Below are positions 1 through 64,000 of a DNA stretch of 64,000 nt, in pieces. The DNA comes from an archaeon. Its GTDB lineage: Archaea > Nanobdellota > Nanobdellia > Pacearchaeales > GW2011-AR1. The notes below the pieces were generated by a model. The model did not search any database, was not told the origin of the DNA, and saw only the letters and a list, made by a program, of their open reading frames with translations. Location of the stretch: assembly GCA_018697295.1 (NCBI GenBank), contig JABHTJ010000004.1:1159-65158 (forward strand). The letters are read 5' to 3'. Within the stretch, counting starts at the first letter, position 1; every line of letters starts with the position of its first letter. The translations under genes were made by a program, and so were the position numbers.

Positions 1-2261
1 TTTTTACTGCGCGTTCAATTTATTATCGGAAGAAAAAAGGTTTTGAAGATATTGTTGGCATTGCTGCGATTGTTCAGAAAATGATTAATTCGGATAAATC
101 TGGTGTTATGTTTTCGAAGAATCCAGTTACTAATGAGGATACTATTCTTATCGAGGCTGTTTTTGGGCAAGGAGAGGGAATTGTTTCCGGGAAGATAAAG
201 CCTGATCAGTATATTGTTAATGAAGATTTAGAAATAATTGATGAAAAAATTGCCGATAAGAAAATTGCGATTGTGAGGAATGCTGGCGGGCAAACTATTA
301 CGAAGCAATTAACTCCTGAAAAATCTAATGATCGAGTTCTCAAGACCTATGAAATTAAACAGTTGGCTGAAACTGCGTTGAAATTAGAGGCTCACTATAA
401 TGTTGCTCAAGATATTGAATTTGCTGTCGAGGATGGAGAAATTTATATTTTACAAACTCGGCCGATAACGACGCTGAAAAAAGGAAAGACTGAAGATCGT
501 GCCGAATTAACGGGGCAAGTTTTAACTCAAGGTATGGCTGCGTCTCCAGGGGTTGGTTCTGGGGTTGTTAAACTTGTGAATTCTATGGATGACTTGAAAA
601 AAATAAAGGAAGGAGATATTCTTGTTACAAAGATGACGAATCCTGATATGGTTGTCTCTATGCAAAAGGCTGCTGGGATTTTGACGTCGGAAGGAGGAGT
701 TACTGCTCATGCGGCTATAGTGTCAAGAGAAATGGGAATTCCTGCGATTGTTGGCGCTCAAGATGCGCTTGATATTTTAAAAGATGGAGATGAAATTACA
801 ATTGATGGGTTCTCTGGAAAAGTGTTCGCAGGAATTGCACAAAATAAAAAAGTTGAAATTTTGCCTGTAGTGGATACGAAGACGAAGATTAAAGTTTTGG
901 TTGATTTGCCCGAGTTTGCCGAGAGAGCTGCGAAAACAAAATGCGATGGTGTTGGATTGATTCGGCTTGAAGGATTAATTGCATCTGGTGGAAAACATCC
1001 CTTAGCATATGAAAAAGAGAATACCTTGGGGGAATATAAAAAAATGCTTCAGAAAGGACTTTTGAAAATTGCGGATACATTTGTTGGAAAACCTTTATGG
1101 GTTAGAAGTTCAGATATTCGAAGTGACGAGTATTCCAATTTAGAAGGTGCGCCCTCTGAAATTGAAAAAAATCCTATGCTTGGAAATCATGGTATTCGAT
1201 TTTCATTGAAACATCCAAAGATTTTTGAAGCAGAACTTTTAGCAGTTAAGGAATTAGCGGAGAAAGGGCATAAGTTTGGGATCATGTTTCCTCAAGTAAT
1301 TTCTACTGAAGAAGTTATTGCAACAAAAGAAATTTGGAAAAAATTAGATATGTCTAGTGTTGAATTTGGTGTGATGATTGAAACTCCTGCGGCTTCTATT
1401 TTGATTAAAGATATTTGTGAACAAGGAATTGATTTCATTTCTTTTGGAACTAATGATTTGACTCAGTATACTCTCGCGATTGATCGCGGAAATGAAGATG
1501 TTCAATATCTTTTTAATGAAATGAATTGGGCAGTTCTCAAACAAATTTCTCGAGTTATTCGTGAATGTAAAAAGCATGGTGTGAAGACCTCTATTTGTGG
1601 ACAGGCTGGTTCGAAAAAAGAAATGGTTGAGTTTTTGGTGAAGCAAGGAATAGATTCTATTTCTGTTAACGCTGATGTTGCAAAAGAAATTTCTGAACTC
1701 ATTCGAGATTTAGAAAATGGTGGTGGGATTGGGAAGCCAAAAGCAGTTGAGAGAACTATTGAAAAAATTGATGATAAGCAGCCTATTGCTCAAGAAATTC
1801 ATTTGCAGGAAACAATTGATAAGGGACAGTCTGAGAGTGAAAAGAATCCGGAGCCAGAAGTTACAGATTTACTAAAGGAAAAAGCTGAAGAGAATGAAGT
1901 TGTGGATAAAGATTTGGGAGATGAAGCTGATGATGTTGAGTTAGAAGATTTGGGTGAAGAGGAAGGTGATGGTGAAAGCGAGGATGAAGTTGTTGAGGAA
2001 GGATATACTGTTGCTTTGGAGAAGGGAGAAGATTATGAGGCTCATGATAAGGTTGAGAGAGAATTAGATTTGAAGGAAGAAATTGAAGAACATTCTATGA
2101 AACTTGACACTGGCGACGATGATTTGGAAGAGTTAGAAGATAGTGAAGACGATGACGAGGGTGCTGGAGACAGGGAAGAGAGTGATGACGATTTGGAGGA
2201 GTTAGAGGATGATGAAAGTGATGGGGATGACGAGATGAAGAAAGAAGATATTTTTAGTTAG
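1..2261 (+). CDS. ppsA: Phosphoenolpyruvate synthase (PEP-utilising enzyme), 5' end cut by window edge, with long acidic C-terminal tail
   Basis: Frame is open from nt 3, upstream of the listed ATG (FTARSIYYRKKKGFEDIVGIAAIVQKM...), so the gene starts outside the window. Phosphohistidine swivel motif GGVTAHAAIVSREMGIPAIVG. C-terminal PEP-binding barrel motifs DGVGLIRLE, FISFGTNDLTQY, ICGQAG. Confidence 0.9.
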   Translation, partial: FTARSIYYRKKKGFEDIVGIAAIVQKMINSDKSGVMFSKNPVTNEDTILIEAVFGQGEGIVSGKIKPDQYIVNEDLEIIDEKIADKKIAIVRNAGGQTITKQLTPEKSNDRVLKTYEIKQLAETALKLEAHYNVAQDIEFAVEDGEIYILQTRPITTLKKGKTEDRAELTGQVLTQGMAASPGVGSGVVKLVNSMDDLKKIKEGDILVTKMTNPDMVVSMQKAAGILTSEGGVTAHAAIVSREMGIPAIVGAQDALDILKDGDEITIDGFSGKVFAGIAQNKKVEILPVVDTKTKIKVLVDLPEFAERAAKTKCDGVGLIRLEGLIASGGKHPLAYEKENTLGEYKKMLQKGLLKIADTFVGKPLWVRSSDIRSDEYSNLEGAPSEIEKNPMLGNHGIRFSLKHPKIFEAELLAVKELAEKGHKFGIMFPQVISTEEVIATKEIWKKLDMSSVEFGVMIETPAASILIKDICEQGIDFISFGTNDLTQYTLAIDRGNEDVQYLFNEMNWAVLKQISRVIRECKKHGVKTSICGQAGSKKEMVEFLVKQGIDSISVNADVAKEISELIRDLENGGGIGKPKAVERTIEKIDDKQPIAQEIHLQETIDKGQSESEKNPEPEVTDLLKEKAEENEVVDKDLGDEADDVELEDLGEEEGDGESEDEVVEEGYTVALEKGEDYEAHDKVERELDLKEEIEEHSMKLDTGDDDLEELEDSEDDDEGAGDREESDDDLEELEDDESDGDDEMKKEDIFS

Positions 2262-2268
2262 GCAATAT

Positions 2269-2835
2269 TTAGTAATTATAAATCAAGCTCATTAAGCCAA
2301 TAGATCCTACGACCAATCCTGCAGCTATAGATTTCTTTATTTTTGGAGATCTATCCTTAATAAGGTGAGGGTAAATTTTTCTATCGCAAGTTTCTATTCC
2401 TGTGAGGTCTCTGCCAATATCTATTGCAGATCCTAAGAAATAACTATTGGCACCTGCAACAGCTATTCCGAGCCCAGTTCCGACTGCAAGAGTTTCTAAA
2501 TCCCGTTCTCCAGAAGAGTAATAAAGTGCCGGTAAAAATGCCCCATTAAATGCTGCCGTATAAAGAATATCGTGTGCAGCTTGGAGTTTTTCCTTGGATC
2601 TATCGGATATTTTAAACTTTTTTCTCCATACATCTCTTCCCTTGCTAAATGCGAAACCTAATCCCGCATAGGTAATACTGGCACCAAGATATTTGGCATT
2701 CATCGAAATATCTGCTTCCATTCCTGCCAATTTTGTTTCATAGGCTGCAAAAAATGGAAACGATTCAGCCATAATCGTTGTTGAGTCAACTACATGATTT
2801 CTCAATCCTTCATATATTCTTTTTGCCTTACCCAT
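2269..2835 (-). CDS. Hypothetical small membrane protein
   Basis: 188-aa ORF with several hydrophobic segments (ITYAGLGFAF, LAVGTGLGIAVAGANSYFLGSAI, AAGLVVGSIGLMSLI). Only a weak resemblance to AlaE-type exporters; function not assigned. Confidence 0.55.
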   Translation of the reverse strand: MGKAKRIYEGLRNHVVDSTTIMAESFPFFAAYETKLAGMEADISMNAKYLGASITYAGLGFAFSKGRDVWRKKFKISDRSKEKLQAAHDILYTAAFNGAFLPALYYSSGERDLETLAVGTGLGIAVAGANSYFLGSAIDIGRDLTGIETCDRKIYPHLIKDRSPKIKKSIAAGLVVGSIGLMSLIYNY

Positions 2836-2942
2836 AAGTGAGTAATTTATTGGGGTTACTTAAAGATTTGTACTCTGTTACCTCTTTATAGTTAAGTCAT
2901 ATTTGGCAATAAAAATATTAAAATTTAATGAATTTTTTTAAA

Positions 2943-5513
2943 TTAATCCTCTTCAACAACTTCGTCAATTATTTCTTCTCGTGGAACTCTGATAAGGTCA
3001 GTTACTTTATCTGTGTCTTGTAATTTGATTACTCTAACTCCTTGAGTTGCTCGTCCCATTACTCGAATGTTTTTGAGTGGAGTTCTGATTACAATTCCTT
3101 TGTGAGTCATTACAATAATATTGTCGATGTTTGTTACTGATTGTGATTTTACGACGTTTCCTGTTTTATCAGTTACTTTCATATTGATTACTCCTTTTCC
3201 TGCACGTCCTGTTAATCGGTAATCTTCTATCTCCGTTCGTTTTCCATATCCTTTGTTTGTAATCGTTAGAACTGAGGATTCTTTTGAATTTTGGAGTGGT
3301 AAAACTTCTAATGAGACTACTTTGTCGTCTTTGTTTAATTTGATTCCCGTAACTCCGTACGAACCTCGTCCCATTGCTCTTACTTCATCACTATTGAATC
3401 TAATCGCCTGACCTTTTTTCGTAACCAATAATATCTCTTGTGATGCTTTGACGGGTTTTACTTCGATTAAAGTGTCTTCGGTTTCAACAACTTTGATTGC
3501 TTTAATTCCACCTTTTCTTGGATTTGCAAATTGAGATAGTTCTATTTTTTTAACAACACCTTTTTTCGTTGCCATCATTAAATAATCTTTGAATTCATTA
3601 ACTGCTAAGACTGAAGTTACTTTTTCATCTTTTAATGCGAGTAAGTTAATTATTGCTTTTCCTTTTGAGCTTTTTGCGCTTGACGGAATTTCATACGCTT
3701 TTAGCCAATGGACTTTTCCCTTGTCTGTGAAGAAGAGCATAAAGTCATGTGTGGAACAAGTAAGAAGATCTTTTACAAAATCTTCTGAAGTTAATTCTGA
3801 GCCTATAACTCCCTTTCCTCCTCGACGCTGTTCTTTATACTGCTTTAGGTCAATTCGTTTGATGTAACCTTTTTCAGTTATTGTAACTACTACTTGTTTT
3901 TTATCAACCATATCTTTTTCTTCGAATTCTTTAACTGATCCAACAATTTTTGTTCGCCTATTATCTCCATATTTTTCTTTTAATTCGGATAAATCTCTCT
4001 TGATAATCTTGATAATCTCCTTTTCATCTCCCAAGATTTTGTTTAGTTTTTCTATTAATGTTGTTAGGTCGGCTTCTTCTTTTTTGAGTTTTTCAAATTC
4101 TAGGGAAGTAATTTGATGCAATCTCATATCAAGAATTGCTTCTGTTTGTTTATCTGTTAAATTATATTTTGTCTTTAGGCCGTTTGCAGCGTCGGTTTTT
4201 GATTTTGCTGCCCTGATTAGCCTTACTACTTCATCAATATTTGATTGTGCGATAAGAAGACCTTCGACGATATGAAGTCGTTTTTCTGCTTTTGCTAAAT
4301 CGAATTCTTTTGTTTTTCGAATAACGCCTTGTCGATGCTTGACGTATACCTTCACATATTCTCTTAATGTTAGAAGTTTTGGAACACGATTTACCAAAGC
4401 TAGCATATTAGCATTAAAACTTGTTCGAAGTTGAGTATTTTTATACATTCTATTAAGTGTAAATCTAGGATCACTTTCTTTTTTTAGCTCAATTACAACT
4501 CTAACTTTTCCTTTTGTCGATTCATCACGAAGATCGGCAACATCAGGTAATTTTTTGTCACGAGAAAGCATTGCAATTTGTTCGACTAGGTTTGCCTTAT
4601 TTACTTGGTATGGGACTTCGGTGATTACGATTTTTGTTTTATCTTTTGTTCTTTTTGGCTCTTCAATAATTGCTTTCCCTTCCAAGATTAATCTTCCCTT
4701 ACCTTCAGTATAAATTTGTTTTATTTCACCACTTACAGTTCCTCCTGTTGGGAAGTCTGGAGCTTTTATTGCGCTGATAAGTTCATTATCTTCGCATTCT
4801 GGATTGTCCAGATATACCGAAATTGCATCGCATACATTTCCTAAATTGTGAGGGGGAATGTTTGTTGCCATTCCAACTGCGATTCCACTTCCACCATTAA
4901 GAAATAGGTTTGGAATTTTTCCTGGCATGACAACTGGTTCTTGTAAACTATTATCAAAATTATTTACCATATCTACAGTTTTTTTATCAATATCTTGTAG
5001 AAGTTCATCAGAGATTTTTTCCATTTTTGCTTCGGTATACCTTGATGCTGCTGCATTATCTCCGTCCATTGAACCGAAATTTCCTTGGCCGATTACTAAG
5101 GGATATCTAAGTGAAAAATCTTGAGCCATTCGAACCATAGAATCGTAAATTGCCATATCTCCATGTGGATGGTATTTACCCATTGTGTCACCAACAATTC
5201 TTGCGGATTTTTTTGTTTGTTTATTGTGGTGAATTCCCATTTCATTCATTGCCCATAAAATTCTTCGGTGAACTGGTTTTAATCCATCTTCTGCCGAGGG
5301 TAGAGCTCGTGCAACAATAACTGACATTGCATAATTTAGATATGCTTCACGCATCTCACTTGAGATTTCAGCATCAATTAATTCTTTTGCCTTGACACTT
5401 TCCTTTATTTTTTCTCGTTCTTCTTGGAACTTTGCAGATTCCTCTGATGCTGCATCCATGTTCTCAATATCTTGAATATCTTCGTTTGAAACTACTTCTC
5501 CTTCTGGATTCAT
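2943..5513 (-). CDS. gyrA: DNA gyrase subunit A
   Basis: 856 aa. Motifs AMSVIVARALPSAEDGLKPVHRRILWAM, YHPHGD, catalytic-Tyr region AASRYTEAKM, repeated C-terminal beta-pinwheel-like segments. Start overlaps the upstream ORF stop (ATGA). Confidence 0.97.
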   Translation of the reverse strand: MNPEGEVVSNEDIQDIENMDAASEESAKFQEEREKIKESVKAKELIDAEISSEMREAYLNYAMSVIVARALPSAEDGLKPVHRRILWAMNEMGIHHNKQTKKSARIVGDTMGKYHPHGDMAIYDSMVRMAQDFSLRYPLVIGQGNFGSMDGDNAAASRYTEAKMEKISDELLQDIDKKTVDMVNNFDNSLQEPVVMPGKIPNLFLNGGSGIAVGMATNIPPHNLGNVCDAISVYLDNPECEDNELISAIKAPDFPTGGTVSGEIKQIYTEGKGRLILEGKAIIEEPKRTKDKTKIVITEVPYQVNKANLVEQIAMLSRDKKLPDVADLRDESTKGKVRVVIELKKESDPRFTLNRMYKNTQLRTSFNANMLALVNRVPKLLTLREYVKVYVKHRQGVIRKTKEFDLAKAEKRLHIVEGLLIAQSNIDEVVRLIRAAKSKTDAANGLKTKYNLTDKQTEAILDMRLHQITSLEFEKLKKEEADLTTLIEKLNKILGDEKEIIKIIKRDLSELKEKYGDNRRTKIVGSVKEFEEKDMVDKKQVVVTITEKGYIKRIDLKQYKEQRRGGKGVIGSELTSEDFVKDLLTCSTHDFMLFFTDKGKVHWLKAYEIPSSAKSSKGKAIINLLALKDEKVTSVLAVNEFKDYLMMATKKGVVKKIELSQFANPRKGGIKAIKVVETEDTLIEVKPVKASQEILLVTKKGQAIRFNSDEVRAMGRGSYGVTGIKLNKDDKVVSLEVLPLQNSKESSVLTITNKGYGKRTEIEDYRLTGRAGKGVINMKVTDKTGNVVKSQSVTNIDNIIVMTHKGIVIRTPLKNIRVMGRATQGVRVIKLQDTDKVTDLIRVPREEIIDEVVEED

Positions 5514-5755
5514 TTTTTAGACCTCACTTTTTTAGTTGATTTTTTTATAATTTTCTCTTTTTTATTTATTGCAGCTTTTTTGAGTGTTTTTTTATCGATT
5601 GTTAAGACTGGAAAGCTTGGCATTTCGAATTTACATTTTTTACATCTCATTTTTGGAGACATTCCAAGCCAACTACTAAGTCCAAAAACATATCCTACTT
5701 CAAAAGATTTACATTTTGGACAGAATTTAACTTTTATTTTTTCTTGTTTTGCCAT
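5510..5755 (-). CDS. Small zinc-ribbon protein with Lys-rich tail, translationally coupled between gyrB and gyrA
   Basis: 81 aa. CPKC...CKKC four-Cys ribbon and basic tail KKAAINKKEKIIKKSTKKVRSKK. Start overlaps the gyrB stop (TAATG); stop overlaps the gyrA start (ATGA). Confidence 0.6.
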   Translation of the reverse strand: MAKQEKIKVKFCPKCKSFEVGYVFGLSSWLGMSPKMRCKKCKFEMPSFPVLTIDKKTLKKAAINKKEKIIKKSTKKVRSKK

Positions 5756-7659
5756 TATAAATCGACCTCCGCTTTATCTGCGTTTTCTTCGATGAATTGT
5801 CGTCGTGGAGCTACTGCGTCTCCCATTAGAAGTGAGAATGTTTCATCTGCTTCAACTGCGTCTTCAATAGAGATTTGTTTCATTCTTCTTTTCTTTGGAT
5901 TCATTGTCGTATTCCATAATTGCTCATCATTCATTTCACCAAGACCTTTGAACCGACTTACTTCGCCTTTTCCACCAAGTTCTTCCATTTTTTTCTTTAA
6001 CTCTTCTCCAGAATATACGTAGTGATCTTTATTTCCCTTTTTTATTTTAAAGAATGGTGCGACGGCAACAAAAATATGTCCTGCTTCGATTAATTGGGGA
6101 GTATACCGATATAATAATGTTAAAAGTAATGCTTTAATATGTTGTCCATCGACATCAGCATCTGTCATAATAATGATTTTATTATATCGTAATTTTGCTA
6201 TGTCAAAACTCTCTCCAACTCCTGTTCCCATAGCAGTAATTAGATTAGAAATTTGTTCACTCCCTAGCGCTCTTGCCTGATTTGATTTTTCAACGTTTAG
6301 GACTTTTCCTCGAAGCGGTAAAATTGCTTGTGTTTCTCTATCTCGTCCACCTTTTGCGGTTCCACCTGCAGAATCACCCTCGACAACATAGAGTTCGGTT
6401 AATTCTTTTTTTCGACTTGAACAATCTGCTAATTTTCCTGGAAGTCCACTTCCAACACCGAGTGCATTTTTTCTACGTACCAGATCTTTTGCTTTTTTTG
6501 CTGCTTCTCGAGCCTTTAATGCTGCAGTTGCTTTATTTAAAATTGACTTTGCAACACTTGGATTTTCTTCGAAAAAATCTGATAGTGCTGAAGTGGCCAT
6601 TGAATCGACAGTTCCTTTGATGTCTCCGTTTCCTAGTTTTGTTTTTGTTTGACCTTCAAACTGCGGATCCTGCATTTTAATTGAAATTACGGCAGTAATT
6701 CCTTCTCGTGCATCATCTCCAGTTAACTTTTGACCTTTTTTCAAAATTCCTTTCTTTGTTCCGTAATCGTTGATAACTCGCGTTAATGCTGATTTTAATC
6801 CCGCAACGTGAGTTCCACCTTCGATCGTATTAATTGTATTTACAAATCCTTGAATATTTTCATTGTAGGATTCACTATATTGGATTGCGACTTCAGCGAT
6901 GGTGTTTCCGTCTTCTCTTTTGAAATAAATTGGTTTTGTGTGTATTACTTTTCTTGTTTTATTAAGCCAGCTAACAAATTCTGATAATCCGCCGGCATAG
7001 TGATATGTTTCAGATTTAACTTTATCTCCTCTCTCATCGGTGAAAATAATTTTTAATCCTGCATTTAAGAAACATGTTTCTCGAAACCTAGTTCCGAGGG
7101 TTTTAAAATCAAAATCGACAACAGTAAAAATATCGTTGTCAGGTAAAAATGTGACTTTTGTTCCATGTTCTCCTTTTGGTGCCGTTCCAATAACTTTCAT
7201 ATCTGCTTTAGGTATTCCGATGCCGTAACTTTGTGAATAAATTTTTCCTTCTTTTTTTACATCTACAGTCATATCTTTTGAAAGTGCTGAAACAACTGAA
7301 ATTCCTACTCCATGAAGGCCTCCACTTACAGCATAAGCTTTGTTGTCAAATTTTCCCCCGGCGTGAAGTTTTGTAACAATTATCTCCATTGCTGGTCTCT
7401 TGTATACGGGATGTGGATCTACGGGCATTCCTCTTCCATCATCTTCAACCGTAACTGAACCTTCTTTATTTATTGTAATCTTAATTATACTCCCAACTCC
7501 GGCCATATGTTCGTCTACAGAATTATCAACTACTTCGTATACCAGGTGATGAAGTCCGTATTTGTCGGTCGAGCCAATATACATTCCCGGTCGTTTTCTG
7601 ACCGCTTCAAGACCTTCAAGAACTGTAATGTCCTTTGCCGAGTAGTTTTCGTTTGTCAT
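5755..7659 (-). CDS. gyrB: DNA gyrase subunit B
   Basis: 634 aa. GHKL ATPase motifs (VDNSVDEHMAG, DDGRGMPV, GGLHGVG), Toprim motifs (VEGDSAGG, PLRGKVLNVE, DADVDGQHI). Confidence 0.97.
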   Translation of the reverse strand: MTNENYSAKDITVLEGLEAVRKRPGMYIGSTDKYGLHHLVYEVVDNSVDEHMAGVGSIIKITINKEGSVTVEDDGRGMPVDPHPVYKRPAMEIIVTKLHAGGKFDNKAYAVSGGLHGVGISVVSALSKDMTVDVKKEGKIYSQSYGIGIPKADMKVIGTAPKGEHGTKVTFLPDNDIFTVVDFDFKTLGTRFRETCFLNAGLKIIFTDERGDKVKSETYHYAGGLSEFVSWLNKTRKVIHTKPIYFKREDGNTIAEVAIQYSESYNENIQGFVNTINTIEGGTHVAGLKSALTRVINDYGTKKGILKKGQKLTGDDAREGITAVISIKMQDPQFEGQTKTKLGNGDIKGTVDSMATSALSDFFEENPSVAKSILNKATAALKAREAAKKAKDLVRRKNALGVGSGLPGKLADCSSRKKELTELYVVEGDSAGGTAKGGRDRETQAILPLRGKVLNVEKSNQARALGSEQISNLITAMGTGVGESFDIAKLRYNKIIIMTDADVDGQHIKALLLTLLYRYTPQLIEAGHIFVAVAPFFKIKKGNKDHYVYSGEELKKKMEELGGKGEVSRFKGLGEMNDEQLWNTTMNPKKRRMKQISIEDAVEADETFSLLMGDAVAPRRQFIEENADKAEVDL

Positions 7660-7803
7660 AATGTTATCACGTCCTATGGTAAAAAAACACCTTTAGTATA
7701 TAAACATTTGTGTCAGAAATTTGAAATTTGTCGTCGGTAAATTGATTTTTTAGAAAAGATTGCCCTCTAGATAATGATTTTTTCTTTTTTTAGAAATGGA
7801 GAT

Positions 7804-8079
7804 TTATTCTTTCTTTTTCTTGGTTTTTCTGGCCAATTTTGCTTCTTCTTCAGCTTTTTTTGCTTCTAATTTTAACTTATATGATGCTTCTTTTTTTGTT
7901 TTTTCAGCTTTTACAACAACTGATTTTCTAATCCATTTTACTTTTTTATTTAGTCTTCCCATTTCAGAATTTTTTCTACATTTGGAACTGCAATAATATC
8001 TAACACTACTATCTTTTTGGACGACTGTTGTTCCTTTTGGGAATTCATAATTACTTTTGCAAAATGAGCAGACTACCAT
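7804..8079 (-). CDS. rpl24e: 50S ribosomal protein L24e
   Basis: MVVCSFCKSNYEFPKGTTVVQKDSSVRYYCSSKCRKN zinc-ribbon N-terminus typical of L24e, Lys-rich tail. Lies in the L7Ae-S28e-L24e cluster. Confidence 0.9.
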   Translation of the reverse strand: MVVCSFCKSNYEFPKGTTVVQKDSSVRYYCSSKCRKNSEMGRLNKKVKWIRKSVVVKAEKTKKEASYKLKLEAKKAEEEAKLARKTKKKKE

Positions 8080-8348
8080 GCTATTGGTGCCTCTTCAAAA
8101 TTAGTTTTGTTAATGGGCGTATAGGCTGTTCCGATTACTGCAGGAATGTTATTTGAATTATAGATGTGAGGGTATTGAGTTTCTGTGCCATTTCCTCTTA
8201 ATTCTTGAAGTGTTCCAAAATATTTAAGACTTGTATTAGCCCCTGTTCTTTGAGAACTTCCTCTCTGAGAACTTCTTAAAGAATCTTGGCTGTCTGCCCT
8301 AATTCTTCCACGATTTACTCTTCCAAAGTTCGGATTATCTTTTGCCAT
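8073..8348 (-). CDS. Hypothetical low-complexity protein inserted between S28e and L24e genes
   Basis: ORF trimmed to the internal ATG (MAKDNPNFGRV...) that follows the S28e stop. Overlaps the L24e start by 7 nt. No recognisable domain; Ser/Arg/Gln/Asn-rich. Confidence 0.35.
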   Translation of the reverse strand: MAKDNPNFGRVNRGRIRADSQDSLRSSQRGSSQRTGANTSLKYFGTLQELRGNGTETQYPHIYNSNNIPAVIGTAYTPINKTNFEEAPIAW

Positions 8349-8349
8349 A

Positions 8350-8652
8350 TTAATTTGAAGACCTCCGAGCGCCTTTTTTGAAAACTCTTCTGGCTTCAAT
8401 TTCTGTTTCTCTAAGCATTAAAACATCTCGCTCTTTGATTGGTCCTCGAACATTTCGTCTCATAGATTTTCCTCGGTTTTTCCCTTGAAGAATTTTACAA
8501 CGAACTTGGATTATTTCCCCTCTTGTTCCGGTTCTTGCAAGAACTGCTTCTACAATTGCAGGAACTGCACCTTCTGAGGTTAATGATTCTGATCCTTTTG
8601 ACGCGCCAGATTTTTTCTGTTGCGGTTTTTCTTGTTTTTTATCTTTTGCCAT
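8350..8652 (-). CDS. rps28e: 30S ribosomal protein S28e (with N-terminal Lys/Ser-rich extension)
   Basis: Core AIVEAVLARTGTRGEIIQVRCKILQGKNRGKSMRRNVRGPIKERDVLMLRETEIEARR matches the S28e fold signature. Confidence 0.9.
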   Translation of the reverse strand: MAKDKKQEKPQQKKSGASKGSESLTSEGAVPAIVEAVLARTGTRGEIIQVRCKILQGKNRGKSMRRNVRGPIKERDVLMLRETEIEARRVFKKGARRSSN

Positions 8653-8698
8653 AGTAATTATGCTTAAACATCCTATTTATTTCTTGTGAAATAATTGA

Positions 8699-8986
8699 TT
8701 AGTTGAGTTTTGCTTCACCGAGATTGGTGATTGCAACTGCTGCTGTTGGACGGTTAATGTTTACAGAAATTCCGAGTTTTTCTCGAGAATCTACTTCTTC
8801 AAACGGAATGTTTTTCTCTTTACAAAGAATGCTTAAGTGTTGTGTGAGTTCTTTTGGGTCAACGTCTGTCGCAACTGCAACAAACAATGCCACTCCTCTC
8901 TCAACTGCTTTCGTAACTTCGTTCACGCCTTTGTCAACTTTCCCGGTCTTTGCCGCTTTCTCAACGATATCATATGTGGATGCCAT
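8699..8986 (-). CDS. rpl7ae: 50S ribosomal protein L7Ae (kink-turn binding)
   Basis: KGVNEVTKAVERGVALFVAVATDVDPKELTQHLSILCKEKNIPFEEVDSREKLG matches the L7Ae/L30e family. Position is upstream of S28e-L24e. Short at 95 aa. Confidence 0.85.
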   Translation of the reverse strand: MASTYDIVEKAAKTGKVDKGVNEVTKAVERGVALFVAVATDVDPKELTQHLSILCKEKNIPFEEVDSREKLGISVNINRPTAAVAITNLGEAKLN

Positions 8987-9092
8987 GTTTTTGTGTGTAA
9001 TTTAGTTCCAAGAAAAACAACCTCAAGGATTACCCTTCATTGGTATATTTTTAGTGGAATTTTGGTTTATAAAACTTGTGGCGAGAAAATTC

Positions 9093-9533
9093 TTATTTTA
9101 ATTTATTAAAAAGTCCTGTTCTAATCCCGTACCACGTATGAATTGTTCTTGTGATTATTAATGCGAGGAGATAAGCTGCGATGAATGAGCCTGCCCTGTA
9201 GAATCCAAGATGCATAAGAATAAATTGGAAAGATCCTGCGAGAGCGTAATATAATATTGAGAGGACGATGCGGTGGCTTTGGATGAGTGCGAAATCCATT
9301 GCGATGACTTTTTTTGAATGACTTTTGTGGACGAGCCAATGAAAGAATGCGAATAATGAAAAGTCAAGAATTGCGTCTGCTCCTATCGAGAAGAGTACGA
9401 TTTGGAATAAATTATTCGTGAAGAATTTTGTTAGATGGACTGGATATGCAGCTAGGAGAGTTGAGAAGAAAGCTGCCAGAATTATATTTACATTGATGTT
9501 GACGATTCGTTTGTTTTTGTAATGGTTGAACAT
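9093..9533 (-). CDS. Hypothetical integral membrane protein
   Basis: 146 aa with about four hydrophobic helices. No family recognised. Confidence 0.55.
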   Translation of the reverse strand: MFNHYKNKRIVNINVNIILAAFFSTLLAAYPVHLTKFFTNNLFQIVLFSIGADAILDFSLFAFFHWLVHKSHSKKVIAMDFALIQSHRIVLSILYYALAGSFQFILMHLGFYRAGSFIAAYLLALIITRTIHTWYGIRTGLFNKLK

Positions 9534-9595
9534 TTTTGGATAAAGATTGATTGCTTTAAAAGATTTTTTGAAACTGTGTTGACAAAACTATAAAA

Positions 9596-10429
9596 ATGAG
9601 GTTTCTATTTAAGTTTATGAAAAAGAGGATTGTCTTAGTTGTTTTAATGGTGCTTATTTTAGTTGGAATTTGCCAAGTATTTTTTTATGAGGAGCCTTTA
9701 CCGATTTCTAATTATATAGTTCTAGACAATGGAAATCTTGCGTATGATGAATATGGGGCTGGCGAGGAGGTGATTATTCTGGTTCATGGAAGTCCTGGAG
9801 GAAAAGAAACTTTTGAGAAGTTAGCTTCAGAGATTTCTGGATTTAAGATTTATACTCTTGATATGTTTTGTTTTGGTGAATCGACCAAAGAGTTGAATAA
9901 TTGTGGGATGGAATTTGCTGCGGATACTGTTTTAGAATTTATGGACGAAAAAGAAATTGAAACTGCGTCGATTCTTGGTTATTCTTGGGGTGGAAGTGTC
10001 GTGATTACTTTTGCAAATCGCTATCCTGAAAGATTAGATAATTTAATTTTACTTTCTGGAAATGGGATTCAAGAAGGTGAACCCACGAAACATTTTGTAA
10101 CTGAACGTGCTCGGTCGTGGTTAGCTTATCCTTTTGCAGTTTATTCTCCTGGAGCATTTGCAGGTGATTATCGTTGGCGGAGAGGATTTATTAAAAGTTT
10201 TATTGATTCTGATCAGCGTCCGATTAAAGATTGGCTTGGAGAAATTGAAACGAGAACTTTGATTCTTCATGGTGATTCGGATACAATCATTATTCCTTGG
10301 GTTGCTGAGAAACATAATTCTCTCTTACCAAATAGTGAGTTAGTGTTTTTTACTGGGAATCATATGACTATTTCGCGTGATGTTTCGGAGATATCGGTTA
10401 AATTGCAGGAGTTTTTAGAAAATGAATAA
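9596..10429 (+). CDS. Alpha/beta-fold hydrolase, membrane anchored
   Basis: N-terminal TM, oxyanion-region VILVHGSPGG, nucleophile elbow GYSWGG (GxSxG), HGDSD near the C-terminus. Confidence 0.8.
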   Translation: MRFLFKFMKKRIVLVVLMVLILVGICQVFFYEEPLPISNYIVLDNGNLAYDEYGAGEEVIILVHGSPGGKETFEKLASEISGFKIYTLDMFCFGESTKELNNCGMEFAADTVLEFMDEKEIETASILGYSWGGSVVITFANRYPERLDNLILLSGNGIQEGEPTKHFVTERARSWLAYPFAVYSPGAFAGDYRWRRGFIKSFIDSDQRPIKDWLGEIETRTLILHGDSDTIIIPWVAEKHNSLLPNSELVFFTGNHMTISRDVSEISVKLQEFLENE

Positions 10430-10775
10430 AAAACAAAATCTTTCAAATAAATTATTTTTTATATTCGCTAAAGTTTGGGGAATTGTTGGAATTTTTCTCG
10501 TATTTTTGCAAGCATATTTGATGTTTCAAATGCTAATTTTAATCTTGCCATTATTTTTGATCGCTATTTATTTATTTCTAAAATTATTGAAGAAAATTCA
10601 AGAGAAAGTTTCTAAACCCTCAAAAATAACAAAAATATTTGCTTATGTCATTGCCATGATTCATTTTATTCCTCTTCTTTTGCAGTTGTTTGGGATTGGT
10701 GCTCCAGGATTTGATAATACTGTTATGGCCTTGATTGGATTGTGGATTTTTTCTCTGGTTCCAGTTAAGAAGTAG
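10422..10775 (+). CDS. Hypothetical small membrane protein
   Basis: 117 aa, three or four hydrophobic helices. Start overlaps the upstream hydrolase stop. Confidence 0.5.
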   Translation: MNKKQNLSNKLFFIFAKVWGIVGIFLVFLQAYLMFQMLILILPLFLIAIYLFLKLLKKIQEKVSKPSKITKIFAYVIAMIHFIPLLLQLFGIGAPGFDNTVMALIGLWIFSLVPVKK

Positions 10776-11085
10776 ATTTGGGATATTTATTATAAATGAT
10801 CTCTTTGAATTTTCTTATTTCTTCACGTCCGAATGGGAGGTGTTCCAAACTTAGATTAATTTCTTGAGTTTGTATAATTTTTCCTTCCTGAAAGTCAGTC
10901 ACCAAATCTTCGAGTTCATCTTTAAAATTCGTTGCAGTTGGTTCTCCCAATGGATTTGTGATAAAAAGATAGCTATCAGGGAATGAATCGCATTTCGTTC
11001 CGAAACAAATTGCTTCAACATAGTTTCTTCTTCTTGCTAGATCTCGAAGTGCTCCTTCAATCGCTTTTTGATATCTGACTTCCAC
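10765..11085 (-). CDS. Hypothetical cytoplasmic protein
   Basis: 106-aa ORF with no signal peptide and no recognised domain. Confidence 0.5.
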   Translation of the reverse strand: MEVRYQKAIEGALRDLARRRNYVEAICFGTKCDSFPDSYLFITNPLGEPTATNFKDELEDLVTDFQEGKIIQTQEINLSLEHLPFGREEIRKFKEIIYNKYPKSTS

Positions 11086-11204
11086 GATTAGTTATAGCAA
11101 TTCTTTGTTAAAAATATTGTTGTTGTTATGTTTTTATTACTTTGAGAATATATTAGATAAATTTTTATAGAAATATTTAAATAGTTTTCTTAGTTATTGT
11201 TTTT

Positions 11205-11498
11205 ATGAAAGGAGTTGGTGTAGTGATTGTGAGTCTTGTTTTTGTTCTTGTTAGTATTGTTTTTTCTAACGCTCTTCCAAGCTCTGTTCCGTCAGACTAT
11301 TATATCTCTGAAGGACATCCTTTCAATTATCTTTCTGATGCAGATTTAACATTTAAATCTGGAGAAAATATTGTTTCCCCAACTCCGGTTAATCCTGTCG
11401 AGCCAGTAGGAGAAGTTTTAGTAGATTCTGATGTCGAAGGATTTTTTGTTGCATTTGGAATTAATGGAAATGGTAAGGATGTTGCATATGCCGAATGA
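11205..11498 (+). CDS. Small secreted protein; frame stays open 72 codons past its TGA (to 11714)
   Basis: Signal-like N-terminus MKGVGVVIVSLVFVLVSIVFSNA. After TGA at 11496-11498 the same frame runs stop-free to TAA at 11712-11714, with no in-frame start codon. Confidence 0.5.
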   Translation: MKGVGVVIVSLVFVLVSIVFSNALPSSVPSDYYISEGHPFNYLSDADLTFKSGENIVSPTPVNPVEPVGEVLVDSDVEGFFVAFGINGNGKDVAYAE

Positions 11499-11704
11499 GA
11501 CATTGTAGGAAGTCATGTTGTAACTTTTGAAGAAGCAGAAAAAATTCAAGATAAAAAAATTCTTGAAGAGGCTCAAATTGAAGCTATTTCTTCTGATGGT
11601 CAAAATCAGGAAGCTGGAGATTCTCAGGAGACTTTAGAAGATAAGGCTAACGAGAACTTTTTTCAAAGAAATAGTATTGTATCGTGGATAAAGAGGATAT
11701 TCAA

Positions 11705-11896
11705 ATGGAATTAAAAAATTTTATATTCGTGCTTGGAGTACTATTAGTTTTTTCTCTTTCTCAAGCTTCTGCACTTTTTTCTCTTCAGGTTGAAGGTGAA
11801 CCAGAGCTCGGAGCAGTTATTACATTTAAAATTAAAACTAATTCATACAATTCTAATGATGTGAGTAATGATGGTCGACTGTTTGTTTCAACCTAA
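11705..11896 (+). CDS. Signal-peptide-bearing short ORF, in frame with the downstream 618-codon ORF (separated by one TAA)
   Basis: MELKNFIFVLGVLLVFSLSQASA signal peptide. TAA at 11894-11896. The downstream ORF is in the same frame and open immediately after the stop. Confidence 0.45.
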   Translation: MELKNFIFVLGVLLVFSLSQASALFSLQVEGEPELGAVITFKIKTNSYNSNDVSNDGRLFVST

Positions 11897-11935
11897 CTCA
11901 ATCCTGTCGAACTTCCGGGATTTGGAACTTTTTAT

Positions 11936-13792
11936 TTGGATCGTCATTTTGCCTCAATCCTTCCTCCAGGAAGATTAATTGAAATGGATCCATATCCTAC
12001 TCTTAATTATTTTACTTATTCATTTTATATTGATCCTGCAGTTTATTCTGTTGGAGAAGTATTATATTTCCAGGGTGTTACCTTTAATGTCCGTGGATTG
12101 ACTGGACATATGCCTTTGACGGTTACTGATCCTGGTGTAGTTCTTCAAGCTCCTCAAAATGTTGATGCAACACCTTTTGAAGGTCAGGGTCTTCCTGAAT
12201 CGGATTTAACTCCTCAAGTAAAAATTACTTGGGATCATGTTCCAGGAGTTGAAGATTATCTTATTTATCGTTCTTCATGGGGAAATTACCAGGGAATGAG
12301 TCATCCCGGAGAACTCGTGGGCTATACTCGGAATAATTTTTGGTGGGATAACGGGCCTGGACTCGATGAAGATGCTTTTTATTCCGTTAGAACAGTTAAT
12401 TCTCAAGGACAAAGTTTTGTGAGTGAAATTGAACTTGGGCATAGTAACCCTAGTAATGGGATTAAATATCGTTTTGGAGATCATAAGGAGTGGTATTATA
12501 ATGGAAATAATTATTGGGGATTTCCTCAGGTAAGAATTGGAAATAGCGGGACTCAGGTTGTTGGCGTTACTTATTCTGGAGATATATTTGTAATCCCGAC
12601 TGGTGAAGGTCATGTACCTACACCGACGTCATATCGGAATCTTGGAGGATTTTATTTTGATAACTCTATTGGTGCTGCGAGATTTGCAGATGTTAATGCA
12701 GTGATATATGTTAATCGAACGATTTTTAATCCTAATGTAGAGATGCCAGACACTACACATATTGAGAAATTTACTTCTTCAGGAATTACTGATTGGGAAT
12801 ATGAATTCCCTGGGAAAAAAGGTACTGGATGTTCATTTACTAGAACTGTTATTGTGAGTGATTCTGGAGACCTTATCATTGGACTTTCATATCAGGTTGT
12901 TAACGGTGTACAAAGAGTTCATATGGTGTCTTTAGATCGAGATGGAAATATATTGTATGAGGGAATTCCTTTTGATTATGATTTATATCTTGGCGGAACC
13001 GGAAGTCGTTCTGCGGTTCTTTCTGCAGATGGGAATACTTTAGCAATACAACTCAATCAAGGATTTTCTTGGACTACTTTGGTTCTTGATTCTAGAACTG
13101 GGGCTGTTCTTGGACACTATCCTGGATTGTACTCTACAGGTGGTCTTGACATTAGTGATGATGGAAAACGAGTTGTAGCAACTCATTTACTCAATGACCT
13201 GGTAGGAACTGCAATTGTGCGAGTTTTTGATTATCCATTCGCTAATCAAGACATTCATGACTTAACTTCTTCTGGAAATTTCATCCAATTTGGTCCTGTA
13301 GCGATTTCAGGAGATGGAAATAAAATTGTGTCTGCATATTTTGATCGAGATGCCTATAGTGCTCATGTAAATGCGAACGGGATTGGAGATATAACTGGAG
13401 GAGTTATGACTTGGGATGTATCTTCGATTCAAAATCCTCAAATAGTTTCAAATTATATGTATACACCAGAACAAAATACCTTTAAGCGAGCGAATTCTAT
13501 TGAAATGACTGATGATGGTTCTAAATATGTCGTATCGTATGAATATGGGGCTACTGGTCTTGGTTGGAACTCTTTGAGTGAATTTAGGGTTGTTGATGCT
13601 GCGACCCCAGATGTATATTATTTTGAAGATGGCCAAATAGATCCTGTTAAGGAATTTTATTTCCATGAAAATTCAATTTACTACTCTGACCTTTCTCCAG
13701 ATGGTAGTGAATATATTGCTTCGATTTTTCCTACTGCAGAATATGACGGTCATAAATATGATGATTATATTGCTTTAATTGATTTAACTTAA
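11936..13792 (+). CDS. Large extracellular-type protein: Fn3-like domain plus PD40/WD40-like beta-propeller repeats
   Basis: Fn3-like segment (QVKITWDHVPGVEDYLIYRS...YSVRTVNSQGQS). Recurrent SxDG blades (LSADGNTLAI, ISDDGKRVVA, ISGDGNKIVS, MTDDGSKYVV, LSPDGSEYIA). No own signal peptide; listed start is TTG. Confidence 0.7.
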   Translation: MDRHFASILPPGRLIEMDPYPTLNYFTYSFYIDPAVYSVGEVLYFQGVTFNVRGLTGHMPLTVTDPGVVLQAPQNVDATPFEGQGLPESDLTPQVKITWDHVPGVEDYLIYRSSWGNYQGMSHPGELVGYTRNNFWWDNGPGLDEDAFYSVRTVNSQGQSFVSEIELGHSNPSNGIKYRFGDHKEWYYNGNNYWGFPQVRIGNSGTQVVGVTYSGDIFVIPTGEGHVPTPTSYRNLGGFYFDNSIGAARFADVNAVIYVNRTIFNPNVEMPDTTHIEKFTSSGITDWEYEFPGKKGTGCSFTRTVIVSDSGDLIIGLSYQVVNGVQRVHMVSLDRDGNILYEGIPFDYDLYLGGTGSRSAVLSADGNTLAIQLNQGFSWTTLVLDSRTGAVLGHYPGLYSTGGLDISDDGKRVVATHLLNDLVGTAIVRVFDYPFANQDIHDLTSSGNFIQFGPVAISGDGNKIVSAYFDRDAYSAHVNANGIGDITGGVMTWDVSSIQNPQIVSNYMYTPEQNTFKRANSIEMTDDGSKYVVSYEYGATGLGWNSLSEFRVVDAATPDVYYFEDGQIDPVKEFYFHENSIYYSDLSPDGSEYIASIFPTAEYDGHKYDDYIALIDLT

Positions 13793-13811
13793 TTTTTGAA
13801 GAAGGGGAATT

Positions 13812-14816
13812 TTATTTCCAATTAACTTGTACCTCGTCAGTTCGTTCTCGTGGTTTGATATCAATTTTATCAAGATTTGATTCTCCTAATCTTGCTTTAA
13901 ACATTTTGAGCCCTAAATATCCTATCATTGCAGCGTTGTCGACGAGTAATGGCTTTGGTGGACAGAAAAATTTGACTCCTCGTTCGTTGCACATTATCTG
14001 GCACATTTCTTGTAAACGAGCATTACATGCAACTCCGCCTCCGAGTAAGAGTTCTTTTTTTCCAGTGTGCGCGAGTGCTCTCTCGGCTACTTCGGTTAAC
14101 ATTGCAAAAACTGTTTCTTGAAGCGAATATGCTAAATCTTCTATTGGTGTTTTTTTATCATAGAGATTTTTGATTTGTGTTTGAATTCCTGAAAATGAAA
14201 CATCCATTCCCTTTACAGAATAAGCGAGTTCGATTAATTCTTTTTTATTTTTACATTCTTGTGCCAACTTCTCAATTTTTGGACCTCCAGGAAAACCAAG
14301 TCCGAAATATCGCGCGATTGTGTCGATGAAATTTCCAATTCCGAGGTCTAGTGTTTCTCCAAAGATTCTATATTTTTGAGCTTCGTAAGCGATTACCTGA
14401 GTATTTGCTCCGCTGGCATATAATAAAACTGGGTCTTTTGCTCCGGTTGTTTCTCCAATTTCTAAATGTGCGATGCAATGGTTTACTCCAACTATTTGGA
14501 CATTTAGTTTTGTTGCTAATTTTTTTGCAAATTCCATTCCCTCTAGAAGGCAGGGGGCAAGACCTGGGGCGTTTGAAAGTGCGACTGCTTCGATTTTATC
14601 TTCTGTGATGTTTGCTTTTTCTAAAGCTTGCTTGTATAATTTTTCTGAAACGATTTTATGATGCTTTCTAACTTCTATTGGAATCATTCCTCCAGATTCA
14701 CTTACCCAAGAGTCTGTAATGTTTGCTAAAATTTTTTTATCAAAGTCGAGAACTGCGACGCCAAATGTATGGGCTGTTGATTCTATTGCAAGTAGATATT
14801 TTTGTTTGTTTGTCAT
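13812..14816 (-). CDS. kae1: tRNA N6-adenosine threonylcarbamoyltransferase Kae1
   Basis: AIESTAHTFGVAV, metal-binding HCIAHLEIGE, GGGVACNARL; 334 aa. Confidence 0.93.
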   Translation of the reverse strand: MTNKQKYLLAIESTAHTFGVAVLDFDKKILANITDSWVSESGGMIPIEVRKHHKIVSEKLYKQALEKANITEDKIEAVALSNAPGLAPCLLEGMEFAKKLATKLNVQIVGVNHCIAHLEIGETTGAKDPVLLYASGANTQVIAYEAQKYRIFGETLDLGIGNFIDTIARYFGLGFPGGPKIEKLAQECKNKKELIELAYSVKGMDVSFSGIQTQIKNLYDKKTPIEDLAYSLQETVFAMLTEVAERALAHTGKKELLLGGGVACNARLQEMCQIMCNERGVKFFCPPKPLLVDNAAMIGYLGLKMFKARLGESNLDKIDIKPRERTDEVQVNWK

Positions 14817-14905
14817 GAGTTTTTGAAGTGTTGGGAATTTAAAAATTGATTGGGTTTTGAGATTTTAACATAAAATTATAAATACTCTATCGTCTTTTTT
14901 GTCCT

Positions 14906-15949
14906 ATGAAAGATGAAAAAGGAAAAAAATTAATTGAATATATTAAACTGGTTTCTCCTGGAACTTCGCTTAGATTAGTAATTGATGATTTGGCCCGATC
15001 TAATCTTGGAGCGATGATAGTTTTTGATTCTCCAGAACTTAGAGCATCCAATATTTTGGATGGTGGATTTAAAATTAATGCACGATTTACTGCAGAAAAA
15101 TTGTTTGAACTTTGTAAAATGGACGGTGCGATTGTTGTGTCAAGTGATATGAAACGAATTTTATATGCGAATGTTGTTCTTTCTCCTGATTCTGGATATA
15201 GCTCTGCAGAAACTGGGACGCGACACAGAGCGGCTGAGAGAACTGCAAAACAAGCTCACACTTTTGTTATTGCTGTAAGTGAGCGACGGAAAAAGACCAC
15301 AATTTATCATAATAATATTCGTTATTATGTCAAGTCTTCGGGAGAACTTTTGCGAGATACAAGTTCAACGATTACGATTTTAGAAATTCAACGAGAAAAA
15401 TTGCAGGAACATCGAGCGAATCTTAATGTTTTGGAGATGTCCGAATTAGTTTCGGTTAGTGATGTTTGTAAGGTGATTCAGCGAAGTGAGATGATTCTTA
15501 AAATTTCTCGTTCTCTTAAAAAAAATTTTACTGAATTGGGGAAAGAAGGGACGATTATGAGAATGCGTTATAGGGAATTGATTAAGGGTATTGAGCGGTC
15601 TTCTGAAGAAATTTTACGGGATTATGCTGCAATTCCTTTAAAAAAATCTCGGAACATTTTAGAGAATATAACTTTTGAGGGGCTCTTAGAACTTGAAACA
15701 ATTGCGAGATTGATAATGGAGAAGGGTCTTGATGAAAATGTTTCTCCGAAGGGATATCGATTTTTGGGAAGATTGACCTTGTCACAGAAGGAAATTTCAT
15801 TATTAGTAAAAGAGTTTGAAAATTTGAATGGAATTCTTAATGCTGGTTCGAATGATTTTGAAAAGATTTTGAGAAATCGATCCTCGCCGATTCATGAAGA
15901 AATAATTCATTTACGAGAACAAATTCTGAATGGGAAGGAGGTATACTAA
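14906..15949 (+). CDS. disA: DisA-type diadenylate cyclase (DNA integrity scanning protein)
   Basis: DAC-domain motifs VSPGTSLRLVIDDL, MDGAIVVSSDMKRILYANVVL, ETGTRHRAAERTAKQ. C-terminal helical/HhH-like region; 347 aa. Confidence 0.85.
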   Translation: MKDEKGKKLIEYIKLVSPGTSLRLVIDDLARSNLGAMIVFDSPELRASNILDGGFKINARFTAEKLFELCKMDGAIVVSSDMKRILYANVVLSPDSGYSSAETGTRHRAAERTAKQAHTFVIAVSERRKKTTIYHNNIRYYVKSSGELLRDTSSTITILEIQREKLQEHRANLNVLEMSELVSVSDVCKVIQRSEMILKISRSLKKNFTELGKEGTIMRMRYRELIKGIERSSEEILRDYAAIPLKKSRNILENITFEGLLELETIARLIMEKGLDENVSPKGYRFLGRLTLSQKEISLLVKEFENLNGILNAGSNDFEKILRNRSSPIHEEIIHLREQILNGKEVY

Positions 15950-16992
15950 TGATTTCTCAAGAACAACTTCAAGAAATTAGAGATAATCTAGAAATGTCTC
16001 AAAATCCTCTTTTTTTATTTGATAATGATGTTGATGGATTGTGTGCATTTTTGATTTTGCAAAGAGCACTTGGTCGTGGAAAGGGGGTAGCCATAAAATC
16101 TTTTCCAGATTTAAAAGAACAATACCTTGGAAAAGTTGACGAATTTAATTCTGATTCCGTTTTTGTTTTAGATAAGTCTGATATAAGTCCTGAGTTTGTC
16201 GATGGATGTGTTGAAAGAAATGTTCCAATAACTATGGTCGATCATCATCCTTGTGAAACTTCTAAAGAAGTGCTTGAAAAAATTTCTTATTATAATTCTT
16301 TACCATCAGCAGAACCTACAACATATATTGCACAATCAGTTTTTAAGAAAAAAGAAGATCGGTGGCTTGCGATGATTGGATGCACTGGAGATGTTTTCAC
16401 TCCCGATTTTGCACAAGATTTTGAGCAAGAAAATCCCGAATTATTTAACTCTTCAATTTCTGCTTTTGAGGCACTTCACACAACCGAAATTGGAAAAGTT
16501 GTTCGTATGTTAAATTTTGGTTTGATGGACACTATAACTAATGTTGTTAAACTTACAAAATATTTGTTTACTGCAAAAAGTGTATATGATTTGCTTGAAG
16601 AGAATGAGTATACCAAACAATTTCATAAAAGATATTCTGAATTATTTGAATTTTATAAAAAACAAGTTGGTAAGGCAGTTGACGGGATAGACACAGATTC
16701 TCCAATCATCTTTTTTACTTATTCTGGACAAATGAGTATGAGTTCCGAGATTGCTAACAGACTTTATTTTTTATATCCTGAAAAATTAACGGTTGTTTGT
16801 TATAAACGCCCTGACAAAGTAAATGTTTCTATTCGTGGAAAGCGAGCTTTGGAAATTACGAAAAAATCTGTTGATGGAATTGAAGATGCGACTGGTGGGG
16901 GCCATGTTGAGGCTACTGGAGCTAGGATTCCTATTGACGGATTTGAGGAATTTAAAGCGAATGTTTTGAGTTTGGTTAATTCACCACAGTAA
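15949..16992 (+). CDS. Stand-alone DHH/DHHA1 phosphoesterase (NrnA/DhhP/RecJ-like)
   Basis: DHH motifs FDNDVDGLCA and MVDHH. DHHA1 motif ATGGGHVEATGA. Start overlaps the disA stop (TAATG). Confidence 0.8.
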   Translation: MISQEQLQEIRDNLEMSQNPLFLFDNDVDGLCAFLILQRALGRGKGVAIKSFPDLKEQYLGKVDEFNSDSVFVLDKSDISPEFVDGCVERNVPITMVDHHPCETSKEVLEKISYYNSLPSAEPTTYIAQSVFKKKEDRWLAMIGCTGDVFTPDFAQDFEQENPELFNSSISAFEALHTTEIGKVVRMLNFGLMDTITNVVKLTKYLFTAKSVYDLLEENEYTKQFHKRYSELFEFYKKQVGKAVDGIDTDSPIIFFTYSGQMSMSSEIANRLYFLYPEKLTVVCYKRPDKVNVSIRGKRALEITKKSVDGIEDATGGGHVEATGARIPIDGFEEFKANVLSLVNSPQ

Positions 16993-17023
16993 TTCTTATA
17001 AAGAAAATCTGATTATTTTAGCT

Positions 17024-18613
17024 ATGGCTAATGATGTAGTAACTAATGAGAATGATAGAATTTTAGGCAGAGATGCTCAGAGGAATAATATTCTTGCTGC
17101 GCGTGTTATTGCCGAGACTGTGAAGACAACTTTGGGACCGAAAGGAATGGATAAAATGCTTGTTGATCGAGCTGGAAGTGCGGTTGTGACAAATGACGGT
17201 GTGACGATTTTAACTGAAATGGAAATTGAACATCCTGCTGCTAAGATGATTGTTGATATTGCGAAGACACAGGAAAAAGAAGTTGGAGATGGGACGACGA
17301 CTGCAGTTATGCTTGCGGGAAAATTTTTAGAAAATGCAGAGAAGTTATTGGATCAAAAAATTCATCCGACGATTATTACTCGTGGTTATCGGTGGGCAGA
17401 AGAACAGTCTCAAAAAATTTTACAAGAGCTTGCCATTGAAATTGATTCTGAGGAAGAACTTGCTAAAGTTGCGTCGACTGCAATGACTGGAAAAGGTGCT
17501 GAATATTTGAAGGAAAAGTTTGCCGAAATTATTGTTGAAGCAACGAAAATTGTTAGCGATTCTGGAAAAGTTAATCTTGAAGATATTAGAATTGAGAAGC
17601 AAAAAGGAATGAGTCTTGATGATACTAAACTTATTCGAGGAATTGTTCTTGATAAATCTAAACTTCATAGTTCGATGCCATCTTTAGTTTCTGGAGCGCG
17701 AATTGCACTTGTTGAAGAAGCGTTAGAAATTCGGGGTCCTGAAACAGAGACAAAATTATCTGTTACAAGTCATGATCAACTTCAAGGTTTTTTGAATCAA
17801 GAAGATTCTATTTTGAAAGCAAAAGTTGAAAAGATTAAAGCGAGCGGGGCAAATGTTTTGTTTGTACAACGTGGAATTGATGATTTGGTTTCGTTTTATT
17901 TAGCTCGTGAAGGAATTTATGCGGTTCGTCGTGTTTCCAAAGATGATATGCAGGCACTTTCAAAAGCGACTGGTGCTGAGCTTATTTCGAAATTATCTGA
18001 GATGACGTCCGATGACTTGGGTTTTGCCGAAGAAGTTTCTTGTGTTGAAGATTTGAATGAGCCTATGACTTCCATTACTGGTTGTAAAAATCCTAAGGCG
18101 CTTACGATTTTAATTCGTGGGGGGACTGAACATGTTCTTGATGAAGTGAAACGGGCGATTGAGGATGCTTTGGGCGATGTTGCTGCGACACTACTGGACT
18201 CAAAAATTGTTTGTGGTGGCGGAGCTGTTGAAGTTGAACTTTGTTCTCGTCTTAAGAAATTTGCTTCGGGATTAAAGGGTCGTGAACGTTTAGCTGTTGA
18301 AGAATTTGCGAATGCCTTAGAATGTATTCCTCAAACTTTGGCTGAAAACGCAGGACTTGATTCTATTGATGTTTTGACTGAACTTCGAGCTCGTCATGAT
18401 GCAAGTGAAGTTAATGCTGGACTTAATTTATTTACTGGAAATGTCGAGAACACTCTTAATGCAGGAATTATTGAACCATTAAAAGTTAAAACTCAGGCGA
18501 TTGCGTCAGCGTCGGAAGTTGCGATTATGATTCTTCGAATTGACGATGTTATTGCGGCAAAAAAATCTCTTGGAAATTCTGGAACACTTCGGAATATGGA
18601 TGGATACGAATAA
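17024..18613 (+). CDS. ths: Thermosome subunit (group II chaperonin)
   Basis: [40 protein letters not shown]; 529 aa. Confidence 0.96.
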
Positions 18614-18626
18614 TTTTTAGAATAAT

Positions 18627-18746
18627 TTATTCTGGCATTAAATCCATTGGCTTTCCACAACAAACAAGTTGACCAATTCCTTCATGTACAACCTTTACTA
18701 CGTTTCCACAAATACTACACTTGTATACTTCTTTTTGTTTTGTCAT
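18627..18746 (-). CDS. Desulforedoxin-like small iron-binding protein (39 aa; below ORF-track cutoff)
   Basis: Manual translation: MTKQKEVYKCSICGNVVKVVHEGIGQLVCCGKPMDLMPE*. This matches the desulforedoxin / Dfx N-domain signature YKCxxCGxxVxVxxxGxGxLVCCGxxM. Starts 16 nt downstream of the rubrerythrin stop on the same strand. Confidence 0.8.
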   Translation of the reverse strand: MTKQKEVYKCSICGNVVKVVHEGIGQLVCCGKPMDLMPE

Positions 18747-18762
18747 TTTGAATATTATAAAT

Positions 18763-19287
18763 TTATAGTGAGCACATATCTTCTGGTTCGAAATATTCTC
18801 GTGGATGATCGCATGTTGGACATTTTTCTGGAGGCATTACTCCTTCGTGAATGTGTCCGCATTTCATACATTTCCATCTAATTGGTTTTTCTCGTTTGAA
18901 AACTGTTCCGTCTTCAACCATTTTGAGAAGTTTTTTGAAACGTTCTTCGTGATGCTTTTCTACTTTTCCAATATCTGCGAATAATTTTGCAGCTTCTTTA
19001 TTTCCTTCTGCTTCGGCCTCTTTTGAGAAAACTGGATACATATCTTCGGTTTCATAATGTTCTCCTTTGATTGCTTCCTTTAGATTTTTTGCAGTATCTC
19101 CAATCCCATTTAGTAATTTAAATTCTTCTTTTGCGTGTTGCATTTCGTTGATTGCTGTTTCTTCGAAAACTTTTGCTATGTAGAGATATCCTTCCTTTTT
19201 TGCGACTTTCGCAAAATAATCATATTTGTTTCGCGCTTGTGATTCTCCAGAGAATGCAGTTTTGAGATTATCATCTGTTTTTTTCAT
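18763..19287 (-). CDS. rbr: Rubrerythrin
   Basis: Ferritin-like diiron bundle (GESQARNKY, INEMQHAKEE, VEKHHEERF) plus C-terminal rubredoxin-like WKCMKCGH...EKCPTCDHP. Confidence 0.92.
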   Translation of the reverse strand: MKKTDDNLKTAFSGESQARNKYDYFAKVAKKEGYLYIAKVFEETAINEMQHAKEEFKLLNGIGDTAKNLKEAIKGEHYETEDMYPVFSKEAEAEGNKEAAKLFADIGKVEKHHEERFKKLLKMVEDGTVFKREKPIRWKCMKCGHIHEGVMPPEKCPTCDHPREYFEPEDMCSL

Positions 19288-19408
19288 GTTATATTTTGGT
19301 TAATTGAGTTTATAAAATTTTTGAAATAAAGTTTGTTTGTTTTATTAATTTTTTTAAAGAGACCTAATTTAAAGGAAAATTTATATAGATTCTCTTTGTA
19401 ATATTTTT

Positions 19409-20659
19409 ATGGAGGAATATGGAAAAATTCCATTAAAAGATGTGGAGAATAAAATTAGTAGAAAAGTTTTATTTTCTATTACTGCCAGTTTTGTATTTCT
19501 TATAGCGATTTTTTCAATCACAATATTTACTGATATTTCTTTTTTTGGGGAAGATTCTTTTTCTGGCAATGATTCTAATAACGATTCGGTTGTCGAAGAG
19601 CCCCTTATTGAAGAGGGGGATGACGAACCTCTTGCTGACTTAGAAGAGATTTGTGGCAATTTGCTTGATGATGGTTCTGACGGAGATGTGGATTGTGAAG
19701 ATTTTGATTGTTCGTTTTATTTTGATTGTATTGATCCTCCAATTGAAGATGAAGATAACTACAAAGATATGTCAGGTATTCAAGTTTGGATAACTCCTCA
19801 CGGCGCTACCGAAGCTGATTTTTCTCCATCTGCGAGTTGGGACGAAACTAAAGATAAGGTTCATGTGTTTAAATTTTATATTGGGAAGCTTGGAAGTATT
19901 CCTCGAACTGAAACTGTTTTTCCACTTATGAATTCTGTTTTGGATGAAGAAGGGATTTATGTCGGTGTTGAATCTGGAGGACTAAGAGAGGCAAGAGATT
20001 GTAATGGATTTGAACAAGCAAATTTTGAATTTGATAAAATGAGTCCGTGGCTTGATGCAGGTGGCAGAATAGATTTTATTGCGATGGATTCTCCTTATGC
20101 TCATTCAGTTGATACAAAATATTCTTGTAATTATACTATTGAAAATGCTTCTAGAGAAGTTGTTAAATATATTTCTCAAATGAGGATTTTATTTCCTGGA
20201 GTAAAAATTGGCCTTATAGAGCCTGTCCCATGGTATACTTTTGAAGATTATACCGTTAATCCTCCCTATACAAAAGATCTTGGAGATCTTGAATTTTTGA
20301 TAGAAGATTTAATTAGTGTTCTTGATGCTGAAGGAGAAACAATTGATTTTATTCATCTCGATTCCCCCTATAATTTTAATGAGGCAAATCAATTAGGATG
20401 GGAAAAGTTAGTAGCAATCCAAGATTATGTGAAGGAAAAAGGAATAAGGTTCGGTCTTATTTTTAATTCTCAAGAAGGTGGCGACGAATCGAATCAAAAA
20501 TTCTATGAAGATACTCTTGATGGGAAGGAAAAGTTTTATTCTCTTGGGGGAAATCCAGACGATATAATTATTCAAAGTTGGTATTCTTATCCTGACGTGT
20601 TTGAGCCAGAAGAGGAAGATTATACTTTTACAAATCTTGTGAATACTTTTATTGATTGA
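19409..20659 (+). CDS. Membrane-anchored extracellular protein, function unknown
   Basis: N-terminal TM VLFSITASFVFLIAIFSITIF, acidic linker, Cys/Asp-rich ICGNLLDDGSDGDVDCEDFDCSFYFDC, about 300-aa C-terminal domain unrecognised. Confidence 0.65.
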   Translation: MEEYGKIPLKDVENKISRKVLFSITASFVFLIAIFSITIFTDISFFGEDSFSGNDSNNDSVVEEPLIEEGDDEPLADLEEICGNLLDDGSDGDVDCEDFDCSFYFDCIDPPIEDEDNYKDMSGIQVWITPHGATEADFSPSASWDETKDKVHVFKFYIGKLGSIPRTETVFPLMNSVLDEEGIYVGVESGGLREARDCNGFEQANFEFDKMSPWLDAGGRIDFIAMDSPYAHSVDTKYSCNYTIENASREVVKYISQMRILFPGVKIGLIEPVPWYTFEDYTVNPPYTKDLGDLEFLIEDLISVLDAEGETIDFIHLDSPYNFNEANQLGWEKLVAIQDYVKEKGIRFGLIFNSQEGGDESNQKFYEDTLDGKEKFYSLGGNPDDIIIQSWYSYPDVFEPEEEDYTFTNLVNTFID

Positions 20660-20714
20660 TTTTTTGAATATTTGTTAAAGAAACATTTTTATAGTAAATT
20701 GTTTTGTTATTTGT

Positions 20715-23378
20715 ATGAAAAAGCAGGGCTGGAAAAAAGAAAAAAATATTTATTTATTAGTTTCTATTATTTTTGTGATTGTTGTTCTCGTTTTAATTTT
20801 TGCTGGAACTTTTTTAAGTGAGGATTTTTTAAAATCTCCTTCGTTTACTGCAAATCGGGTTGGAAGCTTAGGAAATGTTGGGAGAGTTCCGCTTTGTGAT
20901 TTGTCTTGTGGGGATGGATGTCTAAAACCTCATGAAGAATGTGATGATGGAAATTCTCAGAATGGCGATGGTTGTTCTTCTACTTGTGAAATTGAACAAG
21001 ATTTTGGGTGTTACGGAAACCCTAGTGTTTGTGTTCCTTTGAGTGAATGCTTAAATGATGTGCAGGATGCTCATGAAACTGATGTTGATTGTGGAGGAGA
21101 AATTTGTGGGGCATGCAGGTATGACAGACAATGTGATTTGGATACTGATTGTATATCAAACTTTTGCGATAATGGTGTTTGTGCCTATCCTTCGACAACA
21201 GTTGAACTCCCATGTAAACAAATCCAATATGCTAGTGGATATATCGAAGATCATGTAAATGTTGTTTTTATTGGAGATGACTACGATCACGCAACAGAAT
21301 ATCAAACTAATGATAATGATTTTGGCTATACTAAATTTCTTGATGAAGTTGATCATATTTCTTCATATTTTTTGAACGTTGAACCATTCACTAATGCAGA
21401 AAATATTAATCTGTTTTATGTTGACGATATAAATACTGATTTGGAGTGTATACACGTGAGCATTTCAGGGAATAGTGATTGCTCTTCACCTCATTCAGGA
21501 TCCTGGAGTTCCAATGACTGTCGAGTAATAAGTTGTTCAAGTACTAAATCTTTTAATCTTGCGTCTGCTTGTCCAAATCTTGGAACAAATACTCCAAATG
21601 AAGAAGTTATAGTTTTGTTTAACAGTGATTATCATGGTGGGACGGGGGGCTCTTTTTCCAAAGTTACTCATTATCCTGCTTCTGTTGGTATTGCAACTCA
21701 TGAGTTTGGACATAGTTTTGGAGGACTCGCAGATGAATATACTTATGGCGGTGGTGCAGTAGTAGAACCTGGAGCATATAATTGTAATCTCGATCCTTTA
21801 TGCCCTAAATGGTCTGACCTTATAGGAAATCCGAATATTCCAGATAATATCGGGTGTTTTAATTATTATACTAACTTTAATGGAGGCACTGGATGCAAGT
21901 ATAATAATGAGATTCATCGAGGGACTGGAGAACAAATAGATCAGAATACCTATTCTTTATCCTCGCTTATGCAAACTTCCGGAAATAGTTTTAGAAATAT
22001 TAATCAAAGAATTATTAGTTGCAGATTAGCTGCCGATACAACAAAGTTTCCAACCTATTCGAATTTATTTCGTGATGCTTCGATGATGGATTTGGATGTG
22101 TTTTGCTCGCTTATTCCTTTTGGGACTGAGCCTCCTGGACAAACACCTCCGGGAACTGAAGAAGGATATAAATTTTTACAAGGGGCTACCAAATTTACTT
22201 TTGAGAGGAATGCTCTGGGAGAAATTGAACTTAGAGATTATGAAAGAAAGCATTCTGCAATTTATCCCGACCCTTCATTTAAACAATCTGGAGATTTGGA
22301 ATTTAAGTTTGATTTTAATGGACAAAAAGTTTCCGTTTTCAAGGATGATTTTGTATGGGCTCATGCACCTTTTAGTAAGGAAACTCCTTCTCCAATTCAA
22401 TTTAAGGATGATGTATCACGTTGGGAAATAATCGTTTCTGGAAATCCTATAAATTTGAACAAGATTAGTTATGTGGAGGGAAGTGCTACCAAAATTATTG
22501 ATATTTCGGCAGTTCCTCAAATTTTAATGAGTTCTTCTGGAAATTGTGCAAATTGTCAGACAAAATGTGGCGATGGAGAAATCCAGGTACCTAATGAGGC
22601 AGGGCTTGATGAAGACTGTGAAGGAAATGATTTGAATGGACAAACATGCCAGAGTTTAGGATTTCCGAGCGGGACGTTGGCTTGTTCTGGATGTCAATTT
22701 GATACGAGTGGATGTCAGGCTTTAACTTGTGCTCCCCATACAGATAATGGTGATGGGACTTGTACTGCAGAATTTTTAGTTTCAGAAGACGGACATGTGA
22801 GAAATATTGGTTACCCTTCATGGAATTATATCCATGACGCAACTCAAGGAATAGATGTTGATGAAAGTAATTCAAAAATTTATCTCGAGACCTGGTCGAT
22901 TAATGATGCCTATGCTAGGGTTCAGCGAGGATTTATGCAATTCCCTTACGACCTTCCGCCTGCCGCAAATTTTATTTCTGCAGAGCTTGAAGCACGAGTC
23001 CATACCAAGAGTTCAGTTACGTTTCAAGACTCTGAATTATACGTTCTTGTAGGCACTCAAGATCACCCACTAACTAATGAATCCTATTTTGGCACTTGTG
23101 GTTCGACAACTCAGGCAGTTAGCTCCCCAGATATTCTCGGTATATTTCCCTTTTCCGGAATTACTATCGGAATTACCCCAAATATATTTACTTTAGATAC
23201 TGCACTGCTAGATTCTGCAATTACTCCAAGTGGAGATGCATTAAAAATTTGCTTTAGGACTGACGCAGATGCACTCGATAATTCATTGCTGACAGAGTAC
23301 CCTAATCCAGACATTAGAATATATACCAAAGATTATTATAATGGTGCAATACTGCGAATTATATATGATTTTATTTAA
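20715..23378 (+). CDS. Secreted multidomain protein with M64-like zinc metalloprotease core and Cys-rich repeats
   Basis: HEFGHSFGGLADEY (HExxH...DEY signature of peptidase M64-like enzymes). N-terminal CGDGCLKPHEECDDGNSQNGDGCSSTCEIE and later KCGDGEIQVP...CEGNDLNGQTC resemble the myxococcal Cys-rich repeat. N-terminal TM/signal. Confidence 0.75.
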   Translation: MKKQGWKKEKNIYLLVSIIFVIVVLVLIFAGTFLSEDFLKSPSFTANRVGSLGNVGRVPLCDLSCGDGCLKPHEECDDGNSQNGDGCSSTCEIEQDFGCYGNPSVCVPLSECLNDVQDAHETDVDCGGEICGACRYDRQCDLDTDCISNFCDNGVCAYPSTTVELPCKQIQYASGYIEDHVNVVFIGDDYDHATEYQTNDNDFGYTKFLDEVDHISSYFLNVEPFTNAENINLFYVDDINTDLECIHVSISGNSDCSSPHSGSWSSNDCRVISCSSTKSFNLASACPNLGTNTPNEEVIVLFNSDYHGGTGGSFSKVTHYPASVGIATHEFGHSFGGLADEYTYGGGAVVEPGAYNCNLDPLCPKWSDLIGNPNIPDNIGCFNYYTNFNGGTGCKYNNEIHRGTGEQIDQNTYSLSSLMQTSGNSFRNINQRIISCRLAADTTKFPTYSNLFRDASMMDLDVFCSLIPFGTEPPGQTPPGTEEGYKFLQGATKFTFERNALGEIELRDYERKHSAIYPDPSFKQSGDLEFKFDFNGQKVSVFKDDFVWAHAPFSKETPSPIQFKDDVSRWEIIVSGNPINLNKISYVEGSATKIIDISAVPQILMSSSGNCANCQTKCGDGEIQVPNEAGLDEDCEGNDLNGQTCQSLGFPSGTLACSGCQFDTSGCQALTCAPHTDNGDGTCTAEFLVSEDGHVRNIGYPSWNYIHDATQGIDVDESNSKIYLETWSINDAYARVQRGFMQFPYDLPPAANFISAELEARVHTKSSVTFQDSELYVLVGTQDHPLTNESYFGTCGSTTQAVSSPDILGIFPFSGITIGITPNIFTLDTALLDSAITPSGDALKICFRTDADALDNSLLTEYPNPDIRIYTKDYYNGAILRIIYDFI

Positions 23379-24076
23379 TTTTTCTTAGCGGTATTCCACA
23401 TAGCTTGAAAATATTTTTTGTAGCCGTCGGTGATTTCTTTTGACTTAATAACTATTGCTTGAGGATTTTTTGACCAGTGAATAATTGCTGTTGTATCGCC
23501 ATAGATATTAATGGCTACTGGATTTTCATACTTTTTTGGAAGAAATTTTATTTCTACATTTTTCATTCTTGATAAGTTTTTGGATGTAGTGATTACCTTA
23601 GTTGTTATTTTCTTCTTGATTCTTTTCTTGTTATACCAGTTGAAGTAAAATTTTAGGATGTCTGAAGCATTTTCGTTTGCACCAAGAATTAAAATTTCTT
23701 TTTCATCTAGTTGAGACTCAAATACTGTTTTCAATCCATCAATTCCTTTGAAGAATAATGTTTCATCTTTGTTTTTTGTCTTCTCATATTTTTTTTCTAA
23801 ATCTTCGACAATTGTTTTGAGATTATCTTCTTTTTCTTTTATTAATTCTAATAATCTTTTTGGATTTGTAGCTGAGAATAATCTTCTGTTATTTTTTATG
23901 ATGTAGCCTATGAGTCCTTTTCCGATTAGCATTTCTGTTGTATCGTAGACTGAGCGTCGGTGCATGCTTGCTTTTCTTGCGATTTGACCTGCAAGACTAG
24001 GGCCTAAGTCGAAAAGCGTTAGATATACTTTAGATTCATTGTTTGTTAGTCCTGCGCTTTTTAGTTTTTCTTCCAT
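23375..24076 (-). CDS. TrmB-family transcriptional regulator
   Basis: N-terminal winged helix GLTNNESKVYLTLFDLGPSLAGQIARKASMHRRSVYDTTEMLIGKGLIGY plus a C-terminal effector-like domain. Confidence 0.8.
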   Translation of the reverse strand: MEEKLKSAGLTNNESKVYLTLFDLGPSLAGQIARKASMHRRSVYDTTEMLIGKGLIGYIIKNNRRLFSATNPKRLLELIKEKEDNLKTIVEDLEKKYEKTKNKDETLFFKGIDGLKTVFESQLDEKEILILGANENASDILKFYFNWYNKKRIKKKITTKVITTSKNLSRMKNVEIKFLPKKYENPVAINIYGDTTAIIHWSKNPQAIVIKSKEITDGYKKYFQAMWNTAKKN

Positions 24077-24162
24077 GTTAAGGTGTGGTGAAGTTTATCC
24101 CCGCATTATATTATTTGTTGATTTTAGTATATAAAATTAACTAAATATGGAGAAACATAAAA

Positions 24163-24636
24163 ATGACAAATATAGAAAGACAAATTTTGCAAATTATTGC
24201 AACTGATAGAATTGATAAACCGATTTCTTCGATGTCTGGAAAATTAAAACGAGCAAAACCAAAACTCGCACAGGCAGTTGAACTTAGTGGCGGTTCTTTT
24301 GAAGGATCTCGTGCTTATGCACGTGTTGAAGAAAGTGACGTTATGAAAGCTCGAGGTATGAGAAATGGGATTGATGCGTTTTCTAGTGAACATCCTCGAT
24401 ATGGGGCTATTTTGAATGGTTATATCGAAGAAGAAAGAGCTAGAACTGAGACACATTTGTATTTTGGAATGCAGGAAGGTTCTCGACTTACCTCAAACGA
24501 TTATATGGGTGTTATGACAAACCTTGGTCTTAGCGAAGGTGTTGCGGAAGGACTTTATCCAGAACTTATGAATATCAGCTATAAGCTTGCTCGAAAGAGA
24601 GACGAAGGTGAACGAAGTATTTTGATAGGAAATTAA
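24163..24636 (+). CDS. Hypothetical protein
   Basis: 157-aa ORF with no recognised domain and no signal peptide. Confidence 0.5.
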   Translation: MTNIERQILQIIATDRIDKPISSMSGKLKRAKPKLAQAVELSGGSFEGSRAYARVEESDVMKARGMRNGIDAFSSEHPRYGAILNGYIEEERARTETHLYFGMQEGSRLTSNDYMGVMTNLGLSEGVAEGLYPELMNISYKLARKRDEGERSILIGN

Positions 24637-24706
24637 GTTCTTGAGAAATAGTATTTTTTTTATTTTGATTAATTTTATAAAGTTTGAATAATGCGCTAAA
24701 TTACCT

Positions 24707-24778
24707 GCGTGGGTAGTTTAGTGGTTAGAATCTGTCGTTGCCAACGATGGGACCGGGGTTCGAGTCCCCGCCCGCGCA
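24707..24778 (+). tRNA. tRNA-Gly (anticodon GCC)
   Basis: Hand-folded cloverleaf. Acceptor GCGUGGG/CCCGCGC with discriminator A; D-loop AGUGGUUA; anticodon stem UGUCG/CGAUG with loop UUGCCAA; T-arm CGGGG-UUCGAGU-CCCCG. No encoded CCA. GC-rich island in AT-rich DNA. Confidence 0.9.
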
Positions 24779-24786
24779 TGTTATGA

Positions 24787-24806
24787 TCCAGTCGCATCGA
24801 GGGGAC
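24787..24806. repeat. Left arm of imperfect inverted repeat flanking the tRNA-Gly-linked segment
   Basis: tccagtcgcatcgaggggac is complementary at 15/20 positions to 26290-26309. The outer 8 nt and inner 6 nt match perfectly. Confidence 0.5.
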
Positions 24807-24974
24807 AAAAAATGCCTTATTTCTTAGTCTGTCACAAGCTAGTGGTCGGAAGATCTTATATAGTTCATTAGAGCAGACACACAGACATGACAAAAATAGA
24901 CCATTACAAAAATAAAGAATCAGGGATTCAATGGAAAAATAACTAAGCATAATTTGTTTGTTTTTCTAGAAATA

Positions 24975-24982
24975 TTTATATA
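24975..24982 (+). promoter_or_regulatory. TATA box (tttatata), centre about 25 nt upstream of ATG 25004
   Basis: Same motif and spacing recur at many genes in the window. Confidence 0.55.
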
Positions 24983-25003
24983 CTTTTGATCAATAAAATA
25001 ATT

Positions 25004-25582
25004 ATGAGTCAAACTAAAAGAGTGATATTATTTGCTGTGGTAGTAATAATTTTGGGAAATATTTATTTTAATGGGAATGTTAATGGGGCAAACTTAAGTC
25101 CAGGAACAGGATTTGAATGCGGCGGAGATTCATTAGATATTGAATTGAATGGGAAGAATGATGCACTAAGTTTAAGTCCTGAATCAGCATTATCTTGTGG
25201 GGGAGATCCAACAGATATTGATGTACCTGCACCGGATTGGGACGATCCAGTCCAAGGTGAAGGGAGTGGAGGTGATCCCACTGAAGAAGGAGCTATACTA
25301 AAAGCCAAAGAAGACTGTAAAGAAGATATAAAAAAAAATGCAGTGTTAGGGACATTTACTTGTAGTACATGCCCTCCCGGAAAAAGTGGTTGTAACCAAG
25401 AAATATTTGATATGTCAGACACGTTTCTTGAATGGAGTGAACTTCATTGTGAGACTAACGAGGGAGAAACTAGTCATGGAGTAAAGTTTTGGTATGCTTC
25501 ATGTGGCTGTGGCTCATCTGGCTTATCAGGATCAGCGGAAGTTGGTTGTACGAAATGTACTCCTAAACCTCAACGAAACTGA
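25004..25582 (+). CDS. Secreted/anchored Cys-rich protein, paralog 1
   Basis: Trimmed to ATG (MSQTKRVILFAVVVIILGNIYFNG...). Conserved C-terminal Cys-rich module shared with 25675-26166 (GGDPT..GA..KA..DC...KKAVLG.FTC.TCPPGKSGC.Q.I.DMSD). Confidence 0.7.
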   Translation: MSQTKRVILFAVVVIILGNIYFNGNVNGANLSPGTGFECGGDSLDIELNGKNDALSLSPESALSCGGDPTDIDVPAPDWDDPVQGEGSGGDPTEEGAILKAKEDCKEDIKKNAVLGTFTCSTCPPGKSGCNQEIFDMSDTFLEWSELHCETNEGETSHGVKFWYASCGCGSSGLSGSAEVGCTKCTPKPQRN

Positions 25583-25645
25583 AGGGATCAGCAAAAATTG
25601 AATGTTCAAAAAATTTTTTATTTATGCCCCTAATTTTGAGAAACT

Positions 25646-25653
25646 CTTATATA
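25646..25653 (+). promoter_or_regulatory. TATA box (cttatata), centre about 25 nt upstream of ATG 25675
   Basis: Same geometry as the paralog upstream. Confidence 0.5.
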
Positions 25654-25674
25654 CTAGAATTAATTAAAATAATT

Positions 25675-26166
25675 ATGGATCAAACAAAAAGGGAGATACT
25701 ATTTTTTGCAGTATTAATAATACTAGGAAATATTTATTTTAATGGAGATAGTGATGTAAACTTAAGCCCTGAAGGAGAACTATCATGCGGTGGAGCTTCC
25801 AAAGTTATTGATGTTTCTTCAGGTGGAGAGGCTGTCGAAGGTACGGGAACTGGAGGAGACCCCACCCAACTAGGAGCTGAAGCTAAAGCAGAAGCAGATT
25901 GTGTAGCTAATATTAATAAAAAAGCAGTATTAGGATCATTTACTTGTGGTACGTGTCCTCCCGGAAAAAGTGGTTGTAAACAAATAATCTATGATATGTC
26001 TGACGTTGAGCCTGAAGAGTATGAAACTTATTGCGAAGTTCATCCAGGAAAATCTAGCAGTGGGGAAGAAATTTGGTATGCTATATGTGACTGTACTTCA
26101 GGAACCATAGAGGGATCAGCAAATGTTAAATGTGGTAGTTGTTTACCCACACCTCAACCAAAGTAA
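25675..26166 (+). CDS. Secreted/anchored Cys-rich protein, paralog 2
   Basis: Trimmed to ATG (MDQTKREILFFAVLIILGNIYFNG...). Shares the N-terminal anchor and Cys-rich module with 25004-25582. Confidence 0.7.
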   Translation: MDQTKREILFFAVLIILGNIYFNGDSDVNLSPEGELSCGGASKVIDVSSGGEAVEGTGTGGDPTQLGAEAKAEADCVANINKKAVLGSFTCGTCPPGKSGCKQIIYDMSDVEPEEYETYCEVHPGKSSSGEEIWYAICDCTSGTIEGSANVKCGSCLPTPQPK

Positions 26167-26289
26167 ATAGGTCAGTAGAAAATGAATTTTCTAGAGATTA
26201 CCATTTTCTTAATAGAATAAAATTTGAAAGATCACAAATTTTTTTATTAATTTAAATTATTACAATGATTGCTAATAACTAACATTTTA

Positions 26290-26309
26290 GTCCCCCTAAC
26301 TCGACTGGA
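26290..26309. repeat. Right arm of imperfect inverted repeat
   Basis: gtccccctaactcgactgga; see 24787-24806. Confidence 0.5.
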
Positions 26310-26310
26310 A

Positions 26311-26332
26311 CCCACCATGGACGGCCCGCGCA
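26311..26332 (+). other. Relic of the 3' part of tRNA-Gly (T-arm missing), same orientation as the intact gene
   Basis: cccaccatggacggcccgcgca aligns with tRNA positions ccaacgatgggacc...gcccgcgca. The terminal 9 nt gcccgcgca are identical. Confidence 0.5.
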
Positions 26333-26395
26333 TTTATATTTTTTAATCACAACTTTTAAATATCTTTTAATATTCTAATTTCTAAGAGGTTGATT

Positions 26396-27415
26396 ATGAA
26401 AAAAAAGATTGGTTTTGTTGATTTGGATCTTGAAGAGAAAACTTATTTTAAAAAATATTTGAAAGGACATGAGCTTATTTTTGCTAAGGATTTGAAGAAA
26501 AGTAGTTTGAAGAAATTATCGGGTGTTGAAATTCTTGTTTGTTTTGTTGACGATGCTGTGGATAAAAATGTGATTGATTCTTTGCCTTCTTTGGAATTTA
26601 TTGCAACTCGTTCTACTGGTTATAATCATATTGATGTAAAATATGCTGGAAGTAAAAAGATTGGAGTCTCCAATGTGCCAGTTTATGGAGAGAATACTGT
26701 TGCTGAATATACTTTTGCGCTGATTTTGGCAGTTACTCGAAAAATTCATTTGGCGATTAAGCGAACTCACGACGAACATTCATTTAAGACGGATGATTTG
26801 CTTCAAGGATTTGATTTGGCTAAGAAAACGATTGGAGTTATCGGTTATGGTTCTATTGGGAAACATGTTGTTCGAATTGCGAAAGGTTTTGAGATGAATA
26901 TTTTGGTTTGTACTCGCCATCCAGATAAAAAAGCGGCAAAAAAAGTTGGATTTAGAAATGTAACTTTAGATAATTTGTTGAAACATTCAGATATTGTTAG
27001 CCTTCATATTCCGTATACTAAAACGAATCATCACTTGATGAATCTTAAAAAATTATCTCTTATGAAAAAAAGTGCGTATCTTATTAACACTGCTCGTGGT
27101 GCTATTGTTGATACGCATGCTTTGATGAAGGCACTTCGAAAAAAGAAGATTGCTGGTGCTGCTCTCGATGTTTTGGAAAAAGAATGTGATGTTAGTGAAG
27201 AATGTGCTCTTTTGAAACGAAAGAAAGTTTTGAGTTGTGATTATACGATTCTTCGAAAAAATTCTCGGTTGATGAAAATGGATAATGTCTTAGTTTCTCC
27301 ACATAACGCATTTAATTCAATCGAAGCTACAAATAGGATTCTTGATGTAACTGCAGATAATATCACTGGATTTGTTCGCGGGAAGAAACTGAATGTTGTT
27401 GTAGCTGAAAATTAA
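26396..27415 (+). CDS. D-isomer-specific 2-hydroxyacid dehydrogenase (D-lactate/glycerate dehydrogenase-like)
   Basis: NAD-binding GVIGYGSIGKHV. Catalytic-domain motifs INTARGAIVD, ALDVLEKE, SPHNAF. Confidence 0.85.
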   Translation: MKKKIGFVDLDLEEKTYFKKYLKGHELIFAKDLKKSSLKKLSGVEILVCFVDDAVDKNVIDSLPSLEFIATRSTGYNHIDVKYAGSKKIGVSNVPVYGENTVAEYTFALILAVTRKIHLAIKRTHDEHSFKTDDLLQGFDLAKKTIGVIGYGSIGKHVVRIAKGFEMNILVCTRHPDKKAAKKVGFRNVTLDNLLKHSDIVSLHIPYTKTNHHLMNLKKLSLMKKSAYLINTARGAIVDTHALMKALRKKKIAGAALDVLEKECDVSEECALLKRKKVLSCDYTILRKNSRLMKMDNVLVSPHNAFNSIEATNRILDVTADNITGFVRGKKLNVVVAEN

Positions 27416-28095
27416 TTTTTTGAATTCGTTTTTCCATTCTTCATCCTATTTCTTACTTTTGGATAAAAATAGTAAATTACAAGTCCTAACAAAATTAGCA
27501 TTGAAAATTCCTGAATGATTGTTATTATTATTTTCCAAGTTTCTTTTGCGAAGACTCCAATTAATACATAAATTAATGTGTAGATTATCTCTCCCAAGAT
27601 TACTGGAATGATGAATTTTTTGTATTTGAAATTTTTGATACCTGAATAATAGTTTAGAATTGCTGCAGCACCGTGGATAAATCTTGTGAAGAAAAGTGAT
27701 ATTGCTCCATGTTTTTTGAATTTGGCTGCTGCTTTTTCTTCCTCATTTTTTAGAAATGTATATTTTTTGACAAGGTCGTTAATTTCTTTTTGAAATGATT
27801 TTGCGAGAAAATGTGCGCTTGAATCTCCAGATATTGTTGCAAGAAGTGTTACTGTGAAAATGATTATGACTTGTGTTGGGGATGAAGCGAGAGAAGTTAG
27901 TGAAACGATGAAGAAAAATGCTGCTGTCGGGACTGCAAATGATGCTGCAAAAACGATAAAAAATAATGAGATGAGGGTTTGGTTTGTAATTTCTGGAGAT
28001 ACTTCAAAAACTTTTGTTACGATTTCTGAAAATGCTGCGAAAAATATTATGAAGAGGATTATTACAAAAAGAATTATCGACCTTTTTTTGAATTT
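27412..28095 (-). CDS. DedA/VTT-like (SNARE-associated) membrane protein
   Basis: Trimmed to MKFKKRSIILFVIILF.... Multi-pass membrane protein; the upstream 104 codons of the listed ORF are low-complexity antisense to the neighbouring gene. Confidence 0.6.
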   Translation of the reverse strand, partial: KFKKRSIILFVIILFIIFFAAFSEIVTKVFEVSPEITNQTLISLFFIVFAASFAVPTAAFFFIVSLTSLASSPTQVIIIFTVTLLATISGDSSAHFLAKSFQKEINDLVKKYTFLKNEEEKAAAKFKKHGAISLFFTRFIHGAAAILNYYSGIKNFKYKKFIIPVILGEIIYTLIYVLIGVFAKETWKIIITIIQEFSMLILLGLVIYYFYPKVRNRMKNGKTNSKN

Positions 28096-28187
28096 CATAT
28101 TTTTATTATTGTTTAGAGTTATATAAATCTGGTTATTTGTAACTCGAGTGGGAAAATCTTTATATAGTCTTGATAATTTTATTTGCG

Positions 28188-29402
28188 ATGGAAGAAAATA
28201 ATGGGGTTGAAAAAAAGGTGGAAGAGAAGGTGGAATCTGTCGAAAAATCTGATTCTTCTGAAGATCATGCAACCGAAGAAACTTCGAAAAAAGATGAGCC
28301 GGTAGTAGATACCTCTGAAGAAAAATCTGATGAGTCTGAAAAATCAACTGAGTCTGCTGAAAAGAGTTCTGAAGAAAGTCCAGTTGTTGCTGAAGGTTCG
28401 CAGGCAAGAGAAGTTAGTGAATCTGAGAATTCTTTGCAGAAAAAACTTTTGATTGGATTTAGTTTTGTTCTTATTGCCGCTTTAATTTATGGCGGTTTTA
28501 TGATGTGGGGTGGTGACGGCGTTACTGGAAATGTTGTTGGTTCTAGGGGAGACGTTTCTGGAGAGATTTTGGCAGATGTAGATGGTTATAGTATTCTGGG
28601 TGATAATTTGGACAAGGAGTATGAACTTTACTTTTTTACGAATAATCTTCCTGAAGAATATAGGGCACAAATTTCTAAGGATGTTTTTTTGAATCAAACT
28701 ATTCTTACACATTTACTTTATGAAATTGCAACTGATGAAGGATATAAAGTCTCATCTAAGGAAATTGAAAGTGAACTTGAAACACAACTTGGAGCTGCAG
28801 GAATTGAAATTGAAACTTACAAAGAAGAAATGAAAACTGCAGGACTTGATTACGATTTCTTTGTCGAATTTTCAAGGAATCAAATGGTTATCAGGAATTA
28901 TATGGATGATACTATTTTGAAAGATATTGAAGTTAATGAAGAAGAAGCTTCTAGTTATTATGAAACAAATGTTGAGCAATTTAAGGTTGAAGAAAAAATA
29001 AGGGCTAGTCATATTTTGGTTGAAACTGAAGATGAAGCTATCGAGATAATTTCTGAATTGGATGATGGTAAAGATTTTGCAGAACTTGCTCAAGAAAAAT
29101 CGACTGGTCCAAGTGGGCCTAATGGTGGCGATTTGGATTTCTTTGGAAAAGGGCAAATGGTTCCTCCTTTTGAAGAAGCTGCTTATGCGCTTGAGAATGT
29201 TGGAGATTATACAAATGAACCAGTTCAAACTGATTTTGGATTCCATGTTATAATGTTAACAGATACTCAAGAAGCTGAGACTCTTTTATTCGACGATATT
29301 CTTGAAGATTTGAAGGCAGGTTTACTTGCGGAAAAACAAAAGCAAATTGTTAGTGAATATTTTGAAAGTGTTTTAGCAGAATCAGATATTGAAATTTTTT
29401 AG
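28188..29402 (+). CDS. Membrane-anchored parvulin-type peptidyl-prolyl isomerase (PrsA/SurA-like)
   Basis: Acidic N-terminus and TM LLIGFSFVLIAALIYGGFMMW. PpiC domain IRASHILV...GGDLDFFGKGQMVPPFEEAAYAL...FGFHVIM. Confidence 0.85.
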   Translation: MEENNGVEKKVEEKVESVEKSDSSEDHATEETSKKDEPVVDTSEEKSDESEKSTESAEKSSEESPVVAEGSQAREVSESENSLQKKLLIGFSFVLIAALIYGGFMMWGGDGVTGNVVGSRGDVSGEILADVDGYSILGDNLDKEYELYFFTNNLPEEYRAQISKDVFLNQTILTHLLYEIATDEGYKVSSKEIESELETQLGAAGIEIETYKEEMKTAGLDYDFFVEFSRNQMVIRNYMDDTILKDIEVNEEEASSYYETNVEQFKVEEKIRASHILVETEDEAIEIISELDDGKDFAELAQEKSTGPSGPNGGDLDFFGKGQMVPPFEEAAYALENVGDYTNEPVQTDFGFHVIMLTDTQEAETLLFDDILEDLKAGLLAEKQKQIVSEYFESVLAESDIEIF

Positions 29403-29459
29403 TTATTTCTTTTCCTCAAAATTTAAATAAGCTCTTATCTTTTTTGTATAAGGTGATAT

Positions 29460-30275
29460 ATGGAAATTATTAAATCAGATGGGCGGCGAGTTGCTTTTCG
29501 AAAGAGTAAGATTGCAAGCTCGATTGTTCGTGCCGGTGGAAGTCGCGAGTTTGCACGCGAAGTTGCTGGTAGAGTTTCTAGAAAAGTGCATTCTGGGGCG
29601 ACGACTGAGAAAATTTTAGATTTGACTTTGAAAAATTTGAAAGGAAAGAAAGCGGTTGCTGCACGTTATAATTTGAAAAAAGCAATCATGGAATTGGGAC
29701 CTTCGGGATTTACGTTTGAAGAATATGTTTCTCAAGTTTTGCAGGCGTATGGATATGAAACTATTACGAGTGCGCATATTCGTGGGAAGGTGATTTTGCA
29801 AGAAATTGATGTCATTGCTCGTAAGTCCGGGAAGACTTCTATGATTGAAGCAAAATATCATAATAGTAGGGGAATTCGGACGAATACGAAAGTTGCAATG
29901 TATACTCATGCGCGGTTTTTGGACGTTGTGAGCAATAAAAAAAATTCTTTTGATGATGCTTGGTTAGTTACGAATACTGCGCTTACACACTCTGCACGCG
30001 ACTATTCTCGAGGTGTTAAATTGCGTGTCATCTCTTGGGATTACTCTTCCGTTGGTAAAACTCTTCGAGAAATGATTGAAGCAGAAAAATTATATCCTAT
30101 TACGATTTTTACTTGTGTTTCAAAAAAAGTTCGTGAGAAACTGTTTCATGCGAAGGTAGTTCTCGCAAAAGATTTAGTGGAGAAGGATATCGAAGAGATT
30201 CATAGAAAAACTGGTGTTGATAGAAAGTATATTGGGGCCGTTTTGAATGAGATTAAGGGGATTTGTAATGTTTAG
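29460..30275 (+). CDS. ATP-cone domain protein fused to PD-(D/E)xK restriction-endonuclease-like domain
   Basis: N-terminal ATP-cone (IIKSDGRRVAFRKSKIASSI). Nuclease-like core EIDVIARK...MIEAKYH. Confidence 0.7.
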   Translation: MEIIKSDGRRVAFRKSKIASSIVRAGGSREFAREVAGRVSRKVHSGATTEKILDLTLKNLKGKKAVAARYNLKKAIMELGPSGFTFEEYVSQVLQAYGYETITSAHIRGKVILQEIDVIARKSGKTSMIEAKYHNSRGIRTNTKVAMYTHARFLDVVSNKKNSFDDAWLVTNTALTHSARDYSRGVKLRVISWDYSSVGKTLREMIEAEKLYPITIFTCVSKKVREKLFHAKVVLAKDLVEKDIEEIHRKTGVDRKYIGAVLNEIKGICNV

Positions 30276-30976
30276 GAATTTTTCAAATCATTAACTTCAT
30301 CCTCACTTAACTCTCGAACTTCGCCAACCTTCAAATTTCCTAATTTCAAATTTTTAATTTTGATTCGTTTTAACATATAGATTTTATACTTTAGTTTGTC
30401 TTCGAAGATTCGTCTGAGTATTCGGTTTCTGCCTTCAGTAATTTCGATTGTGAATTCGTTCTTTTTTTGATTTTTGATTTTTCCAAAAAACATTTGTTTA
30501 TCAATCATAATTCCACTTTTTGCCTTAGTTATGTCTTCTTTTTTTAGAGTTGGTTCTGTTCTGAGATGATATTCTTTTGTTATTTTTTTGCTTGGGTGTG
30601 TGAGATTGTTGGTTAGTTCTCCGTCGTTTGTGAGTAGGAGTAAGCCTTCACTTGTGCCGTCGAGTCGCCCCACATAGTTTAAATTGAGGTTTAATTTTTT
30701 TAATGAAGGTAGGCTGTAAATTGTTTTTCTTTTTTGTGGATCATCTTTTGTTACTAAAATTCCCTTTGGTTTATTGAGAGCGAAATAATATTTTTTATCT
30801 TGGGTTTTTAGTTTTTCTCCATTGATAGTTATTTTTGCGTTTTCTTTTTCTAATTTAAATCCTGTTTCGACAACTTTTCCATCGACAACTACCTTTTTGT
30901 CTTTGATTAATTCCTCTGCCTTTCTTCTTGAACAATATCCACTGTTCGCGATTATTTTTTGAATTCGTTCTTCCAT
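30272..30976 (-). CDS. Pseudouridine synthase, RsuA/RluB family
   Basis: S4 domain IIANSGYCSRRKAEELIKDKKVVVDGKVV; catalytic VGRLDGTSEGLLLLTNDG. Confidence 0.9.
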   Translation of the reverse strand: MEERIQKIIANSGYCSRRKAEELIKDKKVVVDGKVVETGFKLEKENAKITINGEKLKTQDKKYYFALNKPKGILVTKDDPQKRKTIYSLPSLKKLNLNLNYVGRLDGTSEGLLLLTNDGELTNNLTHPSKKITKEYHLRTEPTLKKEDITKAKSGIMIDKQMFFGKIKNQKKNEFTIEITEGRNRILRRIFEDKLKYKIYMLKRIKIKNLKLGNLKVGEVRELSEDEVNDLKNS

Positions 30977-30985
30977 GATTTATAA

Positions 30986-32158
30986 TTATATTAAATTTAC
31001 ATTAAGACTTGTTAGCTTTTCTTGAAGAACTATTTGTTCTTTTTCTATTTCTTTATTAAATGAATCTTCTATTTTCTTTTCATGTGCTCTAGCTTCTTCT
31101 AATCTCTTGATATCTTGAGCATGGTGTTCTTTTTTCTCATTTTCTCTTTCAAGTGGATCAGAATCTAAATGTTTTTTATTTTCAATTACTTTTTCCTTTT
31201 CATCAGCAATATTTTTTGCAGCTAGGAGAATTTTTTCACGGTTATTAATTTTTGAATCATCGATTAAATCTAATAATTCTTTGGCGTTCGTTTTGCTAAA
31301 CTGAACTGAAAAAGAATCTCGATATTTTTTAACGATTTCTTTTTTTAACTCGCTTGAATAATATAGTCCCATCAGTTCTTTAAAATTAATAAGATTTTTA
31401 CATTCGATAATTAATTTGTTAATTGTTTGTTCTTTTTCTTTTATGTCTTCTATAGATTTTCTGAAAGAGGAATATTCTTCACTCTTCTGAAATTTTTTGT
31501 TGCTAGATTCTATTTTTTCAATTATTTGTTCTTTTTCCTCGATTAATGAGGCAATTCTATTTATTTCTTCAATCGCCTGTTCTTTTTTCTTCGTTTTTTC
31601 TTCTATATTTTTTTGTAAAGATTTTATGTCTTTGATTGTTGTGCTTTTTGCGATTAATTCTTTTTCGGAAATTATTAGTGTTTCGAATTCTTGATAGATT
31701 TTTTGTATTGAGTTTTTGACTGCAAGTAACTCGTCTCCGATGATGTAATTCGAACGTCCATAAAAAATTGCAGATCGTTTATTAAAATTTAAGAATATTT
31801 TATTAATATGGTTAATGAATTCTTGAATAGTATCTTTCTTTGAATCTTTTAATTCTGCGAGGAGCTTTTTTACTTCAATTACATATTTTTCTACACTCTG
31901 ATTTACGATAATTTTTGCTCGTTCTTCAATTTTTTTAGAATTAATATCAATTTCTTCGAGTATTCTTATTTTTTTCTCTACCTCGAGCGAATGTTGTATG
32001 GCTAAATTATTTATTGTTTCAAAAAATTCAGATTCTTTTATTTCTAATTTTTCCTGTTCGTTTGCAAGATAGCGTTCTAATTCTTTAAATGTTATTTTTT
32101 CGTTTTCACTAAGTTCTTTTACTTTGTCTTTCTTCCTGAAAAAATTGAATAATCTCAT
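30986..32158 (-). CDS. Long coiled-coil protein, function unknown
   Basis: Trimmed to the first ATG (MRLFNFFRKK...). Lys/Glu/Ile-rich heptad-like sequence throughout. Lies directly downstream of the two pilin genes. Confidence 0.6.
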   Translation of the reverse strand: MRLFNFFRKKDKVKELSENEKITFKELERYLANEQEKLEIKESEFFETINNLAIQHSLEVEKKIRILEEIDINSKKIEERAKIIVNQSVEKYVIEVKKLLAELKDSKKDTIQEFINHINKIFLNFNKRSAIFYGRSNYIIGDELLAVKNSIQKIYQEFETLIISEKELIAKSTTIKDIKSLQKNIEEKTKKKEQAIEEINRIASLIEEKEQIIEKIESSNKKFQKSEEYSSFRKSIEDIKEKEQTINKLIIECKNLINFKELMGLYYSSELKKEIVKKYRDSFSVQFSKTNAKELLDLIDDSKINNREKILLAAKNIADEKEKVIENKKHLDSDPLERENEKKEHHAQDIKRLEEARAHEKKIEDSFNKEIEKEQIVLQEKLTSLNVNLI

Positions 32159-32196
32159 ATAGAAATATGATAACTGGTGCTTAAAAGATTTCTTAT

Positions 32197-32739
32197 TTAA
32201 CAAAGTTTAAGGCGGACTTTTCTTCCAGTAGGACAAATAACATCTTCTTTACTTATTCGTATGATTGGTGCAATTGAAAGGTAGCTATATTTTTTATCTG
32301 CAACCCCCATACTCGGAAAGCTTCTTTTAATTGTGATTCCTTGGTTTGTTCCAGGTAAATCTTCAATGCTACCGGGCTCTAATTCAGTCCCTGCAATATA
32401 TTCCACAAAAGAAAGTGAATTGGAGATTCCTTTATCATTTTCTAAAACAAAATCTAAATCGACAAGATTTATTTCTTCAGAATTTCTTGAAACTTTTACA
32501 AAAAGAAAATATGTCTCTTTACCTGGTATCCCTGTAGGATTTTCTTCTATTACGCAGAAATTTTTAATACTTATTGCACTATTAGCTGCGCGACACTCTG
32601 CAGATACTTCGAGTTTATCTCTAATTATCGGAGAAACTGCTGCCCAGACAATTACCCTAGCCGAAACTGTAACCATGATAACTAAGACTGTTGCAATAAT
32701 TTGTGAAACCGCTTTTTTATTTTTATATAAATAATCCAT
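32197..32739 (-). CDS. Archaeal type IV pilin-like protein (class III signal peptide)
   Basis: N-terminus YKNKKAVSQIIATVLVIMVTVS is the archaeal flagellin/pilin N-terminal domain signature. Confidence 0.8.
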   Translation of the reverse strand: MDYLYKNKKAVSQIIATVLVIMVTVSARVIVWAAVSPIIRDKLEVSAECRAANSAISIKNFCVIEENPTGIPGKETYFLFVKVSRNSEEINLVDLDFVLENDKGISNSLSFVEYIAGTELEPGSIEDLPGTNQGITIKRSFPSMGVADKKYSYLSIAPIIRISKEDVICPTGRKVRLKLC

Positions 32740-32804
32740 TACTAACCCCTTATATTTGTTAGAGTTTTGAATATATAAAATCTTTTCTTATTCCAAATAT
32801 TTGA

Positions 32805-33299
32805 TTAACAGAAGTCAACTTTTTTTCGATTTATTGATGAACAAGTTATATTTTGGGACCCTAGTTGGATTATTGGTGCAATTTCAAATGAATAAAATGT
32901 TCCTGCCAAATTAATATATGTTGAATTAAAGTTTCTTGTAATTGCTATCCCATTATTTGGGTTTGGTAAATTTGAAACAGTGAAATCTTGGATTTCGGTA
33001 TATATGACTGAGTCAGAATTCCCATCCTCATCCATAATGATTATTTGTAAGTCTGTCAAATCAAATTCTTGTGAATTTCTTGAAATCTTAAATGAAAGTT
33101 CTGTACCTCCAATTAAACAAACATCTGTTAATGACATTGCACTTGTTGCAATCCTACATTCTGCTGCTTCTTCAAATTTTCCTGTAATCAAAGGTGTAAT
33201 TGTGGCCCATAGAATGACTACTACAGAAACTGTAATCATGATAACTAAAACTGTTGCAATAATTTGTGAAACCGCTTTTTTATTTTTATATAAATTCAT
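32805..33299 (-). CDS. Archaeal type IV pilin-like protein, paralog
   Basis: N-terminus YKNKKAVSQIIATVLVIMITVS, near-identical at nucleotide level to the neighbour. C-terminal domain diverged. Confidence 0.8.
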   Translation of the reverse strand: MNLYKNKKAVSQIIATVLVIMITVSVVVILWATITPLITGKFEEAAECRIATSAMSLTDVCLIGGTELSFKISRNSQEFDLTDLQIIIMDEDGNSDSVIYTEIQDFTVSNLPNPNNGIAITRNFNSTYINLAGTFYSFEIAPIIQLGSQNITCSSINRKKVDFC

Positions 33300-33357
33300 T
33301 CTCGAACCTACCTCTTATCCTTTCTATTAGGGAATTTGATATATAAAACTTTTTCTT

Positions 33358-34161
33358 TTACTTGATTCCGAGTTCTTCTTTTCTGGCCATATAGAAATTT
33401 TTGAAAAACAATATGGAGAATGGTGTGGCAATTATTGTTGCGATTAATTGATTAAGTGTGCTAAGAAAATAATTTAGTCCTATTGCAATATTGCTTGTCT
33501 GGAAAATACTTGCAATTGCTAAGAAAAATGGTGTAAAGATTAGCCTTAGGAGGAAATTGAACACTAGATATATTAGCATCAATAGTAAGATGTATCCTAA
33601 TGTTTTCCACCAGTTATTTTTAACTATTTGAAAACTTTTTTTAAGCGAATTTATAATTCCTTTCTTTCCTTTATCTTCGAGGAATATGAAACTTGCAAAA
33701 ATCCAGAAGACTCCAAAAATTATTGCGGGAATGATTAATGCGAGTATTAATAGCATCATAAATATCATGAAAACTATAAAGAATCCTAGATATTTTCCGA
33801 AATGTTTTTTTGCGTTTGCAATCATAGTTTTGTTTGCGAATTTTTTCTCTGAAACAACTGTTCTAATGAGTCCGGCTTGCATAAAAATTGTTAAAACTAT
33901 TGAAGCTAGTGCTAGAATGAAAACTCCAAACGCCCAAGTTGTTGTTGGAACATTTCCCTGAGCAATTAAGCTCGGATTTTCGATGATTATCTTTGCCGAT
34001 TCATCAGTTAGGACAAAATAAAATTGCCAAATTGCTGTAAGAAATAAAACAATACCCACTGTTATGAATATGAATTTTGCGAATTGCTTATAATTTTGTT
34101 TATATTCTGTTAAACTAGAGGAGAATAATGTCGAGAAAGTATAATTTTTTGATTTCACCAT
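33358..34161 (-). CDS. Hypothetical polytopic membrane protein
   Basis: 267 aa with six or more hydrophobic helices. No family recognised. Confidence 0.6.
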   Translation of the reverse strand: MVKSKNYTFSTLFSSSLTEYKQNYKQFAKFIFITVGIVLFLTAIWQFYFVLTDESAKIIIENPSLIAQGNVPTTTWAFGVFILALASIVLTIFMQAGLIRTVVSEKKFANKTMIANAKKHFGKYLGFFIVFMIFMMLLILALIIPAIIFGVFWIFASFIFLEDKGKKGIINSLKKSFQIVKNNWWKTLGYILLLMLIYLVFNFLLRLIFTPFFLAIASIFQTSNIAIGLNYFLSTLNQLIATIIATPFSILFFKNFYMARKEELGIK

Positions 34162-34261
34162 AATTGTTTATTGATTTTATAATTTATAAAGGTTTTGTGA
34201 TTTTTGCGTTTAGTTTAATTATTTGCCATACTTTTATAAAATCTTTTTACTTATTTTTTTG

Positions 34262-35365
34262 ATGGTGAAGACAATTTTTAATCCATGGGAAGTTTCTGGA
34301 AATGTGGATTATGAGAGGCTTGTTAAGGAATTTGGAATTGAGCGTTTGAAGAAGTTGCCAAAAGTTTTTGAAGAAAATATTTTGTTTAGACGAGGATTTG
34401 TTTTTGCTGCACGAGATATTGGGAGAATTATGCTTCGGATTAAGGATCGGAAACCTTTTGTTGTGATGACTGGGTTAATGCCTACCGGGAAGTTTCATAT
34501 TGGACATTCTCTTGTATTGATGCAAGCATTATTTTATCAAAAACTTGGTGGCCGAGTTTATATCTCAATTGCCGACGTTGAAGCTTACAATGCTCGAGGA
34601 CAATCTCTTGAAGACTCAAGGAAAATTGCGAAAGAATATTTGACTGATTATGTTGCTCTTGGACTGGATTTGAAAAAGTGCGATGTTTATTTTCAATCAG
34701 AGAGAGGCAAAGATTCTAAAAAATCAAATGCATATTATCGATTGCAGAATTTATTTGCAAAACATTCGACATTTAATGAATTTAAGGGAGTTTATGGAGA
34801 GATTAGTCCTGGAAAAATGATTTCATCTTTACTTCAAGCTGCAGACATGTATCATCCACAGTTAAAAGAATTTGGTGGCAAACCCGTTCCTGCGATAATT
34901 CCGGTTGGAGTTGATCAAGACCCTCACATTAGAATTGCCAGAGACATTGCTCGAAGATTTAACAATAAATTAATTCCGATTTCTTCATCATATCATGTTT
35001 TCCTTCCAGGATTAAAAGGTGGAAAGATGTCTGCGTCAGATCAAAATTCCCATATTTGCCTTACTGAGACTCCAGCACAAATAAAAAATAAAATTAACAA
35101 ATATGCATTTTCTGGTGGACGAGAAACTTTAGCAGAACATAGAAAAAAAGGCGGGAATGTTGACAAGGATGTTTCGTATCAGTATTTGAGATTGTTTGAA
35201 GAAGATGATTCGAAGCTGATTGAAATTAAGGAGCTTTATGAAAGTGGAGAGATGTTATCTGGTGAAATGAAAGCTTATGCTATTGAGAAAATTAATTTAT
35301 TTTTGAAAGCGCATCAGGTTAAGAGGGCCAAGGCAGCGAAGGTTGTTGAAGGATTTTTTGCTTAG
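34262..35365 (+). CDS. trpS: Tryptophanyl-tRNA synthetase (archaeal/eukaryotic type)
   Basis: Trimmed to ATG (MVKTIFNPWEVSGNVDYERLVKEFG). HIGH motif TGKFHIGH; KMSKS variant GGKMSASD. Confidence 0.92.
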   Translation: MVKTIFNPWEVSGNVDYERLVKEFGIERLKKLPKVFEENILFRRGFVFAARDIGRIMLRIKDRKPFVVMTGLMPTGKFHIGHSLVLMQALFYQKLGGRVYISIADVEAYNARGQSLEDSRKIAKEYLTDYVALGLDLKKCDVYFQSERGKDSKKSNAYYRLQNLFAKHSTFNEFKGVYGEISPGKMISSLLQAADMYHPQLKEFGGKPVPAIIPVGVDQDPHIRIARDIARRFNNKLIPISSSYHVFLPGLKGGKMSASDQNSHICLTETPAQIKNKINKYAFSGGRETLAEHRKKGGNVDKDVSYQYLRLFEEDDSKLIEIKELYESGEMLSGEMKAYAIEKINLFLKAHQVKRAKAAKVVEGFFA

Positions 35366-35395
35366 ATCTGAAGGCCAGTCTAGTTATCTTTAATT

Positions 35396-36802
35396 TTATG
35401 CAATGATTATGCTTTCTCGATTACTCATACTACTCGCTCCCCAAGAATTTATTGCTTTTATTCTATAAAAATATTCGTCAGGATTCATGTTTTCATCCGT
35501 GAATGAAGTTATTTGTGGGTCATTAATAGTTCCAATTATCCAATAAGGACCTGCATCATAAGTTCCTTTTCTAATTTCATATCCTTCGGGAGTTCCATAA
35601 TACTTTATGTCTGGGAAATTTCCATAGGGGCCTCCTGTAGGTCCTACCTGCCATGAAATCTGGACTGTTCCGGGGCTAGTTTGTGTTAAAATAATATTCT
35701 CGGGGGGAGAGGGTGGGTTTGCTTCGTATTGTCCTGGAGTTAAACTTGATCCAACAACAGCATTACTACAATCACCTTGGCCTCCAGGACCAATAGCAAG
35801 AACAGCATAATGTATTGGGAAACCATAAATATTGCCAGTGTCTTTATATTCGTCAACATCCCCAACAATTCCATATAGATCACTATTTCCATCGCCGCCA
35901 TTACAGGGAGTAGGATTGCTTGTCCCCGATCTAAAAATTGCATAATTTGTAGCTCCTTGTGACTTATCCCAAGTTAAATGGATATATGGTTTCGTATTAA
36001 ATGAGGCCTGAAAATTTTGTGGGATGATTGGTTTTTCGAGCTTAACTTTTTCATTCGATTTGTACCCATATGTGATATGGAGTTTTCCACCAACTAGGGT
36101 AAAACTACCTCCAGCAACATTTGCAAAACCATTTATTCCTCCGATAGGTCCTGTGTGCTGAAGTGCAGGATCAAAATAATGGATCGTTTTTGTAGAAGCT
36201 GAGGAATCTTTAGTAAAATAATTTTTATCTTCGTTACTGGTTAAGATTAATGGAACTTCTGGAAATTGTCCTGAAACTTGGGAATAAAAAGAACGTTCGA
36301 ACCCTGAGTCTCCTTCATAATCTTGCGTTCCATCATAAGGTCCACGAATTTGTATTGTTGAAGAAGGAGGTCCTGAAGTTGAAGAAAAAAAGAATGGTGA
36401 ATCGTCCTGGGAATTTTTATAAAACATTAATGAAGAAATTGGATATTCAAGATCTACAAAACGAGGATAATTATTGTTTGATAAGTCTTCGAACACCAAA
36501 TTCTGGTCACTTCCAACCCTTAAGTCTAACTGAATGAATTCTAAATCACCTTTTCTTGAATCAAATAAGGGGATCTCAGCCTCATACCAAGCATCGTGGT
36601 CATAATATGGAAGTTCGACAGTGTGAAACTCAAAATTAAGATGTTCTTTTAGTTGAGGTGTTATTCTTGTTTGTGTTGGTGCTGGAGAGAATTGGGCACT
36701 CGGAAAAAGAGAATTTAGTAAAATTAATGTAATGGTTAACGTGACGAGAATTGTTGCAGCATGTTTGTAGAAATTGTTATTGCTAATCACTTCTTTTTTC
36801 AT
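35396..36802 (-). CDS. Secreted protein with two C-terminal Fn3-like domains, paralog 1
   Basis: N-terminal anchor MKKEVISNNNFYKHAATILVTLTITLILLNSLFP. Fn3-like HLTWDKSQGATNYAIFRS and VQISWQ...YFYRIKAINSWG. Confidence 0.75.
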   Translation of the reverse strand: MKKEVISNNNFYKHAATILVTLTITLILLNSLFPSAQFSPAPTQTRITPQLKEHLNFEFHTVELPYYDHDAWYEAEIPLFDSRKGDLEFIQLDLRVGSDQNLVFEDLSNNNYPRFVDLEYPISSLMFYKNSQDDSPFFFSSTSGPPSSTIQIRGPYDGTQDYEGDSGFERSFYSQVSGQFPEVPLILTSNEDKNYFTKDSSASTKTIHYFDPALQHTGPIGGINGFANVAGGSFTLVGGKLHITYGYKSNEKVKLEKPIIPQNFQASFNTKPYIHLTWDKSQGATNYAIFRSGTSNPTPCNGGDGNSDLYGIVGDVDEYKDTGNIYGFPIHYAVLAIGPGGQGDCSNAVVGSSLTPGQYEANPPSPPENIILTQTSPGTVQISWQVGPTGGPYGNFPDIKYYGTPEGYEIRKGTYDAGPYWIIGTINDPQITSFTDENMNPDEYFYRIKAINSWGASSMSNRESIIIA

Positions 36803-36823
36803 AAAGAATTGTTGTTGAAGAAA

Positions 36824-36831
36824 TATATAAA
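36824..36831 (-). promoter_or_regulatory. TATA box (TTTATATA on minus strand), centre about 26 nt upstream of ATG 36802
   Basis: Part of a conserved about 30-nt upstream block (gttgaagaaatatataaatgtttttgattt) also present at 38180-38208. Confidence 0.6.
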
Positions 36832-36841
36832 TGTTTTTGAT

Positions 36842-38167
36842 TTAAACTGTGATTCCGCTTACTCGATCACTAAAATCACTATAACCCCAATCATTAAATG
36901 CTTTTATTCGATAATAATATGTTCCAGGGGCTACATTGTCTTCAGAATAAATTGTTGTTGAAGGATTATTGATTGTTTCCATAATCCAAAATGGACCCAC
37001 TGAGTCAATAGCCTTTCTTACTTCATATCCTGTGGCCCCAGAAACTTGATTCCAGTTAACATCTATTTTTCCACTACTTGGAGAAGAAAGAATTACATTT
37101 TGTGGAGGCATTGGGGGAGATCCTTGCGGTCCAGTTCCTTGACCTACGATCCAATTACTACATTTACTTTGACCTAGTGGACCAATTGCTAGAATAGAAT
37201 AAACTATTTGTGAGGTTCCAGTTTGGATATCTTTAAACTCATCAACATCATTTAATATTTCTCTTAAATATCCCTTATCACAGGGAGCATGTTGTGTTGG
37301 TGGATTTTGTGAATTGTAGTATGTCTTAAAAATTGCATAGTTTACTGCTCCTTGAGATTTGTCCCATGTTAAATGAATGTAGGGCAAAGTATTGACTGAT
37401 GCTTGAAAATTTGATGGTGTTGCTGGTTTTTGATTTTTTTGTTCTTTTTTTGAATTATATCCATAGGTGATTGAGAGTTCTCCTCCGATTAAGGTTCTTA
37501 TTCCAATTGAAGTTCCCGAGGGTAGTAAGCTATCACTATACAATCCTGGGGTAAAGTAAGAAATTGTTTTTGTTTCGCTGGCAGAATTTTTAGTAAAATA
37601 GTTTAGATCTTCTTTGCTGGTTAATGTTATTGGTTTTGAAGGAAACTGTCTTGCTACATCTGAATAAAATGATTCCTCATTTCCGGATGATCCTGCATAA
37701 TCTGCTGTTCCGTCCGAGGGTCCCCAAACATTTGATTTTATGGAGGGGGGGTTAGAGGTTGTTCCGAAGAAATAAGGAGACTCATCTCCTTGATTTTTAA
37801 AAAACATTAATGAAGAAAGCGGATGCATACCATTAAATTCTCTTAATGATGCACTTCCTGAAACTACCTCCAAGCTTACAAAATGCTCTGCTCCGACTTG
37901 CAAATCTAACTGTACAAATTCTAAATCTCCTTTTCGAGGATTGAATAATGGGATTTCTGCATCAAAATAAGAATCGTGATCATAATAGGGTAGTTCGACG
38001 GTGTGAAATTCGAAATTGAGATTTTTTTGTGTAGTGGTCGGAGGAGCTTTTTGTAGTTGGTCTGTTGGGAAAAGAGAATTTAGTAAAATTAATGTAAGGG
38101 TTAACGTGACGAGAATTGTTGCGGTATGTTTGTAGAAATTGTTATTGCTAGTCACTTCTTTTTTCAT
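36842..38167 (-). CDS. Secreted protein with two C-terminal Fn3-like domains, paralog 2
   Basis: N-terminus MKKEVTSNNNFYKHTATILVTLTLTLILLNSLFP. HLTWDKSQGAVNYAIFKT and IDVNWNQVSGATGYEVRK...YYYRIKAFNDWG. Confidence 0.75.
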   Translation of the reverse strand: MKKEVTSNNNFYKHTATILVTLTLTLILLNSLFPTDQLQKAPPTTTQKNLNFEFHTVELPYYDHDSYFDAEIPLFNPRKGDLEFVQLDLQVGAEHFVSLEVVSGSASLREFNGMHPLSSLMFFKNQGDESPYFFGTTSNPPSIKSNVWGPSDGTADYAGSSGNEESFYSDVARQFPSKPITLTSKEDLNYFTKNSASETKTISYFTPGLYSDSLLPSGTSIGIRTLIGGELSITYGYNSKKEQKNQKPATPSNFQASVNTLPYIHLTWDKSQGAVNYAIFKTYYNSQNPPTQHAPCDKGYLREILNDVDEFKDIQTGTSQIVYSILAIGPLGQSKCSNWIVGQGTGPQGSPPMPPQNVILSSPSSGKIDVNWNQVSGATGYEVRKAIDSVGPFWIMETINNPSTTIYSEDNVAPGTYYYRIKAFNDWGYSDFSDRVSGITV

Positions 38168-38188
38168 AGATGTTTATGGTTGAAGAAA

Positions 38189-38196
38189 TATATAAA
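38189..38196 (-). promoter_or_regulatory. TATA box (TTTATATA on minus strand), centre about 25 nt upstream of ATG 38167
   Basis: Duplicate of the promoter block at 36812-36840. Confidence 0.6.
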
Positions 38197-38208
38197 TGTT
38201 TTTGATTT

Positions 38209-38904
38209 TTAATCTTGAGTGGAAGTAACTTTCATTCGGATTTCATCATTTCCAAATTCACCTAATAGATTGTTTAATGTGGCTCTGCTACTTGAGACAT
38301 AGTTATTCCCTGCACTATCTCCCACCAAGATACATCCTGCAGTATCTCTTGGATAATTTCCTGCATGAATTAAGATATCTGACCTTCCCTTGACATCAGC
38401 TACTTTAAAATGGGTTTTAAATTTAGGACTTTTACGTTTTGATACTTCATAAGTTCCTTCAGGGATTGAAGATATGTTTCGGTTGTTATTCTTCCAAGGA
38501 AGTTCAAGTGTATATGCTAGATGTGTGTCTGCATCGTCGATAATTCCATTTGAGTTTGAATCATGATATAAATTTCCTATTGTTGAAGAACTTGTGATTT
38601 TATTTCTCTCTAGTATCCAATTTGTTCCGGTGAATGGTTTTTCTACTTCACTCTCTAAAGATGTTTTTTGAGAATCTGTTATTTGTGGAATTTCTAATTC
38701 CCCTGTTCTTTGATCATTAGAATAATTTTGCGGGGCTGTAAATCTTTCTTGAGGAACACTTTCTTGGTAGGTTTCTGATACTTGTTCACTATATCCTTGG
38801 TCTCCAAAAACTCTTGAACATTGTTCATAAAGATGATTTCCTGCAAAGAGGATTCCTCCAGCTAAAGCGATTCTTGCAAGTCCTTTTGTTATTTTTGATG
38901 CCAT
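38209..38904 (-). CDS. Membrane-anchored protein with C-terminal His/Cys domain (L,D-transpeptidase-like or DUF5675-like; tentative)
   Basis: TM LARIALAGGILFAG. C-terminal motif DILIHAGNYPRDTAGCILVG (His...Gly-Cys) is reminiscent of YkuD-like cysteine enzymes. Assignment from memory of the motif only. Confidence 0.5.
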   Translation of the reverse strand: MASKITKGLARIALAGGILFAGNHLYEQCSRVFGDQGYSEQVSETYQESVPQERFTAPQNYSNDQRTGELEIPQITDSQKTSLESEVEKPFTGTNWILERNKITSSSTIGNLYHDSNSNGIIDDADTHLAYTLELPWKNNNRNISSIPEGTYEVSKRKSPKFKTHFKVADVKGRSDILIHAGNYPRDTAGCILVGDSAGNNYVSSSRATLNNLLGEFGNDEIRMKVTSTQD

Positions 38905-38905
38905 A

Positions 38906-39121
38906 TTAGTTATTTCTTTGGGAATATTTGTTTTCTTGATTATTTCTTGTTGAATTGTCTTCGTAAAGTTGCCTTGTATCTTGAATCATACTTTTTTCAT
39001 AAAGTTCTTCAGATTTTGCTCGATTATCTTCAGATTTTTCAATTTGATCGCAAGTATAAAATGCTCCTCCAATTACTGAAGCTGTAATGCAACTGAGGAC
39101 AATCTTTCTCAATTTTCCCAT
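38906..39121 (-). CDS. Small membrane-anchored protein
   Basis: 71 aa. TM IVLSCITASVIGGAFY followed by a polar tail. 1-nt gap to the downstream gene. Confidence 0.5.
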   Translation of the reverse strand: MGKLRKIVLSCITASVIGGAFYTCDQIEKSEDNRAKSEELYEKSMIQDTRQLYEDNSTRNNQENKYSQRNN

Positions 39122-39194
39122 AACTTGCTTAATTGATTTTAGTTTATAAGGTTTTCTATTTTGTTGTTATTTAGAAGTGACAAATAGATTAGAA

Positions 39195-40409
39195 TTAATG
39201 CCAGAGTTCATCATCTTTTGGTTCTTTTGTGCTTTCGGGAGTTTCTCTTATTTTGTTTAAACCTTCCTGTGCTTTTTTTGCAATTTCTGTTGGGACTTCA
39301 GCACTCATTTTCATTTCAGTATTTTGCTCAATTGGAGGATACTGGTTGGGAGTTGGACCAGAGCTAGGACGCAATAAATCAGGAGATTCTTTTTTTAGAA
39401 TTGGCTCGCTACTCACAATTGTTTGATTCATTTTAGGTTCGTTGAATGTTTGGTTTTGTACTGGTGTTTCGTATACTTCTTGTTTTGTCGCAGGATCTTC
39501 TGGAGGGATTGAATGTTGGATTTGTTCAATTGTTTTATGTTCTGGAACTATTTGTTCCGGGACTTCGGGGATTGGGGAATTTTTCTTTGGAAGTTTTAAT
39601 GCAGCTGGTTTAATTTCTGGTTTAATTTCGTGATCGATTGGTTCTAAGAGTTTTTCGGGTGCAAGAGTATGTGGTTCTTCTACTTCTACTTCTTCCATCT
39701 CCGGACCTTCATGGAAAACTTGAATCCCATTTTCTTCAATTTGCATTCCTACCGCTTCTCTTAAATGGGCCGTTCTTCTCATTTTCAGAATTTTGACTGC
39801 CCTATCTCCGACACCAGTTATTCCAGATTCATAAAACAATGTTACGGAATCTGATAAGAAACGTAAGATGTCTGTTTTTGTCCATTCTCCCTGAGCTATT
39901 CGTTCGATTCCTTCCCCTTCCATGCTCTCATCTGCAAATACTGTTGTTACCTTGAATCGTTTCATAAGAGAAGAAATTTCGAAAATTTTCTCCCTCATTT
40001 TTCCAGGATCTTTCATATTAAGCGCCAGAACCGAAATTGGATCGAAACATACTCTTCGAATATTAAATCTTGAAACAATTTTGACGATTTCAGATTTTAA
40101 GTCATCAATAGAAGTTTGTGGAGAAAACCTCATAAATTTTATTCTTCCCTCACCACTTATCTTCGTGAAGTCCCATCCGAATGCCATTGCATCATTTATG
40201 GTATCTACGATGTCTGGTTCAAAAGAAATATAGAGTCCATTTTCGTTATACATTGTGGCGCCGTTCCAAAGAAATTGCAATAGGAATGTTGACTTTCCGC
40301 TTCCGGGTCCACCGACGATTAAGTTGTCAGAATTTCTTACGAATCCCCCATGACAAATCTTATCAAAGCCTTTCACCCCTGTTGGACATCTATCCATCAC
40401 ACCTTCCAT
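39195..40409 (-). CDS. KaiC/RecA-superfamily ATPase with about 170-aa Pro/Glu/Gln-rich C-terminal tail
   Basis: CPTGVKGFDKICHGGFVRNSDNLIVGGPGSGKSTFLLQFLWNG (KaiC-like N-terminus and Walker A). Walker B-like VTTVFADES. Trimmed to the first ATG. Confidence 0.75.
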   Translation of the reverse strand: MEGVMDRCPTGVKGFDKICHGGFVRNSDNLIVGGPGSGKSTFLLQFLWNGATMYNENGLYISFEPDIVDTINDAMAFGWDFTKISGEGRIKFMRFSPQTSIDDLKSEIVKIVSRFNIRRVCFDPISVLALNMKDPGKMREKIFEISSLMKRFKVTTVFADESMEGEGIERIAQGEWTKTDILRFLSDSVTLFYESGITGVGDRAVKILKMRRTAHLREAVGMQIEENGIQVFHEGPEMEEVEVEEPHTLAPEKLLEPIDHEIKPEIKPAALKLPKKNSPIPEVPEQIVPEHKTIEQIQHSIPPEDPATKQEVYETPVQNQTFNEPKMNQTIVSSEPILKKESPDLLRPSSGPTPNQYPPIEQNTEMKMSAEVPTEIAKKAQEGLNKIRETPESTKEPKDDELWH

Positions 40410-40431
40410 TAAAATAGTCAAAGTCTAAATC

Positions 40432-40439
40432 TTTATAAA
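40432..40439. promoter_or_regulatory. Perfectly palindromic TATA box TTTATAAA centred between two divergent genes
   Basis: Centre is 26.5 nt from ATG 40409 (minus) and 25.5 nt from ATG 40461 (plus). Confidence 0.55.
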
Positions 40440-40460
40440 TTCTTTTATTTTGGAAGAGAT

Positions 40461-42164
40461 ATGAAAACATTGAATTTGCATTGCGATTATATTCGATTTA
40501 CTGCACTCAAAAAAGCTCTTCGAAATATTGAGGAAATTGCCCCTGGTCAAACGATGGAAGGCGAATCAAAAGATTGTTTGGTGGTAATGGTTGCTGTTGA
40601 GAAAGGAGACTCTTTAGGAGTTGCTAGAGATTTGATGACTTCGATAACCGAAATTGCTTCTCAAGTACAAACTAAAAATATTGTTTTGTATCCTTATGCA
40701 CACTTGTCAAGTAATCTTGGAAAACCTAGCTTGGCGATTGAAATTTTGGATGGAACAGCGAAGAAGCTTAAGGATTTTGAAGTTGTTCAGGCTCCTTTTG
40801 GTTACTATAAGAGTTTTGAGCTCAAAGTTAAAGGCCACCCATTATCTGAATTATCAAGAGAGATTGGTAATGAAATTATTTCAGGTAACGAAGAAGAAAT
40901 AACTGAAGAAGATAGAAAACAACTCCTCAGAGAAGTTTCTCGAGCAAAACTTGACACGTCTAAACTAAAAGAAAATGATCACCGAATCATTGGTTCAAAA
41001 CTTGATTTATGGAGTTTTAACAACGTTGCCCCAGGAATGGTTTTTTGGCACCCAAAAGGTCTTCACATAAAAAATAAGCTTATTGAATTTTGGAGAGAAC
41101 TCCACCGACGAGAAAATTATTCGGAAATTTCTACACCCCAAATACTTGATAAAAAACTTTGGGAAATTTCGGGACATTGGACAAAATATGGTGATAGTAA
41201 CTTTAAGACTCAATATGAAAAACGAGATTTTTTAGTAAAGCCGATGAATTGTCCTGGGGGAATGATTATTTACAAAACTTCTCCTAAATCATATAAAAAT
41301 TTTCCATTACGAGTTGGTGAGATGGGAACTGTTCATCGAGTTGAACTCTCAGGAGTTCTCGCAGGACTTTTTAGAGTTATTCAATTTACCCAAGATGATG
41401 CACATATTTTTTGTACTGAAAAACAATTAGAAGAAGAAGTTGGAAAAGTTATTGATTTAACAATCGAGATTTTTGAAACATTTGGCTTGAAGTTTGATCA
41501 CGTTGAACTCTCGACTCGGCCAGAAAAAAGGATTGGTGAAGATTCTTTTTGGAATTTTGCTGAAAAAGCACTTGAGAATATTTTGAAAAAACGAAAGATG
41601 AAATTTGTTTTGAATAAGGGAGACGGTGCATTTTATGGACCGAAGATTGATTTTCATGTGATGGATTCATTGAAGCGAACATGGCAATGCTCTACAATTC
41701 AACTTGATATGGCACTTCCTGAACGTTTTGATTTGGTATACCAAGCAGAAGATGGAAAAGAAAAGAGACCGATTATGCTTCATCGTGCGATCTATGGTTC
41801 TCTTGAGCGGTTTCTAGGAATTGTAACTGAACATCTCGACGGAAAATATCCTCTTTGGCTTTCGCCGAATCAAATTAAAGTTATGACACTTAATGACGAT
41901 GTGAAAGATTATGCTCAAGAAGTTTATCAGAAATTATTTGATGCGGGATTTGAAGTTGAACTTAACGATAAAAGTGAATCAATGGGAAAGAAAGCTCGAG
42001 AAGCACAAGTCCAACGATTTAATTACTTAGTAACGGTTGGTGAATCCGAAAAGAAAGACTGCATGATTGCAGTGAGGAATAGAAACTCTAAAGAAATTGA
42101 ACAAATGAATATTGGTGATTTCGTGACGCAACTAAAGAAAGAGATTAATGAAAGGACCCTATGA
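40461..42164 (+). CDS. thrS: Threonyl-tRNA synthetase, archaeal type with N-terminal editing domain
   Basis: Archaeal editing-domain N-terminus MKTLNLHCDYIRF. Class II core FWHPKG, MNCPGG, FRVIQFTQDDAHIF, GAFYGPKIDF. C-terminal anticodon-binding domain. Confidence 0.95.
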   Translation: MKTLNLHCDYIRFTALKKALRNIEEIAPGQTMEGESKDCLVVMVAVEKGDSLGVARDLMTSITEIASQVQTKNIVLYPYAHLSSNLGKPSLAIEILDGTAKKLKDFEVVQAPFGYYKSFELKVKGHPLSELSREIGNEIISGNEEEITEEDRKQLLREVSRAKLDTSKLKENDHRIIGSKLDLWSFNNVAPGMVFWHPKGLHIKNKLIEFWRELHRRENYSEISTPQILDKKLWEISGHWTKYGDSNFKTQYEKRDFLVKPMNCPGGMIIYKTSPKSYKNFPLRVGEMGTVHRVELSGVLAGLFRVIQFTQDDAHIFCTEKQLEEEVGKVIDLTIEIFETFGLKFDHVELSTRPEKRIGEDSFWNFAEKALENILKKRKMKFVLNKGDGAFYGPKIDFHVMDSLKRTWQCSTIQLDMALPERFDLVYQAEDGKEKRPIMLHRAIYGSLERFLGIVTEHLDGKYPLWLSPNQIKVMTLNDDVKDYAQEVYQKLFDAGFEVELNDKSESMGKKAREAQVQRFNYLVTVGESEKKDCMIAVRNRNSKEIEQMNIGDFVTQLKKEINERTL

Positions 42165-42697
42165 AAATTTCTAGTTTGGTAACTGAGTTAGGAGAGACCT
42201 CCACGCACCAAGACTTTAAGCGAGAGAATCCAAAAAGTTATTTTGGTGCAGGATTTTTTATTTTTGATTTAGCTGAGAAAACTGAAAAATTGCAGCTAGA
42301 CTATTTTTTAATTGAAGAAGAAGAAATTGTGTCATTTGAATTTTTGGAAAGTGACGAAGTTAGTTCTTGGCAAATGAAAAAACACGATGAAAAAATTGCC
42401 ATTATGAAAGAACAAGTTATAGAAGTGAAAATTGATATTGATGATTTAGAAGAAGCAGTTCATGGAGCCTTTCGTGAAAAGAATATTTTAATGAAGCCAA
42501 ACAAACTGATTGCGATCCTCAAAGAAAATATTTGGAATGTGACAGTGATGGATGCAATGCTTGGAATTGCCCGAGTTAAAATTGATTGTCAGAGTGGAGA
42601 AGTCTTAGAATGTGGAAAGGAAAGTTTGATGGATTTTGCTCGCGTTAAAGGTGGAGACTTAGGTAAAAAATATGATGCTGTTAAGAAAAATATTTAA
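42161..42697 (+). CDS. Hypothetical protein translationally coupled to thrS
   Basis: 178 aa; ATGA overlap with the thrS stop. No recognised domain. Confidence 0.55.
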   Translation: MKISSLVTELGETSTHQDFKRENPKSYFGAGFFIFDLAEKTEKLQLDYFLIEEEEIVSFEFLESDEVSSWQMKKHDEKIAIMKEQVIEVKIDIDDLEEAVHGAFREKNILMKPNKLIAILKENIWNVTVMDAMLGIARVKIDCQSGEVLECGKESLMDFARVKGGDLGKKYDAVKKNI

Positions 42698-43308
42698 TTT
42701 TTTGTTAAAATCATCGTGATATTTTTGTCTTCTTTACATTCAACAATTTTAAACCCAATACCTTTTACTAAATCTTCTAATTCTTTTTTGTCATAAATAT
42801 ATGTATACCGTTTTATTTTTTTGTTATTGATTGTCCAAGGGATTGTTGTTTCTTTATCTTTATTTTTGAGTCGAGAAGAATTTTTTGTCCAAACTGAAAG
42901 GATGACTTTTCCTTTTGACTTTAGTGTTCGGTAAATTTCTTGCAATGTTTTTTCTCTCGATTTTTTTGAATCTACACAATGAAGAACGGCATAACAAATG
43001 ATTGCGTCAAAGAAATTGTCGTCGAAAAGAAGATTTTCTGAAATTGTTTGTTTAAATTCAGCATCGATTTTGAGCAATTTTGCCTTTTTCCTTGCTAATT
43101 TTAACATTTCATTTGAAAAATCAGTAGCATAAAGTTTTGTGTTTGATAATTTCTGAAAATTTCTTCCAGAACCGCAACCAATGTCGAGAATGTTTTTTTT
43201 TATTTTTTTTGGAAGTGAGTCATAGAATTGCAGAATTTCTTGAGGAGTTTTTGTTCGGTGAAGATTCCACAATGGTGCTATCGTATTCCAAGTATTTTGT
43301 TGGTTCAT
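42694..43308 (-). CDS. Class I SAM-dependent methyltransferase
   Basis: Motif I ILDIGCGSGRN. Post-I and motif II-like FDAIICYAVLHC. Confidence 0.85.
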   Translation of the reverse strand: MNQQNTWNTIAPLWNLHRTKTPQEILQFYDSLPKKIKKNILDIGCGSGRNFQKLSNTKLYATDFSNEMLKLARKKAKLLKIDAEFKQTISENLLFDDNFFDAIICYAVLHCVDSKKSREKTLQEIYRTLKSKGKVILSVWTKNSSRLKNKDKETTIPWTINNKKIKRYTYIYDKKELEDLVKGIGFKIVECKEDKNITMILTKN

Positions 43309-43484
43309 AAATGTATTTCGAATTGATATATTAAATAAGTTTGTAAATTAATTTATAGGCATGCAGTATCATCTGAAACTTTTTTCCAACTACCTTCAAA
43401 TCCAGTGCAGTAACAAACTTTTTGTAAGTCTGAAGCATATGCTATTGCCCCTGTTTTAGATGCATCACATACTGGGGGGGCGAA

Positions 43485-43901
43485 TTATGCGATTCCCGCA
43501 AGTCTTAGTGGCGTCGATACCCAGACGGATCCTTGTGCATTACCCTCATAAAATTTTATTTCATTTTGGAAGGGATTAAAAAAATCCCCATTATCTATTC
43601 CAAAACGTAACTCTGAGATTCCTCCAAAAATCGGGGAAACCATATATCCATAACCACTTCCCATTCCCGAAGAAGTAAATTTTAGTTTGCTTAAGGGTTC
43701 AACATTTATTGTAACTGCATTATTAAAAACTGCCTCTCCCTCAATTCCTCCGCTTAAATCTAATTCTCCTGCATCGTGTCCGAATGTAGTGGGGTTGCTT
43801 CCTCCAAAAGCAATTACTCCGAAAGCCCCTGCGATAGCTCCAATAAAAAGTGCTAAAAATACTGCCTCTTTTTTTCCAACATTAATATTTATGTTCACCA
43901 T
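43485..43901 (-). CDS. Seventh member of the GH[DS]GxEI small secreted family; in-frame TAA, Cys-rich tail continues to 43356
   Basis: VFLALFIGAIAGAFGVIAFGGSNPTTFGHDAGELDL matches the family N-terminus. After TAA (43485-43487) the frame continues FAPPVCDASKTGAIAYASDLQKVCYCTGFEGSWKKVSDDTACL* to the stop at 43353-43355. Confidence 0.65.
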   Translation of the reverse strand: MVNININVGKKEAVFLALFIGAIAGAFGVIAFGGSNPTTFGHDAGELDLSGGIEGEAVFNNAVTINVEPLSKLKFTSSGMGSGYGYMVSPIFGGISELRFGIDNGDFFNPFQNEIKFYEGNAQGSVWVSTPLRLAGIA

Positions 43902-43954
43902 CTATTACCTTGCTGTTTCATGTCGATTATATATTTTACTATTATTCAGAAAAA

Positions 43955-43962
43955 TTTATAAG
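43955..43962 (+). promoter_or_regulatory. TATA box (tttataag), centre about 26 nt upstream of ATG 43984 (triad 1)
   Basis: Motif and spacing match other promoters in the window. Confidence 0.55.
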
Positions 43963-43983
43963 TGAGTTAATCCCTCAGAGTTC

Positions 43984-44481
43984 ATGAAAGAGAGTTTGAA
44001 ATTAAAAGTTAGTGTTACTAAAAAGAATTTTTTTATTTCTCTTGCAGCATTATTTATTCTTACTAGTAGCTTTATTGTTTTTGCTTTTGATACCAATGAT
44101 CCTACTATTTTTGGTCACGATGGTGAGCAAGTCGAGATTGATTTAGGTGAGGGTCTTGTGTCATTGGATTATGCCTTAAATTCTCATACTCCAGGTAGTC
44201 TTGATTGTTATATTGCTGAGCAGTGTTTTGTTGAAAATTACGATCCTGGTAATGGTATTTATTGTACTGATATTGATGATGATTACACTGCTAGTTTAGA
44301 GTGTAATCCAGGTTATACTATGATGGGTGGTTCGTGTATTGATTGGATTCATAACGTGTATAATGAGTTAAATCATGAGTGGCAAAGTATCGGTGATAAT
44401 GCTTATGTTTGTAGTTCTTTTAAGGAAGTCGAGTGGTATGATGACAGGTATTTTACTATTTATGGGGTTTGTTGTAAATAG
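43984..44481 (+). CDS. Cassette 1 subunit A: small secreted Cys-rich protein, GH[DS]GxEI family
   Basis: Basic N-terminus, hydrophobic helix FFISLAALFILTSSFIVFA, then FDTNDPTIFGHDGEQVEI. Several Cys, ending VCCK. Position-equivalent homolog of 48140-48640. Confidence 0.8.
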   Translation: MKESLKLKVSVTKKNFFISLAALFILTSSFIVFAFDTNDPTIFGHDGEQVEIDLGEGLVSLDYALNSHTPGSLDCYIAEQCFVENYDPGNGIYCTDIDDDYTASLECNPGYTMMGGSCIDWIHNVYNELNHEWQSIGDNAYVCSSFKEVEWYDDRYFTIYGVCCK

Positions 44482-44482
44482 T

Positions 44483-44968
44483 ATGGTAAAAAAAATTCGT
44501 ATTAGTGGGTTAAGTATTTTTTTAATTTTAATTTTTACTTTTATTATATTTAGTTTTAGTGGGATTCGAGCGTATGGTGGGGATAATCCTTTATTAGGTG
44601 GTCATTCTGGTGATGAGATTCTAGTCACTGTTGGTGGTGTTTCTCAAACACTTAATGAAGCTCTGGATTCTATCGAGGAGGATGGTCGCATGCATTGTGT
44701 GGAGGTTACTGATTCTTCTCATTCTTCTGGCTGGCCTGGCACTACAGGTCCTAATCCTTTAATTTCTGATTGTGGAGCTGTTCTGGAGGCTGAAGGATAT
44801 CGAGTTGTTGCTGGTGCTTGTAGAGATCTTAATTTAGCGAATGGCGCTGGTGACCCTAAGTGGGATAAGCCCATTCTGGATACTGACGGAAGAATTAAGT
44901 GGCAGTGTTTAGGATACAACTGGGACGGTGAACATTATATAATAAATAGTTTGACTTGTTGCAAATAG
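44483..44968 (+). CDS. Cassette 1 subunit B: small secreted Cys-rich protein, same family
   Basis: Trimmed to the ATG 1 nt after the A1 stop (MVKKIRISGLSIFLILIF...). YGGDNPLLGGHSGDEILV; ends TCCK. Homolog of 48642-49172. Confidence 0.8.
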   Translation: MVKKIRISGLSIFLILIFTFIIFSFSGIRAYGGDNPLLGGHSGDEILVTVGGVSQTLNEALDSIEEDGRMHCVEVTDSSHSSGWPGTTGPNPLISDCGAVLEAEGYRVVAGACRDLNLANGAGDPKWDKPILDTDGRIKWQCLGYNWDGEHYIINSLTCCK

Positions 44969-44969
44969 C

Positions 44970-45464
44970 ATGGATTTTGAATTTGAAATTAGTAAAAAGA
45001 ATGGTTTGATTCTACTTAGTGGCCTTTTAGTTATCGGGGGTTTATTTGGTGTGTATGCTGCAACCGTTGCTGATGGGATTCCTTATGTTGATGGCCATAG
45101 TGACGGTGAAATTCAAGTAATTTATGGTGGTGAATCAATGTCTCTTACTGATGCCTTTGGTATTTCAAAAAATAAAAATTTGGAGTGTCATTTTTCTATA
45201 GTCAATGAGCAAACTATGAACCCTCCGTTAGTAGCTGCGGGGACTGTTCCTGCACTCTGTGATAAAGGACTAGTTCCTGAAGAAGATTATTTTCCTGTTA
45301 GTGGTGATTGTAGGGCGAATAATTGGAATCATAAAAATTGTAAGTATGACAATATAGAGATTCATCAAGGGTCCCAAGATGTTTCCTATTGGGGAGGATA
45401 TATCTCCCCCAATAGTGGTGCTCGTGTTGCTGCAGTGTGTTGTCGTTCTAAACTAATTCTCTAA
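44970..45464 (+). CDS. Cassette 1 subunit C: small secreted Cys-rich protein, same family (most divergent motif)
   Basis: Starts 1 nt after the B1 stop. MDFEFEISKKNGLILLSGLLVIGGLFGVYA then ATVADGIPYVDGHSDGEIQV; C-terminal AVCCRS. Homolog of 49169-49654. Confidence 0.8.
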   Translation: MDFEFEISKKNGLILLSGLLVIGGLFGVYAATVADGIPYVDGHSDGEIQVIYGGESMSLTDAFGISKNKNLECHFSIVNEQTMNPPLVAAGTVPALCDKGLVPEEDYFPVSGDCRANNWNHKNCKYDNIEIHQGSQDVSYWGGYISPNSGARVAAVCCRSKLIL

Positions 45465-45479
45465 TTTTTTATCGGTAAA

Positions 45480-45487
45480 TTTATAAA
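45480..45487 (+). promoter_or_regulatory. TATA box (tttataaa) about 36 nt upstream of ATG 45520
   Basis: Own promoter for the large gene D1. Spacing is about 10 nt longer than elsewhere. Confidence 0.45.
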
Positions 45488-45519
45488 TATTCTGTCCTAG
45501 TTAATTAACAATAGATATT

Positions 45520-48072
45520 ATGGTAAAAAAATCGGTGATATTGTTTTTCCTGAATCTTTTGATTATTTTAGCATTTGGAGAATTTGGTTCTGCGAATAAT
45601 CACTGTACTGCCTCAGATGTTCGGTTCAATAATGCCCAAGGACTTTATCTTTATTCTGAGGAACTGATCTATATTGCAGATACCGATAATCATGCTATTA
45701 GGAGATATAATTTGACATCAGGATCTGTTGAGACAATTGCTGGAGGTGGAGGAAATCATGGAAATGGACAAGGAAATGGAATTACAGGTTCTTCTGGAGA
45801 TATTGATGGGCCTGCAGCAAATGCACGATTTAACAAACCAAGTGGTCTTGCAATGGATTCTAATGGAGACCTATATATTTCTGAAATTGGGAATAATAAA
45901 ATTAGAAAACTTGACTTGGGAACTATGCAAGTAAGTACTTTTGTTGGTGGCGGAAATGGATTTGGTGCCACCGCAGTTAAATGTGGTGGGAATGACCGGA
46001 CAGAATGTTATAATGGAAATGGAGCAGATGCAGTTTTTACATTTTACGAGGCTGGTTTTGATTCGATAGTGGGAATGGATTTTGGAGCAGATGATGTATT
46101 GTATGTTGCTGACACCTTTAATAATCGAATTAGAAATGTTACTCTTGCTGGAGAGGTTGGCGTTTTTGCTGGAAGAGGAATGTGGGTTGGTACAAGCAAT
46201 ATAAAATATGGTCTTCTCTCCGAGGGTTTTCTAGATCGTCGTGCTATACCCACAACTAGTGGCGGAACAGTCATATTACCTCAGGACGTGAAAGTAATTT
46301 ATGACGTTCAAGGAGATCCGGCCGGTATGCAATTAGTTTATACTTCTGGCGGTCAAGATGGACCTTCAAGTGAAAATTTAACTGGTGGGGGCGATCTTTC
46401 AGAGAATTCTTATGGGACTTTTAATATTCAAAGAATTTATGAAAAAAATGGTATTGAAGATAATTGGTATCTTGGAGGATATGCTGGTGTTGCTTTGAAA
46501 TATGGGCAAGGAGATCTTTTCAACGGCACTGGTGACTTTGGGCTTACTCGAGGTCTTCGAGGTCTTGATATGAGGGATAGTTCGAACGGCTTTGGAAGAT
46601 ATTTGACTTATGTTGCAGATTTTGGTGCCCATAGATTAAGAGTTATTGATGATGATCAAAATATGAATTATTATTCTGGTAATGGTGCTGGATATGATGG
46701 TGGAACTCCGAGTCTTCCTGGAAGTGGTTCTCAAGATGGGACTTCCCATATTTGTTCTCAGGAAGGGGCAGGAAGTGGGGAAGTTGATGATGGACAATTG
46801 GATGATTGTCAAGGGGCAATAACTGGGCCTTCTGGTGTTGCTGTGAATGCTAGTGGAAATGTTTATTTTATTGGAAAGGAAAATAAATTGAGGATGGTTA
46901 CCCCCCATGATAATTACTGGCCCAGTGGAAGAAATTTAATAACCCTCGCTGGCCCGAACAACGGAGACATTACCTCAGGATTTGAAGACTGTGTTGATCC
47001 GGTGGTTAGTCAATGTAATGATGGCATAGATAATGATGGTAATGGTCATTGCGATTTTGATGGTGGTGGAGTTGGAAATAATGGTTGTAGTGGAGCTCCA
47101 GACCCGGGCTGTTCTGATGAAGAAGACAATACTGAAGGAAATGTAGTTGCCGATCCTAGAGAATGGAGAAATTTAATCGGCGACGTAATTACTAATGCTA
47201 ATTTTGGAGATACTGTTAAGTTAGTTTATGTTAACGGCGCTGGCTTTACTCCTTTTGAAGTTTTTGAGGATGATATTCCTTATTGGTGGGATTTTAATGA
47301 TGACGATATTATTGATCTTCTCGGAGATAATGATTCCTTAGATTTAGATAGGATTGCTTATTGGGAAATTCCTCTTGTTGGAGTGCAAATTGGAAATGAA
47401 CTTGAAACTGAATATGAACTATTTTTTGAAATCGATTCAGATGATTCAGAGCACCTTAACATAACCGGGGAAGAAGACAACAGTGAGATTACTGCACGAA
47501 TAACGAACCCTGCTTGTGGAAGGAACATTGATGTAAGAACTACACAAGCTATTCAATTTAAAGTTTTTGATGAAGACGATTTAGTAAACATTACCCTCAC
47601 AGTTACTAACAATCTTAGTGAAAATACGCTTAATCAAACATGGTATGATAATGAGAGTGGAATTTTTGTCACAGAGTTACATGATTTTAATACTGCCGGA
47701 ACTTCAGAAATAAAACTTTTTGTAGAAAATAATCGTGGGCAAAAATTTTCAACTATTTCGAATGTTATGGTTGTTGATAGGTCTCAGACTATGAAAGCTT
47801 ATGCTGCATGTATTGACGACCCTGTCAATTTTGAAAATCTTGCTCCAGGACATATAAGATTTAATGCATCGAGTTCACGAGGAATTAAGGTTTTTCGAAA
47901 TGGAAATCCCGATAAGATTTATTCCCCTAATGGACCTGACAATTTAATTCTTGAGTGGACCTTTTCCGACGGTAGAACTCACAGAGGCTCTGGCAATGAT
48001 ATCAATTGGAGATTTCATAAATACATTAGTGAATATGGAGATACTTGGGCCGACCTAAGTGTATATTTTTAA
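45520..48072 (+). CDS. Cassette 1 protein D: 850-aa secreted NHL-repeat beta-propeller protein with Cys/Asp-rich linker and C-terminal module shared with D2
   Basis: Signal peptide MVKKSVILFFLNLLIILAFGEFGSA. NHL-like blades (LIYIADTDNHAIRRYN, FNKPSGLAMDSNGDLYISEIGNNKIRKLD, VLYVADTFNNRIRNV, YVADFGAHRLRVID, GPSGVAVNASGNVYF). CNDGIDNDGNGHCDFD motif. C-terminal about 320 aa homologous to 50640-51645. Confidence 0.85.
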   Translation: MVKKSVILFFLNLLIILAFGEFGSANNHCTASDVRFNNAQGLYLYSEELIYIADTDNHAIRRYNLTSGSVETIAGGGGNHGNGQGNGITGSSGDIDGPAANARFNKPSGLAMDSNGDLYISEIGNNKIRKLDLGTMQVSTFVGGGNGFGATAVKCGGNDRTECYNGNGADAVFTFYEAGFDSIVGMDFGADDVLYVADTFNNRIRNVTLAGEVGVFAGRGMWVGTSNIKYGLLSEGFLDRRAIPTTSGGTVILPQDVKVIYDVQGDPAGMQLVYTSGGQDGPSSENLTGGGDLSENSYGTFNIQRIYEKNGIEDNWYLGGYAGVALKYGQGDLFNGTGDFGLTRGLRGLDMRDSSNGFGRYLTYVADFGAHRLRVIDDDQNMNYYSGNGAGYDGGTPSLPGSGSQDGTSHICSQEGAGSGEVDDGQLDDCQGAITGPSGVAVNASGNVYFIGKENKLRMVTPHDNYWPSGRNLITLAGPNNGDITSGFEDCVDPVVSQCNDGIDNDGNGHCDFDGGGVGNNGCSGAPDPGCSDEEDNTEGNVVADPREWRNLIGDVITNANFGDTVKLVYVNGAGFTPFEVFEDDIPYWWDFNDDDIIDLLGDNDSLDLDRIAYWEIPLVGVQIGNELETEYELFFEIDSDDSEHLNITGEEDNSEITARITNPACGRNIDVRTTQAIQFKVFDEDDLVNITLTVTNNLSENTLNQTWYDNESGIFVTELHDFNTAGTSEIKLFVENNRGQKFSTISNVMVVDRSQTMKAYAACIDDPVNFENLAPGHIRFNASSSRGIKVFRNGNPDKIYSPNGPDNLILEWTFSDGRTHRGSGNDINWRFHKYISEYGDTWADLSVYF

Positions 48073-48110
48073 TCCCAGTAATTAACTGAAGGCAAGATTT
48101 TTCCAATAAA

Positions 48111-48118
48111 TTTATAAA
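48111..48118 (+). promoter_or_regulatory. TATA box (tttataaa), centre about 25 nt upstream of ATG 48140 (triad 2)
   Basis: Motif and spacing. Confidence 0.55.
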
Positions 48119-48139
48119 TGTAGGATTCTAAGATTTATT

Positions 48140-48640
48140 ATGAAATTGAGAGTGGATGTTACTACGCGTAGATTTTTTATTTCTTTGATAGCATTGTTTA
48201 TCTTTGCTGGAAGTTTTTTTGTCTTCGCTTATAATAGTGGTGAAAACCCTGCTATTTTTGGACATGATGGTAATGAGATTGAAGTGACTGTTGGCGGAAG
48301 TCAAATGGATATAGAAACTGCTCTTGCGAATCCAATTCCTTCAACTCTTAATTGTGAATTAATAAGTGAATGTTTTAGTCATAATGCTTTTGATGCGTGT
48401 CCATCTCCTGTCGCTACTTATCCCAATCACTTAAAGGGAGGAATCCTTTGTGGTGGAAATAAACTTGCGTTTGGTGGAGAGTGTATTGAAACCTCTTCTG
48501 GAAGTGATGTAAACTGTAATAGTAATTCTGTTAAGACAGTAAATACTGGAAATAGTTATGATATTAATGGTGGTTGGGAAGGAAGACAAGAAAATATTGC
48601 AAATCTAAATTTTACTGTTTATGCAATTTGTTGTGAATAA
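48140..48640 (+). CDS. Cassette 2 subunit A
   Basis: FFISLIALFIFAGSFFVFAYNSGENPAIFGHDGNEIEV; ends AICCE. Homolog of A1. Confidence 0.8.
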   Translation: MKLRVDVTTRRFFISLIALFIFAGSFFVFAYNSGENPAIFGHDGNEIEVTVGGSQMDIETALANPIPSTLNCELISECFSHNAFDACPSPVATYPNHLKGGILCGGNKLAFGGECIETSSGSDVNCNSNSVKTVNTGNSYDINGGWEGRQENIANLNFTVYAICCE

Positions 48641-48641
48641 A

Positions 48642-49172
48642 ATGTTTAAAAAAATAAAAATCTCTGGAAAATCAACTACTTTTTTAGTTGGAATTTTGTT
48701 GCTCTTAATTGGCCTTGTTGGAGTTACAGCATTTGGAGGAAATGATCCTTCTGTAATGGGGCATAGTGGTGAGGAAATAATTGTTCATTATCAGGGAAGT
48801 GATGTTTTGTTAAATGTTGCTCTTCAAGGTTTAACATCTTCTGTAGCTCCGATGGAATGTAGGAGTATACGTCGACATTTTTTTGATTCTAGTTCTATTG
48901 GTGGGGGAAGTAATAGCGCAAATCCTGCCACCCATGGGTGTGATTATGAACACCCATGGGGTCTTGGAACTGAATATGCTGCAGTTTCTGGTACCTGCGA
49001 TGCAATTATCGACGATGCTTCAACACCTACGGGAGTTAATTCTGCAAGTCCTATTTATGAAAAGCCAATTTATGATGGTGCTACCGGGGAATTGAATTGG
49101 ACGTGCCTTGCCCCACCAAGGAATGCTCAAGGAGATTTCTCAATAACTGTAAACTTGGTGTGCTGCAAATGA
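48642..49172 (+). CDS. Cassette 2 subunit B
   Basis: Trimmed to the ATG 1 nt after the A2 stop (MFKKIKISGKSTTFLVG...). FGGNDPSVMGHSGEEIIV; ends LVCCK. Homolog of B1. Confidence 0.8.
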   Translation: MFKKIKISGKSTTFLVGILLLLIGLVGVTAFGGNDPSVMGHSGEEIIVHYQGSDVLLNVALQGLTSSVAPMECRSIRRHFFDSSSIGGGSNSANPATHGCDYEHPWGLGTEYAAVSGTCDAIIDDASTPTGVNSASPIYEKPIYDGATGELNWTCLAPPRNAQGDFSITVNLVCCK

Positions 49173-49654
49173 TGTTCGAATTTGATGTCCGCAAAAAGTA
49201 TTTTTTTATCCTTAGTTTCCTTTTACTAATTCTTTTGGCTATGATTGGAGTAATTGCTTTTGGAGGGAATAATCCTTCATTAAGTGGTCATGACGGGAAT
49301 GAAATTGAAGTAGTTGTTTCTGGGAATACTATGACTCTTCAAGAAGCTCTTGATTCTTCTGGTTCTAAGAATTTACGATGTGCTGTTCCAGATCAATATA
49401 TTTCTATGGCCCAATGGCCTACCCTGGCGCATGTTAGCTTAGATTGTAATGCTGAAATGTTTGGGGATAATTGGTTCGCAGTAGGTGGTTATTGTTATGA
49501 TCAAGCTAATGATGGTATGAATTGTAAAATTGATGAAATTCTAGGTCTTGGTAGTCTTTCTGAAATGTGGTCTGGAACAGTTATTGAAAGAATTTGGCCT
49601 AATCATAAAGATTGGTCTGTTAATACTGTTTGTTGTAAAACTATTGGGACTTAA
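49169..49654 (+). CDS. Cassette 2 subunit C
   Basis: ATGATG overlaps the B2 TGA. MMFEFDVRKKYFFILSFLLLILLAMIGVIAFGGNNPSLSGHDGNEIEV; C-terminal TVCCK. Homolog of C1. Confidence 0.8.
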   Translation: MMFEFDVRKKYFFILSFLLLILLAMIGVIAFGGNNPSLSGHDGNEIEVVVSGNTMTLQEALDSSGSKNLRCAVPDQYISMAQWPTLAHVSLDCNAEMFGDNWFAVGGYCYDQANDGMNCKIDEILGLGSLSEMWSGTVIERIWPNHKDWSVNTVCCKTIGT

Positions 49655-49738
49655 ATTTTTATTTTTCTCTTACTATTTATTTTATAATGTTTAAAGCCCT
49701 CGACGATTCATTTTAGTAAATTAAATTTAGCCGACAAA

Positions 49739-49746
49739 CTTATAAA
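49739..49746 (+). promoter_or_regulatory. TATA box (cttataaa), centre about 25 nt upstream of ATG 49768
   Basis: Own promoter for D2. Confidence 0.5.
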
Positions 49747-49767
49747 GATTAAATTCTAAAAGTTATT

Positions 49768-51648
49768 ATGAAATCAAAGGTGATGGGTTTTAACAGAAGT
49801 TTTATTCTTCTATTAGCAGGGTTATTTATCTCTATAAGTCTTGTTGATCTTGGAAGTGCTGTAAATTCTTGCGGAGACCCGAACGATGTTATTTTAAAAC
49901 TTTATAGTAATGATCAGGGTGCTGGTGTAACAAATACTCATGCCGAAGAATGGAATGGTCCAAATTATGATCACGAAATTTGCTATTCGGATATTTTTGG
50001 AGCACCCTATGCTGGAGCAAATGCTGGACCTACCGTTCATGATTCGACAGCTGGAACTAATCGTGTTTTGAATTTGGCTGCTTCAACTAATTCTCATGCC
50101 GAGGGCCCTGGCCAGAGTAATTATCCTATTGGTGTATTTTATGGAGATTTAAGTTGTAATCTTAAGGTAGTCTCATGTGCTAATGGAGAATTTCCCGTGG
50201 TTAATTTAGGTAGTGCAACTAATGCTCATCTTGAAGATGCAAGCCTTGGGAACTATAATAATTTCATTGTTTGTTGTTCTACTGGGCCTCCAGCTTGTAA
50301 TAATAATGGTGTTCAAGATGGAGATGAAACGGGTATTGATTGTGGGGGGGCTACATGTCCTGCTTGTGCTAGTCCTGCCTGTGATGATGGGGTTGATAAT
50401 GATGCTGATGGATTTTGTGATTTAGCGGCATCTGTATGTACTGATGGATCAACTCCTGGTGACCCTGGCTGTACCGATCTTTTAGATAATGATGAAACAG
50501 ATGTTGTTTTACCTGCTTGCGATGATGGGGTTGATAATGATGCTGATGGATTTTGTGATTTAGCGGCATCTGTATGTACTGATGGATCAACTCCTGGTGA
50601 CCCTGGATGTACTGATGCTAACGATCTTGATGAAACTGATCCGGTTGTCGGATCTGTAATCTGGGCAGATTTATCCGGTACTGAAATTTTTTCTGCTGAC
50701 CAAGGTGATACTGTTCAATTAATTTATACTGGCGTTGTAAATCATATAAATGATTTTGAAATTTTTGAAGAAGATACACTATTAGATATTTTAGATGGTG
50801 GGGATGTGGTGGATAATTCTCTGGGATTCTTTATTGGTGAGAATTCTTCTAATAATGTTGATTGGATTACAACCTGGGATATTCCTGTAGCTGGACAAGT
50901 TATCGGAGATAATTCTGAAACAAATTATGAAATGTATTTTGAAATTGATGATCTTGGAGGAGTTACGCAAACTTCAATAATCTTGGATGTTCCGGAAGAT
51001 AGCGATAATGATGATCCAATTGATGGCGATGGAATTATAGATCCTGCTTGTGGGACTAGATTTAATAATTTATTGACTGTTAAACCAATAACATTTAATG
51101 TTTTTGATAGAGATAGTCGAATAGATGTTACTTTAACAGTAACTCATGAGGGTGCTAGTCCAATTATTGTTTTCTCAGAACAAGATATTATTGGTGGAAC
51201 GTTTATCACATCAGATGTAGCATTTGATGTTGGTGGGACAAGTGAGATAAGATTATTTGCAGAAAATGATGATGGAGATAAATTCTCTGCAATTTCAAAT
51301 GTAATTGTTGTTAATCCTGGAGTTACTGCTTCTTATTTTGCTGCATGCATTGATGAACCCGTGAACTTTGAAAATATAGGTACTGATTATGCTCACTTTA
51401 ATGCTTCAAGTTCAAGTGGCTATAGACGTTATGGTGGTGCCTGTGGTGCTTCTTGTTCTACTCCCGTAGTTTATGCTATTTCTCCACAAGGCGGACAAAG
51501 ACCTCTTTATATGGATTGGACGTTTAGTGACGGCCGAACTCATGAAGGATTTAGTAATGCTGGCATGGGAATTAATTGGAAGTTCTACAAATACTTTGGA
51601 CAGTATGGAGATAATTGGGCTGACTTGACGGTTTCTGCAAGTCCATAA
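49768..51648 (+). CDS. Cassette 2 protein D: 626-aa secreted protein with threefold-repeat N-domain, duplicated Cys/Asp-rich motif and C-terminal module shared with D1
   Basis: Signal peptide. Three about 45-aa repeats carrying TNTHAEEW / TNSHAEGP / TNAHLEDA. Two copies of ACDDGVDNDADGFCDLAASVCTDGSTPGDPGCTD. C-terminus (AACIDEPVNFEN...WTFSDGRTHEG...YGDNWADLTV) is homologous to D1. Confidence 0.85.
   Translation: MKSKVMGFNRSFILLLAGLFISISLVDLGSAVNSCGDPNDVILKLYSNDQGAGVTNTHAEEWNGPNYDHEICYSDIFGAPYAGANAGPTVHDSTAGTNRVLNLAASTNSHAEGPGQSNYPIGVFYGDLSCNLKVVSCANGEFPVVNLGSATNAHLEDASLGNYNNFIVCCSTGPPACNNNGVQDGDETGIDCGGATCPACASPACDDGVDNDADGFCDLAASVCTDGSTPGDPGCTDLLDNDETDVVLPACDDGVDNDADGFCDLAASVCTDGSTPGDPGCTDANDLDETDPVVGSVIWADLSGTEIFSADQGDTVQLIYTGVVNHINDFEIFEEDTLLDILDGGDVVDNSLGFFIGENSSNNVDWITTWDIPVAGQVIGDNSETNYEMYFEIDDLGGVTQTSIILDVPEDSDNDDPIDGDGIIDPACGTRFNNLLTVKPITFNVFDRDSRIDVTLTVTHEGASPIIVFSEQDIIGGTFITSDVAFDVGGTSEIRLFAENDDGDKFSAISNVIVVNPGVTASYFAACIDEPVNFENIGTDYAHFNASSSSGYRRYGGACGASCSTPVVYAISPQGGQRPLYMDWTFSDGRTHEGFSNAGMGINWKFYKYFGQYGDNWADLTVSASP
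50374..50616 (+). repeat. Tandem in-frame duplication (two 105-nt copies, 138-nt period) inside D2
   Basis: 50374-50478 and 50512-50616 differ at 4 of 105 nt, all synonymous. Confidence 0.95.
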
Positions 51649-51706
51649 TTAGATTTTTATTTTGAGAAAGCAATAGTTTAATAAAATAGATTTTTGAGAA
51701 CTTGTT

Positions 51707-53089
51707 ATGGATAAAGAACAATTATTTAGAAAACCGACGAAGACTATCTCAGGGGTTGCTCCAGTCTCAGTTATGCTGCCTCCGCGTCGTTGTGAGCATG
51801 GTGCATGTCTTTATTGCCCAACTTTGAATGCGCCACAGTCTTATACTCCAGAGAGTCCTGCTGTTCTTCGTGCGCGTAAAGCTGAATATGACCCATATAG
51901 ACAAGTAAAAATGAGAGTTGAAACTCTTGAAGGAATGGGACATCCAACAGATAAGATTGAGTTAATTTTGATGGGTGGAACTTTTTTATCTTATCCTGAA
52001 GATTTTCAATTTGAATTTGTTAAGCGTTGTTATGATGCCTTGAATGGTCGTGATTCAAAAGATATTAATGAGGCTAAAAAGATTAATGAGACTGCCAAAT
52101 ATCGCTGTACTGCGCTTTGTATTGAGACTCGCCCGGATGTTTGTAAAGAGCATCATGTAAAAAATTTGCTTGCATGGGGAACGACTCGAGTTGAACTGGG
52201 GGTTCAAATTATTGATGATGAAATTTACAAAAGTATTAATCGCTGTCATGATGTTGCTGCAGTTACTGCTGCTACTAAACGTCTTAAGATTGCGGGATTT
52301 AAAATCGGTTATCACTTAATGCCGGGGTTGCCCAAAAGTAATCCTAAACATGACATTAAAAAAATAAAAAAGGTTTTTTCTTCTCAAGACTTTAAACCTG
52401 ATCAAATTAAGATTTATCCTTGTCAGGTTTTGAAGGGTTCTGGACTTGTTGCGAAATATTATGCTCATGAATTTGTTCCATATTCTAAAGAAGTTGCAAA
52501 AGATATTATTTTGAAGACGATTAAACTTACTCCGAATTATGTGAGGATTATGAGGATAATGCGAGAGATTCCTCCCCAGTATCTTATTGCTGGAATAACT
52601 AATTTAGATTTGCGACATGAAATTGAAAAAGAAATTCGTGAGAAGCACATTAAAGTTAAGGAAATTCGGTTTCGAGAAATTGGATTTGCACTTCAAAAAA
52701 AGAATTATTCTAAAATTAAAACTGATATAAAAATTAAAGTTACGAAGTATAAAGCGAGTGGCGGAACTGAGTTTTTTATAGAGGCTGTTAACAAAGATAA
52801 TATTTTGTTTGGACTTTTACGTCTTCGTCTTGAAAAGAATAAACTTATTCCTGCGATGGTTCGAGAACTTCATGTTTATGGTCCTGCGTTAAAACTTGGT
52901 GCAGAAGCTAAAGAAGAATGGCAACACAAAGGACTTGGAAAAATTTTGATGAACGAAGCTGAAAAAATATCTAAGAAAAAAGGTTATTCTATGATTCGCG
53001 TTATTTCTGGTATAGGGGTACGAGAATACTATTATAATTTGGGATACTTATTGGATCGCGATGGAATTTATGTTGAGAAAGTTTTGTGA
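51707..53089 (+). CDS. elp3: Elp3-family radical-SAM/GNAT tRNA uridine(34) modification enzyme
   Basis: Radical-SAM cluster CEHGACLYCP. GNAT C-terminus VRELHVYG, QHKGLGKILMNEAEKI. Confidence 0.93.
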   Translation: MDKEQLFRKPTKTISGVAPVSVMLPPRRCEHGACLYCPTLNAPQSYTPESPAVLRARKAEYDPYRQVKMRVETLEGMGHPTDKIELILMGGTFLSYPEDFQFEFVKRCYDALNGRDSKDINEAKKINETAKYRCTALCIETRPDVCKEHHVKNLLAWGTTRVELGVQIIDDEIYKSINRCHDVAAVTAATKRLKIAGFKIGYHLMPGLPKSNPKHDIKKIKKVFSSQDFKPDQIKIYPCQVLKGSGLVAKYYAHEFVPYSKEVAKDIILKTIKLTPNYVRIMRIMREIPPQYLIAGITNLDLRHEIEKEIREKHIKVKEIRFREIGFALQKKNYSKIKTDIKIKVTKYKASGGTEFFIEAVNKDNILFGLLRLRLEKNKLIPAMVRELHVYGPALKLGAEAKEEWQHKGLGKILMNEAEKISKKKGYSMIRVISGIGVREYYYNLGYLLDRDGIYVEKVL

Positions 53090-53124
53090 GATTAATTTGG
53101 AATTATAGTTTTCTAAGGTTCTTC

Positions 53125-53940
53125 TTATTCACTTAGTTTTTTAGAACTTTTCTTTCGTTTGGAAACTATGAACATAAAAATAATTAGGGCAATAAAAACT
53201 CCTACAAAAGATATTTTGCCTGGAGTTGCCATTCCAACAACAGCTCCGGTGATAGATGAGAGAATACTTTTTGGCTCTTCTGATTCTCGATTTTCACTCA
53301 TAAGAGTTTCATCGTTTAATTCTTCGATGGTTTTTATTTCATCACTTTTATTTGAATCTCCATCTCCAGAAATCTGTATAACTGAATTTCCTCCACCCGA
53401 ACCTCCACCCGAACCTCCGCTGTTTCCCCCATTACCTGGATCTGGACAAGCTCCACAATCTTCTGGAGAGTTTAAACAAGTTTCTCCAAGGGCTACGTCA
53501 CACTGACCATTGTTTGAACATTCACTGAATGAACAATCAATTAAACAAAATGAACATTCATTTGCAATTTCGCTACAAACGTTATCTCCACAACCCTCAA
53601 AACTTTCTGGTGCTTGGTCAATTGTAAGATTTAAATCAGTAACCTCTAAAGATTCAAAAGAATGTTCTTGATCCATCTTTTCTCCATTTATAAAAAACTC
53701 TACGACCCCTCCAGGAATACTGCTTTCGATTGTTAATTCATAAAAACCGTTAGAAATTTCTGAGTAACCTGTGATAATCCCCCCAATTCCCCCGGTAATC
53801 ACATATCCAGGGGGAATTAATTCTCCATCATTATGTGTTGCAATTCCCCTAAAATTGTGTGGGTAAGATATTGATGAAACAAGTCCTATAATTAAAAATA
53901 AAAATAAAAAAGTTAAAAGAATATTCAGTTTGTGTTTCAT
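53125..53940 (-). CDS. Secreted Cys-rich, Gly-rich protein with C-terminal TM anchor
   Basis: Signal peptide. Cys-rich CGDNVCSEIANECSFCLIDCSFSECSNNGQCD. GGNSGGSGGGSGGGNS linker. C-terminal PGKISFVGVFIALIIFMFIVSKRKKSSKK. Confidence 0.7.
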   Translation of the reverse strand: MKHKLNILLTFLFLFLIIGLVSSISYPHNFRGIATHNDGELIPPGYVITGGIGGIITGYSEISNGFYELTIESSIPGGVVEFFINGEKMDQEHSFESLEVTDLNLTIDQAPESFEGCGDNVCSEIANECSFCLIDCSFSECSNNGQCDVALGETCLNSPEDCGACPDPGNGGNSGGSGGGSGGGNSVIQISGDGDSNKSDEIKTIEELNDETLMSENRESEEPKSILSSITGAVVGMATPGKISFVGVFIALIIFMFIVSKRKKSSKKLSE

Positions 53941-53992
53941 AGAAGACCTTGAGTTTAGTTCTTTAAAAGAATTGTTGTTCTATGAAATATAT

Positions 53993-54035
53993 AAAAGAAA
54001 AAAAAGAAAAAAAAGAAAAAAAAGAAAGAAAAAAA
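53993..54035 (-). terminator. 43-nt pure pyrimidine (T-rich) tract on the transcribed strand immediately after the stop of 54036-56543
   Basis: Plus strand reads aaaag(a8g)x3 aaagaaaaaaa. Oligo-T runs are the usual archaeal termination signal. Confidence 0.4.
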
Positions 54036-56543
54036 TTATTTATCTTCTTCGATTTGACCGTCTTCGTAGTCAGGAACTGATGGTGCGTATAGCAAGTTAT
54101 TCTGTCCTGTGATGAATGCCCAATATCCTTCTGTTGGAACAAGTTCCAAGATAGGGGATGCGCCTTCATTAAACATGGTTACTTCTGCTAAATCTGTTAA
54201 GATTCCTCCGCTAAGGTCTGCAATTTCATCAGATTGGAGAACGTCATTTAGGCCGTAATGTCCGATTAAGTTCCATCCAGTTGTTAGTTCAACTTGTGGT
54301 GGTGAGGGTAAGTTTTCCCCAAGCCCATAGAATTTTTCACCATTGTGATAAATTACAACTTCTTCGTCCATTAAAATGTAGTATCCGTATCCTGGAATTA
54401 CATTTTGAACTCTAGAGGCATAAGCAGTCCATCTACTTCCGTCAGCAATTGGTTCATTATATCTCCATACATTTTTATCTTCGTTCATGTCGTAAGTATA
54501 AGACCATATTCTTTGTGCTCTCGAAGAAATTTCTTCTCCAAAAACAAAATTAATGCTAGTATTATCTTCTTCAGGAACTAACGGTACTGAAATTAAATTC
54601 CAACCAAGATTAAACATCATACTGTATTTGAAAACAGTTACGGTAGTCATATCAATTTCACTATAGCCATCTCCATCATGTACTCTAAATGCTAATGTTC
54701 TTTCACCAATTGAATCATACGATGTACAAGGATCTTCAGATGTATCATCTACATCGAATTCTCCATCATAATCTAAATCCCATTCGTAAGTGAATGAAGT
54801 GTCAAAAACGTCAGTTGCAGTACCGTCAAAACAAACAAGTTCGTAAACTGCAATTTCGTAAGGTCCTCCAGCATCAGCTTCGGGAGCAACGTTTGAAATA
54901 GTTATTTCAGCTTCATCGTAGCCATAACCTTCATCGTTATCCATTACTCGAACAGCGACAGTATCGTCTAAAACGGCATCTCCATTTCCGCAAGTGTAAT
55001 TAACAATTTGGCCAGTAGCATCATCATAAACATCATCACCATTAAAATCCCATTCGAAAACTAGTGGAAAATCTGCTGCAACATCTGTTGCTTGAGCAAT
55101 TAATTCTATGGTTTGAGCTTCATTACAAACATATTCTCCTGCGTTTACATCTGGATTTTCATTGAATACGTAAAGCATATCAAATGCAGAATCACAATCT
55201 CCATCGATATCACAAATAGTTAAACTAACATTATAATCTCCATCGTCAGCATATAGGTGAGAAGGATTTTGTAATGTAGAATTTTCTTCATCTCCAAATG
55301 TCCAAAACCAAGATAATACCGGGTCATGACTTGTTGAAGTATCGGTAAAATCTACGGATTCACTTTCCCAAAAATTGTAGGAGCTTGCATTAAATGAAGC
55401 GTTTGGTCCAATATCTAAAACCTCGATATATTCAACTTTCGTTTCGATTGTTGAATGCCCTGCATCATCTGTTACGGTTAATGAAACTGTATAAAGTCCA
55501 TCTTCCATGTACCAAATATTCATAGGATTTTCATCTGTTGAAGAGTCTGGTGCACCTCCAATAAAAGACCATTCATGATCTAAATTAGAATCTACAGTAT
55601 CTGTTGCTTCGCTTGTACAACTAACTTCTAAATCTTCATCTCCGGTTAAGGGAGTGCAAGTAAAGTCTGCAGTTGGGGCTAAGCAATCATAGGTGAATGA
55701 ATCTTCAAAGTCTACTGTGTCTGAATTTTCATGTTCATCTTCAGCAGTTACTGAACAATCGACTGTAACTCCATCGCTAGCGTGCATTGTAGTTGCAGAA
55801 ACTATTCCACAGTAAGTGTTTTCTCCAGATAAAATCATTGGACCTGCAGCACTGTAACTTCCGCTAGATTCGCAATCTAAATCAACATTTGCAATCTCAG
55901 ATACATCTGTAACAGTTACACAAACTTCTACGTCATCTGAACACATTGGGAATTCTGGAGTGTAAATTACTTCTCCAATCTCTGGAGCGTCATTATCAAT
56001 CTCAGAACCTGAAATTACCACATTATCTAAAAAACCTTGATCATTATTTCCATCATCTAGAAAGAATTGTATTTGGATAAGTGATTCGTTATCAGCGCTA
56101 GATAAGGCCCAAATTTTATTTGACCATTGATCGTCGCTAACTTCTTCTAGTTCTGTCCAGCTTCCTGAATCTCCTACTCTCCATAAAATTCTAAATCGAT
56201 CACTGGTTCCCATAGAATATGTTCTTCTATCGTATTCAAGTCCAATATTTTCATAACCTGTTGTATCAAGATTTAATTGAATATATGAATCATCTTGAAT
56301 AACTACATATTTGGTTGCATCAGTTGGAAATTCATCTCTAAGGAAAATATCATCATCATTTAATGGGTGAACATAGTCTCCAATTTCCCAGCCATTAGCA
56401 TTCATTTCCGCGTAAAGATCTAATCCGCCATCATAAGCATATCCGTTAAAATCGTCTTCAAAAAGGGTGTTAGCACTTGCAATATTACTTGCTGCTAATA
56501 CTAAGACTAACATAAGTATAAAACTTAATGTTAAATTTTTCAT
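54036..56543 (-). CDS. Large secreted protein with multiple PKD-like domains
   Basis: Signal peptide MKNLTLSFILMLVLVLAASNIASA. PKD-like signatures (HEWSFIGG...YTVSLTVTDDAGHS; WFWTFGDEENS...YNVSLTICDIDGD; FEWDFNGDD; YEWDLDYDGEFD). Confidence 0.85.
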   Translation of the reverse strand: MKNLTLSFILMLVLVLAASNIASANTLFEDDFNGYAYDGGLDLYAEMNANGWEIGDYVHPLNDDDIFLRDEFPTDATKYVVIQDDSYIQLNLDTTGYENIGLEYDRRTYSMGTSDRFRILWRVGDSGSWTELEEVSDDQWSNKIWALSSADNESLIQIQFFLDDGNNDQGFLDNVVISGSEIDNDAPEIGEVIYTPEFPMCSDDVEVCVTVTDVSEIANVDLDCESSGSYSAAGPMILSGENTYCGIVSATTMHASDGVTVDCSVTAEDEHENSDTVDFEDSFTYDCLAPTADFTCTPLTGDEDLEVSCTSEATDTVDSNLDHEWSFIGGAPDSSTDENPMNIWYMEDGLYTVSLTVTDDAGHSTIETKVEYIEVLDIGPNASFNASSYNFWESESVDFTDTSTSHDPVLSWFWTFGDEENSTLQNPSHLYADDGDYNVSLTICDIDGDCDSAFDMLYVFNENPDVNAGEYVCNEAQTIELIAQATDVAADFPLVFEWDFNGDDVYDDATGQIVNYTCGNGDAVLDDTVAVRVMDNDEGYGYDEAEITISNVAPEADAGGPYEIAVYELVCFDGTATDVFDTSFTYEWDLDYDGEFDVDDTSEDPCTSYDSIGERTLAFRVHDGDGYSEIDMTTVTVFKYSMMFNLGWNLISVPLVPEEDNTSINFVFGEEISSRAQRIWSYTYDMNEDKNVWRYNEPIADGSRWTAYASRVQNVIPGYGYYILMDEEVVIYHNGEKFYGLGENLPSPPQVELTTGWNLIGHYGLNDVLQSDEIADLSGGILTDLAEVTMFNEGASPILELVPTEGYWAFITGQNNLLYAPSVPDYEDGQIEEDK

Positions 56544-56842
56544 TATTAAATAAAACCTCCTTTCAAAAAATATAAATGCGAATTTTTATTCTCCAATAAA
56601 TCTAATCCCTTTCTTCCCTTTTCCATGACTATTCTATATGGCGTTTAGTTAAAAACTTTTGCCGACCTTTTTTACTACTTTTCTTAAACACTCTTTCTCG
56701 ACGATAAATTCTCTTGAGATAAACGTTAGATTAATGAGATAAATAATTTAAACTAGGAGTTTGAATTATCTTTAGTGTAATCAATTTTGAGGAGTGAAAA
56801 CGTTACCCGAATGTTTAAATTGTTTGCTTAATTTTTTTTAGC

Positions 56843-57544
56843 ATGGTTTTACCATTAGAAGAAAGTGGAAATGAGGATTTTGTTGGAATTGCAAGTCGGA
56901 CGAGAAAAGGATTTGGAATTATTCGAAAAGAACTTGATGAAATGAAGCGTTCTCTTGATTTAATGAAGAATTATTTGGGTCAACAGAAAAGGGATTATGG
57001 TTTTTATAAAAAAGATGTTGATTCTCGAAATGAGGAATTTAAACGAGAGTCTGAGGAATTTTCTTCGAAGCTTGTTAAGATAAAAGTTTTGTTGTCTGAA
57101 TTTAATATGCTTCGTCGGGAAATGGTGATTGGGCGAGATTTGGGGAAGATTGAGGCGCGAATTAAAGTTTCTTGTAAGGGTGAAGTTTCTAGTTGTAAGA
57201 AGAAAAATAAGAATCTTGAGGAAAAATTGGAAGTGGCTCTCGATAGAATTGCTGCGCTTGAGAAAGGAACTGTTTTGAAAAAAAGGAAAGTATTTTGGAG
57301 GAAGAAAGAAAGAAAGAAACCTGCAGAGTCTGAAATTTTGGAAGAGGATTCAAAAGAGGATGGGTTATATTCTGATAGCGAGGTTGCTAGTATTGATGAA
57401 CTTCGCGATGGTGATGTGAAAAAACTCGGCGAGAAGCGTGTTTGGACTGCCGAAGAATTGAAAGCTGAAGTTTCTGGAGATGGTGAGAAGAAGATTTCTA
57501 AGGCAAAAAGAGCGCGGAAGAAAGTTGCCCGGAAACGGAAGTAA
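56843..57544 (+). CDS. Lys/Glu-rich coiled-coil protein, function unknown
   Basis: 233 aa, highly charged, basic C-terminus KAKRARKKVARKRK. Confidence 0.55.
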   Translation: MVLPLEESGNEDFVGIASRTRKGFGIIRKELDEMKRSLDLMKNYLGQQKRDYGFYKKDVDSRNEEFKRESEEFSSKLVKIKVLLSEFNMLRREMVIGRDLGKIEARIKVSCKGEVSSCKKKNKNLEEKLEVALDRIAALEKGTVLKKRKVFWRKKERKKPAESEILEEDSKEDGLYSDSEVASIDELRDGDVKKLGEKRVWTAEELKAEVSGDGEKKISKAKRARKKVARKRK

Positions 57545-57591
57545 GATTGCAGTGATTGAATTAATTTGGAAGGCTATTTCTTCAAAAAATT

Positions 57592-58275
57592 TTATTGATT
57601 TCTTTTCTTGAATCTTTCCCATTGATCCTTAAGATAATCTTTTGGCAGGCCCTGTTTTTTTGATTTTTTCTTTTTTGGGAGATGGTAAGCGAATCCTTTT
57701 CCAGTAAATCTTTTTAGATGTCTTCTAACTGCCATTGACTCTACAACTTTTCTAGGACTTATTTTATGGGTCTCGCAATATGCCTTATACGCTTCTGATT
57801 GAGAATATAGTGCTTGATTAATTTCAACTATTTTTTTCCCTACGACATCTTCTTCAAAATAATCTTTGACTGAATTGTAAGATAGTGTGAGTCTCTCAAA
57901 AATATCTTCCTTCTCTGGGTTATCTGTAAGGTCTCCGGACATGATTTTGCTTTCGACTAATTTTCTTCTTACTTCGGAATTAGACTGTGCCCCTTTCCAA
58001 AGTCCAGTAAGTGGACCAAAACCATAGGATGTTACAAAAAAAGCACCTTTGCTTGTAACTTGCCTAAAATCGCTTACTCCTTTTTGAGCAAGGTATTGTC
58101 GTGCAGGTTCTGGATCTAATTGGTCAAAAAAATCTGCGTAACTCTCTTTTATTGGTCTATATCTTCTTGTCTTGGTGTTTGTTAGTGTTTCAAATTCTTC
58201 TACTCCAATTTCTCTATTGAATAGTGCTGGTTCCCATTCTTCTTGTGAAATTTCTAAAATATTTTCTAATGTCAT
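57592..58275 (-). CDS. Hypothetical protein
   Basis: Trimmed to the first ATG (MTLENILEISQEEWEP...); the listed ORF starts at TTG 58353. No recognised domain. Confidence 0.5.
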   Translation of the reverse strand: MTLENILEISQEEWEPALFNREIGVEEFETLTNTKTRRYRPIKESYADFFDQLDPEPARQYLAQKGVSDFRQVTSKGAFFVTSYGFGPLTGLWKGAQSNSEVRRKLVESKIMSGDLTDNPEKEDIFERLTLSYNSVKDYFEEDVVGKKIVEINQALYSQSEAYKAYCETHKISPRKVVESMAVRRHLKRFTGKGFAYHLPKKKKSKKQGLPKDYLKDQWERFKKRNQ

Positions 58276-58370
58276 GATTATTTTTTGAGAGATTTGTTTA
58301 TTAAATTTTGTTTGGTTGATTTTTACAACAACTTTTATAAGTCCACGCTCCAATTTTTAATAACATTACA

Positions 58371-60275
58371 ATGGGATGGTCATTATATAAGAGAAAAGCG
58401 GATGATTCTGGAATTGGAACTGGTTTGTTTAATTATACTGGTGAGAAAATGGAGCCATTGAAGTTTTCAAATGGGAAGACTCAGGAAGATGTTGTGAATG
58501 AAGTAATGGATGCAATTGGCGCTGGGAATAAGATTATTTTTATCAAGGGTGTTTGTGGTTCTGGGAAATCTGCTATGGCGCTCAATATTGCGAAGAATTT
58601 TAAGAAAAGTTCAATTATTGTTCCGATTAAATCTTTGCAAGAACAATATGAAATTGATTATACTCAGAAGATGTTTATTACAAAAGATGATGGGAATCCT
58701 TTGAAAATTTCTGTGATTAAGGGGCGGAATAATTTTTCTTGTGTTTTTGGTGGAGACCGGGCAGACGATCCAACCATTCCTTGTACAATTGAAATTCGGG
58801 AGAAAAATACTGAAGCACTTTTAGAATATATTGAGCAGAATCCTTGTGCCGATCGAGAGGATTTTTCTTCTGCAACGGATGTTAAACGAATGAATATTGC
58901 TCCTGCATGTCCTTATTGGGCGCCGATTATGCCTTCTGAAATTAATCCTAAAGGTTTAGGCGAATTTACTAAGAAAAAATATGATGCGATTGCCGGAGTT
59001 GAATATGCCGTTTTCAAGCGGAAAAAAGGTTGTCCATTTTATGATCAATATGACGCGTATGCTGATTCGGATGTTTTGATCTTTAATTCTATGAAATATT
59101 TAATTGAAACTGAAATTGGGCGAAAACCTAAAACTGATATTGAGATTATTGACGAATGTGATGAATTTTTGGATAATTTTGCAAATGAGAAAAAAATTAA
59201 TATGAATCGGTTGCAACAGTCGCTTGTGAAATTAATGCCTCAAGACCAAAAAGACAGGGCGGCTCTAAAGGAAATTTTAAATGATATTAATTCGTTTTTA
59301 TTTAATCCGGAAAAAATTGAAATACAAAAACTCCCTTCTTCAAAATTATATCCTATCTTAGAGAAAATACTCAAAGCTCCGAATTTGGCGAGTGAAGAAG
59401 AGCTGAATTATTATAATAATGTGGTTGATATTGCTCGGAGTTTTGAAAAACTTCTTGATGAAACTTACATTGCGACAGATAATTATTCTTCTAATGGAGT
59501 TAAACCTGCGAGCGGTCAGCAAGGGCTTTTTGGCAGCAAAGATGATTATGAGGAGCCAGTTGTGATAAATCTTGTTTCGATTAATTTAGCTTCTAAGTTG
59601 CACGAGTTAATTGAGGCGAATAAAGTTCTTGTGATGATGTCTGGGACTTTGCACTCTGAAGAAGTTTTGAGAGATATTTTCGGACTTGATAAATTTAAAG
59701 TAATCGAGGCTGAAACAGAGAATCCTGGAGAAATAAAAAAACAGCGAACTGGGTTGGAAAGAAATTGTAGTTATGCTAATTTTCAAAATGAAACGATTAC
59801 ACGTAAAATGTATTTGAAAATTATGGATTTATGTTTGGCTAATGCTAAATCTCCCACGTTAGTTCATGTGAATGCGTTTAAGGATTTGCCTACTGAAGAA
59901 GAAAATGAAGAATGGAAGTTTGATAATTTGATTACACAAGAACGACTTCGAGAGCTTCAGAAGTTTGGAAATTCTGCTGTTGATGAGTTTACTAATAAAG
60001 AAAGTGACGTGCTTTTTACGACTAAATGTTCTCGAGGAATTGATTTTGCCGGAGATAAATGTAATTCGATTATTGTAACTCGGTTTCCTTATCCCAATGT
60101 TCAGGGACTTTTTTGGAAGATTTTGAAACAAGAACAGCCCGATAAATTTATGGAATTTTATTTGGATAAGTCTCGTCGTGATTTAGTTCAAAAAATTGCC
60201 CGTGGTGTTCGGTTTAAGGGAGATATGGTAGACTTATGGAGTCCGGATGTTCGAGTTTTGAATGGAAAGCTTTAG
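58371..60275 (+). CDS. SF2 helicase, XPD/Rad3/DinG-like
   Basis: Walker A GVCGSGKS, motif II IIDECDEF. Several Cys between (FSCVF, IPCT, NPCAD, ACPYW, GCPFYD) are compatible with an FeS domain. C-terminal TKCSRGIDFAGDKCNSIIVTRFPYPN and QKIARGVRFKGD. Confidence 0.7.
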   Translation: MGWSLYKRKADDSGIGTGLFNYTGEKMEPLKFSNGKTQEDVVNEVMDAIGAGNKIIFIKGVCGSGKSAMALNIAKNFKKSSIIVPIKSLQEQYEIDYTQKMFITKDDGNPLKISVIKGRNNFSCVFGGDRADDPTIPCTIEIREKNTEALLEYIEQNPCADREDFSSATDVKRMNIAPACPYWAPIMPSEINPKGLGEFTKKKYDAIAGVEYAVFKRKKGCPFYDQYDAYADSDVLIFNSMKYLIETEIGRKPKTDIEIIDECDEFLDNFANEKKINMNRLQQSLVKLMPQDQKDRAALKEILNDINSFLFNPEKIEIQKLPSSKLYPILEKILKAPNLASEEELNYYNNVVDIARSFEKLLDETYIATDNYSSNGVKPASGQQGLFGSKDDYEEPVVINLVSINLASKLHELIEANKVLVMMSGTLHSEEVLRDIFGLDKFKVIEAETENPGEIKKQRTGLERNCSYANFQNETITRKMYLKIMDLCLANAKSPTLVHVNAFKDLPTEEENEEWKFDNLITQERLRELQKFGNSAVDEFTNKESDVLFTTKCSRGIDFAGDKCNSIIVTRFPYPNVQGLFWKILKQEQPDKFMEFYLDKSRRDLVQKIARGVRFKGDMVDLWSPDVRVLNGKL

Positions 60276-60309
60276 GAACGTTTTTATATTTTAATTTGTA
60301 ATTATTTTT

Positions 60310-60537
60310 ATGAAAAAGAAGTATGTGATTGTGCAAAAACCGAATCTTGTTCTTTGGGTTTGGTTTGTAAGTTTTATATTAGCTAAATTATTCTCTAAAT
60401 ATATATTGTTTGACCTTGTTGCTTTTGGAGCTATTTTTACATGGGCTTGGTTAGAGATTTTTGATGGAGTTAATAATTTTAGAAAAGGACTTGGGATTTT
60501 TGTGATGATTTTTATTTTGGTTTCGAGAATGGTTTAG
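60310..60537 (+). CDS. Small membrane protein
   Basis: 75 aa, three hydrophobic helices. Confidence 0.45.
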   Translation: MKKKYVIVQKPNLVLWVWFVSFILAKLFSKYILFDLVAFGAIFTWAWLEIFDGVNNFRKGLGIFVMIFILVSRMV

Positions 60538-60619
60538 TAGATTTTGAAATATTATTGTCTTAAGTTCTTATTTTACCAAATTAAGTAAGACTTAAATAAA
60601 GGCTCAAGGGTGTGATTAT

Positions 60620-61099
60620 ATGGCATCTGAGAAGGATTCGGTACGATTTTATGTATTTGGAAGAGATAATTGGGCAAATGTAGTTTTTACGGATACGACA
60701 AATCTGGTTTTAGGTTATGAGTCTGACGTCCCATTACATTCATTGTATCAAGGGAATGTTCGTCTTATAAAAGGATCTGGTCGTCGAAGTAAAGTTCATG
60801 AAGGATTATATGCTCTTGGGGAAACTGTTCAGGCGGCTAAATTTGACCTAGGCGAGTGGATGCAATATTTTCCATTACATAGTGCTGGAGAAATTATTCG
60901 CGCTGAAGAATTATCTGGAGAACATTATCTGACTATTTGTGATCAATTTGAAAGTGCGCTTAAAGGCCATGAAGCATTTGTTAGGGGAGTTGATGAGGAA
61001 TATGGTAATGAATTGGAAAGATTACAAGCTGAGAGATCTCGAGTGATAAATGAACATGTGCCTAATATTGAAGAAATTGTTAGGTCTGTCTTGACCTAG
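60620..61099 (+). CDS. Hypothetical protein
   Basis: 159-aa ORF with no recognised domain. Confidence 0.5.
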   Translation: MASEKDSVRFYVFGRDNWANVVFTDTTNLVLGYESDVPLHSLYQGNVRLIKGSGRRSKVHEGLYALGETVQAAKFDLGEWMQYFPLHSAGEIIRAEELSGEHYLTICDQFESALKGHEAFVRGVDEEYGNELERLQAERSRVINEHVPNIEEIVRSVLT

Positions 61100-61140
61100 G
61101 TTTTTATTTTTTACGCATACACTTTACCGATCTATATTGA

Positions 61141-61219
61141 CGCCCACACCCGGAATCGAACCGGGATGCCCGAAGGCCCGGTTTTCTAGACCGGTGCAAT
61201 ACCATTATACGATGTGGGC
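61141..61219 (-). tRNA. Class II tRNA, Ser-like, anticodon AGA by canonical loop numbering
   Basis: Hand fold. Acceptor GCCCACA/UGUGGGC with discriminator G; anticodon stem CCGGU/ACCGG with loop CUAGAAA; 12-nt variable arm GCCUUCGGGCAU; T-arm CCCGG-UUCGAUU-CCGGG. Confidence 0.75.
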
Positions 61220-61254
61220 TTGCAAATATTGAAATAGGAATTAGTTTTTAAGTT

Positions 61255-61273
61255 TACGCCCATACGAGGAATC
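61255..61273 (-). repeat. 19-nt duplicate of the 3' end (plus 2 flanking nt) of tRNA-Ser(GGA)
   Basis: tacgcccatacgaggaatc is identical at 61255-61273 and 61368-61386. The copy diverges after the T-loop start. Confidence 0.8.
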
Positions 61274-61369
61274 TCCTCAAACTTTGCTCTAAAATTTTAT
61301 GATCGCTTCGCAATAAAATTCGAGCAAAAATTTTCGCCTCGACAGTCTCGGTTCGATTTGTGTTGGCTA

Positions 61370-61450
61370 CGCCCATACGAGGAATCGAACCTCGACGCTC
61401 CGAAGAGCCATGAGTTCCAGTCATGTGCGATACCATTATGCGATATGGGC
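61370..61450 (-). tRNA. tRNA-Ser (anticodon GGA)
   Basis: Acceptor GCCCAUA/UAUGGGC with discriminator G; anticodon stem CAUGA/UCAUG with loop CUGGAAC; 14-nt variable arm; T-arm CGAGG-UUCGAUU-CCUCG. Confidence 0.9.
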
Positions 61451-61568
61451 CTGGTAATTACTTGGAAAAATTCGTTTTTAAAATTATTGTGAGAATTTAG
61501 TTAATTGTAGTTATTGTTTAATAGTAACATATAGGAAGTTTTATAAACTAAAAGATCTTCTTACTTTT

Positions 61569-62213
61569 ATGAAAATCTCTAGGGCACACAGAGTTGATGT
61601 AAGAAGTCTTGGTTATGAAACTGATAAAGATAGCGGAATTATCCTTGGTTTATCGAAGGTGAATATTACTCCAAGTCAACCAACTCAAGGAAAACTTAGG
61701 GGAATTTGTATTCCTTTTGAAATTGATAGCGAAGCAATTTCACTTTATTCAGAAGGTGCTTTTTTTTATGGTCCTGAAAGCGAATTAAGGCACAATTACC
61801 ATCGAAACGTTTCTCAAGAAGTTAAGCGAAACTATATGGTCCCTTCGGAAAGGGCAGGTGGAACTCCAAATTTTCAGGTACCTCTTGCAGAGTTAGGGCT
61901 CAGTGGTTATCGAGACAATCTTGCTCAAAAATTAGTTGAAAATCCTGGAGAATTTATTGGAGATGATTTGAGCGAACTTATTGAAGAAATAATCCCTGAA
62001 AAACGAGGAAGTCTTGGACAAACCTTTAGACTTTTTCCACTAGAACTTCGAAGAGAAGTAGAAAAATCTGGGAGCTATTTTGCTGGAAGATCTTTTAAGA
62101 AAGGAGAAGTTGAATCAGAGGAATATCATGGTCGTAGAAAAGTCACTGGAAAGAGATTGAATCCTACAGGCGGAGTTCCAAATTGGTCAAATTCTTCAGG
62201 GCATAAAAGGTAA
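61569..62213 (+). CDS. Hypothetical protein
   Basis: 214-aa ORF with no recognised domain. Confidence 0.5.
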   Translation: MKISRAHRVDVRSLGYETDKDSGIILGLSKVNITPSQPTQGKLRGICIPFEIDSEAISLYSEGAFFYGPESELRHNYHRNVSQEVKRNYMVPSERAGGTPNFQVPLAELGLSGYRDNLAQKLVENPGEFIGDDLSELIEEIIPEKRGSLGQTFRLFPLELRREVEKSGSYFAGRSFKKGEVESEEYHGRRKVTGKRLNPTGGVPNWSNSSGHKR

Positions 62214-62238
62214 ATTTTTTTAAAATTATTGTGAGAAA

Positions 62239-62547
62239 TTAATCAACCATCTCGATTTTAATCTTAACTGTTCGTGGAATTGAGATTCTCATAACATTAT
62301 GTAAGATTTTGTCGTTTGCTGGAAGGTCAACGATTCGTTTATGGATTCTCATTTCGAATCGGTCGAATGTTGCTGTTCCGTCACCACAAGGAGATTTTCT
62401 TGTTGTAACTTTTAATCTTTTTGTTGGTAATGGTATTGGGCCAGAAATTGGAATGCCTGCGGTACTTGAGATAGATTTGATTCTATCTATTACTTGATTT
62501 AATTTATCAATTTCCACGCTTTGTAATTTGATTCTTACTTTCGACAT
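62239..62547 (-). CDS. rps10: 30S ribosomal protein S10
   Basis: Trimmed to MSKVRIKLQS.... IPISGPIPLPTKRLKVTTRKSPCGDGTATFDRFEMRIHKRIVDL is the uS10 signature. Confidence 0.92.
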   Translation of the reverse strand: MSKVRIKLQSVEIDKLNQVIDRIKSISSTAGIPISGPIPLPTKRLKVTTRKSPCGDGTATFDRFEMRIHKRIVDLPANDKILHNVMRISIPRTVKIKIEMVD

Positions 62548-62630
62548 TGTATTTAGTCTATACATGAACTGTATAGACATAATGATTTTACCAAAATTAG
62601 ACTTTTAAACCTTACTATCTTAAATCTTAC

Positions 62631-63338
62631 ATGGACAGAAAAAGATTGATTCTGATTATTTTATTTATTGTGAGTGGAATTTGGTATTATCAACTTACCG
62701 ACGAGGATTTAAGTGAAAAAACACAAGCATTTGTAATCGAAGTTACTGATGGAGATACGATTAAACTTGAAAATGGTGCGAAGGTTCGGTTCCTTGGAAT
62801 AAATACGCCTGAGAAAAAGCAGCCTTATTATTCTGAGGCGAAAGAATTTTTGAAGGTTGTTGAGAATACAACTGTTAGTTTGGAAATTGCTGGAACTGAT
62901 AGGTATGGTCGACTTCTTGCCCATGTTTTTTGGAATGGACAACATTTGAATGAGGCGATTTTAGAAGAAGGGTTTGCGACACTATATTATTATGAACATG
63001 ACGAATATTATTCCGATTTGTCTAGTGCTGAAGAGGCTGCACGTGAAAATGGACTTGGAATTTGGAAGCGTTCAGGAGATTATGGTTGTTTGGAATTAGT
63101 GGAATTGCAATATGAAGAAGAAGGTGGGCGATGTATTGAGGGTGAGGTTTTGGAACTTGAAAATGTTTGTGACTTTGGAATAGATTTTACATTTAAGGAT
63201 GATGCGACTCATATTTATGACGATTTTGTTGAGGGTGGCCAAATTTATCGCGAGGAATTTTCTTGTATCTTTAATGATGCTGGAGATTCGCTTTATGTTT
63301 ATGATTCCAAAGGTTTATTACTCTTTTATCGCTATTAA
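62631..63338 (+). CDS. Membrane-anchored staphylococcal-nuclease-like (thermonuclease) protein
   Basis: TM LILIILFIVSGIWYY. SNase motifs VTDGDTIKL, VRFLGINTPE, YGRLLAHVF, LNEAILEEGFA. Confidence 0.85.
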   Translation: MDRKRLILIILFIVSGIWYYQLTDEDLSEKTQAFVIEVTDGDTIKLENGAKVRFLGINTPEKKQPYYSEAKEFLKVVENTTVSLEIAGTDRYGRLLAHVFWNGQHLNEAILEEGFATLYYYEHDEYYSDLSSAEEAARENGLGIWKRSGDYGCLELVELQYEEEGGRCIEGEVLELENVCDFGIDFTFKDDATHIYDDFVEGGQIYREEFSCIFNDAGDSLYVYDSKGLLLFYRY

Positions 63339-63342
63339 TTTT

Positions 63343-63870
63343 ATGATACCTACTCTTGCTTGTGATTTGGCTGTTAATGGATTTACTCCAAATATTCAAA
63401 ACACTACATTAACGCTTTTTTCACATTTTATCGCGATTTTTTTTGATAGTATTGTGTTGACGATAGTTTCATTTTTGATAGCGACATATTTTTTCCTGAG
63501 ACATAGGGAGAAGAAAGGAATTTTTTTATTGATGGTAATGTTTTTTTCTGGCGCGATTATATTTTTATTGAAGAATTTATTTGGTAGGGCTAGACCGATT
63601 AATTCTTTTGTTGTTGAATCAGGATATGCTTTTCCGAGCGGTCACTCTACCATTATTGTTGTATTCTTGGGACTTTTGGTTTATTTGTTTGCAGCGAGGA
63701 AAAATGTTTTGAAGATGTCATTAGTTGCCGGATTATTAGCGTTATTTGTCGGATTTACTCGACTATATCTTGGAGTTCACTATTTGAGTGATGTTCTCGC
63801 AGGATTTATAGTTGGGGGAATTATTTTGTTTGTTAGCATTAGAATTTATGGGAAGTTTTTGAAGAAGTAA
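63343..63870 (+). CDS. PAP2-family lipid phosphatase
   Basis: Trimmed to MIPTLACDL.... Motifs KNLFGRARP, PSGHS, TRLYLGVHYLSDV. Confidence 0.85.
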   Translation: MIPTLACDLAVNGFTPNIQNTTLTLFSHFIAIFFDSIVLTIVSFLIATYFFLRHREKKGIFLLMVMFFSGAIIFLLKNLFGRARPINSFVVESGYAFPSGHSTIIVVFLGLLVYLFAARKNVLKMSLVAGLLALFVGFTRLYLGVHYLSDVLAGFIVGGIILFVSIRIYGKFLKK

Positions 63871-64000
63871 TTATTTTTTCAAATTAACATCCATTTGTGG
63901 AAATGGAATTTCTATGTTATTTTTGTTGAGTGCATTGTAGATTCTCGTGTTTGCTTCATCTATTGCTCCAAGCTTATTTTTGTATGAATCTACGTAGAAA
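63871..64000 (-). CDS. C-terminal fragment of an MscS-like mechanosensitive channel (continues beyond window)
   Basis: Manual translation of the minus strand: ...AIDEANTRIYNALNKNNIEIPFPQMDVNLKK*. The IEIPFPQ.DV ending is typical of the MscS family. Confidence 0.5.
   Translation of the reverse strand, partial: FYVDSYKNKLGAIDEANTRIYNALNKNNIEIPFPQMDVNLKK

What the first reader, a model, noticed from the sequence alone, without database searches (positions are those of the whole stretch)
43984..45464. Defining signature of the small-protein family: conserved motif at the predicted mature N-terminus and a terminal CC
Seen in all seven members. Each has a short basic N-terminus and an about 20-residue hydrophobic helix ending in [VI]-x-A. 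This is followed directly by [FY]-G-G-x-N-P-x3-G-H-[DS]-[GA]-x-E-[IL]. The seven versions are FDTNDPTIFGHDGEQVEI, YNSGENPAIFGHDGNEIEV, YGGDNPLLGGHSGDEILV, FGGNDPSVMGHSGEEIIV, FGGNNPSLSGHDGNEIEV, FGGSNPTTFGHDAGELDL, and the divergent ATVADGIPYVDGHSDGEIQV. A variable about 110-aa region with five to nine Cys follows. In six members it ends in an adjacent CC within six residues of the C-terminus (VCCK, TCCK, VCCR, ICCE, VCCK, VCCK). Inference: [VI]-x-A fits a signal peptidase I site, which would place the invariant G-H-x-G-x-E motif within about 15 residues of the new N-terminus. That position suits a docking or donor strand, a metal site (His/Asp/Glu), or a processing signal. A class III (prepilin) signal is the alternative.
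Basis: partly seen in the sequence, partly recalled or inferred. Interest (0 to 1): 0.7.

Follow-up and report, generated by a model that had tools for sequence, protein, structure and literature searches.

The report
Conserved surface-protein leader module of DPANN archaea
The seven small genes are real paralogues that share an undescribed 65-residue N-terminal export or anchor module, which is found on over a thousand protein clusters, apparently only in DPANN archaea, and carries many different extracellular domains.

Summary
All seven ORFs carry a basic leader, a roughly 20-residue hydrophobic helix ending [VI]-x-A, then [FY]-G-x-N-P-x3-G-H-[DS]-x-x-E. Six end in CC.

The motif is not specific to this small Cys-rich family. 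An exhaustive HMM search found 1191 clusters (50% identity level). Most match only the N-terminal 63 positions, with GH at residue 40 in half of the top hits. Their C-terminal domains differ: TSP1, RCC1, Gly_rich_2, T4 Gp10_C-like, or none. Genome hits are Woese-, Pace- and Nanoarchaeota MAGs. Pfam, NCBIfam and PDB give no match.

- The GH..E unit starts a β-hairpin plus helix. In some relatives this unit repeats three times, so a free donor strand is unlikely.
- The CC doublet belongs to one cargo type, a roughly 90-residue β-sandwich. Its Cys order resembles resistin and PCSK9 C-terminal modules, but no score is significant.
- A class III (prepilin) signal is disfavoured. Canonical pilins in the same window pass TIGR02537; this family does not.
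- SPase I cleavage versus a retained anchor is unresolved.

Locally the genes form a duplicated cassette: three orthologous types plus a large anchorless secreted protein. Two related lineages have the cassette once.

The parts
43485..43901 (-). Member A (138 aa). It has the N-terminal module (leader, helix ..GVIA, FGGSNPTTFGHDAGELDL) but a Cys-free C-terminal part. It lacks both the hairpin-helix unit and the CC.
   Evidence: module E 1e-14. Orthologues of 172 aa sit at the same divergent position in L003/L004/L005 and L020/L021.
43954..43961 (+). ATTTATAA, a TATA-box-like element 30 nt upstream of the ATG of B, the first gene of cassette 1.
   Evidence: Read directly from the upstream strings. 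The identical octamer sits at the identical offset before E. Its function is inferred.
43984..44481 (+). Member B (165 aa), type 1, 8 Cys, ends VCCK. GH starts at nt 44113 (residue 44).
   Evidence: Type assignment by best hits to L21_1 and L3_1.
44483..44968 (+). Member C (161 aa), type 2, 6 Cys, ends TCCK. GH starts at nt 44600.
   Evidence: Type assignment. The start was re-set from 44375 to the Met right after B's stop.
44970..45464 (+). Member D (164 aa), type 3, 6 Cys, ends VCCRSKLIL. Its linker is divergent (ATVADGIPYVDGHSDGE). GH starts at nt 45093.
45520..48072 (+). Large secreted protein 1 (850 aa). It has an ordinary signal peptide, NHL repeats, a CxDGxDNDxDGxCD module and a roughly 350-aa C-terminal region shared with large protein 2. 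It has no C-terminal anchor.
   Evidence: Pfam NHL 3.4e-17. 36% identity over 485 aa to the 626-aa protein. Its only hydrophobic window is N-terminal.
48110..48117 (+). ATTTATAA, a TATA-box-like element 30 nt upstream of the ATG of E, the first gene of cassette 2.
   Evidence: read directly. Its function is inferred.
48140..48640 (+). Member E (166 aa), type 1, 8 Cys, ends ICCE. GH starts at nt 48260.
48642..49172 (+). Member F (176 aa), type 2, 6 Cys, ends VCCK. GH starts at nt 48759.
49172..49654 (+). Member G (160 aa; an alternative Met lies at 49169), type 3, 6 Cys, ends VCCKTIGT. GH starts at nt 49286. This is the protein that was modelled.
- AF2 (pLDDT 78.7) gives helix 8-31, a low-confidence linker at 32-45, strands 46-49 and 52-55, helix 56-62 and a β-sandwich at 68-157.
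- The domain-only model has 7 strands.
49768..51648 (+). Large secreted protein 2 (626 aa, 22 Cys). It has an ordinary signal peptide and no C-terminal anchor. It is the orthologue of the 597-603-aa proteins that follow the trio in related genomes.
   Evidence: In one search, P0167 and P0168 are 44-45% identical over 98-99% of the protein.

Best explanation
The seven ORFs belong to a large, undescribed protein superfamily that, so far, has turned up only in DPANN archaea. The superfamily is defined by an N-terminal module of about 65 residues:
1. A conserved leader of almost fixed length (10 residues; consensus M-K-[IL]-E-[VI]-N-[IVL]-x-K-[KR]).
2. A hydrophobic helix of about 20 residues ending V-x-A, with aromatic residues at both ends.
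3. A conserved but apparently unstructured linker, [YF]-G-x-[NS]-x-P-x-x-[FM].
4. G-H-[SD]-x-x-E, which opens a small β-hairpin-plus-helix unit (E-[IV]-x-V-x-[IV]-x-G-x2-K-T-L-Q-x-A-I-D).

Proposed mechanism (inferred):
- The module is inserted by the Sec system with the N-terminus inside and the C-terminus outside. It then places a variable extracellular cargo domain at the cell surface.
- I think it more likely than not that the helix stays in the mature protein as a membrane anchor, and possibly as an oligomerisation helix, rather than being discarded.
- The linker plus GH..E unit forms the membrane-proximal base. In some relatives this unit is repeated to lengthen a stalk.

In six of the seven members the cargo is a β-sandwich of about 90 residues with 3-4 disulfides. 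Its last strand carries the CC doublet. By analogy with resistin and PCSK9 modules, each of the two Cys would bond to a different upstream Cys and staple the sheet.

In this lineage, one gene of each of three orthologous types precedes a large, anchorless, adhesin-like secreted protein. The most economical reading is a hetero-oligomeric, possibly heterotrimeric, membrane-anchored base that holds the large protein on the cell surface.

Shown: the family, the module, its distribution, the cassette and the three types. Inferred: the topology, retention of the helix, the complex and the disulfide pattern.
For: Family and module:
- 1191 representatives at E<=1e-3. Most match only profile positions 1-63, at their own N-terminus.
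- GH sits at residue 40 in 73 of 148 proteins. The leader is exactly 10 residues in 82 of 140.
- No Pfam, NCBIfam or PDB sequence match.

Distribution:
- Genome hits are Woesearchaeota, Pacearchaeota and Nanoarchaeota MAGs.
- None in IMG/VR viral contigs.

Extracellular location of the cargo:
- Cys count is even in 140 of 155 proteins.
- Cargo domains include TSP1, RCC1, Gly_rich_2 and Gp10_C.

The GH..E unit is a fold element rather than a terminal tag:
- AF2 places a hairpin at 46-55 and a helix at 56-62 with pLDDT 83-89.
- Three tandem copies occur in P0005, P0059, P0090, P0108, P0123, P0128 and P0135.

Retention of the helix:
- The uncharged span has a median of 23 residues, which includes +1 to +3. 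Ordinary signal peptides of this window have 16-17.
- Leader plus helix is 50-73% identical between type-1 orthologues, against 18-33% for the cargo.
- The large partner proteins have no anchor of their own.

Cassette:
- The same gene order recurs in three lineages: KaiC, ThrRS, 178-aa gene, methyltransferase, A on the opposite strand, three small genes, a large protein, then an Elp3-like gene. It occurs once in L003-L005 and in L020/L021, and twice in this window.
- Each cassette has one gene of each of three orthologous types.

CC doublet:
- The family profile aligns its conserved Cys, including the terminal CC, to PCSK9 modules M2 and M3.
- Published PCSK9 module pairing is Cys1-6, 2-5 and 3-4 (PMC9113161).
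Against: - The -1 position (Ala 93%) and the -3 position (Val/Ala/Gly/Ile), plus a Gly at -7 (66%), are exactly what SPase I needs. They would be an odd coincidence in a plain anchor.
- No signal-peptide predictor could be run.
- High conservation of a signal sequence next to fast-evolving cargo has precedents, for example conotoxin precursors (my own knowledge). One search is therefore not decisive.
- In most other MAGs the family gene is solitary and sits next to housekeeping genes (MetRS, a tRNA-binding protein). No large partner is adjacent. The complex model may hold only for this clade.
- No multimer model and no coordinates were available. Oligomerisation and disulfide pairing are untested.
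- The similarity to PCSK9 and resistin is not significant. HMM E is 0.1, Foldseek E is at least 0.12, TM is about 0.5 (the same as to an unrelated ERAP2 sandwich), and hhalign probability is 8% or less.
Confidence: 0.5

Rival explanations
1. The leader plus helix is a Sec signal peptide cut by signal peptidase I after V-x-A. The mature protein then starts [YF]-G-x-N-x-P-x-x-F-G-H-S-x-x-E. This free, conserved N-terminal peptide docks the protein to a partner, binds a metal, or is further processed. The proteins are soluble or held non-covalently on the surface.
For: - The -1 and -3 positions and the Gly at -7 fit the SPase I rule. The +1 residue is never Pro.
- R, K, N or T sometimes sits at -2 (GIRA, GVTA, FVRA, VVNA), which places that point at the outer interface.
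- The linker is conserved but has low pLDDT (57), like a short linear motif.
- Archaeal thread subunits use exactly this logic: SPI cleavage at LVA/DV, then a conserved N-terminal segment used in assembly (PMC9715654).
Against: - The hydrophobic stretch is about 20 residues with no polar c-region. That is longer than ordinary signal peptides in the same window.
- The leader and helix are more conserved than the cargo between orthologues.
- After cleavage, neither the small proteins nor the large partners would have any recognisable anchor.
- The GH..E strand is predicted to pair within its own chain, and the unit also occurs internally.
Confidence: 0.35
2. The proteins are pilin-like subunits with a non-canonical class III (prepilin-type) leader. 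The 10-residue leader is removed on the cytoplasmic side. The hydrophobic helix becomes the core of a filament. The three small types act like minor pilins, and the large NHL protein acts like a PilY1-type tip adhesin.
For: - The leader has a fixed length of 10 residues and a conserved sequence, followed by a hydrophobic helix of about 20 residues and a variable β-rich head. This is the general layout of pilins.
- Several paralogues sit in one operon with a large β-propeller protein.
Against: - There is no [KR]-[GA] cleavage site; the consensus is KK-[YH]-[FA]-[FY].
- TIGR02537 and Pilin_N do not hit any member or the family consensus.
- The pilin gene at 32805-33299 of the same window passes TIGR02537, with 22.4 bits against a cut-off of 20.
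- The predicted helix ends at the membrane boundary and does not pack on the β-sheet.
- No pilus ATPase or platform gene lies next to the cassettes.
Confidence: 0.05
3. G-H-S-x-G-E is a serine-hydrolase or acyltransferase nucleophile elbow (GxSxG, as in FabD and PKS acyltransferase domains), so the proteins are small enzymes.
For: The profile weakly picks up a PKS acyltransferase domain (L019, AVFGHSAGEI), FAS malonyl transferase and a carboxylesterase.
Against: - Those matches are not significant (E 0.12-0.7) and cover only the motif.
- Ser is replaced by Asp in four of the seven window members. The second Gly is not conserved, at 71 of 140.
- There is no α/β-hydrolase fold. The motif lies in a loop before a β-hairpin.
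Confidence: 0.02

Closest known systems
Family-specific conserved signal or anchor regions on diverse surface proteins: the YSIRK-G/S signal (PF04650), the ESPR extended signal peptide region (PF13018) and the KxYKxGKxW signal (TIGR03715). This comparison rests on my own knowledge.
   Same: A recognisable, conserved N-terminal export sequence is shared by many otherwise unrelated cell-surface proteins within one group of organisms.
   Different: - There is no sequence relationship, and none of these models hits.
- This module is archaeal.
- It also includes a conserved segment of about 30 residues on the outer side of the membrane (linker plus GH..E hairpin-helix).
- It may not be cleaved at all.
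Archaeal class III signal peptides, type IV pilins and archaellins (TIGR02537 arch_flag_Nterm, PF07790 Pilin_N).
   Same: Both have a short charged leader, about 20 hydrophobic residues, a variable β-rich C-terminal domain, and several paralogues per operon.
   Different: - There is no [KR]-[GA] cleavage site and no HMM match, whereas a true pilin in the same window does match.
- The helix is not predicted to extend onto the globular domain.
[quoted passage not shown]
   Same: - Both are small β-sandwiches of about 75-90 residues with six Cys in the same order: the first at the start of strand 1, a C-x2-G-[YW]-x-[LV]-x-G-[GC] turn, and an adjacent CC in the last strand a few residues from the end. 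Compare PCSK9 '...VTAVAICCRS' with member D '...RVAAVCCRSK'.
- PCSK9 and resistin-like β are among the top fold and profile hits.
- Published PCSK9 module pairing is 1-6, 2-5 and 3-4 (PMC9113161).
   Different: - No score is significant. HMM E is 0.1, Foldseek E is at least 0.12, TM is about 0.5, and hhalign probability is 8% or less.
- Cys spacing is wider, and type 1 has two extra Cys.
- The N-terminal parts are unrelated.
- The disulfide pairing is not verified here.
Archaeal filaments assembled by donor-strand complementation after SPase I cleavage: Sulfolobus threads (Saci_0406), cannulae and bundling pili.
   Same: These use Sec export and have a conserved segment right after the predicted SPI site that takes part in assembly. 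They are small β-sandwich subunits with a putative cap protein encoded nearby (PMC9715654).
   Different: - There is no sequence similarity.
- The strand after GH..E is predicted to be satisfied within its own chain, and the unit occurs as internal repeats.
- The β-sandwich is closed by disulfides.
- There is no evidence of a missing strand.

Membership tests
Archaeal class III signal / type IV pilin N-terminal domain (TIGR02537, PF07790) | A cleavage site [KR]-[GA] placed directly before the hydrophobic stretch. | tested here: not met
   The family consensus at that point is K-[KR]-[YH]-[FA]-[FY]. Among the seven window members, only A (KKEA|V) shows a small residue there with a charged residue at -2; C, D and F have Gly or Ala preceded by an uncharged residue.
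Archaeal class III signal / type IV pilin N-terminal domain (TIGR02537, PF07790) | A match to the curated N-terminal HMM. | tested here: not met
   There is no hit for members or for the consensus. The positive control in the same window, 32805-33299, scores 22.4 bits against a cut-off of 20.
Archaeal class III signal / type IV pilin N-terminal domain (TIGR02537, PF07790) | Processing by a PibD/FlaK-type prepilin peptidase and assembly by a pilus ATPase and platform. | not testable with these tools
   No such genes lie next to the cassettes. The rest of the genome was not available.
Sec signal peptide cleaved by signal peptidase I | A positively charged n-region. | tested here: met
   K/R is present at positions 9-10 of the consensus and in all seven members.
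Sec signal peptide cleaved by signal peptidase I | Small or neutral residues at -1 and -3, with no Pro at +1. | tested here: met
   At -1: Ala 130, Gly 6, Ser 3, Val 1 of 140. At -3: Val 107, Gly 13, Ala 10, Ile 7. At +1: Tyr or Phe in 132 of 140.
Sec signal peptide cleaved by signal peptidase I | A short h-region (about 7-15 residues) followed by a more polar c-region. | tested here: inconclusive
   The uncharged span has a median of 23 residues, against 16-17 for ordinary signal peptides of this window. There is no polar c-region. A Gly at -7 (93 of 140) could divide the span into an h-region and a c-region.
Sec signal peptide cleaved by signal peptidase I | Actual removal of the peptide. 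| not testable with these tools
   No SignalP or DeepTMHMM and no proteomic data were available.
Resistin / PCSK9 C-terminal Cys-rich module | A small β-sandwich of about 75-90 residues. | tested here: met
   The AF2 domain model has seven strands, pLDDT 74.8 and pTM 0.65.
Resistin / PCSK9 C-terminal Cys-rich module | Six Cys in a conserved order with an adjacent CC near the C-terminus, paired 1-6, 2-5 and 3-4. | tested here: inconclusive
   The Cys order and the terminal CC are present and align to PCSK9 M2 and M3. The pairing could not be checked because no coordinates were returned.
Resistin / PCSK9 C-terminal Cys-rich module | Statistically significant sequence or structure similarity. | tested here: not met
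   HMM E is 0.1. hhalign probability is 8% and 0.7%. The best Foldseek E values are 0.12 and 0.16, and TMq of 0.50-0.54 equals that to the unrelated ERAP2 sandwich. Pfam PCSK9_C and Resistin models do not hit.
Donor-strand-complemented archaeal filament subunits (threads, cannulae) | A free N-terminal β-strand tail that completes a neighbouring subunit's incomplete sheet. | tested here: inconclusive
   The first strand after GH..E is modelled in an intramolecular hairpin with pLDDT 83-89. The unit also occurs as internal repeats. The roughly 10 residues before GH are unmodelled and could still dock elsewhere. No multimer prediction was possible.
Any curated family (Pfam-A, NCBIfam) covering the N-terminal module | An HMM match at or near the curated cut-off. 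| tested here: not met
   Searches hit only cargo domains (TSP_1, RCC1, Gly_rich_2, Gp10_C), never the module.

The most novel reading that the evidence does not exclude
The conserved 10-residue leader, the helix and the juxtamembrane [YF]-G-x-N-x-P-x-x-F-G-H-S-x-x-E peptide together form the recognition signal of a so-far unknown surface-protein sorting or assembly pathway specific to DPANN archaea. This pathway would be a functional counterpart of the prepilin peptidase, sortase and archaeosortase systems. It would process or attach more than a thousand different cargo proteins, many with trimeric, phage-fibre-like or adhesin-like heads, that these host-dependent archaea use to contact other cells.
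Probability: 0.2. Interest if true: 0.8.

Novelty: new variant of a known kind. Interest (0 to 1): 0.58.

Why it matters
Woese-, Pace- and Nanoarchaeota are abundant, mostly uncultured archaea with tiny genomes, and they are thought to live attached to other cells. How they build and organise their surface is largely unknown.

A single N-terminal module tags over a thousand otherwise unrelated extracellular proteins in these lineages. That gives three practical gains:
- A sequence handle for cataloguing their surface proteome.
- A candidate sorting or anchoring signal that can be tested directly by N-terminal proteomics and mutagenesis of His/Glu.
- In this lineage, a compact four-gene cassette (three small subunit types plus a large adhesin-like protein) suited to structural work.

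The module also deserves a curated model, because current Pfam and NCBIfam annotation leaves all these proteins as 'hypothetical'.

Tried and rejected
- **Word-indexed homologue searches** were almost blind to the family, returning 5 and 14 hits. Only the exhaustive HMM search revealed it.
- **Spurious profile hits were set aside.**
  - P0110 is a Bacteroidetes SprB-repeat/T9SS protein.
  - P0056 is a coiled-coil protein.
  - L019 and several PDB hits are acyltransferase or esterase GHSxGE motifs.
- **A GxSxG hydrolase reading was rejected.** Ser is Asp in four of the seven members and the second Gly is not conserved.
- **Fold searches of two AF2 models against the PDB** gave nothing below E 0.1. 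The PCSK9/resistin lead did not gain support from hhalign, so I keep it as a resemblance only.
- **The full N-module alignment (A3) was too variable** for the locus finder. A narrower alignment (A4) worked, but it samples only members with [VT]FGHSAGE. The taxonomic picture is therefore partial.
- **The viral contig scan** found no relatives.
- **The search with the 626-aa partner protein** found full-length relatives only in the same clade. Other hits share only short Cys/Asp-rich modules. Its PDB sequence search was empty.
- **The bacterial-type promoter and terminator scan** was at chance level, 29 found against 30 expected. Rfam found only three tRNAs.
- **Literature searches** found no description of this module.
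Full report
**1. What is in the window**

ORF listing and a six-frame motif scan confirm seven paralogous genes:
- A 43485-43901 (-)
- B 43984-44481
- C 44483-44968
- D 44970-45464
- E 48140-48640
- F 48642-49172
- G 49172-49654

The finding's coordinates cover only B, C and D. Each protein has three features in order:
- a K/R-containing leader;
- an uncharged stretch of 20-24 residues ending [VI]-x-A;
- the quoted [FY]-G-G-x-N-P-x3-G-H-[DS]-x-x-E strings.

A module HMM built from the seven finds no other copy among all six-frame ORFs of the window. Self-scores are E 1e-15 to 1e-21, and the next best hit is E 4.8.

Corrections to the finding:
- B-G have 8, 6, 6, 8, 6 and 6 Cys.
- A has no Cys, no CC and a different C-terminal part.
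- Only P, G-H and E are invariant.

**2. Local organisation**

The genes form two copies of one cassette: [B C D + 850-aa protein] and [E F G + 626-aa protein].
- Within each cassette the small genes abut or overlap.
- The two large proteins share a C-terminal region of about 350 aa at 36% identity.
- Both large proteins have ordinary signal peptides and no other hydrophobic segment.
- The 850-aa protein has NHL repeats.
- An identical ATTTATAA octamer lies 30 nt upstream of the ATG of B and of E. This suggests archaeal promoters with little or no leader.

Two related lineages carry the same neighbourhood with a single cassette (L003-L005 and L020/L021). The order is KaiC-like ATPase, ThrRS, a 178-aa gene, a methyltransferase, the A orthologue on the opposite strand, three small genes, a 597-603-aa protein, then an Elp3-like radical-SAM gene.

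An all-against-all BLAST separates the small proteins into three orthologous types:
- type 1: B, E
- type 2: C, F
- type 3: D, G

Every cassette has one gene of each type. The three are therefore not redundant.

**3. The motif defines a much larger group**

Word-indexed searches returned almost only the genome itself. The exhaustive HMM search over 1.84 billion representatives gave 1191 proteins at E<=1e-3 and 84 at E<=1e-10.

Most hits match only profile positions 1-63, at their own N-terminus, and then continue into unrelated sequence.

I selected 140 of the top hits by a GH-x-x-x-[ED] match. Their consensus is M-K-[IL]-E-[VI]-N-[IVL]-x-K-[KR]-[YH]-[FA]-[FY]-..-G-x3-V-[YIF]-A-[YF]-G-x-[NS]-x-P-x-[VI]-[FM]-G-H-S-x-x-E-[IVL]-[ED]-V-x-[IV]-x-G-x2-K-[TS]-L-[QN]-x-A-[IL]-[DN].
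- P is present in 138 of 140 and S in 124 of 140. GH and the acidic residue follow from the selection.
- GH begins at residue 40 in 73 of 148 proteins.
- The leader is exactly 10 residues in 82 of 140.

C-terminal parts include TSP1, an RCC1 propeller, Gly_rich_2, a T4 Gp10_C-like head, or nothing recognisable.
- The Cys count is even in 140 of 155 proteins, which fits oxidised extracellular domains.
- A CC near the C-terminus occurs in only 40 of 155.

Genome-collection hits are Woesearchaeota, Pacearchaeota and Nanoarchaeota MAGs. This scan could see only members with [VT]FGHSAGE. No relatives were found in IMG/VR.

No Pfam, NCBIfam or PDB sequence covers the module. The literature searches turned up no description of it.

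**4. Anatomy of the module**

AF2 on G with a 35-sequence alignment gave pLDDT 78.7:

| Residues | Prediction | Confidence |
|---|---|---|
| 8-31 | helix | not stated separately |
| 32-45 | stretch F-G-G-N-N-P-S-L-S-G-H | pLDDT 57 for residues 31-40, 83 from residue 41 |
| 46-49 and 52-55 | β-hairpin | pLDDT 83-89 |
| 56-62 | helix | pLDDT 83-89 |
| 68-157 | β-sandwich | not stated separately |

- The unit from GH..E through the helix occurs three times in tandem, about 45 aa apart, in several relatives: P0005, P0059, P0090, P0108, P0123, P0128 and P0135.
- Other relatives lack the unit. In these, a Gly-rich linker follows GHSAGEIE directly.
- GH..E is therefore the start of a small fold unit rather than a free terminal strand.
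- The roughly 10 residues before it are conserved yet unstructured in the model. That is the hallmark of a segment that acts through an intermolecular contact or through processing.

**5. Cleaved signal, anchor or prepilin?**

*Class III (prepilin) signal.*
- The window itself holds two canonical pilin-like genes (32197-32739 and 32805-33299) that begin ..KNKKA|VSQIIATVLVIM.
- One of them passes TIGR02537, at 22.4 bits against a cut-off of 20.
- The family has no [KR]-[GA] site and no hit to that model or to Pilin_N.
- I rate this reading at about 5%.

*SPase I cleavage: evidence for.*
- The -1 and -3 positions and the Gly at -7 fit the rule well.
- Polar or charged residues sometimes occur at -2.

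*SPase I cleavage: evidence against.*
- The uncharged span is about 20 residues up to the Ala, with no polar c-region. Ordinary signal peptides here have 16-17.
- Aromatic residues flank both ends of the helix.
- In type-1 orthologues the leader plus helix is 50-73% identical, while the cargo is only 18-33%.
- If everything were cleaved, neither the small proteins nor the large partners would have an anchor.

I lean towards retention of the helix, at about 0.5 against 0.35 for cleavage. This needs a predictor or proteomic evidence.

**6. The terminal CC**

The profile of the Cys-rich members aligns to PCSK9 C-terminal modules M2 and M3. All conserved Cys are in register, including the terminal '..A-[IV]-C-C-[RK]-S' (E 0.1).

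Resistin-like β and the PCSK9 Cys-rich domain are among the top Foldseek hits for the full model. Resistin-like β is rank 1 at E 0.12, and PCSK9 reaches probability 0.97.

Published work describes each PCSK9 module as having six Cys paired 1-6, 2-5 and 3-4, and as being structurally homologous to resistin (PMC9113161).

However, none of the scores supports homology:
- A domain-only model (pLDDT 74.8) gave TM of only about 0.5 to PCSK9. It gave the same to an unrelated ERAP2 sandwich.
- hhalign against single modules gave probability of 8% or less.

I therefore describe the cargo as a seven-stranded, disulfide-stapled β-sandwich with a resistin/PCSK9-like Cys framework. It works like those modules, but membership is not established.

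**7. Proposed function**

- The module is a lineage-specific device that exports a variable extracellular domain, and probably anchors it, at the cell surface. The GH..E unit or units form the membrane-proximal base.
- Several cargo types (Gp10_C-like heads and resistin-like sandwiches, from my own knowledge) are trimer-forming elsewhere.
- This clade keeps exactly one gene of each of three types in front of an anchorless large protein.
- I propose a hetero-oligomeric anchored base that holds an adhesin-like partner.
- In most other MAGs the family gene is solitary and lies next to housekeeping genes, for example between MetRS and a tRNA-binding protein gene in L011, L013 and L017. The complex model may therefore be specific to this clade.

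**8. Verdict**

The motif is real, conserved and unannotated. It is the signature of a broad DPANN superfamily module rather than of the small Cys-rich family.
- The donor-strand and class III ideas are weakened.
- Cleavage remains open.

The finding is a new variant of a known kind: a conserved export or anchor signal shared by diverse surface proteins. I rate its interest as moderate to good.

Noticed in passing
window 32197-32739 (-) and 32805-33299 (-): Two tandem canonical archaeal pilin-like genes start ..YKNKKA|VSQIIATVLVIM. The second passes TIGR02537 (22.4 bits against a cut-off of 20) and weakly resembles UpsA. I used it as the in-genome control for class III signals.
   Followed up: partly
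window 35396-36802 (-) and 36842-38167 (-): Tandem paralogues have a C-terminal fn3 domain and nearly identical N-terminal anchors (MKKEV[IT]SNNNFYKH[AT]ATILVTLT..). A related fn3 gene occupies the same position in L003 and L004.
   Followed up: no
window 24986-25582 (+) and 25624-26166 (+): A second pair of tandem small Cys-rich proteins (11 and 10 Cys) shares an N-terminus (QTKRxILFAVVxIILGNIYFNG) and a C-terminal W-Y-A-x-C-x-C motif. Neither matches any family model, and they are unrelated to the GH..E family.
   Followed up: no
window 20715-23378 (+): An 887-aa protein has 40 Cys, an N-terminal hydrophobic segment and weak Peptidase_M64 and DUF4215 matches.
   Followed up: no
window 43954-43961 and 48110-48117 (+): An identical ATTTATAA octamer lies exactly 30 nt upstream of the start codons of B and E. 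These are likely TATA boxes of the two cassette operons, which implies very short or absent 5' leaders.
   Followed up: no
L011 5998-6612, L013 5971-6546, L017 5974-6843: In three Woesearchaeota/Nanoarchaeota MAGs a solitary family member follows the MetRS gene. In two of them it precedes a small tRNA-binding (EMAP-like) gene and a MinD/ParA-like gene. This is a conserved housekeeping neighbourhood, unlike the cassette in the window.
   Followed up: partly
L009 5992-6489 and P0038: On these proteins the N-terminal module carries a cargo that matches the T4 baseplate Gp10 C-terminal head domain (27.3 bits against a cut-off of 27; 24.3 bits for P0038). This is a phage-fibre-type head on an archaeal membrane protein.
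   Followed up: partly
L007 5983-6423 and 6531-6923; L012 942-2484: Tandem family genes within one MAG have identical or near-identical N-terminal modules (about 58 of the first 60 residues in L007) but different cargo. This suggests recent duplication or gene conversion of the 5' part, with diversification of the 3' part.
   Followed up: no
window 45520-48072 and 49768-51648; L009 8200-10176: The large partner proteins contain CxDGxDNDxDGxCD modules that are widespread in unrelated secreted proteins. The 626-aa type has an N-terminal region with three N-x-H-[AL]-E repeats. A similar N-terminus appears two genes downstream of the family gene in L009.
   Followed up: partly
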